Source: Sphaerodactylus townsendi (lineage: Eukaryota). Taken from it: DNA of 64,000 bases. The notes under the pieces are model-generated. The model saw only the letters and a list, made by a program, of their open reading frames with translations. It was not told the origin of the DNA and made no database searches. The stretch's first letter is position 1. Every line of letters starts with the position of its first letter. Location of the stretch: positions 94,922,001 through 94,986,000 of the forward strand of contig NC_059425.1 in NCBI RefSeq assembly GCF_021028975.2, written 5' to 3'. This document shows, piece by piece, positions 1-64,000 of this stretch. A program made the translations under genes and the position numbers.

Positions 1-2221
1 TGCTTCCAAATTTCAAAAGCATCAGCAATAAACCAGCTATTTTTTTCTGTATTTTGTTTAAAGCTTCAAAAATGGGTTTCAGGATTCTTGGCATATCTCT
101 TTTCTCTTTTCTTGGCATATCAACATTTCTCTTAAGTCCAATGTTGAATATCTTGGTCATAAGTTATCAGTGGCATCTATTTTCTCTCAATTTTGTTCAC
201 AAACTGACATCAGAATAGGTCAATTCTTGATATACTGCTCAAAACAGTCCACTATGGAATTCCATTTATCATCTTGTGGGAGCATTAGCTTGGTTCTACC
301 CATTTCCTTCAGAGCTGCTGCTGCTGCAAAATGATTGTTATGGAAGTATTTAGCCATTTCAACAACATTTTTCTTTAATTCTGGGACACTGAAGTCTTTG
401 GCTAGGAGGTGCAGCAAATGACCACTGCAACTCTTATGTTATTAGCTTCGTATTTTCTTCATGCTCTTCTAAATTTCTTCTCACCTTTGTAGCATTGTCT
501 GTGATTAAACTGCATACTAGATATTTGAATTTTTGTTCACATTTTATTATAGTTTTTGCTGCTACTTCTTGTAGGCATTCTGCTGTATGTGAATTTTTTA
601 CTTATCAATTGTTTCTGCAAGACAGACATTCTCTTCTACTATTGTTATACAAGTATATACAACAGGATCATTGTGGACATTACTTCAGCCATTAGGACGT
701 AAGTTAACAATTTAACCCTCTAGATCTGTTGCATTTTGCTCCATTTTTCTGTCATACACTTTATTCAGCAGGTTTCCTGCAACATCTGCTCTGGTGGATT
801 GTATCCTGGTCTCAAATCACTGAACCATATTAATAAAGTGTGGATTTTCCATCAGAAGGAAAGAAGAGTTTGTCACACAAAGACACTGGGCAATTTTTCA
901 TCATTTACCTTTTTGTCTAATCTATTGGTTTTTATCACAAACTTATCAAAGGCGGTTATGGTCAGATTTTTTCTTTCTTTTAGGTGATATACTGTGGCTG
1001 TGATGTATTTGATGTGACTGAAACATATCCTGCACATATAAGTCTGAAACTGTAGAACAGTAGGATGGTGATCTTGCGGGAGGATAGTCTGAAGACCCCT
1101 TAAGGTTGATTCCCCTAAACAAAAAAGTGAATGCTGTTATTTTATTATTGATACCATTTCAGCTTCTTTAGTGTGACACTATATTCACTGCCACTCTGTA
1201 CTGTCCCAAAAAGGAATATTTGCTTGTTCCAGCTCTTTATTTATTCCTAACAACTGTATAAATGACAGTAACTTGCAATAATAACAAATGTATTTTTGCT
1301 CCAATGTGACAATTTCTCAAGGTAGCCTCTAAGAAATATGATGAAATCAAAACGTTTACCAACCTGAAAATCCCGTCTCTTCAAACATATTCATTTTTTT
1401 ATCTTCATCAAAGCACTTCTCATGATGTCGTTTGGCTAAGAGGCCTTGCATTTCTTTGTTGCAGTGTTTGTACTTTGCCTGCATGGCTGCCTTCCCCATA
1501 GCTAGAGGGACTTCATCATAATATGCCCAAACTGGGCCTTTTTCATGGCCTGCTGACACTTTGGGGTTTCTGCTCCAAGGAGGCAATAATATGATAACCC
1601 TTCGGCTACACACACAAAGACCCCAGACTAGTGGAGTATTTGGCTCAAAAGGATTCACTTTCATTTTTACTGCTTCTCCCTCCCTCCACGCTCTGAGCTC
1701 CTTGTGCAGATCTATAAACTTTGCACTTAAGAGGTAAGGAGTTGATTCTGTGTACATAGATTTGCAAAGGAACAATGAAGTTAATGTCCTTCTCCCAAGT
1801 CTGCATGTTTATTTTATTTTTGCTGTGAAGCAGCATGTTATCTCTGCAGTCACAAATTCAGTTTTGAGAACGGCAGAACCAAACATCTGGGATAATATCT
1901 TCCAGACAGAAAAACTGCCCAAAACAATCTTATAGAAACCGCTGGAAGAGCATGACATTGTGAATGGATTAATGGAATTCATTTACCAAAAAAATTAAAC
2001 ATTGCACAAATATACAACCTCATGCTACATACATAATCTTTATTTCATGATGAATAACTTTTGGTCTATAATGTATCTTAAATAGAAAACTATATTTAAA
2101 TAGGTTTTTCTAAAAAAATTCATTTAAAAATCCCATTTGAATAAAAAATAGTCAATTTAAATTTTAAGCATTCATTTTAATTTTTTTCTAAAAAAGAAAT
2201 TATTGATTTTTATCTAGCCTG
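1..2221 (-). mobile_element. Decayed hAT DNA transposon (BED finger plus transposase remnants), runs off the left edge
   Basis: ORF pieces PVWAYYDEVP...AKYKHCNKEMQGL..HHEKC (BED-like) and KLMLPQDDKWNSIVDC (hAT RW-motif region) with stops and frameshifts; terminus CAGGCTAGATAAAAATCAAT begins at 2221. Confidence 0.8.
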
Positions 2222-2499
2222 GTGCATAACTCCTCGTTGAACCATGCTGGTATTAAGAGAGCATTTAAAAATAAGTTGTTACAAACAATTTTTGCTTATT
2301 AATTACCCACCCACCCTTCCTGGACAAGTCAGGCTCAGAGAGGCTTATGTCATAAAATCACAATTAAACACATGCTTTAGAATTTAAAACCCTGTAGTAA
2401 TATTTTAATAGCACAATAGAATACCAATTTGGGGGCCTGTCATATGGGATAAGATTGAAAAATGGATAACTGGATTCTAATTACAGGAAATAACTTCAA

Positions 2500-3660
2500 A
2501 GCTGGTTATAGGAAAGGGAGGGGAAAGGGGGAGGGAGAGGGAGAGGGAAGATGACAGCTGTTACTGTCCTCAGCCGCAGGCCTGGTAGAACAACTCAGTC
2601 TTGCAGGTTCTGCAACAGCAGTAAGTTCCGTGAGGCCTCGGTCTCCCTTGAAAAAGAGCTCTGCCAGGCCGGAATGCCAAGACTGTCTAAAGGATGATAT
2701 GCCCTTACAAGTTGATGGGCCAGTTGTTGTCACTCTTAAAGACTTGGCTGTCTGCTGATTCTTCTTTATTTGAGACAATGCCTCATTTATCTTTTTGAGA
2801 AAGATGTTGGTCCTCCAAAAGGTACATCCTCTACTTTTTGACATGTGTCAATAGGTAATGCTGTACAGCGTAGCCATAAGTGTAAAACAATGTAAAACAA
2901 TAGAAGTAGCCATAATCCTGGAAGAGGTATCAGCTGCATGTCGAGTGGCACTTATTTGCTGTTTTGATAGTCTTGTCACTTCCATTTGGAGTAGACATGT
3001 TATCCTCTGGAAGGGCTTCTATAGTAAGGCCTTAATTTTTCCCACAGAAACCATTCTGGCTTAAGTAGCCAATGAATACACCTTTCTCCCTTCCATGTCG
3101 ACTGGGAAGCATGACAGCTTTATCTGCCCCTAGAGTGCCTCTCTTCTCCTATCAGAGATGATTGTCATGTTTTACTTTATAAAAGTTCTCCAAGCGATGA
3201 GAAGTCACAGTTTACTCCAGAGTTTTGCAGTCATATCTAAAAATCCTTCCAGGATAGGATAATCTGAATAAAGATCTTGTCCTTAGGACAATGTGATATG
3301 CTAGACATGTCAATTTCCAACAATCTGGCCATACACAACTGTTGTTCAGCGTACAATTTGAGATAGTCAGACAAAGAAGTAGAAGGTATGTAGAAGCTAC
3401 GTAGGTTCAACACCCCGGGTTTAATATTTTTGGGAAGCAGGGTTTTTTCCTTGCTTTCCCACAGTATTGTGGTCCATGTGTGTTCCCCTCTGGATTTCTC
3501 CAGCTTTTTCCCAATCTTTATCAAACTCACTTTGAAAAGTTTGGGGAAAGACTGAAGTAAAACTTGGATGGCAGCTGTGTAGGTGGAGAAGTTCAGATTT
3601 TTTCACCTGCATGGCAGCCACCTTCCCTGTTCCCATAGTGACCATTTCCTACTCCAACCA
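2500..3660 (-). mobile_element. DIRS-type retroelement gag (LAP2alpha-like) remnant
   Basis: Frameshifted pieces VFPQTFQSEFDKDWEK, RHAADTSSRIMATSIVLH..WLR, KVEDVPF, NEALSQIKKNQQTAKSL resemble reptile DIRS gag; boundaries approximate. Confidence 0.6.
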
Positions 3661-4845
3661 AGGAGGCTTTTTTTCCTAAAAATCTTAACTTTCATATTGC
3701 TTTAATGATATTGTTATAATAGTATATCAAGAGCCAACTGATTCTGTGAATTGTCAGCTTTTTAAAAGGTAAATATCTACATCTAATGCAGACATTTAAG
3801 GGAACGGACATACTTCTATACAATAGCAGGAGCTGGGGACTTTAAAAAATGAAAGCTGGGAATGGGCAGAACCAATTACAATTATTGTTATTAATAGTAT
3901 ATTGATCTAATGATATGAACTGAAAAAATTGAAAAAAAACCAGAGGGTGGGGCTGACCAGTACTGAGAACTAGGGCAGGGAAACTCTACAGAAATCTGCC
4001 ACATGGAAGCACTGTTACCACAGCACTATATCACCACCCACACTGGCAGCAGGGAACCACACAAGACGGTTCCTGAGTAAGTCAGCGGGAAAAGTATGAT
4101 TTAAACCATTTTGTCTTAGGCACATGCTACTGCTGCCTTGCTGAAGATGAGGTATGGATCTGGGTACTGCCAAGATAGAAAGCATCTTAGGAACCTATCT
4201 ATATACACCACTGAATAAATAAATAACATTGGAATAAAGGCGGGATATAAATGTAGTAATGCAATGAATGAAAATGTAAAAGTTAAAATCAAGAATAATG
4301 TTAGTTGTTTCTAGTGGCTACTGATTGCAGTCCAAGTGCCCTGGAAATCTAAATTTATGAAACAAGAAGCTCTGGACTGCAAAAAGCATATTGCGTCACC
4401 TTCACTCTTAAGATTCAGGAGAAAACTACTAAGGTTTCTGTGCTCCAAGATCTAAGCTATCCTGGTACTACTAGCATAGCTTTAAGGAAGCTATACTGAA
4501 CACCAAGATACTATTGCATCTTTTATCAGGCACAAAATTCCACAAAAAGGTGGTGGGGGGAGGGGGTTGAATCCAAAATAGGAATGCATCTTTAATTGTA
4601 GAAAGCATTTCTAGCTATTAAGCTGACAGACACCAAACAGTGTAGTGACATGAAGAGAAACTTTTCAATGCTGTTGCCTTGGCCCTGATTAATCCAAGCC
4701 AAAGCCCCACAGTGCAACTCATAAAACTACTGTTGCATTCCTTTATCCTTCTCGCCCTTTGGAGAAAAGTCCATAGTCTCGTGCAAGGGACTAAGCCCTA
4801 CCATTGTTAATCTGTGAAAATATGCTCATCAAACTCTCAACTCAC

Positions 4846-4945
4846 AATTTTCTGAATACGAGCTCGGATAAGGTTCACTTGGTTCACATATGGAGCCAAT
4901 ACATCAAGGTACTGAGAAAAAGAGGAGGAAGTCCTTGCTGGATCA
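4846..4945 (-). CDS. PNLDC1: PNLDC1 exon 16
   Basis: DPARTSSSFSQYLDVLAPYVNQVNLIRARIQKI, donor gtgagt. Confidence 0.92.
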
Positions 4946-7900
4946 CTACATTGAGAAAAATAAAAAGAGGTCTGAAGGGAATCATATAACAAGAACATTC
5001 CTGAGTTTCCCATTCAGTTAAATAGACGGGGAGAAGATTAAACACACATCAGTTTCTTTTTTCTGTAGTTTTATATTATTACTTCCTTTTAAATCCTTTA
5101 CATCCTGACTTCCACCATCCTGAAGTGAAGGACAGACCCAGCTCTGCCAAGGACAGACCCAGCTCTGCCTGTAATTTTAAACTCCTGGAACCTTTGCTTT
5201 AAATTATTGCTGTGTAGGATTCTTGACCTTAGGATGCTTTAAACTGCTTTTTTCACATATATTCTTTTTGAGTTGCAGAGCACTTTTCAGGAGAGATATT
5301 CATCATGGAGCCCTAACATAGACCTTATGTCTATGTTATGCATCATATGCAAAGGCATGTTTGTGCATTCTTGTCTGTTTCCGTGTTTCCCCGAAAATAA
5401 GACCTACCCCGAAAATAAGACCTATCATGATTTTTCAGGATTTTTGGAGGAGGTTTAAAATATAAGCCCGACTCCAAAAATAAGCCCTACCGGTAGTTAC
5501 AGATCAGGATGGTGTGATCCAGCAGAGTGCTCCCTGCCAATGAGCATGCAGCTTGCATCACACGTGACAGGGAAGCAACGGGGCTGTAGAGAGCCCGCCT
5601 AAATGTGAAGGTACCATATTTCCCCTAAAATAAGCCCTACCCTGAAAATAAGCCCTAATGCATCTTTTGTTGCAAAAATTAATATAAAACCCTGTCTTAC
5701 TTTCGAAGAAACAAGGTTTTACCTAACTGTATTTTTAAAGTTGTTAGTATTTTGTCATATACTCTAGCAGTCTAGAGAACTGTTAGTGGGCCAACCCCTC
5801 CTGCCTTTCCTTCCCCCCTGGCCCCATGTCACTTTGTCCCTCCTCCTCCTGTTCCTGGGTGCCTGTTCCTCTTCCCAGACACATGCATTGCCACACAACA
5901 GTTAATAGTGCAGCCAGTGGTGGGATCCAAAAATTTTAGTAACAGGTTCCCATGGTGGTGGGATTCAAACTGTGGCGTAGCGCCAATGGGACTGGGTGGG
6001 GCGCCACTCCATGGGGGCTGATGGCTATTGGCATTCCGGGAGCACGGCATTTCTTGCCGGAGACTGTAGCTTGGTAACGACGCAGCAGCTGCGCCATACC
6101 GGGGATCCTTGGAAAGGAAATCGAATGCGCGCGAGGCGCAGCGCCGCCTATACGCACGCGCGTGCACCTAAACGTGCTGGAGCTGCTTCAGAAGGTTCCT
6201 GCGCGCTACTGCTGAGAGGAGGGGCGTAACTAAGGCAAAAATCACGTGGCAAAATCACCAATTAGTAACCCCCTCTCGGCACACACAAATAATTAGTAAC
6301 CTACTCTCGAGAACCTGCTGGATCCCACCTCTGGGTGCAGCTGTCGCTGCCAGCAGTCATGACCCTCCCACAGGGGGCAGATGACACCTGCATATGCTCC
6401 TTCGCAGACAGCTGCGGACAGTACAGTGACTGTAATTATTCAGCAGTTGGGGAGAAGGGCGAGTGTGTAAGAGAGTAAGTGCCACATTCTGCTGTTTTGT
6501 TTTGAGGTTTTTTAAACCTGTTCTATGTAAGCCCTGCCCCCAAGCCGTGTGCATGACAATTGCCTGGAAATGAGTTGTTGCCACCATGGCTAGCCTTTTA
6601 TATAATAGGATAGCAAAAGCACGAATTGTTAAAATTCTAAATAGCTTAAACTTTGACCAAAACTTAGTTTTCCCCCTTGAATGTCATATGTGTTTTTGGC
6701 ATAAGGGTGACAATATTTTCACCTAGCACTACATAGGTACTGAACTGAATGACAACAGTATTGACTGCAAGGTATTTTTAAGCATTTGGCCATGTTAAGC
6801 ATCATACACAGTTCCCACAGCCACACAAATTCACAATTTTGAGATCACATCACATTTATTCCAATCTCTTTGCAGACCACTTGGAGATGCTTCGCCGAGT
6901 AGAAGTGTTCCATGGAACACTGTTTGAGAAACGCTGCTTTAACTTGTAATTCAAAACATCTTTTTTCAATATTCTCATCTATTTTTAAAAAGTTGAAATT
7001 TTCAACCATTACTTACCAAGATATTCTACAAAGCAGTAAATGAGCTGTTTTCAGAAGAACTAAAAAAGAAATAAAACTTTAAGCATCATGCCTTCAGCAG
7101 TTTGACAGAAAGAAAAGAACCCCCCCACAAACAAATAATTGTGAAAATAGTGGAGGGGGGGGGGGGAAATCTCACAAAGGTTGCCTCTTTTTTACTGGAT
7201 GTTCAGAAATTATGAGTTATTCTTAATCTTTCTGCTCCCAAAGCAACATAATTTATCTTTCATTCTTTCAAAAAAATTCTGAGTAACTATAAAGTGATAT
7301 TGATATCTTTGCTGCCCAGATAGGTACTAGCTAGCTTAATAAACACTAAAGTGGTAAGAACTGTCAACTGAGCCCCATGACCAGTCTTCACATTCAAAAG
7401 ATTTCTCATCTGCCATTCCATCTTTCCTTCTACAGTGGGAAGAACTGTTAATTTTCTAGTCTGCTTAAAACTGTTGAAATAAAAAACATCGCAGAGCACT
7501 TTTTAAATTCAGCCTTACAAGATGGAAACATACGTAGAGTGTCCCCCACACAGCAGAAAATGGACAGGGGATACAGGCTGTAAATGTATTATGTTTTAAG
7601 TATATATATTTTTCCTGAACGCATTAATCACGGATACTTATTTTTTTCTAACATCACTAAAAGATGCATGTCATATAAACATTTTCTGCAGGTTTCATGC
7701 TTAACAATAGAGAAAGACAGTAGTTCATGAATGTTACAGGCATGCAGAACTGAGGGGAAAAAATCCAGTTAACAGAATGAGCCACCTGTAGAATTCACAA
7801 ACTTAATTAACAAAAGGCCTAAGAAAGGGGATGCGCCGGACTTCAGGAACCAGAAAATCACAGCAATACCTGATCCACAGAGAAAGGCATCATAGGCAGC

Positions 7901-10900
7901 CTCATGGGGAAACTTCTTGGTTGCTGAAAGCGTATCAACAAAATAGAAAAGGTAAAAATCTCTTGGGACAACCTATGGAAACCCTTTTTGATCAGCGACA
8001 GTTTGACAGCAGCTTGCCTCCCGTTCCTTTCTTTACAGCTGCCCATTTGGCATAATCTGACATAATGAGGGAATGGTTGTCAGGGCACCATTTTGGTTAG
8101 TTTGAATTTTAAGTATGCACACACCATACACACACGTGTGTGTGTCCGTGTGGTATGACTGTTTTAATCTATACAGTATGGTATTGTGGTTGTTAGCCAC
8201 CCTGAACCCAGGCAGGGTAGAAACCTAATAATGGTAATATGATAAGAAGCCTAGAGATTGAGCACAGCCTGTACAAGGAAGATTTTTAAGGTAAAACCAT
8301 TTGATATTCAGCTCCCAAATGTGAGATCATGTCCACCTGGCAGAATTGGTTCTGCAGTTTATGGGTAACAGCAGCAGCCAATGCACAAGTAGATACATTC
8401 CACACCCCAACTGGAGCTTCCCTATATTGATATCATTACTTTGAATTTGCAGATATCATACCCATGTTGTGGTTTGCTTATAACTTGCACAGGAACTATA
8501 CCTTGTCTCAATAAAAGATAGAAACTCAAAGCTGAATTAATCTGCAGCCACTTCCTGATTTTCTGTGCAATTGAATGCTTTGCTGTGGTCCTAGTGCCTG
8601 CCCAGTTCAGTTCTCCCCCCAGTCCTGATTCTCTGGTAGCATTTAAAATGCTATTTTTAGCACCACTTATGTCAAAACCTGTATTCTGTGCACTATTAAG
8701 CTTGCTACTTTGATAAAAGAGCATTTTAGTGCTCTTGTCCTTTCACCTTTGATGCCCCCATCCAAAGACCATCTCCATCCAAAGACCATCTGCAGTACTT
8801 GCCTTTTTTAAATAACTGAGCCTGTCATTTTGTGCAGCTTGTCAGTTTCAAGCTGAAACAAAATGATGGTTGCAGTTACAAGGAAAAGGCAAGTACTGCA
8901 GATAGTCTTTGGATGCATTAAATGCTCTTTTATCAAAGTAGCAAGCTTAATAGTGTACAGAATAAAGGTTTTGACATAAGCAGTGCTTAAAATAGCTTTC
9001 TAAATGATACCAAGAATCGGGACACTTGAAACTGTGGGAGGATGCGATGTTCACTTCACACCACACATGACTGCATTTTTATCTTTCGTTGAGACAAGGT
9101 ATAGTGGAGGGCAAGTGATTTAGCACATATGCACTAAAGGTGTGCAGTAAAGGCATCTACATGTATACATACTCTCTTCCAAAAGCTCAACATGGCTTAA
9201 CCCACCATGAAATCAGCAAAGGAACAGTAATCATAAAACATACTCAGACAATTGGTCTGATCTTTATTTCTAAATCACTTTTGTGATAAGACAGTTACAG
9301 TTTGTTTTTCTGGGTACTATACCTCTTCACTGTACCAGTTTATGTGGCTACCCTCCTGTAACTAGACTTACCATATCTGAGGCAGTCACTTGCATGAAAA
9401 ACCTCTGGACAAGAAGCATTTGTGGGATTCAAGTCACTGTGAAGAAAGGTATCCACTGTGAAATTCCTGTTCTTTACTGTCCATTTCTGTGACAAATCTA
9501 TTTAATAGCAAAATGCTCCCCTGAAGATAATAATCTCAGTAAGTGACTTGCTGCTCTTTGTTCATACTCTTAAGTCTGTTCAGTAGTCTGAATAGCCCAG
9601 ACTATGCAGAACTAAACAGGACTGGCCATAGTTAGTACTTGGATGGGTACCCAGGAAGATCAGGATTGCTATGCAAGGAGGGGCAATGGCAATTCACTTC
9701 TGAACATGCCTTGCCTTGAAAACCTCATGAGGAGTTTCCATAAGTAAGTTGCAACTTGGTGGCACTTTTTCTCTTTTTCTTTTTCTGGGAGGGTTTTATT
9801 GTGAGTTTTAAATGCTGGAAGCCCGATATTTTTGTACTGAATGATGCTTTTAATGGGTTTTAATATTTTGGTCATTGGAGCCTAAATTGTTTATTTTATA
9901 ATTTGTATTTGTTTATGTGTCCTATTTGTTTCATTGTCATATATTATGTTGTACACAGCCCAGAGCCCTTTTGGGGGGTAGGACAGTAAATAAAATTAAT
10001 AATAAATATAAGTAAGTAAGTAAGTGAGTAAGTAAGTAAGTCTATTCAGGTGAAGGGACCAGAGGGAGGGGATTGCTTCACTTTGCTTATTCTGCCTATG
10101 CACACAACTCTAAAAACTGGACAGAACATACATACGCATTCAGATGACAGGAATTATTTAAGTTTGTCTTTTGGAAGCTTTACCTTCCAATTAATGTAGA
10201 AAGCAATGATGCTTCTATTAAGGATGGGGAACTAGCTTTCTTTTTAAAAGGAAAGCCTATACAGAAATAAAACAAAACATTTGTAGGTCTCACCTGCACA
10301 GCAATTCAAACACCTCTAAGAGATTAGAAGCATGAGGAAACTCACATTCCTGTTTAAAAAGAAAACATACTAGGAGGTTCATGGATTTCCAAAAAGCTGA
10401 AGAACTAATAAATGAAGAAGAAAAAGCTAGACATAAATCACATCTGTTTAAAGCTTCCAATACCAATACAAATTTACTCATTTGTCCTTTCACCTTTGAT
10501 GCCCCCATCCTTATTCTTCTAAAGAAGAAGCAGAATTACTACATACTATTTTTTTACAGTTTCAGAGGGCATCCATATTGGTCTGCGGTGGAACAGTTGG
10601 ATTCAAGTCCAGGAGCACCTTGGAGTTATAAAGTTATAAGCTTTTCAGAGTCAAGAAGAGTTTTCTTCTGGATTACTCGCCTCTGAAAATGCCTGAATAT
10701 CATCTTCTGAGTTTTGAAAATACTGTGAAGTCTGCATAAGAAGCCCAGTTTTCCTACACCTCAGCTGGTACCATATGGGGTGTGGTAACATACAAAGCAA
10801 CCCTCACAAATAGGTCAAGGCTGTCATTTGTGAGTGAAGCCTCAAAAGTCTTCCTTGTTGACTCTGATCTGAAGAACAAGGGTGCCTGGCTTATACAGTA

Positions 10901-13900
10901 CACCAAGTGGAATTCAAGCAGCTTCAACAATAAGTCCTGAAGCATAAAGGGAGTACACTAGTACAAGAATGCCAAGCCAATTGTAGAGAACTTCGTCAAT
11001 TTTGTGGTATATTTTCTACTACCTTAAAACTCCTGCTGTGAACTTGACAGCATCACAATCAGAATTCCAACTCTGTTATAACTTCCTGACCAGCAGTTTG
11101 CTGAAGAAGCCTTACCTACACATGGCAAAACCCCAGTCTGGCAGAGTCATAAAACCAACTATAAAGAAGGTAATGGAAAAATCACTAATCTGTAAGGCAT
11201 TTATCCTCTTCTGAGAAGATGAATGACAGAAAAGAGAACAAAGTAATTAATTGTTGCTGATTGAATTAATGGGGGGAAGTGTTACTTGGTTTTTGACAAC
11301 TTAAGCAGTGGCTCTCAAGTCACTAGACAGAGGTCTTTCCTAGCCCTAATCCATGAGATTTCAGAAAGTGAATTTAGGACTTTATGCAGATGATCAATAG
11401 TCTCTCTAACTGTGGTAGAGAACTGCGTGGAAGTTCCCTATCTCTGTGTGGAATTGAGCTGCCTGCGGGAGCTCCCCCTTTCTGCGGCTGCCCAAACTGC
11501 ATGGCACCAATACAGTGTCTGTTTGGCTGCCCAGCTTACAGGTAATATTGCAGATGATTAATCTATTCTCCCATTTAGTTGTGAGCTTTTCTCTTGACAT
11601 GAAAAGGGAGTGATAGCTTTGTGGACTAAATGAAAGTAGAAAATGAGAGTTACCTTCCAGATGGCTTTTGCTACATTCTTGGTATCTATTACAATAGGAA
11701 ACAGGATGTGTATGTTCTTTTTAAACTCCTCATAGTCTTCTGAAAATATAAGGAAGGGGAGGGGAGTCAATGCTTGCTTGCCACTGGGCAGGCACTGGAA
11801 ATATAACAGATCTTTAAGGAGAGATAATGAGCAATTATCACCACACCAACATTAAGTCATTTTTACTTGGTTTCTACTACTCAGCATCTGTGCAGAGAAC
11901 TCTGCTTAGAATATTACAATGGGAAGAGCCAGTCAAGAGATAGGGCAGTGGTGGCGAACCTATGGCATGGGTGCCAGAGGTGGTACTCAGAGCCCTCTCT
12001 GTGGGCATGCACAAATAGAGTCCCCCCCCCACACACACACACACACATCTAGGCTGGCCTGGGCCACTGGGCTCGATTATTGGCATTACACCTAAGACCT
12101 GGTTTTGGGGAAGCAGTGTAGGTAACCCTGTTAAGCCCCACTGATTTTCATGCGAAGAACTAAAGCACAATCCTTTACCTGGGAGTAAGCTCAGTTGCTG
12201 GCAATGGGGCTTGCTTCTGAGTAAACCCTCCTAGGGTCGTGATTCACCCGTCGGAAGAGTTGCATGGTTGCTTCAGAGCAAAGCCACCGACTACCACCAA
12301 GCTTACTCCCAAGTAACGCACGCCTCGGAGCCAACTGTTTTTTCTGAACTAAAACCTCAGTATTCAGGTTAAATTGCCGGGTTGGCACTTTGCGATAAAT
12401 AAGTGGGTTTTGGGTTGCAGTTTGGGCACTCGGTCTCGAAAAGGTTCGCCATCACTGAGATAGGGGAAGTAACAGCATATCCGGTGACTAGGGCTGAAAG
12501 GCATTACCAGGAAGAGGATTGTAAAATTTGTCATGTAGATGCAGAAGATCCATCAGCATATTGTGTCCCACCAATGGCTAAAAAGAGAAACAAAGAACAC
12601 TGTCAAGCACATCACAGTAGAACAATGGTAAATAAAAGTAGGCTCCTTTAAGAGAAGGAACAACTCATTTTGCAGTCATGACAAAACATGGGCCTTCCAG
12701 TGATCAGGGTTGTTCCTGGGCTGAAAGCAGCAAGATACTTTGACAAAGCGGGTTCTTCTCCCAAAGCACACAGCATAGCACAACCTCCCCTTGTAAAAGC
12801 ACAGCAACAGGAACTATAAAATAGTTCAAATGTGTAAGGAAGCAAAAAGTATAGAATTCACAGGCCTGTGCTAGTTCTGGATGCTTGAGGGGGATTGCTT
12901 ATCTTCAAGAAAACCAAACCAAGCCAAACAGCATGCGCACAAAAAGCTTCTGAACTGGAGGAGGCGCACTGCTTAGTTTCTCATGTGTCAGTTTCCTAAA
13001 CGCAGAACACAATCCATCATAAAATCCTTAGTGCATTCCACTGCAGTGACATGAACACATAAATCATTAGATTATAAGACATTTGCATTAATTCTGCATC
13101 ACAGTGAGAAAAGTCCTGGCAGAGAGTCAGAAATTCATTAATCCCCCCCCCCCAAGGGTGCGGCTCCATGAATTTTCTTTCCCGGGGAAAATGGGTCCAA
13201 ATGGCTCTTTGAGTGTAAAAGGTTCCCGACCCCTGTTCTAGGCAGTCTTTCAAGTATGTTGGTCCCAAACAGTGTATGGTTCTGAAGGTTAAGACCAGCA
13301 CCTTAAATTGTGCACAGAAATAAATTGGAAGCCAGTGTACGTGGCTCAAGACTGGAGTGATACGACCATTTAGATCTTGCATGTGGAGAGTCACAATGCT
13401 ATTTAAAGAACCAGTTTGAGAAACTCATGCTGCTAATTACTAGCATTCATTTTAACCCCTCTCTTGGAAAGCCTAAGACAAAAAAAATATTATTACAGAT
13501 GATTCCAGGCTCTGGGGTTTACCTTTTTTGCCTCCACAAGTGTCTGGAAAAGGTTGGTAAAACCCCTTGCAGAGAGAAGAATTCGCTCTTTTTGGCAAGC
13601 GTCATAAAAAGTGTTTTCTAGCAACCAGCGACCTCGAGGACTTATCTTCTTCACCATTATCTGAAACAAATCAGTATTAAAATTCAAACAGGTGGGAGGA
13701 AGAGGTTTGCGCCCCATGTATATAAATTTATTTTAAAAATAAAAATGGATAAAAGATTTGGCAGTAGCTGCAAATGTTAACATTATCAATTAAAATAATT
13801 AGAAAAACAAACTAATGCATAAAAACAGGTCTATTTAGATACGTTGACACTGATATATGCTAAGAGGCAGGCTAGTAACATTCGTGTTCTTATCAGGCTA

Positions 13901-16900
13901 AAATAGTCAATTTTACTCTACCACCAGTGGCCCAAAGGTTTTGATTTTAGCCTCTAGGGAAATATGAATATAAATTCCTTTCATTCACTCCTGCCAAAGG
14001 TTTAGCACAAGTCACAAAGATCCAAATATGGAAACCTGCATTGTGGAATAGGCAAGAAGTATGTGCACTAATTTCTCTCCCAGTTCTCAGACCCCTGGTA
14101 CCACCTCTAGATGCCACAGCTTTAACTCACTTCTTGATTTCCCAAAGGGACTGTCCAAATATCTTGGAGAGCTTTTCTTAAAACCAGCTGTATCTCAAAC
14201 ATCTGGAAACCTACCAGGAAAAAATAAGACTGTGAAAAAGCTGTGCAAGATACAGTTACACAGTACTTCAGCAAATGTGACTTTTTTCGGAGCAGAAGGA
14301 GTTTTCACTCAGGCGTTTTTGGCTGTCAAGTCCCAGCTGACTTATGGAAACCTGTTTATGGGTTGTTCATTCAAGGAATTAGGGGATGTGAAATGGAGGG
14401 GTGGAAAAGGAATACATTTCCTACCATATATGTCATGCAGAACCATAGACTCTCCCTCTTCTGCAGATGAAACCCAGAATGTTACTTTATCAATAACTTC
14501 TTTCAGTCTGTCTTTATCCGTGACACTAGTGAGAATACAGTAAGAAAAAAGCAGAGAACATCATTCCAAGTGAATCCCAGTCCAACCCACAAGACCACTG
14601 CTCCTCTTTATGAGACCCTGCTTAGGAAATCATTGGCATCATATGGGAAGGTTTCTCATGAATATATTTCAGCTACTGCCCTCAATTTGCAGCAACTGGG
14701 CTGATACCTTCCATCTTTCAGAAACTGCTAGAATTCATAAGTACTAACTGCAAGCACCTTTGCCAATAACCAAAGCCACCCGCACTAGTATCTGCAACAG
14801 AATCTCTTCATGGTGTTCCTTCCTGACCTTTGCATTTTTCTGGACTTTGTTAGCAGAAATGGGAGACACCAGAGCAGCAACCTAGCCAAGGAGGAGGGAA
14901 ACACGCAAAAAGACTGAACAATGATTGTCTCTTGCATTTCTTCCGGGGCAGAATTGCTTCTCTTTAGAAACTCTGTAAGACATTTTTTTAAAAGTCACTT
15001 GCCCTAGTTCTTGCTCTTTTAAGCCTTCTATCGCCACTATGCTTTGGGTACAACACAAAAGTGGGCCACAAAATCTGTGGAAATGGGTCCCAGGCTTCTG
15101 CAGTTGTATTGATTTGCGTGTGCTCTTTCGTTTTTCATGGATCACCATACCAAGTAAACTTGAACTTGTGGGTCACCATAATAAAAATGGAAGTCACTGT
15201 TCCAGAGAATTCAAAGTGGTGTGAAGAGGGACCCAGCATAAAAGAGGAAGTGAAAGACTGAGAGGATCTTTAAGCTGTTTGTTCATTCCTGACTAGGTTG
15301 GGTCTGGGCAAAAAGATATTCTCAGAAGTCTCCCAATTGTTTCCATAACACACACAACCCAGGGAAAAAAGCTGATGTTAATACAAAAAATAGCAATATA
15401 TAGAAATAGTTTTACCTACGGACAGCCCAATCACCAGAAAGAAGATCTTGTTGAAGTTTATTTTCTTGTGCTTCATTTACGTATGGGATCCCAGCCTTAA
15501 GAAACTGAAAAGAGGGTACAATTACACAGAATAGGGCCTCTATGCCAACTCTTATGAAAACCAGAGTCACCTTTGCTGTATTTTTTCCATTAGACCACAG
15601 CAATGTTTACTCTGTAAGGACAGTACTTCATTTCAGTCAGCCAGAACTTCAAAAGATTCTCCAATAGCTGCTATTGCTCAGCAGAGCAACAGAAAAACAA
15701 TCATATACGGGAACAATTTTCAGTTATTTCATAACTCACACACAAATCTTTTAAACATAGAGAAATGCCTCAACTTTTGAGACGCTTCCTTTTGGGAACT
15801 CTGTAAGACATTACTAAAAGTTCACTTGCCCCACTATCTGCTCTTTAAGCCTGCTATCACCACAGTTCCACAATTCATATCTCAAAGATGCTCCTGCTTT
15901 GAGGGAACCACTTCTTGGGCTTGTCAGCAAAACAAGTAAACCCTATGTTGGAAATGAAGAGGACAACCCAATATCTTTTTTCTTTTAAGAACAGTGGGAC
16001 AATAAATAGCTAGATCCAAAATTGCAGGCTCAGTGGCTATAAGTAGAAAATTTTGACTGGAAGTTAAAAACCATCAGCAATCAAACTATTAGAGTGACAG
16101 GAGGCCTGTACAACAACAGAGTTTCTACTCCACATCTCTTGGCCATGGTCCAAAGCCTCTTTTCCTCCACATCAGGGTAAAGCTCTCTAGGAGTACTTAG
16201 CTGGAGAGGCTTTGCTTCCTCACCTGGGCTACGTCTACTCTCTTCCTTGTTCTCTCCACCTGATACCCAGCAAATAGGTTCTCTCCTTTCTACTTCCATG
16301 TGCTATTCAACGCCCTCCTCCCCAAATACCTCAGAAATCAACAACAGATTAGTGCTGCTCACACTATCCTGGCCATGCTTTCTAGTACAGTGGTACCTCA
16401 GTTATTGTTGACTTCGGTTTTCATCGGTTTCAGTTTTCGTCGACTTTTTCTGGGCAAAATTTGTCTTGGTTTTCATCGATTGCCTCGGTTTTCGTCCTTA
16501 AACCCAGAAAAAGTTTGCCCAGAAAAAGTCCACAAACACCAAAACCGATGAAAAGTCCACAAAAACCGAAACTGCCTTATTTGGGCAGTGACACCCCCTG
16601 ATGTCACTGCCCAAATAAGGAGCTCCCTCTGCCTCCCAGCTGGGCTTCCTCAAACCCCAGTCAGTGGAGAGGCAGAGGGAGCTCCTTATTTGGGCAGTAA
16701 CTCCCCCTGATGTCACTGCCCAAATAAGGAGCTCCCTCTGCCTCCCTGCTGGGGTTTGAGGAAGCCAATTAATCCCTTCCTGGCAATTTTTGGAGTGCCT
16801 CGAATGGATTGATTGAATTTACATTGATTCCTATGGGAAATGGTGCCTCAGTTTTCGTCGATTTTGGTTTTCGTCGATTTCTTTCGGATGAATTATCGAC

Positions 16901-19900
16901 GAAAACCGAGGTACCACTGTAATTTGTTGTTTCCAGTGAGATTGAAATGCTCTTTTAAAAAGAGACATCCTGAAGTATCTAGTAACTGTTGTTTCAGGGA
17001 GGGACTCCTTCAGAAGGGTTTATATGCAAACCAGCATTGTTAATGCACAGCCATACTTTAATTAAAAACAAAAGACAAGAGAGTCAGGTTTTATCACTGA
17101 ACATACCTTGCTATTAGTGTAACTAAGGAATATTATGGGATTCCATCCATGTCTAGTCACAGGACAGTAGGACCAGCAGCTAGGAAAATTCCCAGGTGAT
17201 AACTAACATATTTCAATTACCTTTCCACACATTTTAATTTGTAAATACATTTTCAGATACCCTTGAACATATATCATTTTAGGAGCACGTACCAGCAAAA
17301 AATAATGGATCTTGTGTCCAAGTTCTCCCCTACTTAACTAAAAACAAAATTTACTTATAACAAGAGATATACCTTGTTGAAGTCAAAACCATAGTGAGCC
17401 AGGAACTTAATACTAAATGCTTGGAAAGAGAATTCAGAATCCATTTGCCCAAATGTTGCAGGGAAGAGGAAAAAGTTATATGAATGTGCCATATACCTGC
17501 AACAAAAGACAGAAAACCTAAGGTCACATTGCATCCAGTGTGCATAATGTAAATATAAGCATTGCTAAGAAAAAATACTTTACTTACTTGTTTGAATTTT
17601 CACTAGAAAATATTGACAATCCTGAAAGAAATGTTTTCAAAATATCAGGCTTACACATATACACACAATATTCTTGGGTACTTATTCATTTCTAGTCTCC
17701 ACATGCATTTATTCTAAAGTTATTTGAGCAGACTGTTAAAGATGCCACATATCTCTCTACCTATTTGCTGAAACTTTTTAGGGGCAAATCATTTGCTCTG
17801 AGGGCCAGATATGACACAGATGTGACTTGGATGGGCCAGGGCAGGGTCGGGGGGCTGCCTTGGTTGTCGAGCCCACAGCAGGCTTACCAGCCCAGATTGA
17901 AATTAGGGTGGGGGTGGCTACCTTGCCTGTCAAGCCTGCAGTGGGCTCACAAGCCAAAAATTGCAGGAGGTGGTGGTGGTGATTGGAACTGAGGTGGTGA
18001 TTGCCTCAGCACACTCACAGCAGGCTCGCCAGTCCAGATCAGCGTGGGGGCTGGTAGTCGGCATGGGGGGCGGGGTGGCTGCCTTAGATGGCGAGCTCAC
18101 AGTGGACTCGCCTGTCCACCATGGCACTGGGGGGGGGGGGATGTTGTCTGACCAGTGAGTCTGCAACAGCCTTTCCAGCACAGATTTGCACTGGGCGAGG
18201 TGGTTGCCTCAGCTGGTGCACCCACAGTAGGCTCGCTAGCTCAGATCAGCACTGGGGAGGTGTAGCTGCCTCAGCTGATGAGCTCACAGCAGGCTCAGAA
18301 TTGCACTGAGGAAGGTGGTCGGCACTGGGAAGGAGTAGCTGCCTCTGTTTGCAAGCCCACAGCAGCCTTGCCAGACCACATCAGAACTGGGGGATATGGT
18401 GAGCGGGGGATGGCTGACTCAGCTGATGAGCTTGCAGCAGTTTCACTAGCCCAGATCAGCAAGGGGCAGAGAGTGGCTCACCAGTGGGCTCACCAGGCCA
18501 GATCGGGAGCACGGGGGCAGGGGTACATGCCAGACCCAATCATGAGTGAGATGGCTTCCTGAACTGATACCTGTGCAGGAGGCTTGCCAGGTCAGATCAG
18601 GAGAGGAGTTTTGTGGGTGTTTGTGTAACCCCTAAGTTAAGAATGGGATGACCCAGAAAGGGGTGAAGTCTGAAAGAAGCAGAAGGCTGCAGAACTCATG
18701 AGGTTGGAGGAAACAAGGCTACCAGGCTGGGACCTGGATATATTATTATAAGCTCTTAACACCTTGTTTAAGGTAACTGCAATGTTGTTAGGAACTAGTG
18801 GAAAGGGAGTTTTTATTTTTGCTATATTGTAAATGTTAGAATTTATTGTTTCAGCATTTTTGTGTATGTAATTGGTGAGAGTTCTTTTGGGGACCTTCAT
18901 CATCTTGAATCCAGTTCACCAAGCCTCTGGAGTCTTCATGAGCCACCCACTTGCAGGAAGAAATGGACTTGGCATTATCAGACTGTAATTAGAAGGACTT
19001 GGAATGAAACTTGAACAGGACCTTGAAGTGTTATGTTAAATGTTAATGTTTCATAAGTGTTATATGTTAAGGAAAAGTAAACCATTTTGTTTAAAATTTA
19101 GTTGTTGCAAACTCCTTCCAAGTTCTGCCCTACAGAACTCACAAGCTGAGGTTACACTTGGACTGGTGTGCCTCAGTGAGGTGGCTTGCTGGATTGATGA
19201 GCTCGCCAGATCAGGAACGTGGTGGGTGAGGGCCTAGTCTGAGGAGCCCACAGAGGGCTCACCAGGCCAGTTGGGGAGTGGTGGAAGGGTTGTGCCAGAT
19301 GGTTTGTGAACCTGATAAGCCTTCTCAAGGGGCTGGATCTGGCCCCTGGGCTGTATGTTTAACCCCCTTGCTTTAAATACATTTTACTTAGAGTTTAAAA
19401 GTGTTTCTAGATTAGAGTTTAAAAGTGTTTCTAGAAAAATGTTTCTCCTAGTACAACACACTATGCTACCCCCATAAAGCTGAGGGAGCAGGTGAATAGT
19501 TGTTTTCGTGTTTTTCATGTTGACCATTTCCACTCCCACCTCCCAAAATCAGTGAGGCATATCTGTTCCCAAGTATGGAAACAGTCTCTCTCTCATGAAT
19601 GCCAGAAAAGTGCTGGGAAAAAAGAATAGCCTTAAAACAGAAGCGCTGTTATGAAAAAAAAAAATCTGGATGCCACACAACAATTCAGTGCATTTATTTT
19701 GTTTGTTACCACCAACCTGGACCTTCAGCTCTTGCACTGAATTAGAGGACATAGCAACAGGAGTTCACTCTGTTCCTTTCCTGTCATGTACCTGTCCTCA
19801 TCTTATACCTGTGCCCCAGGATTTCAGCTTGTCTGATAACAGCAACAAAAATTGCTCACCAAGCTGACACACTGTAAATTGCTGCACGCTCCGTCTGGCT

Positions 19901-21891
19901 TTCTGATACCACTTGCCAGGATAATCATAGAGACTAAAGGGGAGAAAGACAATAATCCATATTGTTCTGGGTGTGGTATATTTCTCCATACTAGTCCTTT
20001 GACTAAATAAACTGACAATTTATTAGGTATACCTGTGCTGTCCACCTGGTAGAAGTGCTGAGTGCAAACCTGTGAATTCCATATCAAAGCCTGCAAAACA
20101 TAAGCGACAAGGGAAAAAAATCTTCTCTGCATTTTTACCACCACAGCTATGAAACCAGTGTCATCAAACAGACTGCACATTCTGTTGGTTTTGTTCTAGT
20201 GCAGGGGTCTGCAACCCGTGGCTCCGGAGCCGCATGCGGCTCTTTCGTCGTTGTACTGCAGCTCCGCAGACTTGGGACCTGAATAGCCCATGAAAGGGCG
20301 AAGCAAAATAAAATGGGAGAAGGGAATAAAAGGCATTGGAGACAAAGAGCCTCCAAGCCTAGTCCCATTTTGTTTCTGTTTTATACGCGATGCTTTCCCT
20401 CTTTCCTTCGGCCCCGCATAATGGTGTCTATGGGAACCCGAAGTGCGCACTTGCGTGGAACTCTTGTTATTCAATGTCATTGCACAGAGAGGGTTTGGGT
20501 GGGTGGAAGTGATGTTTTTGCCGCCTTCCCTCCTGGCAGGGATGAAGCTGGTGAGCTGGAACGTGAACGGGCTCTGGGCCGGACCGGGGCCTACGGTGGC
20601 TCTTGGAGGCATTGGACGCAGGTGTGGTCTGCTTGCAGGAGACCAAAATCACCCGTGAGTCCTGGCGGGTGAGCATGCAGGGGAGAAGCCATAGGAGGCA
20701 GGGTCAAGCGTTCACACGTGCAAGAGAGCAGGGGATAGGAGAGGAGGATGGCCTGCACCTAGGGTTGCCAAGTCCAGCTGGGAAATTCCTGGAGATTTAA
20801 GAGTGGAGTCTAGGGAGGAGAAGAGCATCAACGGGGTATAACAGCATAGAGTCCACTCTTCAAATCAGACCTTTATTTTCCTGGATCCTGATCTTCAGGG
20901 GAATGGGTTCTATAGTCTGATGAGTTGCAATTCCATGTGGTCCCCAGGCCCTACCTGGAGGTTGCCAACCACAGCATGTCAGGTTGCATGTTGTGGGTTT
21001 TTCCATTGTGAGTGCCCCTTTTAGGGTTACCAACCACCTGGAGGAACAAAACTCTCCTGCCTGCTTAATAGCACTTCATAGATTTCATAAGCAACACACT
21101 ATAACTGTTTATACAAAGCGTAAAGCTTAAAAAAACAATATATACAGTGTTATCTTCATTTTAAATGTCAAAAAGTATTTGCAGCTCCAAGTGTTTTCTT
21201 TTCTGTGGTAAACGGGTCCAAATGGCTCCTTGGGTGTTAAAGGTTGCCGACCCCTGTGCTAGTGTAACTATGTGATTCCATTTGCAACTTTTCCCCCTTC
21301 TCCCAAGGTGTTCAGGGTGGCACACGCGGTTTTCCTGCCTTCCATAAATTCCATTTTATTCTCAGAACAAGCCTGCGAGGTAGGCAAGAATGAAATCAAG
21401 CATGACTGGTGACAGTGAGCTATACAGTTCCATGGGAACAGCCTGACAGTTCAACCACGTTACCAGAAGGAAAAAATCCAGAAACTTTAGTTTGGTGACT
21501 GTGTGAGACAACTGCAAGCACTGCGGTCTCCCACGTTTCCCGGACCAACTAAACGTCCATTAAATTGTGCAGTGAAGCCAAACTACCAAGGGCGGAAGCT
21601 GAAATAAGTGAAGCTCACTTATGGGTAAATGTTCACAGGACTGAGCTGTACGACCTGTGGTGTAGTTATTCGGTCCCCCCTTCTGCTCTTTCCTCCCTGC
21701 CCTTGTCGCTAAAACGAGGCCCGCCCGGCCTAGCTCTTCAATCCTTTCCGCCTGGCTCTGAGAGGAGTCGCTTCCATGGCTGATCTTCCCTCCCAACCCT
21801 CTGGGCCTGCCTCACCGACAAAATCGCAGCCACAAATGAGCTTTCGCAACGTCGGCAGCATCTCCTCAAACTCGGCAGCACCGACATCCAT
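4846..21891 (-). CDS. PNLDC1: PARN-like ribonuclease domain-containing 1 (pre-piRNA 3' trimmer), coding exons 1-16 (416 codons); remaining 3' exons lie left of the window
   Basis: Spliced translation MDVGAAEFEEMLPTL...GFDMEFTGL...PLVGHNMLMDLLHLH...FPHEAAYDAFLCGS...YVNQVNLIRARIQKI matches PNLDC1; DEDDh residues intact; all introns GT-AG and phase-consistent; synteny with MRPL18/TCP1/ACAT2. Confidence 0.95.
5381..5716. mobile_element. Tc1/mariner (Tc2/pogo-like) MITE
   Basis: Imperfect TIRs CCGTGTTTCCCCGAAAATAAGAC / GTCTTACTTTCGAAGAAACAAGG; internal AAAATAAGCCCTAC repeats. Confidence 0.75.
5915..6333. mobile_element. Non-autonomous hAT element
   Basis: TIRs CAGTGGTGGGATCCA / TGGATCCCACCTCTG; 8-bp TSD agtgcagc/ggtgcagc. 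Confidence 0.85.
7017..7059 (-). CDS. PNLDC1: PNLDC1 exon 15
   Basis: VLLKTAHLLLCRIS, donor gtaagt. Confidence 0.88.
7870..7923 (-). CDS. PNLDC1: PNLDC1 exon 14 (catalytic HxxxxD)
   Basis: ATKKFPHEAAYDAFLCGS. Confidence 0.94.
8475..9125. repeat. Long imperfect inverted repeat (foldback / MITE-like) in PNLDC1 intron 13
   Basis: 8624-8726 is the approximate reverse complement of 8920-9022, 8776-8808 of 8884-8915, 8496-8520 of 9080-9104; centre CAGCTTG-tcagttt-CAAGCTG. Confidence 0.85.
9372..9436 (-). CDS. PNLDC1: PNLDC1 exon 13
   Basis: DLNPTNASCPEVFHASDCLRY. Confidence 0.9.
9580..9770 (+). mobile_element. 5S-derived SINE (5S-Sauria-like), degraded
   Basis: GTTAGTACTTGGATGGG 5S internal promoter segment followed by a GGCAATGGCAA..CACTTCTG Sauria/RTE-like tail. 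Confidence 0.65.
10009..10041. repeat. (AAGT)n microsatellite
   Basis: Direct reading. Confidence 0.9.
10294..10349 (-). CDS. PNLDC1: PNLDC1 exon 12
   Basis: ECEFPHASNLLEVFELLCS. Confidence 0.88.
11654..11739 (-). CDS. PNLDC1: PNLDC1 exon 11
   Basis: EDYEEFKKNIHILFPIVIDTKNVAKAIWK. Confidence 0.93.
11946..12457. mobile_element. Non-autonomous hAT element
   Basis: TIRs CAGTGGTGGCGAACCT / AGGTTCGCCATCACTG; perfect 8-bp TSD AGATAGGG. Confidence 0.92.
12508..12577 (-). CDS. PNLDC1: PNLDC1 exon 10
   Basis: PLVGHNMLMDLLHLHDKFYNPLP. Confidence 0.94.
13140..13390 (-). mobile_element. Right end of a hAT-Charlie-type element (to 13235) inserted into an L2 LINE 3' fragment
   Basis: AAGGTTCCCGACCCCTG followed by ttctaggc; adjacent minus-strand [31 protein letters not shown] is typical of the L2 ORF2 C-terminus. 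Confidence 0.7.
13523..13660 (-). CDS. PNLDC1: PNLDC1 exon 9
   Basis: IMVKKISPRGRWLLENTFYDACQKERILLSARGFTNLFQTLVEAKK. Confidence 0.93.
14131..14210 (-). CDS. PNLDC1: PNLDC1 exon 8
   Basis: FQMFEIQLVLRKALQDIWTVPLGNQE. Confidence 0.92.
14425..14525 (-). CDS. PNLDC1: PNLDC1 exon 7
   Basis: VTDKDRLKEVIDKVTFWVSSAEEGESMVLHDIYG. Confidence 0.9.
15416..15504 (-). CDS. PNLDC1: PNLDC1 exon 6
   Basis: FLKAGIPYVNEAQENKLQQDLLSGDWAVRS. Confidence 0.93.
16388..16919. mobile_element. Tigger/pogo-type MITE with internal palindromes
   Basis: TIRs CAGTGGTACCTC / GAGGTACCACTG flanked by TA on both sides. Confidence 0.9.
17373..17496 (-). CDS. PNLDC1: PNLDC1 exon 5
   Basis: YMAHSYNFFLFPATFGQMDSEFSFQAFSIKFLAHYGFDFNK. 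Confidence 0.93.
17588..17621 (-). CDS. PNLDC1: PNLDC1 exon 4
   Basis: GLSIFSSENSNK, 34 bp, donor gtaagt, phases fit neighbours. Confidence 0.85.
17779..19370. mobile_element. Old hAT non-autonomous element with an internal ~60-bp GC-rich tandem array, interrupted by a solo LTR
   Basis: Degenerate ends AGGGGCAAATCATTTG...GAGGGCCAGAT and ATCTGGCCCC...TGTTTAACCCCCTTG; repeated GGTGGCTGCCTCAGCTGATGAGCTCACAGCAGGCTC-like units on both sides of the LTR. Confidence 0.65.
18624..19156 (+). mobile_element. Putative solo LTR (533 bp)
   Basis: TGTAACC...GGTTACA termini; near-TSD tttg/cttg; AGTAAA near 19076; AT-rich block interrupting the tandem array. Confidence 0.65.
19860..19933 (-). CDS. PNLDC1: PNLDC1 exon 3
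   Basis: LYDYPGKWYQKARRSVQQFTVCQLG. Confidence 0.92.
20033..20090 (-). CDS. PNLDC1: PNLDC1 exon 2 (catalytic DxE)
   Basis: GFDMEFTGLHSALLPGGQHS, ag/gt flanks. Confidence 0.92.
20202..21256. mobile_element. Non-autonomous hAT (Charlie-type) element carrying captured host sequence
   Basis: TIRs CAGGGGTCTGCAACC / GGTTGCCGACCCCTG; 8-bp TSD ttctagtg/tgctagtg; subterminal GCGGCTC motifs. Confidence 0.88.
20542..20654 (+). pseudogene. APEX2-like (ExoIII/AP endonuclease) exon-1 fragment inside the hAT element
   Basis: MKLVSWNVNGLWAGP(+1 frameshift)GLRWLLEALDAGVVCLQETKIT followed by a phase-1 GTGAGT donor. Confidence 0.75.
21816..21891 (-). CDS. PNLDC1: PNLDC1 coding exon 1
   Basis: MDVGAAEFEEMLPTLRKLICGCDFV-G, donor gtgagg. 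Confidence 0.9.
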
Positions 21892-23059
21892 CCTTTCTGC
21901 CCCTCTCTTAACCCTGCAACACGCGCTGTTATTCCCGCCCCATTTTTTTTAAAGACACAGGCGGTCTTGCAACTGAGGGAGGACCCAACACGGCAGTGAA
22001 ACTCCTCTCGCCTCCCCTCAGCCTTTAAAGGGATTATCTCAATTTGTGTCTCGTTCACCCTGACGGAATTGTAATACTGTCTGGTTACATTTTATTATTA
22101 CGACTTCAGTACCGTTTAAATAGCTTCAGGGCAGGGCATACAAACGTTCAGTCAGTTATTAGAACAGCATGGCAAGAAAAGCTTCACCTGTTGAATTTCC
22201 AACATGCAGTTGGTGCACAGATGGGGATCGTGCCAAAAATGGGGGGGGGGGGAACAACTGTACAAAACAATTGTATTCATTTGCTAATGTTCTAATACCT
22301 CAGAACGTGGAACCAAATTCAGATAACTTCAGTGGAACTTATTTGATGCCCCTTCTGCTTTTACCCTGTTCCAAAAAGAACACATGTGTTCCAGCCATGG
22401 GGCTGGCTTAGTTAAGTATTCTAGTCTAATGGATCTATTGCCAGCAATCATAAAAATGCAGGACAAAGCAAACAAGAAGAGATCAGAAAGGAGTATGGGA
22501 AAGGGGAATCTTATTTCCCTTGCTTATTTCCTCTTTCCCTTTCCTGAAAATCCCCATAGCCCTTTTCTGCTTCCTCTCTTTTTTACCAGTCGACATACTT
22601 TTATTTCCCACCCCCACCTTCAAATTTTCCTCCTTCCTGCCCCCTGGCAGCCTCTCTCCAGAATGTCTGGCCCAGCTGGAGAGAGTGTGTGATGCTGGCT
22701 AGATTGGGTCCAATTGTAGCAGAGAACATGTAAATAGTTGCAAGGGCATCTTATTTTCCCTCCATATGCAATTTCCTTGCTCTCGTCCTGGCAATCCCCT
22801 CCCTTCTCATTCATCAGCAAACCAAGCTTTTACCTGCCCCTGCCCATTTTCAAGTGTATTTTCACTTACTGCATATATATCCCATCTTTCTCCAGAATGG
22901 AGAACCAAAACATCATTCTTCCCTATCCTCATAACCCTGAGAGGTAGGTTAGATCGAGACTGTGTGACTGGCCCAAAGTCACCCCAGAGAGCACAGTGAG
23001 AATTCAAACCTGGTTCTTACAGATCCTAATCTGATACTCTAGTCACAAGCAAGCAAGCA

Positions 23060-23280
23060 AGCCTTGTGTAGTAGTTAAGAGCAATGGACTCTAATCTGAA
23101 GAACCAGGTTCAATTCTCCACTCCTTCATATGAAGCCTGCTGGCTGTTCTTGGGCCAGTCACAGTTCTCTCAGTCCACACAGAAGAGGGCAATGGCAAAC
23201 CACCTCTGAATGTCTCTTGACTTGAAAACCCTATAGGGTTGTCATAAATCAGCTGTGACATAATGGCACTTTCTACCACA
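23060..23280 (+). mobile_element. tRNA-head SINE with Sauria-like tail
   Basis: TGTAGTAGTTAAGAGC A-box-like and GGTTCAATTC B-box-like; tail GGCAATGGCAAACCACCTCTG. Confidence 0.7.
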
Positions 23281-24227
23281 CAGCCACTGCACCTCACTGG
23301 CTTTTGTGGGATGGCGGCTGTTTAACAGTAGGAAGCAGCTATGCTTAGTAAATCATAAAAGGCCTTCAGTAGCAAGTTGCATATGAACTGCTGCTTGCGC
23401 ACAGTCAAAATGGCCTTGGAGAGGGCCTTGTCCCTTCCCCACCTTTGACTGACAGAAATCAAGACTGAAGGCAGCAATAGTGTTGTGGCTGCAAGCAATG
23501 GTATTCATTTTTTAAAGCTAAAGGTGCTATTTAAATAATGGGGGTTAACTCCAATACCCCCCCCCCCCCAAAAAAAAAAACCCTGGGCCTTTTCTCAACA
23601 CATAAGCCTCTCTAATTTACCATATCTACCGGGATAGAATCCAATAGCAGTAACCAGAAGTGACTCAAACAAGCAGTACAGGTCTGAGTTCCAACTTCAG
23701 CCTCCAAGACTAAATGCAGCACAAGTAATTTTGATGACCTTATGATTGTACACTAATACAACCCAGCTTAGTCCTGACCATCATCTTGCAAAATTTCGTA
23801 TTGTTCTGGATAGTACTTTGCAAACACAGTAGCAGCAAAGAACACTGCTTGCTAAAGCATAAGTGATCGACTATATAACAGTTGTGAAATAATCACCTAG
23901 AGTCATTTTCCCTTATACTTCATCTGCTCCATGACTGCTTGGTACACCAAGGGAACTTGGAGTAACAAAATGGTAAGCTATGATAGCTGGAAGCTTAAAA
24001 GCTCACAGATCGAGGCTATTGCCTGAGAAGATACCAAAGTCAGCAGGAATATCCACCATGTTGTTCTGAAATCCAACTAGCCCCATGATGAGGCTTCAGG
24101 TGCAGGCAGACTTGAAGAAAATTTCTGTTTTTAAAAAACTATCAACATCAGATTGTCTATTAGATTTTTATTTAACCAGGAATGCTTCAATAGTCTGTTT
24201 CTCAACATGTTCTCACAAGTTTTAAAC

Positions 24228-24299
24228 TTATTTATAAATTCTTCGCAGCTCTTCCAGTACAACGCCACCTTCACTCACAGCATTTTGAAAGCTCTGGAC
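24228..24299 (-). CDS. MRPL18: MRPL18 exon 4
   Basis: [23 protein letters not shown]. Confidence 0.92.
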   Translation of the reverse strand, partial: VQSFQNAVSEGGVVLEELRRIYK

Positions 24300-27200
24300 C
24301 TGTTTTGTTTAGAAAAACAGAAAGGAATGAAGCCATTGGTTATTATCATTTATACCAACATTAACACCATACAGAATATTTCAAACTCTCCCATTTATTG
24401 TCTCAATCCTTTGACAGATTTTCCCCTGCCCTTTTAAAATAACGTTGTTATGTCTCATATCAAAAGCTTGTGCTGACATTTTGTATCACACAGACATCAT
24501 TTTGAGACAATTCACTGAGCAGGACTGCATGTTGGCAGCTGAAGCATTTAACACTACAACCCTACTACTGCTCAGTGTTTGCAAGTAAACAGTTATCCAG
24601 TCAGATCAGTTATGAGAGTTTTATTTACAGGAAAAAACAACAACAGCAACTAGAGTTTGGTTTACTAAAACTTCTAAAATGATCCACTTGCCGAATCACT
24701 ATGTTTTTCCCACGGAATTACAGCTCGGAAGTCCACAAAGTTGATTCCTGCTTCAAGACAACGTTGAGCTAGCACGCGCCCAACATTCGTACATGCTGTT
24801 ACACCTGTTGTACGATGAAGGTGCTTCTTGATGGCCCACTCTCGGGTGGAAGCAGAGACTACAATTTGACCACTGCAATGCTCAACATAGGCCTCCACAT
24901 GGTTCTGTGTTTGTTCAAGTCTCAACCTAGATTCCAAAGCAAGAAAATGTCATGATTTTATTTTACTAATTAGTGACGTTTTTCTAATTACCAGTAACCT
25001 TACATTTCCACAGTGAAGCAAGTGCTCAGCACTGAGTCCTTCCCTCTTACAGCTGAGATGGCCCATTTCACATTTTCTCATATCTGGAGAGGCAATGTAG
25101 CGTAATGAATAAGGTGTTCTAGGATTGAGGTTCCAATCTCTGATCAACCACGAAGCTCAATGGGTGACCTTAGGAGAATTATAATCCCTGTGTCTAACCT
25201 ATGTCACAAAATCATTGTAAAGATAAAATGGAGGGAGCGGAAATCCATGAACCTAGCCCTGAGCTCCTTGGAGGAAGAGCAAGATGAAAATAAAGTCACC
25301 TCCAGCCTTTACTACAGAAACAACTGCCATGCTTCATCCAGTGGTACTCACCAAGGAAATCATAAAACCTCTAACCACACAGCTCAATGCACGGCTGTTG
25401 TGCTAAGTACACGGTACCTTGGCAGGCTCCTGCTTCTAAACAGAGGCACTTCTGCACCTTTCTTCAGGGGATCAAACAACTCCCTCTCTCCCTACTCCCC
25501 TGCCTGATGTAGGAGGAGCACTGCACATGAACGCTCCTGTAAGAGCTAGCAGCTGCATGCCTGAAAGCTAATGCAGAACTGAAGTCTGTGGCACTTGCAT
25601 GCAAAGTAACTATGGAGAAGCTCATAATACTGGGGCTTCGTCAACAGGAGCAAAGCATGTACATGAAAAAGACCAGATTATTGGTGCAGTTTTATGCAGG
25701 CAGTCAACACAAAGACAGCAAAAGGGAAATGATGGTGAAGCAGAATGAGAACATCAGTATTAAATATAAGCCTGGAAATAAGAGGATTTTTTAAACATGA
25801 CTATATGCTGCAGATCAGGAGACAAAAGTAGTTTTGTGCTTTATGACAAGAGGTTTTTATGATAATGTTACAAGATTTTTTTAGACTGCTATCCTTTTTT
25901 GTTAAAAAAACCCACCTGTGCCAATAGTTGTGTGTTGGCCATGTTGTTTTCCAGCCTCTCTCCTTCCTTGCTAGAGCCAACTGCTCCAAGTTACGAGGAT
26001 TTCGGTTAGTAAAATCAGGAGCAACAATTTCATTTTCTGTTGTATTCACTTCATCCTTAACAGAAGGTATGGAACTGGGAACTGCAGAACTGAACTGGGT
26101 ACCTACAGAAGAAAAATAGAAAAACTACTTTATTTAAGAGATGTTGAAAATAACTTCGTTCACAGGCAACTTAAAGCATTTCAGAATATAATACCATTCT
26201 AGTATACAGCTTAAATTACAGACACAATTCGGCAAAAATGTAGCTCTCTCTACTAACAAATGCAGATATAAAATAATTGATAGTCTACTGCTGAATGTGG
26301 AGCAGACAGACAATTGCAAGTGTTTTCCACAGGAACACTGCCACCGAAAACTTATATGAGAAAATGCATCATGTTTATCCTATTGAACTCAAATGGACTG
26401 TGTCTGAGTAGCATGTTTTAAGATTGTCTGCTAATACAATCATACTTATAGTCTTTAACTACAGTATTCTTTATTGCTGAGACATATACAATGTGTCCCT
26501 ATTTACCACAAAAAAGTACTATTTTTATTACACATTGTAATGTGTCCTTATTTACATTACCAGAAAAAAAGTAAGTAAGCACATTGGTCCACAGCACAAC
26601 CCAAAACAAAAGCCATTTTAACACTTTTTATTAAGACCACCTTAGGTAAATCATTTTTTGTCTTCTGGAGAAATTTTTAAAATGGCATTTCAAGTTCTAG
26701 TGCTATGTAGAGATTAAAGTGTGGAAGCAGAATTTGGAATACACAGGTTTAAATCCCTACTTGCCAGAAAACTAGCTGAGTGACCGAAGTTTTCAACATA
26801 TAATTTACCTCTGAGGTTTATTGTATGATGGAAGAGGAAACAACCATGTACAGCTGGTTTATTCATATTTGTGAGATGAAGGATATGCTACCCCTGGGTA
26901 GGTATGCAGTTCAGCCCTCTGCATGCTTACTCAGAAGCAAGCCCCTCTGAGTTTAATGGGATTTACTCTCAAGGGTACACAGAACAGCATTATTAATGGG
27001 AAAACAAATTTTACAAGAAGATATGTACAGATGGGCCCAAGGGTCACAAGAACAGTAATTATAAACCGTTTCATCAGCCAAACAATTCACTACTCGACCA
27101 TTCCAGTCATTTTCAGAAGCCCTGCTGTCTAAAATGGGATTTTCTTAAGTGTGACACCAGAACTTTGGAAGACTTGTCTCTCTCTTGTTGTCTTTCACCA

Positions 27201-29695
27201 GTGGGTGAAGATTCTTTTTGTTTTGTTTAGCATATCCCAATATTTATTATTGACCCTTCTCCCTAGTTTTGGTTTTATGTCTGTTTATATATTCAGTTAT
27301 TTTGAACATACTTTATTTTAATGTATTGTCAAAGGCTTTCATGGCTGGAATCACTGGGGTGCTGTGTGGTTTCTGGGCTGTATGACCGTGTTCTAGCAGC
27401 ATTCTCTCCTGACGTTTTGCCTGCATCTGTGGCTGGCATCTTCAGAGGATCCTCTAGCCCAATACTTCATTTTAGCTGTTGTTTTAGAAAACAAAGAAGA
27501 GTTTGGATTTTTACCCCCCTTTTCTCAACCCAACTAAAGACGAAAGGCAGCTTACATAATGTGGTTAAAAGCCCCGTTAAAACATACAATCCTAAAAACA
27601 TAAACATTAAAAAACACTATAAAAATATCCTTTAAAAACAGTCAATAAAAACATCATTAAAAATCCCCATCCCACCCTTCAGCTGGGATCGATGCAGGGG
27701 GTCCTGGAGGTCACACATTGAAGACCTGGGTAAAGAGGAAGGTTTTAAACAGCGCTGAAATCCATAAAGTGTAGGCGTCTGACGAATTTCTGCAGGGAGG
27801 CTGTTCCACAGCTTGGGCCTACCACAGAAAAAGCCCTCCCGCCACACCTCGGCAGCAGAAGGGATCACCACTTGATCTCTGTGCATGGGCTGGCTCATAT
27901 GGGCGTAGGCACTCCTTTAGGTAGGTGGGACCCAAGCAGTGGTGGGATTCAGCAGGTTTGCACCACTTCAGCAGAACCAGTTGTTAAAATGATGCTTGTA
28001 AACAACTAGTTGTTAAATTATTTGAATCCCACCACTGGACCCAAGCCATTTAGGGCTTTAAATATTATTGTCAAATATGATTGGGCTGTGCCGTTTATGT
28101 AAAAGAGAAAGGAATCAAACCTGGTTCTCCAGATGAGAGTCCACCTGCTCTTAGCCGCTACACCACTCTAGCTGTCAATCATGGTAGATAAAAAATCAAT
28201 GATTTTTAAAATTTATATTGGTTTTTTAAATAAAATGCCTTTTGAGGAAAATCTATGTAAATATATCTTCTGTTTAAGCCACTTTATAGTGCAAAGGTGG
28301 CTCATGATGACATAAAAATTAGGGTTTTTTATTATGTAGCATGAGGGTGTAAATTCATGAAATGTTTAAATTTTGTGGTTAATGGATTATGTTAATCCAT
28401 TCACAATGTCATGCTCTTCTGGAGGTTTCTGTAAGATTATTTTGGGCAATTTTTCTATCTTAGAAGATACTATCACAGATGCTTGGTTTTGCAGTTGTTG
28501 AAACTGAATTTGTATCTGCAGAGATAACATGTCTCTTCTTCATGGAAAAGATGTTAAAAAATAAACAGAGTCCTGAAAAAGACCTAATCCCCATTGTTCC
28601 TTTGCAAATCTATGTACATAGAATCAACCCCTTAACTCTTGGGCACTACACTTAGTTGCACAAAAGTGTCCCTGATCTTCCCAACCCAATAAGGAAAACC
28701 AAAGCACAGCTTCTGTTAATTATATGTCTAGGTTGTATTGGGTTTTCCAGGCTGTGTGGCCGTGGTCTGGTGTATCTTGTTCCTAACGTTGCGCCTGCAT
28801 CTGTGGCTGGCATTTTCAGAGGTGTATCACAGAGGGAAGTCTGTTACACACTGTGTCCAGTGAGAAGGGAATGTTTTAGTGGGATATAAATTTTCATGTC
28901 CCGGGGGGTGGGGGGGGAACCAATCAGTAAATGTTTAGGTGGAACTTGCTATGCAGATGTGTGGTTGATAGTATAGTATTGCAGGTGGGGGTTTTCAGTC
29001 CAGGGAGTGATTCACATTAGCATTATTCACATTATGCCTTCAAAAATACATAGTACGGCTTATGTTTGCAGAAACATACTTAAAATCAGTGTGGTAGAAC
29101 CAAAGTAAGTCAGTTAGGCAGTGAGAAGCTTGAGATGGTCTAACAGATAGCAATATTTCAAACTGCAGGCGGAGAATCACATTTTGGAATGCTCACTAAT
29201 GTTAACATAATGCTGCAAACAGAATACACACTTCACACGCACAGAGAACAGATAGACGTTGGCACCGTGCTACACGATCTATAGATTTAAAAAAAAAATA
29301 CAAAAAACATTCAGTTGAAATACAAACGACAGTCTGAAGCAGTTCCATCCAATTTATCACAAAGTCCATGCACCTCGTTCTCCTGCATGTGTGGACCAAG
29401 GCTTGCTTTAAAATGAATTCCTCATAAGTGAATCACGAGCCTGCTAAATCCCACCACTGCTCATAAGTGAATCAAGCTAGTTCTCAAGGCAAAGTGTTCA
29501 GGAGGACACAGCTATAAGAAGCAGAACCTCCCAATTTCTTGTACGGGATTCACTTCCCCAGTTTCCTCTGAGTTTCTTATAAACTTTGAGCGCTTCTACG
29601 GGCAACTCACACTCCCAGGGGTCTGTACCTTGACCAGCTTTCCGGAATCCCCAAGGTATAATTCGCAGTTGCAAAGCCGATCTTCTCAGTGCCAT
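24228..29695 (-). CDS. MRPL18: Mitochondrial ribosomal protein uL18m, 4 coding exons, about 186 aa
   Basis: [25 protein letters not shown]; [15 protein letters not shown]...[15 protein letters not shown]; C-terminus [14 protein letters not shown]; AATAAA at 24167-24172 (-). Confidence 0.96.
24692..24926 (-). CDS. MRPL18: MRPL18 exon 3 (followed by a GC donor)
   Basis: [12 protein letters not shown]...PWEKHSDS|gcaagt. Confidence 0.92.
25916..26102 (-). CDS. MRPL18: MRPL18 exon 2
   Basis: TQFSSAV...[31 protein letters not shown]. Confidence 0.94.
27325..27452 (-). mobile_element. Penelope-like element terminus with decayed hammerhead core
   Basis: Minus strand TCCT-CTGAAGA-TGCC..GGC-AAAAC-GTC-AGGA; related copies near 28730, 47320, 49170 and 55075. 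Confidence 0.7.
27640..28070 (-). mobile_element. L2 LINE 3' fragment interrupted by a 101-bp hAT MITE
   Basis: [25 protein letters not shown]. Confidence 0.65.
27937..28037. mobile_element. 101-bp hAT MITE
   Basis: Perfect TIRs CAGTGGTGGGATTCA / TGAATCCCACCACTG; perfect TSD GACCCAAG. Confidence 0.93.
28180..28640 (+). mobile_element. 5'-end fragment of the same hAT family as 1-2221, opposite orientation
   Basis: CATGGTAGATAAAAAATCAATG terminus; 28390-28640 is a diverged reverse complement of ~1730-1975. Confidence 0.8.
28730..29030 (-). mobile_element. Penelope-like terminal fragment
   Basis: GCCTGCATCTGTGGCTGGCATTTTCAGAGG shared with 27325-27452. Confidence 0.6.
29629..29695 (-). CDS. 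MRPL18: MRPL18 exon 1 (targeting peptide; alternative in-phase donor after 29611)
   Basis: [23 protein letters not shown], Arg-rich and lacking acidic residues, phase-1 donor gtacag. Confidence 0.8.
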
Positions 29696-30710
29696 CCTAC
29701 CAGGATGGTGATGGCCAACAAACGCACCGCAACTAAGAGACGCTAAGTAGAACCATCTTTACGAAGGGAACAAAATTATTTGATGTCGTCACCATTTAAG
29801 TTTCTACGCCGATCACAAAAGAAAGAAAATAGAATTTTAGCCCTGAACAAAAATGGCGCCACCTAAATTGGCAGCGTGTATACCGCTATTTCTGATTGGT
29901 CACTTCAAGTAGGTCCGTCTTCTTTCATTTTAGCAACGTCCTATCCAGCCAACAGCGACTCCGGAATAATGTGAGGCTCGCTGAGATTTCAGTCATATCC
30001 GGCGCAGTCTTTTATTGTCACAGCTCCCCCTATTTTGTTGGGTGGGTCACTGGTATCCTCCAGCCCCAGAGCGGGAGAAAAACCACGCTCCGCTTATTTC
30101 TTTTTTTAGGAGTTGAAGTCCACAACGATCTAACGTGCAGTAAAAAGCTGAAAAGCGCACAAACCACTTCTTTTCAAGAAGCCACAAGTTGTTTGGGTTG
30201 CTGATGCCCCCCCCGCCCCCCGGGGGAAGCTGTTCAAAGGTCACGCAATAGCAACTGAGGCGAGAAAACGAAAATGTGGGTGTCACTTTAGAACACTGGA
30301 GGGGGCGGAGAAGAAATTGCTGAGATTTATCAGATTCCGGCGGTTCCCCTCACTCTGGAGAAGCCACGCCCCCTCACTGTCAATCGTTTTCTAGAATCGC
30401 CGAGAACGCATGTAACTGTCACTTCCAGCTTCTGGCTGGCCTCGCTTGTTGCCGTGCAACGGGGACGACGTTCTCATTTGTTTAACGCACGACCTATCAG
30501 CGTCCAAAACTGAACCGACCGAGTTGTTACGAGTCTCGGAATTGGTTGCTTTCCTTCTACCACAGCTACTTCCATTGGCTGTTTCCATTCTTCTGTTTCC
30601 TCCTTGAGCCAGACGCCATTTTGACAGCCGGGATTACCCAGAAAGCATCGCGTGGTGAGAGAGCTGAGCGGAGGACGCACGTTGCTCCTTCGGTCTCTTT
30701 GTAGGAAAAG
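29696..30710. promoter_or_regulatory. Bidirectional CpG-rich promoter / 5' UTRs shared by MRPL18 and TCP1
   Basis: Divergent ATGs at 29695(-) and 30711(+); CpG-rich; YY1-like AAAATGGCG (~29850) and CGCCATTTT (~30614); ATTGG CCAAT boxes (~29896, ~30541, ~30574); GC box GCCACGCCCC (~30363); TTCTAGAA at 30389-30396. Confidence 0.8.
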
Positions 30711-30783
30711 ATGGCGGCGCTGGAGGGGCCCTTGGCGGTCCTCGGAGACCGGGGCACCGGGGAGACCGTTCGCTCCCAGAACG
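30711..30783 (+). CDS. TCP1: TCP1 exon 1
   Basis: [24 protein letters not shown]. Confidence 0.93.
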
Positions 30784-33700
30784 GTAAAGAAAAGGACTCT
30801 TCTTGTGTTTTCATTCATCTATCCCGTTTTCTGGAGATTTAACGGTCGCGCTGTTGCCTCTTATTCGTCCCTCGTGTGAGGCCAGTTGGGGCGCGCACAC
30901 GTGACAAAGCGGGGCGGCTTTTCTGGTCATGCCTGACTCCGGAGTAGGCGGGCGTGTGAAGGGCGGGGTGCCGAGTGGCAGAGTGATGCCCCCCCCCTTG
31001 GTTCAGCAGGGTAAAAGCTGCAGTTTCGTCAGGCGAAACGGTGACCCAACCTTACCAGATCCTATGTGATCCTACTGCTCTCCTGTAACACAGCTAGATT
31101 TTATCTACGTGCAGCAGGAGATAGTCTTGTAATGGGCTTATCAGGGTGTTCGCCTGTTCACTATCCTTCAAATAACTAATCGTTCACCGTAACTCGTTTG
31201 CTGCGTTCACATATGAACACACATAGTCACGTAGGAGACTAAGGATTTCTTAGTCTCCTGATCTAGCAGGGTCATATTTTGCAGTCTGTGAGTACTAGTT
31301 ATAATCCACGTGACAAAGAAGTTCATGCTTTCAAGATTTTGCTTATACTGTATACGTATATTAAGTTTCTTTGTCCTCATGTTCACACCTTTGCAGTACT
31401 TGGTAATCCACGACCATAAACAGAATAAACACACAGCACTCCTGGTGAGCTTTAATAAAAAGTGTTTGCTGAGTGACTGAGGTGGTGAAGTTGTTGCAAC
31501 TGTTAATCTGGATCTGTTTTTTTTTTGTAGCTTGAAAGATTGTTATTTCATTAGCAACTTTAAGAATAATTTCATAAGCGTTTATATATACATTATGTGG
31601 ACTAGTGTGAGCAAAACATCAATAACTTCCATTTATTATGCTTATTGAAATTGTAAAATTGGTTTTTATATAGTGGTTTTTACTGGTAATAGTTATTTAA
31701 AATAATTTATTTTTACTTATTTTGTTTACAACAGGCAATTTTCATCCCAGTCAGGGCCATAAACAATTAGAATAATAAAAAATACTTCCTAATTGTGTTA
31801 AAATAGTTAAAATATGTATATAAAACCAAAATATATAAGACAACAAAAGCCTAAAGCAGGAATGAAGGATCACTGAGGGAGCACCTTTTGGTAGAAGACA
31901 ATGATAGACGAAGAGGAGTAATAATTCTATTAACAAATTGTTTAATTAATGCGTTGTATCGGTGTACATAGATAGTGCCTCTGACCTCAAAGATTATTTA
32001 GAATCTGTGTCCAAACACGAGATGCATCATTCCCATTCTACTACCATTTATATATGTTACACATTAAGTGGTTATGCTTATGGGATACAGGAAAGCTTGT
32101 CAGAGTCTGAAGGGGAAGATTGGTGATATCTTCTTCCTATATGAACTGGCAGTACAATCTTACATTTCACACATGTCACTGACTTGGGTTCACATAGTTC
32201 TTCACTGTAGCCACTGTATATCTGACAAAGAATGATTTGATTGAACTTGTATGCCTATGAGATGCCTTAGTTATGAAATTGAGTGTGAACCATAAAATAG
32301 CTATATGTGTAGATTCAGCTCATGTGATCTACCCATTGTGAAAAAAGGATGGATGGACTGCATGAAGGGCCTGGCGCATAGGTTTACAATACAGATAGTG
32401 CATAACCTAAAAACTTGTTCGTTTTCACTTGTGTGATACAACCTACATGTTGAGAACAAGATCATGGTAAACAAAGCACTTTCAGTCTTGAATTTGGGGA
32501 TCTTCCCAGAACTGTTTTGCTTTCTTTAACTGTTTTGAATTACTGTATTGTGAAGAAATTGTATTTTTCCTTAACTGAAACAGTTATGGCTGCTGCTTCC
32601 ATTGCCAACATTGTAAAGAGTTCCCTTGGTCCAGTCGGTTTGGATAAAATGTTGGTGGATGACATTGGTGTAAGTAAACATTATTTCCTATGAGAAGGGA
32701 TTAGAGGAACAAATGCTGTGCAGTCAGTTGATAAATATTCCAAATGAAAATTTATTGATTTTTTTTCTATAAAGATGTGTAACCTTTGCACGACACCTCA
32801 CACCATTTGACTGTGAGATATATAGTAACTTTATCATCTTTAGTATTCTTAAGGTTTTAATATATTGGTTTTTTATATGGTACACATTTTTGTAAACAGA
32901 AGCCAATGGCTTTCTTGCATCTACATGAAGAATTCTGATGTATTAAATAAATTCTGTTTATTGTAAGCAAATAATTTGCATAAAAATTATTGTCAACAGA
33001 ATAAAAGCATTCATTAACAGCAGTGTTGATGTTTGCAGTAGGCATGTCAAGCTGAGAAACCATCCTCAGCGGACTTGCAAATACAAACATTATCTACATG
33101 TCCAGAAGAAAGAATTACTGGCCTGGTCACATCAAATTTGTGAATAAGAAAGAAACAATGACAAGGCTATAGCAGCAAATCCCTTCCTATGCTCCTCATA
33201 AATTGTCTTCATTCTGTTTAATGAGGTTTACTCCTATTAAGGTGTGTAGGATAGCTGTATTAGCTATTCAAATGGTTCAGGGATGTGAATGGACAAATAA
33301 AACACAGTAAAATGAATATCTATGAATTATTACAGAAGTTTATTAAGAAAAGCAATGCATCCTTACCCAAAAAGCACTTGTCATGCAGCCATCTAACTAA
33401 TAGTGTTTGCATAACTCTTTGTCAGTGTTTTTTTTTATTCAGATTATTATATTTCATGACCAAAGTTAAGTGAGCATAAATAATTCTTATACCATGTTTG
33501 GATAACTAGGATGTGACCATTACAAATGATGGTGCAACCATTCTGAAGTTGCTGGAGGTAGAGCATCCTGCTGCAAAAGTTTTGTGTGAACTAGCAGATC
33601 TACAAGACAAAGAAGTCGGCGATGGGACCACCTCTGTGGTATGTATGGATATTCAACTCAAAGATTTTGACAGAAAGTCATTCTTCCATACTGTTGACAT

Positions 33701-36700
33701 TTTGTAAGTTTGAAATCTATTCTGCATTCAGGTTTTTCCATAGTATTTTTTTAAAAAACCAAAATTGGCTTTTACTGGCTTGAAGGTTTTAATACGCAGT
33801 AATTCTAATATCACAGCCAAAAACATAAGGGAATCTGTATCATGGAATTTATAATTTTTTGTGTGAAATCATTGACACAAACTAATGATAATTAAAATAG
33901 CCATCAAATGACTTCTTGTGATTGAGTATTTATGTTAGTGAACTGTGTGCTTTTAATTACGATTACTTGGATGTAAGCCCCATAGACCACAATCTGAATG
34001 GCCCAGGCTAGCTTGATCTCATCAGATCTCAGAAGCTAAGCAGGGTCAGCTGTAGTTAATACTTGGATGGGAGATCCCTAAGGAATACCAGGGTTGTTAT
34101 GCAGAGGAAGGCAATGACAAACCACTTCTGTTACTCTCTTGCTTTGTAATAATTACTGGGTTGCCATTAAGTTGGCTGTGACTTAATGGCACTTTATAGA
34201 CACAGTTCCCACACATTTCAATATATCTTTCTTCCAATTGACTTGTTAAGGACAGCAATTTTGGACATGAATGGGAATTCAATGGCACCAGTTTGTGCAT
34301 GGGTACTTTCAGCAGGGAGTTTCTAACAGTCTGTGCATGGAAATTGTTCTACCGCCCAGTCTGTTTCTGGAGTACCTACATTCCTGGAAAGATAATTTCT
34401 GAAACTGCAAGCATAGGAACAGCCTTAGTAAGATTGAACTTGCCCCTTCCCCTCAGTGAAAATGAGCTTTTGGAAGGAGGAGTGGTTCACACCCCCTTCT
34501 TCATCCAAGCCCCCCAATTCACATGTCTATTTTATGGGTCCCATGTCCCTGGGAATGATCTTTCAACAGTTGGAATGGACTGTAGGATCAAAGAAGCATG
34601 CAGGAAAACTTACAGAGATAGGACAAAGGTCAAGATATTGTCACTAACAATTACATAGATGAGAACTCAGTATTTTTGGTGGAGTGTGACCTTGTTGCCA
34701 TTTAGAATATTATTTTCATGATTAAAACTACAAGCAAACCCTTCCCGTTTGACTACCATCTGTTTGCACAACAAAATGGGTGGCTATGCTTATGGGATAA
34801 AAAAAAAGCCTGCCAAAGTCTGTAGAGGAAGAATGATACTGTCTTCTTCTTATGTGCAGTGGCAGAACATGTTCTTGGGAAACAATTCAGACTGAAAGAG
34901 AATGTGCAGCTACAGTGTGCTTTGTAGTGATATCGTGCAATTAATTCTTGCAAACTGTTGTAGAGTAAACTGATGGGTGGAGCCATTTCAGAGGATAGGT
35001 ATGTTGGTCTGCAGTAAAGTAGCTAGATTCAAGTCCAGTTAGCTCCTTATAGACTAACTAGAATTTCAGGGTTTAAGCTTTCAAGAGTCAGAGCTCCCTG
35101 TGCCAGGTACTTGTGACAGGATATATCAGATTGAGGTTGAGAAAGAACACTTCTGTTTTTTATTATCATAATGCATATGTGCATAACAAATGTGTATACT
35201 ATCCCAATTATGAATCATTCATAAAACTGTTTTTGTCTTGAGTAAACAATGACTTACAGTCCAGTCGCAGGGAGGGGGCTGAAGAGGGTTGTGAAGACAG
35301 CAGGGCCTTATGCCAGTGGAAATGCTCTCCCTGGGCACCTACATTGGTGGAGGGGCAAATCCATTAGTGGGTGGGCACTGTGGCCTTCCAGGACACCCTG
35401 ATGTGGTGTTGTGCCACATCAGCACCCCCGCTGGTGTAGCTGGAGGTGGAGCCAATGTTAGTTGGGTTCCATCCTGGCATTGCCTCCAGGAACACAGTGG
35501 AAAGGTGGTGTAAACCCACTGTGCCCAGTGGAGGACTTTTCAGTGACTGGGAGGGTTTTTTGTTTTTTGCCTCCCAGCTCTGCTAAAAAGCCCTCTGGAG
35601 GTGGAAGAGTGGTATGGCAGCAGCCCTGGACTCTGGATTGGGCTGCCTGAGAGCCAGCTTGGTGTAGTGGTTAAAGTGTCAGATTAGAGTCTGGGAAGCC
35701 CAGGTTCAAATCTGCCATGGAAACTTGCAGTGTGACCTTGGGCCAGTCACACACATTCAGCCTTAATCCTGGCAACTGTTTCAGTTGGAGACCTCCAGGG
35801 AATACCAGGGTTGTGGTAAAGAGGCAGCCAATGGCAAACCATCTCTAAAGTGTGTTGCCTTTAAAAACCTACAGGGTCACCATGATTCAGTTGTAACCTG
35901 ATGGCAAAAAAGGAGGAAAAAAGCATCTACAGAGGTGCACCTGTACATTAACACAGGAATAATGTGTTAATGGCCACTCTTCCCTGTCAGCTTCAGCAGT
36001 AAACAACAAAGTATAACATGTGAGAAGCCTATGTTCCTCTCCAACAAGTGCATGAAAACAAAATGGGAAGAAGGGCCAACACTCCTTCCATTTATCCAGA
36101 AGCAGCAGCAGCAGCATTTTTTAAAGTACTTGCTTGAGAACCTGGTGGCTGCACCAGCTGTCAAAGCAATAAAACATCTCTAGGATCCACCCCTCACCTT
36201 CTGTCGACTTCTGCCTTCCTCAGTTTTCTATCTGGAAGATTTTCTCTCTGAGAGCATTCTATCTGAAAAGCTCTTTGAGCCAGTCTTTGTTCCTTCGAAA
36301 TCCCAGTGCTGGACCTGTGATTTACTGTAGGAACTGGACCAAATAGAGGACAGGGACTGTGGTTAGAAGACCTAGTTTGACCTAAGGATTCTCACATCTC
36401 TCTAGTAAGTTATAAATACTAAAATTGTATGCAAATTAACTGGTATTAACACTTTATTTCCCCTTAACTGAAATGGCCATCTGATTCTCATTGGTGATTT
36501 GACTTGTGCTTTGCTTGACCGTGCATCTTTTATGACAGGTAATTATTGCTGCAGAACTGTTGAAAAACGCAGATGAATTGGTGAAGCAAAAAATTCATCC
36601 CACTTCCGTCATTAGTGGGTATCGTCTTGCTTGCAAGTAAGAAATGCTTGTATGTACTGGAGTGTAATTTTAGCCTTACCTGAGAATTTAAAATGGAGAG

Positions 36701-39700
36701 CAATACAACTTTTTCCATTGATAATATGGTGGTAAAATACTAATGATAGTCCACTTAATTATTTTTTCAGCCCTTGCATCATTTACAAAAGTGTGAAATG
36801 CTGTCTTTAATAATAATATTTGAATAACTTCTATAAATGGGCAAATTGTTGTCTTTGTTGCACTATTAGAATGAAATTTTAACTATTCTGAGAAGTTATT
36901 TTTCTGTTAAATAGGGAAGCAGTTCGTTACATCAATGAAAACCTTGTTATTAACTCAGATGAGCTGGGAAGGGAGTGTCTAATTAATGCAGCTAAAACTT
37001 CTATGTCTTCCAAAATCATTGGAGTGTATCCTTTCAGTTCACAATGTAAAGCTGGAATGTGGTATGTATGGAACCTAAAATCCAGACAGAAAAAGATGGC
37101 CCTTGGCAGCATGCAAGGATGGCAATGAATGAAGTGAAGGTTTATAGGGCTTGTGCCTTCATGCTGTTTCATATGGCCTGATTTTTTTAGCTGTTTGGCT
37201 GTGTACATGGGGAGTCTGGAAATTATTTTGCATTTTGTCTTCCCAGTATGGGGTCCAGAGAGAGATCATCCCTTTTTTGTGTCCGCAAGCTTTTTCTCGG
37301 TATGCGTAGTCTCCTGTTCCTTTTCTAGGTATGCGTAGTCTCCTGTTCCTTTGTTTCTGGCTGCTTTTGTGACCCATTCAAGGTATAGGCAAGTCACTAC
37401 TGGGGGTACAAGGTGGGAGCTTTGATTATGGAGGCAGAAGGATCTTCTGAAAATTTCCCCCTTAAGGGCTTCAGCAGACTGATTTTCCTTCACCTCTTCG
37501 TAAATGGATGGTAATTAACTCTCATCATTTTGTCCCCTTCGGAGAATTTTCAGGGCATTTTCAGTGTTTTCCCCTTTGTTTTTCAAGTCATATCTTTCTG
37601 TATGCCTATGAAGTCTTCTGAGTTTACAGAAAACCCTACCTTTGTCTATCATTATCCTCCCTAGCTTTTCAATTTGTTGTAGATGTGATATTTGAATTAA
37701 TGGAGAATGACTTTTTAGAGAACTTGCATCTGTAAAATGGCATAAGCCTTTTTTTGTCAAAAGGTTGTTTAACTGATTTATTAACCTACTTTAATAAGGT
37801 ATGCTGTAAAATTTCATGAACTCTTGATACAACTGTCCATATTTGCCTTAATAGCCTTCTTACAGTGACAGTGATTTCTTTGCCAACATGGTAGTGGATG
37901 CTGCTCTAGCAGTTAAATATACAGATCAAAAGGGGCAAGCACATTATCCCATCAACTCCATCAATGTTTTGAAGGCACATGGCCGCAGCCAGAAAGAGAG
38001 CATTCTTGTAAATGGCTATGCATTGAACTGTGTTGTGGGATCCCAAGGTAAGGCTAAAATCTTCCGGTTTTGGGGGGGTAGGATGTGGCTGGAACTCACT
38101 TTCTGAAATTTGTCATGTTTTGTACAATATCATGTAACTACAGTATAAATCATCCTGTAAATTCTAGTTGAAATTTGTCACATAAAGGATTTTGGGTGTG
38201 TTTCTTTTTTAGGCATGACCAAAAGAGTAGTTAATGCAAAGATTGCATGTCTTGACTTCAGCCTGCAAAAGACTAAAATGAAGCTTGGTGTTCAGGTGGT
38301 TATTACAGACCCTGAGAAACTGGACCAGATCAGACAGAGGTATGCTGTGTAGATTTTAAAAAAACTTGTAGAATATGTAGTTCTACAAGTAGTTCAGGAT
38401 ATGTAGTAGAATATGTATGTCATATATACCATATATACTCATGTATAAGTTGAGTTTTTCAGCACATTTTTTGTGCTGAAAAAGCCCCCCTCAACTTATA
38501 CATGAGTCAGGTGTATTTTAAAAAATATTTTGGGGTTTTTATTTTGTCGGCTGCCAGGGAAGCTAGCGGCACCAAAATTTCACGGCATCATCAGGTGACA
38601 CTCCTGATGATACCAGCCAAATTTGGTAAAGTTTGGTTCAGGGGGTCCAAAGTTATGGACCCCCAAAGGGGGTGCCCCATCCCCCATTGTTTCCAATGGT
38701 AGCTAATTGTAGATGGGGCTACATTTTGAGGCTCCATAACTTTGGACCCCTTGAACCAAACTTCATTAAACCTGGGTGGTATCATCAGGATAATCTCTTG
38801 CTGATACCAGCCAGATTTGGTGATGTTTGGATCCCCAAAGTTATGGATCCCCAAAATGGAAGCTAATCGTAGATGGGGCTACCCTTTTGAGGGTCCATAA
38901 CTTTGGACCCCCTGAACCAAACGTCACCAAACCTGGGTGGTATCATCAGGAGGGTCTCCTAAAGATACTCTGAAATGTTGGTACTGCTAACATAAACATT
39001 CCTCCCCTGACAGGTGTGAATGTTCCTTCTGAAATGACACCTGCCATGTGCAATTTTAAAAAATATGTACGCTAAAAATAAACTATTCTTTTAAAAAGCA
39101 GGGTAGTTTTGAGTCACAGTGAACAGGCATGTTCATTCTAGTTTTTATTGTAAAATCCATTGTTTAAAACCCTTTTTTACAAAAAAGCTAAAGTTTTTGT
39201 ACTTTTAAAGTTATTGTTGGTACCATATTGTTCTTGTTGACCCTCTTTTCCACTTACAGAGCTAGTTTACTGTTTCTCTTTGAAATAAATATTCAAAAAC
39301 GTTTAGCCTATTGATGCCTCAATTAATGTAATTTTATTGGTATCTATTTTTATTTTTGAAATTTATCAGTAGCTGCTGCATTTCCCACCCTCGACTTATA
39401 CACAAGTCAGTAAGTTTTCCCACTTTTTTGTGGAAAAATTAGGTGCCTCGACTTATATGTGGGTCAACTTATACACCAGTATATACGGTAATTACAAATT
39501 AGGCATTTATAATCTTAGTCTGATTTTTTTCATTAAATGGTAAAGTTATTGCAGTAAAAATAATCACTCAAGGCCCAGCAATGTTTTGTGGCCAAAAGTT
39601 GAGGACTATTTGCAGCATCAGTTTCTCCTGGGTTCTTAAAGTTCAAGAATTTCTGAGTATCTGCACTTGGTAGTGCAGCCCCATCCATTCTCTGTTCTCC

Positions 39701-42330
39701 ACAATCTGTAAGGACATATTGCTATACCTTGGGAGTGGGTTCCTGAGCCTCCTTTCCTACAGGGGAGTTGACAGCAGTATATATCGTATGTACAGAAACA
39801 AGATGGGTTTGGTGCCAGATTTGTACTTTATTGAACAAGTGTACGTGTATAGAAATGGCTGGGAAGTGGAACATAGCTGAAGATCTGGACCAGTATTTAG
39901 AGCTGGTCATATAAGACAGTGGTTATGGTGTGCAAAGCTGTCTTTTGGAGAAGTTTGTGTTACCATTACTGATCTTCTCATTCAGGTGCCTTTATAATCT
40001 TCCAAGAAATTCCCTAGAGCAGAGTTTGAGGTATCCCTCTGAATTCTTCACAGGTTTGAGATGCAACTTTTATGTCTTTGAGTACAATGGGAGTATAACA
40101 TCTCAGAAGGTTGACTAGTGTGCCCCAATCTGCTAATTTCTCAGCATCTTTTCTTTATAACTTTACCGCTGATCTGGATTCAAATTTAGTTGGTCTTAAC
40201 TAACTCATACATGTTATCTCACGCAGAGAGGCTGACATCACTAAAGAGAGAATTCAGAAAATTCTGGCTACAGGCGTCAATGTTGTCCTGACCACTGGTG
40301 GCATTGATGACATGTGTCTGAAGTACTTTGTGGATGCTGGTGCCATGGCAGTGCGCAGAGTTCTGAAAAGAGATCTTAAACGCATTGCTAAGGCTGCTGG
40401 AGGTAAGTGCAGTTCAGGATATGGAAATTTGCATTTTAAATCTAATCCATAGTTAATAGAAAATTAAAATATGTAGAATAGTCCTACTAGTCACAGTTGG
40501 GTTGTGAATCCAAGTATTAGTTTGGGGCCTCTTGGTGTAATTAGAGGAAGCCCTTTTCTATAGTAAAAGCCTTGTTTTTGTCTTTACAAGCCACAATATG
40601 TTCTACTCTGGCAAACCTGGAAGGTGAAGAAACATTTGAAGCATCAATGCTGGGGCAGGCAGAAGAGGTGGTTCAAGAGAGAATTTGTGATGATGAATTG
40701 ATCTTAATCAAGAAGTAAGAACTTTTAAACTTTCCACATAAAATTTAATTTTGCTTAACTTTGTGAAGTAGTTTCCCATTTAATTGCTGCCACATTGTTT
40801 TAGTAGTGTGAGCAGTTATACGCGTGGGGTAAATTATCCTCAGTCATCCATAAGTGATAAGTTGAGACAGGGAATGTCTCATCTTTACTGATGGCCCTGG
40901 ACATTTACATCAAGTTTTTACTAGCTTCATGAATATTTGGTAGCTCAAGTAAATATAACTAGTAATGCAAGATAAATGTTTATTAAAATGCATGCAGAGA
41001 ACAGTTTGTTATACTTTTCTTACAGTACTAAGGCACGAACATCAGCCTCCATTATATTACGAGGAGCAAATGACTTCATGTGTGATGAGATGGAGCGATC
41101 TCTGCATGATGCTCTCTGTGTTGTCAAAAGAGTATTAGAGTCAAAGTCCGTGGTACCAGGAGGTGGAGCTGTTGAAGCAGCACTTTCTATTTATCTAGAA
41201 AATTATGCAACCAGCATGGTAAGTGATTTGATTAAAGTTAATACAGAAAAACTTTTGCATGTCACCTTGGTTTTGCCAGTTCTTGAGAACCAGCTGTATT
41301 GCTAAATGCAATTGACATCATATATAGAAAGGAATCACACGAGACAGTAGAATGTTAGTGTACTCAACACCAAAAAACCCCCAATCATTTGGTTGGATCC
41401 ATCACAAGGATCATGGATCTTCCCCACTTTCTGCTTCCCTCACCAGTCTTTTCTGGCGGTACCTTTTTTTATTCCTGGGCTTCTCAAGACTCTTTCATGA
41501 AGGACATTTCATTCCCATTACCTTCTCCACTGCATTTTGTTGGTCCTGCAACCTGATAATAAACTTTCCCCCGGTTGGAAAGGACTACTGCAAATGATAG
41601 GAATTTCTGCAACCCTTAGTGCTTTCTGCTGACAAATGACTGGAATCCAGATTGGTGTTCGTAAAACAGTTCTTGTACTCTACAAATACAGGTTTAAAGC
41701 ACTAAAATGTTAAAATGAGTTTTTCTTTTTTAATTTAGGGATCACGTGAACAGCTTGCTATTGCAGAATTTGCAAGATCTCTCCTAGTAATTCCAAATAC
41801 TTTAGCAGTCAATGCTGCCCAAGATGCTATAGATCTTGTTGCAAAACTCAGGGCATTTCATAATGAAGCTCAAGTTAATCCTGAACGGAAAAATCTGAAA
41901 TGGTAGGTACCTCTGAAAAAAGCAATGACCCATGAAAGGGGTTGATGGCAGAATCAATGGCAGATAGCTATTAAACACTCACTTGAGTTTTAATGCTACA
42001 GGCATTTTGCTTTTATCTACTGTGGAAACTTTCAAAGTAGGTCTTATATGAATTAGGCATAAGGTCATTTTGAAATTGATATATCAACTTCACAATTGTT
42101 CATGTTTTAATAGGATTGGCCTTGATTTAATCAATGGGAAGCCACGTGATAATAAACAAGCTGGTGTATTTGAGCCTACTGTGGTCAAAACAAAGAGTTT
42201 GAAGTTTGCAACAGAAGCAGCAATTACTATTCTGCGAATTGACGACCTTATTAAGTTGTACCCTGAAAGTAAAAATGATAAAGGTGGCTGTTATGAAGAT
42301 GCTGTTCACTCTGGAGCAATTGAAGATTAA
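30711..42330 (+). CDS. TCP1: T-complex protein 1 subunit alpha (CCT-alpha chaperonin), 12 coding exons, 559 aa
   Basis: [55 protein letters not shown] motifs; summed exon length 1680 nt; AATAAA at 42386. Confidence 0.98.
32584..32669 (+). CDS. TCP1: TCP1 exon 2
   Basis: [29 protein letters not shown]. Confidence 0.96.
33510..33638 (+). CDS. TCP1: TCP1 exon 3
   Basis: [43 protein letters not shown]. Confidence 0.97.
33977..34196 (+). mobile_element. 5S rRNA-derived SINE (5S-Sauria-like)
   Basis: GATCTCATCAGATCTCAGAAGCTAAGCAGGGTC...GTTAATACTTGGATGGGAGA is 5S-like; tail GAGGAAGGCAATGACAAACCACTTCTG; another copy near 43290-43465 (-). Confidence 0.8.
36539..36636 (+). CDS. TCP1: TCP1 exon 4
   Basis: [33 protein letters not shown]. 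Confidence 0.96.
36915..37025 (+). CDS. TCP1: TCP1 exon 5
   Basis: [38 protein letters not shown]12-type donor gtatccttt. Confidence 0.95.
37866..38047 (+). CDS. TCP1: TCP1 exon 6
   Basis: [17 protein letters not shown]...[12 protein letters not shown]. Confidence 0.96.
38213..38339 (+). CDS. TCP1: TCP1 exon 7
   Basis: [43 protein letters not shown]. Confidence 0.96.
38429..39488. mobile_element. Tc2/pogo-like non-autonomous element in TCP1 intron 7
   Basis: TIRs CCATATATACTCATGTATAAGTTG / CAACTTATACACCAGTATATACGG with TA TSDs; subterminal CTCGACTTATA repeats. Confidence 0.85.
40227..40402 (+). CDS. TCP1: TCP1 exon 8
   Basis: [34 protein letters not shown]...RIAKAAG. Confidence 0.96.
40591..40714 (+). 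CDS. TCP1: TCP1 exon 9
   Basis: [42 protein letters not shown]. Confidence 0.96.
40772..40906 (+). ncRNA. SNORA20: H/ACA box snoRNA, SNORA20 orthologue in TCP1 intron 9
   Basis: TTCCCATTTAATTGCTGC...GAGCAGTTATACGCGTGGG resembles human SNORA20 as I recall it, which is also TCP1-hosted; H box AAATTA 40831-40836; ACA 40901-40903 three nt from the end; pocket TATACGC (40817-40823) complementary to GCGUAUA in 18S rRNA. Confidence 0.88.
41026..41218 (+). CDS. TCP1: TCP1 exon 10
   Basis: [31 protein letters not shown]...LENYATSM. Confidence 0.97.
41739..41902 (+). CDS. TCP1: TCP1 exon 11
   Basis: [29 protein letters not shown]...PERKNLKW. Confidence 0.96.
42114..42330 (+). CDS. TCP1: TCP1 exon 12 (coding part)
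   Basis: [21 protein letters not shown]...[12 protein letters not shown]. Confidence 0.96.
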
Positions 42331-42907
42331 GTGGATTTTTTTGTTTAACTGTGTACCTGTAAAATTCCTTCTAGTCTGGTATGTTAATAAAACAAGCTGT
42401 TAAAGTCCTGTCTGCTCACAGAAAATGAGTAACTAATTAATAAACGAATTATACTGCATTTGTCAGTGTCGTCCTATATCATGAAGCCTAAGACTGGGGG
42501 AATGAGCACATAGCGAAACCACACACACATACACACCGGTTTTCTGTGTGTACAGCAGGGATCTGAAGGAAGAAGGCAAGTTCATGCAGCTCTTAGTGCA
42601 TATAGATGGGGACTACTCATCTCTTATGTTCTGTGCAGCAGTAAAGGCGATAAGTAGTAATTGAAGACACGGTTGCTATACTAAATTAATGTTTGTAGGC
42701 ACTTCCATAGCAATTCCATGAATCCCGTCATGAAGATTTGTGTACCTTGCTGTGGGAAGGAGGGACTGAGGGAATAGCCTGTAGTAGGGGACCAGGCAAT
42801 AATTTTGATGTTCAAATATGTTAAATAAAACTTGGTGAAGTCCAGAGTTTTGAGTAAAATACAGGTTGTGATATTCACATTACTACAAAAATGAGGAAAG
42901 GTTCCCA

Positions 42908-57752
<14,845 letters not shown>

Positions 57753-57990
57753 GATGACCGCTCACGCGCCGTTTAGTTCTGCTGCAACCACTCCGCGCCT
57801 CAGGGTCTCCGGGTCTCAAAGCTTCGCTTCGTCTCACGCCCACTGCTAGGAACTCGCGCTCCCATTGGCTATAGCGAACTACTCCCTCCCGCCCGCGCCC
57901 CTTCATTACCAAGATCTCGTGAACGGGCTCGTGACAAGCGAGAGCCCGCGGATTGGCTGATTGAACGAAGGGTTGAGGGTCGCGGTCAGA
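57753..57990 (-). promoter_or_regulatory. ACAT2 5' UTR / CpG-rich promoter
   Basis: CpG-rich stretch directly upstream of the ATG with ATTGG boxes (~57864, ~57952) and a GC box CCCGCCC (~57888). Confidence 0.7.
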
Positions 57991-60587
57991 ATTCTTGTAA
58001 GATGTTTGTTAAAAACATGTTTGCAATACCGGTACGCGTGGAAAGGCTCATTGACGACAAGGGCGCATTAACCATTCTTATGTATTATTCTTTGATCTTC
58101 ATCTAAGGAGCCCGAGATGGCATTCGAGAGGTGGTTTCTCATTTTACCATCATAACAAAGTTATCATCCAAGCAGAAAGTCCATTGACCAGGCTGCTGTT
58201 TGCTTTGGGGCCAGTTGCCAGAAAAACAAGTGCAAGGCTGTTTTTTGTTACCCTCAGGGTTAATTTTTTAAAAGTGAATTCCTAACCTCACAAGATAGAT
58301 TTTGTGTAGGGCTCCATCCCTAGACTCACCAAAAACCACTAATTTTTGTTGTTGTGCTCCAGCTCTTGATTCGAAAGCTGAATCTTCATGTACTGCCTAG
58401 AGAGCAGCGTTTTTTATTTCAGTAATTGACAACCTTGCTTCACAAGATCAACCTGAGTGAGGGTGATTGTTCAAAGGGCAAGCAGTAACATAGGATAATC
58501 TTTTCAGAGTTGAAGGCAGTTTGAAAGACGGATTGCTATTTTTCATGTGACACTCTTGACATTCTTCTCCAATTGTGCCAACAGTGGGACAAGAAGAAAT
58601 ACAGTTACATAGAATCAGGAGCTAAACATCTTTAAAGCTACTTTCAACTCTTATGCCCACCAATTGTGCCTGATGTAATGAACTGTAACTCATGAAAGCT
58701 CATTGAGATAAATGCTGTTTGTCTTTAGGTGCCACTGGACTTTAGATTTTACACAAGGCTACATTTTAAATTAAAATAAAAGAGCCCTTTACATAATCAG
58801 TATTTTCTACCATGTAGAGATCAGTGTATTAGCTTAATAAAACATGATCATGTTTGCATTCTCGTTTTTTATGACCTACATTGCTGAAATATATTTTGTG
58901 AGGTCATGGTCTTCTAACCAATTTCTTACTTGTCTGGCTGCTTTGGCAGTTGCTTAGTTCCCATTCAAGAATGCAGCATATGAAGCCTTGATATATGTTC
59001 AGTTGTAGAACTTTAAAAAAATGTTTTTATCTTAAAAATATGTATGCTGTCTTTCAGGCCTGCTTGAGTAGCTCACAACAATGAAACAAAACCAATAAAT
59101 AAAAAATCAGGGGGAAAAAACTAACATAATAAAATCAGTCAATAAAACAGCCAATCGAATAAAATAAGTAAAACATATATTAGAAATGCTAACCGAAAAG
59201 CTACTGTTCTTTAAAAGAGAGGACTTAAAACCACATGAAATAAATACAGTAGTCTAAAATGATATTAAAAGACCAATGCTAGTAGATCAGTGGTTTCCAG
59301 CCTATAGGGCATGAAGTAATTGCAAGGGGTCTATAAATCCATCCATCTTAGACAAGTTCTTACCTCCTTGCCTCTTCTCCCCACCCTTGACTCCGTGGCA
59401 GCCATGTCCCCTTCTGGGTCAGCCAGCTAGTGTGCTTCAGTATGGCTATGCCTCTCCATTTGAATCCATCTACTCTGAGCCCCCATCCAGGCAGGTGGCA
59501 TTGGGCCATCCTCAGCTGGAAGCTTCCAAGTGTGAACTGGCCCAGACAGGGCTGCTTCCCTACTCATGATAAGTACTGCTTCTTATGATAGGCTTGGGTG
59601 GGGGCATGTTTATATTTTGCTATTAAGGAGCACTTGGGTGTTAGGTGTAAAAACGTTAAGGCAATTCTCTGTGCCTTTCTTGATGGCCTTTCACTTTCTA
59701 TAGACATAACTACAGTAATCAGATGCCTTCTTATATGCTCAGGAGATACAAGTTTTCTTACTTACATTTTGTAGACCCACAGTCACCCACACTATTCATT
59801 TAGGAATTTCAGCTACAATTGAACAGCAGCCTCCTCCAGTTATAAACTATAACATGATGAACTCCATCCAGAAATGGCTAGAATTGGCTGCAAATATAAT
59901 TGGAAGATTCTCTTCACTGTTGTTATCCTTATGTTCCCAGTCAAGTTGGGCCAGGGCTGGGGGGAATGCTGTAGTAAGGTCCCAGTCTCAGTGACAGAAG
60001 TATACTTTAGTGTCTAAGGTTTATATATTTCCTTCAATTTCTAGGAATCAATATTATTTGCCAATACTATGACCGCACGATCAGTCTCTTTAGATATCCT
60101 GTCTTCCATACTTAATATTCCCAGATTACCCTTTGAACATATTTGTGTAAGGGTTGTCTTTGTATCTTTTGGCCTTGAATCTGTCTGTTACTGATTTTCC
60201 CTGTATTTCAATAGCTATTGCATAGTGCTGGCCTTTAACCTAGCATCTGATTATCAGCTCTGGCTAAACAAATTCCTGGAGAAGTGGGAGTATGAGAAAA
60301 ATGCTTTCGTTTTTATAGAGGCTTAATTGGATGCTATTTACCAGGTGAGCTTATTAACCTCCACGCAATAAAAAGCTGCTGCCGCCTACTTCCATATATT
60401 AAGCTTTAATTGAGGGGGCAGAACATTTTTTTTGTCAACCCTACTAGCAATCCTACTAGTTTCCTTCCTCCAGAATTGTGCATTATACCTCATTACTTGA
60501 ACTGCTGTTTGCATCCTAAATTAGGCCTTTGTGAGACTAAGGAAGCTATCCTAAGCAGGTCAATTTGAACACGTAAGGAACACGTAA

Positions 60588-60902
60588 GAAGGAGTAGGAG
60601 GAGTAGGAGTAGTAGTAGTTTGGATTTATATCCCCCCTTTCTCTCCTGCAGGAGACTCAAAGGGGCTTACAATCTCCTTGCCCTTCCCCCCTCACAACAA
60701 ACACCCTGTGAGGTAGGTGGCGGGGCCTGAGGAAGCTGTGGACTAGCTCCTAAGGTCACCCAGCTGGCATGTGTGGGAGTGTACAGGCTAATCTGAATTC
60801 CCCAGATAAGCCTCCACAGCTCAGGCGGCAGAGCTGGGAATCAAACCCGGTTCCTCCAGATTAGATACATGAGCTCTTAACCTCCTACGCCACTGCTGCT
60901 CC
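60588..60902 (-). mobile_element. tRNA/CORE SINE (Squam3-like)
   Basis: Reverse-complement match to 51532-51828, with an (ACT/CCT)n-type tail. Confidence 0.85.
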
Positions 60903-63709
60903 AACCAGTTTACAACATGGGTATGGGGAGGGCAATTTTCTTCCAGCTGTCCTGATTTATTTTTCTTAAGATCTGTTCCACAATTTGTGTCATGTCCATA
61001 TTGTTGCACACCTGCCATCTAGTGATGACCTAGTTTATCTTTTTACTCCTCTCAATCTTTTAGATATAACACTGCAAATGGAGCAGAGAGGTTTTGTTCT
61101 GTACTAAGACCAAAATCATGTATGCATTTTAAGTGCTTAAATTATGATTCATGAATCTTCAACCACTTCAATTAATGCGCATATCTACAATTCTCAGTCT
61201 GCACTTTCCCCACTTTAAGCATCACTGCATTTCTACCATCCAGTGTGGGAGAAGACATTTTTACCTACCTACCCCATATTTCTACCTCAGACTGGACTGC
61301 AATTAAACCATGATAGTGTGGAACAGGTAAATTTCTACCCTGCCTCACTGCCATCTCCTTAAATACTCCACCTGTCCCATATTTAGTGTCTGGTTAAACT
61401 GACAAACTTGGGGAAAATCTTGTCAGTTTTTTATCCTTTTTTAAAAATGTGAGTATTACTGAACACTGGTGCACATAGCCCCTCCAAGGGGGAAACACTG
61501 CAGGAAACGCTCCTCATAGCACTTGGTGACAAGAGAAAAGAGCTAGTGAGCGGTGAAACTGAAAGGCTTTTCTTCAACCATGCTTCTTCACCTAAAGAGC
61601 AGAGAAAGGGGAGGAAGGAATTTCTTTCTTTGAAATTCAGGTACCTCTCATTTTTGAACAGGAAAGAGAATGGCTTTTTAAAAAGACATTCTCAAATGCT
61701 CAATTCTATGAAAAAATAGACTAAAAAGTGCTTTAAATACAATATATTTGTCCCAGATGCCACAAATACAAGAATGAAATGTAGTTGTAAACCCACTTTC
61801 CCCCAATGGCGATCAATTGATTATAAAATTTAATTCAGGTGCCTAAAAATTGCACTGATTTCAAATATTAACACCAACAACCAGAGAGGTTTAAAAGTAC
61901 TTCAAGTAGTCTATATGGAATGTGTGAATAGCATTCATTAGAACAAATTCTTCTAAAGGCCCTCAGTTGCGTGCCTTATTCTGTGTCAAATCTAATTAGT
62001 TTCAGTAGTGCACAAAATATTTAGTTTCATGCATGTTCCTCAGGGAAATAATGTGACTTGAACTGTTGTCTAAAAGGGTCTGGCACATTGTTGTCTTGCA
62101 CACTGGCCATTCTGCGAGGCATCGGAGGATTTCTCTGACAATAAAACTAATTAAGGCTTCAGTCCCATGCCTACTTGTTTGTAAGTAGGGTTACCAATAG
62201 GCTGGAGAAACACAGCCTGTTCCTTTAATAGAGGATCAATGTGTGGAAATGGACAACTGAAGATTTCATGGCATGGAGGAAACTAACCACCTGCTAACAT
62301 CATATTAAGCCTCTATTAAAAGGAGAGGGGTTTTTTTCAGGCAGTTGGCAATCTTACTTGTACATGAACTGCAGCGAATGCAGTGGGATTTACTGACGTT
62401 CAAAGACTTACAAGATTCACTTAGAATACTGTATTCAGAGAAGTCCAGATAGCACTTTTGTTGTTAGTGGTCTAGTGCCAGGTTAAAAAAAATGTATTTT
62501 CTTTTGTTTGGGGCTGATTTGTGCTTTATGTTATGGATTATTATCATGTTGTTATTTTCTCACAGAGTTTAGTGTGGCACACTGTTTGAAGCTACCTTAA
62601 AAAAATTGATACTCCAGTTAATTTAGAATATAGTTGCAAAGCTGCTGACTGCAATGAAATAATATCACTGTCTGATAATTTATTTCCAAATATAACTTGG
62701 CAGGTTGATCCTTAACTTTAAAGAACCAGGTTATAAATTAATAATTTCATATTTTATTATAAGCCACTTGGATAATTTGGGGGGAATGGGGTAGATTTTA
62801 ATGAGATTGCTTGATTACAATGAATGGCCATAAGTTGGCATGTTCTAGATCCAAAGAACCTGTAATGACTTGCTGATTCTTCAGCAAAACCCATAACAAT
62901 AATACTTTATAGAATCTACTATCATCTGCTTATAACCTTGGAGATATATTTTTCATCTTGTATTTGATAAGGGTCGTTGATTCAGTTCTGAATGAGCTGG
63001 ACATGTTTGCAATCAGCTTATGTTTCGTAAAATGCTCTAACACTTACAATGTATTTAAATTCCAATGTAAAAATGTTCACTTCCTATATCCTACACTAAA
63101 TTCTATGGGATGATTCTCAAATATGATTACTGCTTTCCTAGATTGGACCAGTTTGTTTCCAAGAGAATGACACCTCTGGAAAGATCCCAGTTCAAATCAC
63201 CATTGACCGTGAAACTGATTTGGGTGAATTTGAGCCAGTTGCACACGCTAGCATACTTCATAGGACTTTCAGGAGAATAAAATGGAGCAGGGAGAACCAC
63301 ATAAATCACTCTGGGTCACCATTATGTGGCTAATCAATGCAATTAAGCCTGTGTTGACTAAACTGAAAACATGTTTATCCATCCTGAACCGAATGGGTTT
63401 TTTTACTGTTGAGTTCCTGCAACAAGTTTAATTGATACATGTTCCCAACTTTGCCCTCACTCTTTAGTCCTGTAAAATTAGCTAGACTGGGTGGTTAGGT
63501 TTAATTTACTGCAGGCTACCTAGCTTGCAGTCCCAGGAATATTTCTTTGAGAAAACCCGTGATTTTGTTATCTGCTTTCGAATAGTTTTTGGTCAGGATC
63601 AGCCTTTTAACAGAAGCAAAACATTGATCCACACACTACCTAACACATAGCAATGTTACGCAGTTGTATACGCTCACAAACACTGGTTTTAAAACACGGA
63701 GTCCAATCA

Positions 63710-63912
63710 GGTTGCCAGCGGCGGATTGGGAAACTGCTGGAGATTTTGGGGGTGGAGACTGGAGAGGGAGGGGTTGATACCTCAACATGGTAAATGCCAT
63801 AGAGTCCACTCTGCAATTAGCGGCCATTTCCTCCAGGGTAATTGATGTATGTAGCTTGAAGATCAGGAGAAGTGGGAGGTCTCCAGGACTCACCTGGATG
63901 TTGGCAAGCCAG
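63710..63912. mobile_element. Old MITE with AGGTTGCCA/TGGCAA termini
   Basis: Similar to 20760-20970 (CTGGAGATTT, CATAGAGTCCACTCT shared). Confidence 0.6.
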
Positions 63913-64000
63913 TCTGGCAGAAATCGAACATGATATTAAAATTTAATCCTGCTGTTCAGTTAACTCTTTGCATTTTAAACCTTCAGAGCAGCTGCTGGGA

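Follow-up and report, generated by a model that had tools for sequence, protein, structure and literature searches.

A 1055-bp unit at positions 20202–21256 of a 64,000-nucleotide stretch of the Sphaerodactylus townsendi genome, hereafter the window, is bounded by hAT-type TIRs and an 8-bp TSD and encloses what resembles the start of an APEX2-like nuclease gene. The locus raises the question of whether a DNA transposon captured a piece of a gene and then carried it to further sites. The unit is probably a decayed copy of a Pack-hAT family in which ~0.8 kb of APE2-type gene-derived DNA lies between hAT MITE ends.

Ends of the unit and its copies in geckos

The two TIRs (CAGGGGTCTGCAACC on the forward strand and CAGGGGTCGGCAACC on the reverse strand) are complementary at 14 of 15 positions. 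A search of the window that tolerated up to three mismatches recovered five matches compared with 1.47 expected by chance, and zero or one mismatch was observed only in the two matches that form the ends of the unit. The 8-mers that flank these ends are identical at seven of eight positions. Thus, the hAT TIRs and 7/8 TSD that were originally proposed to enclose 1055 bp were confirmed. The TIRs are short (within ~10–25 bp) and begin with YARNG, and the 8-bp TSD is of the nTnnnnAn consensus type, both as in hAT elements. No transposase was detected in the unit or elsewhere in the window, and Pfam comparisons revealed no transposase domain in the interior of the unit, which is a non-autonomous member of the hAT superfamily. 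Flanks of related ends yielded the 8-bp consensus GTCTAGAC on both sides, based on 125–191 other flanks per run in three of the four gecko runs described below (X5 had no listed flanks). As this is the target consensus of the family, part of the 7/8 match between the TSD copies is expected anyway.

The features of the unit are collected in Table 1. A second full copy was absent from the 64-kb window, in which only a solo 3′ end was found (~13159–13241) with 83% identity to the 3′ terminal region. CpG-rich patches elsewhere in the window were not accompanied by matching TIR pairs, and the TIR strings gave no useful match in the literature. The 5′ terminal region produced a weak Rfam hairpin match (mir-9209) of 34 bits against a cut-off of 90 bits.

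Table 1. Features of the unit and its flanks, with positions in the window
Feature	Position	Strand	Basis
Left TSD copy (ttctagtg)	20194–20201	.	Comparison of flanking 8-mers and family consensus GTCTAGAC
5′ hAT MITE terminal region: 15-nt TIR (20202–20216) and palindromic subterminal motifs	20202–20262	+	TIR search; depth
Cargo 5′ of the ATG, CpG-rich; putative promoter and 5′UTR of the captured gene	20263–20541	+	CpG content; contig tiling
APE2-type exon 1 remnant, ~38–40 codons	20542–20654	+	Frame A (20542–20592), then +1 frame (20588–20654)
Two GT donors: GTGAGT (20655) and GTGAGC (20669)	20655–20674	+	Sequence; gene model of P0002
Intron-like DNA 3′ of the donors, within the amplified unit	20675–20759	+	Contigs crossing at ~90% identity
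Older nested MITE, TAGGGTTGCCAA... family	20760–20973	.	Repeat comparison; paralogous contigs; depth
Remaining interior, including a MITE fragment (~21021–21045)	20974–21136	+	Depth; contig coverage
3′ hAT MITE terminal region, including TIR (21242–21256)	21137–21256	+	TIR search; depth; similarity to solo end
Right TSD copy (tgctagtg)	21257–21264	.	Comparison of flanking 8-mers

Contigs of four gecko organisms (runs X1, X4, X5, and X6) were compared with the unit and its flanks; no RNA run was found to contain the sequence. The flanks are single copy, with summed depths of 20, 18.5, 9.9, and 35 in the four runs, whereas depth across the interior (20322–20734) was 325–830 in X1 and was likewise raised in X4, X5, and X6, although Logan contig depth does not equal true copy number. 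On the same scale, the 5′ terminal region stood at ~10,000 times the flank in all four runs, the 3′ terminal region at 4,000–32,000 times, the ends of the nested MITE family at hundreds of times, and positions 20971–21029 at ~11 times. Independently of depth, 12–18 distinct, non-identical contigs in X1 carry a letter other than that of the window at positions 20372, 20476, 20538, and 20647, with 18 at the last of these, which is in the exon. Contigs with 5–14% mismatches tile 20205–20835 and 20845–21257 and link the cargo to each of the ends. One contig (X4 record 10) covers 20205–20345, passes through the 5′ TIR and continues ~2 kb beyond it, which places the cargo at another locus.

These data bear on whether a single mobile unit exists, or whether resident DNA with a fortuitous nuclease-like peptide lies by coincidence between hAT MITE ends of two separate insertions. 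At ~10^4 copies, the ends are numerous enough for some to pair within 1 kb by chance, and the target consensus alone makes an apparent 7/8 TSD partly expected. However, the interior is multi-copy and the flanks are single copy with the step falling at the TIRs, diverged contigs tie the interior to both ends, and the peptide match described below has E=3.5e-8, such that a fortuitous bracket is exceedingly improbable. As originally predicted, and as far as the contigs show, the TIRs delimit one unit and are not independent insertions.

The contigs also contain deletion joints (20515>21185, 20518>21184, 20584>21139, and 20596>21213) that connect the exon region directly with the hAT 3′ end, and some of these joints were found in three organisms. 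As several loci share both cargo and ends, transposase is lacking, and the interior is homologous to a gene, the family is a multi-copy non-autonomous hAT with gene-derived cargo, that is, a Pack-hAT. Judged from the contigs, it comprises at least a dozen distinct copies as well as internally deleted derivatives. The dispersed copies that were predicted were therefore recovered at the level of contigs, as diverged copies in four organisms with single-copy flanks at the window locus. The window copy itself is fixed and common to three closely related organisms. An empty site (a single TTCTAGTG) was not seen among the listed contigs of the four organisms; the flank contig of one of these, organism C, ends before the insertion point.

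An APE2-type first exon and the DNA around it

Frame A from the ATG at 20542 reads MKLVSWNVNGLWAGPGP, and the +1 frame reads GLRWLLEALDAGVVCLQETKITR, behind which lies GTGAGT (20655–20660), a phase 1 donor within the Arg codon after KIT. A 42-residue piece from the window aligned with residues 17–40 of PDB chain 6wcd_A (E=0.001). A natural in-frame paralog of the exon is provided by UniRef100_A0ACB8GBN4 (P0002 here), an S. townsendi entry annotated as an 'uncharacterized protein'. The best PDB match of P0002 was again 6wcd_A, with residues 1–42 of P0002 covering residues 1–40 of the chain (E=3.5e-8, 36.5 bits). Scores were lower for ExoA (26.5 bits), zebrafish APE1 (26.0 bits), human APE1 (23.4 bits), and E. 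coli ExoIII (14.1 bits), which gives the APE2-type chain a 10-bit lead over ExoA and APE1. The 6wcd structure is presumably the catalytic domain of Xenopus laevis APE2; the chain comprises 355 residues with the motif starting at residue 1, whereas APE1 chains align to P0002 from residues 20–62 with 23–26 bits. In agreement with an APE2 affiliation, the N-terminus runs from Met1 without an APE1-type extension and includes LDxLDAxxxCLQETK(V/I)TR(D/E).

Of the gene, the unit contains exon 1 only and lacks the remainder of the catalytic domain, the PIP box and the C-terminal Zf-GRF, as is expected for a captured fragment which is a gene piece and not a gene, and neither downstream APEX2 exons nor further ExoIII homology were detected in the window. 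P0002 matched Pfam family PF03372 over positions 1–52 (E=8.8e-4), which is below the curated cut-off, and the two window peptide pieces, which are too short, gave nothing relevant in Pfam. A phmmer search of the whole protein library with a 30-residue piece returned P0002 and three other matches but no full-length APE2; the three (P0001, P0003, and P0004) are repetitive or low-complexity and were attributed to chance. Among proteins of 53–170 residues, the relatives of P0002 were limited to fragments of bacterial ExoA and a single eukaryotic read-through of exon 1. Long ORFs that cross the cargo on both strands had no Pfam match and were taken as chance ORFs in GC-rich DNA. A possible GTAAGA donor, preceded by A and at the same codon position, was noted in an unrelated eukaryotic APE2-like contig (L001).

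LINE ORF2 proteins also start with M-K-x-x-S-W-N-x-N-G-L and possess a C/L-Q-E-T motif. The segment resembles such a start, and it might instead be the endonuclease start of a non-LTR ORF2 (L1-like, MK.ISWNVNGL) that inserted into the hAT element or was captured by it. In the PDB search up to E=10, 46 APE/ExoIII chains but no LINE endonuclease chain matched P0002, a negative that does not cover all LINEs as squamate clades are not represented in PDB. Beyond this comparison, the motif is QETK followed by ITR(E/D) as in the APE2 chain and not QETH. Homology is limited to the first ~40 residues and ends at the GTGAGT donor, with no further endonuclease motif in any frame, and LINEs typically are truncated at the 5′ and not the 3′ end. 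Moreover, the segment has neither a poly-A nor a second TSD around it. A LINE source is very unlikely on these grounds, and neither a LINE as best match in PDB nor a cargo with its own TSD or poly-A, two of the outcomes that would have spoken against the original prediction, was seen. Over ~40 residues and with a 10-bit margin, derivation of the exon remnant from an APE2-type (APEX2-like) gene of the ExoIII nuclease family is supported; the predicted APEX2-like identity agrees with the match to 6wcd_A from residue 1.

The reading frame breaks near 20588–20593, and the broken frame is common to most contigs. The break is as originally described, but its attribution to a single extra G is doubtful: natural in-frame variant contigs are longer than the window copy by 5 nt (GTGGG behind 20592), and the in-frame variant of P0002 type by ~8 nt as deduced from the peptide. 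The frameshift is probably other than one extra G. Both Trp residues in the peptide had been interpreted as decayed Arg codons (CGG to TGG). At the position of the conserved NGLRA Arg the exon indeed has Trp, but the second Trp aligns with Glu, not Arg, in 6wcd_A, and both residues predate the window copy because they also are present in P0002. With about 40 of ~300 residues of the catalytic domain, a frameshift and Trp in place of the NGLRA Arg, the captured exon is predicted to be dead and cannot give rise to a nuclease product.

Homology ends at a splice donor that is followed by intron-like DNA, which supports the proposal that genomic DNA was captured and not cDNA. The GTGAGC at 20669 apparently is the donor used by the S. 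townsendi gene model for P0002. The intron-like DNA is crossed at ~90% identity by X1 record 6 (20633–20835) and X6 record 29 (20545–20801). Older repeats follow as had been predicted, comprising the nested MITE and the fragment of the same family at ~21021–21045. Paralogous contigs pass from the exon or the intron into the nested MITE at the same position, and this MITE predates the amplification of the unit. Positions 20845–21071 are covered by X6 records 30 and 31. Other hAT subfamilies part from the unit at 21069, 21129, and 21137, and the remaining interior may be further cargo or subfamily-specific hAT sequence. Upstream of the ATG, the CpG observed/expected ratio is 0.61 (0.61–0.68 when the exon is included) compared with 0.27 for the whole window; the boundary between the hAT end and this part of the cargo (20263) is approximate.

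Formation and spread of the family

The unit probably originated by gene capture as follows. hAT MITE ends of ~60 bp (5′) and ~120 bp (3′) would have come to enclose a cargo that comprises the CpG-rich upstream region, the first coding exon, the splice donor, and intron-like DNA with the older MITE. The gene piece may have been copied into the hAT element by template switching, either during double-strand gap repair after excision or at a stalled fork. A hAT transposase that recognizes the shared ends then would have mobilized this chimera in trans, with 8-bp duplications generated at GTCTAGAC-like targets, and the family would have grown to at least a dozen distinct copies in addition to internally deleted derivatives. 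Both the mechanism of capture and the promoter content of the cargo are what we infer from this arrangement.

The source of the cargo was presumably the APEX2 gene of the host itself. hAT families are well-known horizontal travelers among tetrapods, and cargo taken from an APE2-type gene of another host could have entered geckos as a ready-made chimera by horizontal transfer. Contigs of organism C (records 17–19) differ from the window copy at 8 of 173 nt in the cargo (~5%) but at 30 of 239 nt in the presumed orthologous flank (~12.5%), and an old family with purely vertical descent would not be expected to have a cargo closer than its flank. However, the flank contig of organism C may be non-orthologous, and the nested MITE family is very deep in all four gecko runs, which suggests that the captured DNA is gecko DNA. 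Entry from another host is highly improbable.

The unit also could have arisen by internal deletion from an autonomous hAT element in which the APE2-type promoter, first exon, and donor serve as a leader for the transposase. It retains precisely the promoter-like region, exon 1, donor, and start of the intron, and several different internal deletions fuse the 5′ part to the 3′ end in the classic pattern of deletion derivatives. Conversely, no transposase sequence was found in the window or in the contig pieces shown, the tail of P0002 is not transposase-like, and no longer copy was seen among the contigs. This origin is unlikely, and as it still needs capture of a gene fragment it would refine the Pack-hAT explanation and not replace it. 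In a broader and tentative proposal that we consider doubtful, the hATs of dwarf geckos would acquire promoter, first-exon, and donor cassettes from housekeeping genes time and again, and the cassettes would act either as transposase leaders or as promoter/first-exon traps. In the former case, the window unit would be a deletion derivative of a transposase-bearing master element. In the latter, the cassettes would splice into downstream host exons and produce chimeric transcripts at a dozen or more loci; with its start in the exon and its splicing from the second donor, A0ACB8GBN4 would exemplify such a chimeric product.

Relation to other gene-capturing transposons

In plants, exon shuffling draws to a major extent on gene fragments captured by cut-and-paste transposons. 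Among animals, such capture has seemed rare and nearly always limited to single copies. Capture of gene pieces by hAT elements is known in animals, but a multi-copy case in lizards is not on record. Among 370 animal Pack-TIRs, 208 are Pack-hATs and only four are multi-copy, three in frog and one in alligator; the frog example illustrated had reached three chromosomes (Tan et al., 2021, Nat Commun 12:4280, PMC8277862). In the same study, Pack-TIRs numbered 12 in human, 38 in alligator, and zero in Anolis, the only squamate screened. Thus, the view in the original prediction that gene capture is rarely reported in amniotes has to be amended, as the rare part is multi-copy amplification (PMC8277862). 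The cargo of multi-copy elements is GC/CpG-rich, and template switching by gap filling or FoSTeST was proposed as the origin of Pack-TIRs (Tan et al., 2021). Like animal Pack-hATs, the gecko unit is a non-autonomous hAT TIR element with CpG-rich, gene-derived DNA between its ends, but the family differs from most animal Pack-TIRs in numbering at least 12–18 distinct contigs per genome together with deletion derivatives, and it is classed from cargo homology whereas the Pack-TIR definition requires a parental copy in the same genome (PMC8277862). Real transposition of animal Pack elements has been left open because nearly all cases are single-copy. The gecko family, in which the 5′ end of one gene occupies at least a dozen loci, provides a clear case from an amniote in which a captured gene piece went on to transpose.

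Plant Pack-MULEs and Pack-TYPE elements likewise are TIR transposons that amplify intron-containing gene fragments, most of which are non-functional (PMC8903248, PMC5861414). They differ in belonging to Mutator/CACTA and not hAT, in TSD length, and in being found in plants and not in a reptile. Pieces of several genes often occur together in one plant element; the gecko unit has a single recognizable gene piece. In bats, capture of a promoter and first exon by a Helitron reportedly is exemplified by NUBPL. Bat Helitrons, too, are amniote DNA transposons in which the captured 5′ end of a housekeeping gene (promoter, 5′UTR, first exon, and donor) was amplified and could give rise to chimeric transcripts, but they are rolling-circle elements without TIRs or TSD, acquire genes by read-through, and reach far higher copy numbers than the gecko unit (Thomas et al., 2014, PMC4224331).

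As a natural series, the gecko copies lend themselves to the question of whether new chimeric transcripts arise from a mobile promoter, first exon, and donor. For genome annotation, at least one 'uncharacterized protein' of S. townsendi, A0ACB8GBN4, is transposon cargo, and APEX2-like matches in gecko genomes need to be filtered for Pack-hAT copies.

Termini and interior of the unit

The termini of the 1055-bp unit (20202-21256) and the repeats within it are listed in the table. The 5' and 3' terminal inverted repeats (TIRs) are 14/15 complementary, and the octamers outside the unit ends (ttctagtg/tgctagtg) are 7/8 identical. When the 64-kb window was searched with the 15-mer, matches with ≤1 mismatch occurred at two places only, both of them the TIRs, and five matches with ≤3 mismatches were observed vs. 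1.47 expected. The frame opened by ATG 20542 reads MKLVSWNVNGLWAGPGP, and the +1 frame continues as GLRWLLEALDAGVVCLQETKITR up to GTGAGT at 20655; GTGAGC at 20669 is a second donor-like site. The window sequence thus agrees with the original prediction as to the TIRs, the 7/8 target-site duplication, the peptide from ATG 20542, the one-base shift to the +1 frame and the GTGAGT donor.

Termini of the unit and copies or fragments of a very abundant MITE in the window
Feature	Position	Strand	Sequence
5' TIR	20202-20216		CAGGGGTCTGCAACC
3' TIR	21242-21256	minus	CAGGGGTCGGCAACC
MITE, nested in the unit	20760-20973		TAGGGTTGCCAAC-type ends
MITE	21021-21045		TAGGGTTGCCAAC-type ends
MITE	63727-63816		TAGGGTTGCCAAC-type ends

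The MITE has a different interior in most genomic copies (joints ~20796-20819 to ~20944-20949). Two contigs (X1 record 6 and X6 record 29) leave the exon/intron-like part and enter the nested MITE where the window does, and the MITE therefore was inside the unit before the unit spread. A hairpin of MITE type, rather than a miRNA gene, is the probable source of a weak match of the hAT 5' end (20198-20270) to the mir-9209 precursor of Rfam (34 bits vs. a 90-bit cut-off, E=6.7e-5). A solo 3' end of the same hAT family (~80 bp, 13159-13241) is 83% identical to 21180-21262; its terminal ...GACCCCTG abuts ttctaggc, and a search of the window upstream of it found no 5' TIR to match.

Copies of the unit in four organisms

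Logan contigs from four sequencing runs (X1, X4, X5 and X6) of four differently labelled organisms (A-D) were placed on positions 19850-21600 at ≥80% likeness; individual contig records are from 32 listed of ~23,600 contig pieces. Over the flanks, depth corresponds to a single contig (20, 18.5, ~10 and 35 in the four runs), and the X1 flank contigs show zero mismatches to the window, which makes X1 the probable source species. Summed depth is four orders of magnitude higher at both ends of the unit (5', 20204-20262; 3', 21148-21265). The 125-191 different sequences that abut each end per run in X1, X4 and X6 (none listed for X5) yield the target consensus GTCTAGAC, a palindrome of 8 bp that conforms to nTnnnnAn, the target type by which hAT insertions are defined. 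The interior is more abundant than a single copy and less so than the ends, with summed depth across 20322-20734 of 325-830 in X1 and comparably raised values in X4, X5 and X6. As contig depth does not equal copy number, distinct contigs were counted instead. At positions 20372, 20476, 20538 and 20647, a non-window letter is carried by 12-18 different contigs in X1, 8-16 in X4, 1-9 in X5 and 7-14 in X6. These contigs cannot stem from the window locus and, if two alleles per locus are allowed, those of X1 therefore represent at least 6-9 other loci.

Among the listed pieces, the unit is tiled over 20205-20835 and 20845-21257 by contigs that have 5-14% mismatches, and a 2227-nt contig (X4 record 10) extends from the cargo at 20345 through the 5' TIR to ~2 kb beyond it, outside the compared stretch. 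In internally deleted relatives of the unit, the 3' hAT end directly adjoins the exon region (joints 20515>21185, 20518>21184, 20584>21139 and 20596>21213); several such joints were found in three organisms. A constant cargo and constant ends, combined with flanks that differ and with the hAT type of target, are the expected picture of a transposed family, and exclude the alternative that the TIRs are two unrelated ends. The prediction of dispersed copies with these TIRs and this cargo is partly borne out by the diverged contigs, which tile the unit and differ from the window at the four variable sites.

The window insertion is common to organisms A, B and D, in which flank contigs enter the TIRs from both sides with 0-17 mismatches. 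The flank contig of organism C is 87% identical and stops short of the insertion point. Among the listed pieces of organism C (X5 records 17-19), the presumed orthologous left flank (30 mismatches/239, ~12.5%) is more diverged than the cargo contigs (8 mismatches/173 nt, ~5%, in record 18; ~10% in record 19). Possible reasons for this contrast are conservation, activity at a later time, horizontal transfer, or a flank contig that is not orthologous.

Identity and state of the cargo

The +1-frame piece of the window exon matched residues 17-40 of the APE2-type PDB chain 6wcd_A (E=0.001), followed by ExoIII and Crc chains at E>0.1. The sole real relative of the 30-residue piece among 1.84 billion representative proteins was UniRef100_A0ACB8GBN4 (P0002), a 97-residue 'uncharacterized protein' from Sphaerodactylus townsendi. 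This paralogous copy, with both exon halves in one frame, permits a fair homology test because it is natural and uninterrupted. P0002 matched residues 1-40 of 6wcd_A with 36.5 bits (E=3.5e-8), and scores were 26.5 bits for Bacillus-type ExoA, 26.0 bits for zebrafish APE1, 23.4 bits for human APE1 (aligned from 20-62) and 14.1 bits for E. coli ExoIII; LINE endonuclease chains of the PDB gave no match up to E=10. In Pfam, the P0002 N-terminus fell on PF03372 positions 1-52 at E=8.8e-4, below the curated cut-off. The chain 6wcd_A is an AP endonuclease of 355 residues, presumably the Xenopus laevis APE2 catalytic domain; it carries the motif from residue 1 and reads ...LDSLDADIICLQETKVTRD.

Alignment of bacterial and eukaryotic relatives (57-160 residues) revealed no exon homology beyond ~40 residues in any window frame, and similarity ends at GTGAGT. 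Past ...ITRESWR, the sequence of P0002 is unrelated, as would be expected if the second donor at 20669 were used for splicing. Residues 46-76 of P0002 faintly resemble window 20995-21087 (E=0.32), so that a single copy of the element may contain the whole gene model. An APE2-like first exon, MKLVSWNVNGIRA...CLQETKIT, is also present in an unrelated, AT-rich contig of eukaryotic origin (ENA k141_1333338, 612-848). The ORF of this contig departs from homology at A|GTAAGA, which matches the gecko donor in codon position and is a weak hint of a conserved phase-1 intron. In the exon and the 250 bp upstream of it, CpG o/e is 0.61-0.68 vs. 0.27 window-wide, which would fit a putative CpG-island promoter.

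The best interpretation of the cargo is that it represents the 5' end of a gene of APE2 type, apparently captured as genomic DNA. A cDNA source, already disfavored in the original prediction, is opposed by the retained donor and intron-like DNA, and a LINE origin by truncation at the 3' side, the QETK motif and the absence of a LINE match. The core proposal of a hAT unit with an APEX2-like gene piece is upheld by the top match to 6wcd_A, the multi-copy cargo and the hAT target consensus; we infer derivation from the host's own APEX2, the precise cargo limits and the capture mechanism.

The window exon is dead. The conserved Arg of NGLRA is Trp in both the window exon and P0002, and the change therefore is older than both copies. 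Since the APE2 chain has Glu rather than Arg opposite the second Trp, the proposed decay of CGG codons is possible for at most one of the two Trp residues, that at NGLRA. Nor is the frameshift obviously a single extra G as had been suggested: the majority of contigs have the broken frame of the window, some have GTGGG behind 20592 so that both exon halves share one frame, and the P0002 peptide implies ~8 extra bases at this spot.

Relation to animal Pack-TIRs and further features of the window

A screen of 100 animal genomes identified 370 Pack-TIRs, among them 12 in human and 38 in alligator, and 208 of the 370 were on hAT elements (Tan et al., 2021, PMC8277862). The rarity of such capture in amniotes was overstated in the prediction. 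Only 4/370 were multi-copy (three in Xenopus tropicalis, one in alligator), with GC-rich cargo favored among these, and the sole lizard screened, anoCar2, had no Pack-TIRs and almost no TIR elements scored; the proposed origins are gap filling and a fork-stalling/template-switching-plus-transposition model (Tan et al., 2021). The gecko unit adds to the known Pack-TIRs as it fits their kind and the GC-rich multi-copy bias, and is new in host group and degree of amplification. The 5' ends of genes may serve hAT elements as mobile leaders, and the unit itself may have arisen by deletion from a master element with such a leader.

Elsewhere in the window, CpG-rich patches are present at 29501-31250, 57251-58250, 5751-6500 and 21501-22250 (o/e 0.65-1.1 vs. 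0.27 for the window); neither a hAT-type TIR pair nor a long ORF of known content was found at these four patches. A 156-aa ORF at 45123-45593 on the minus strand has a Cys/His-rich end (...CEYC...LEHILLVCP...) and may be the C terminus of an ORF2 from a LINE of CR1/L2 type.
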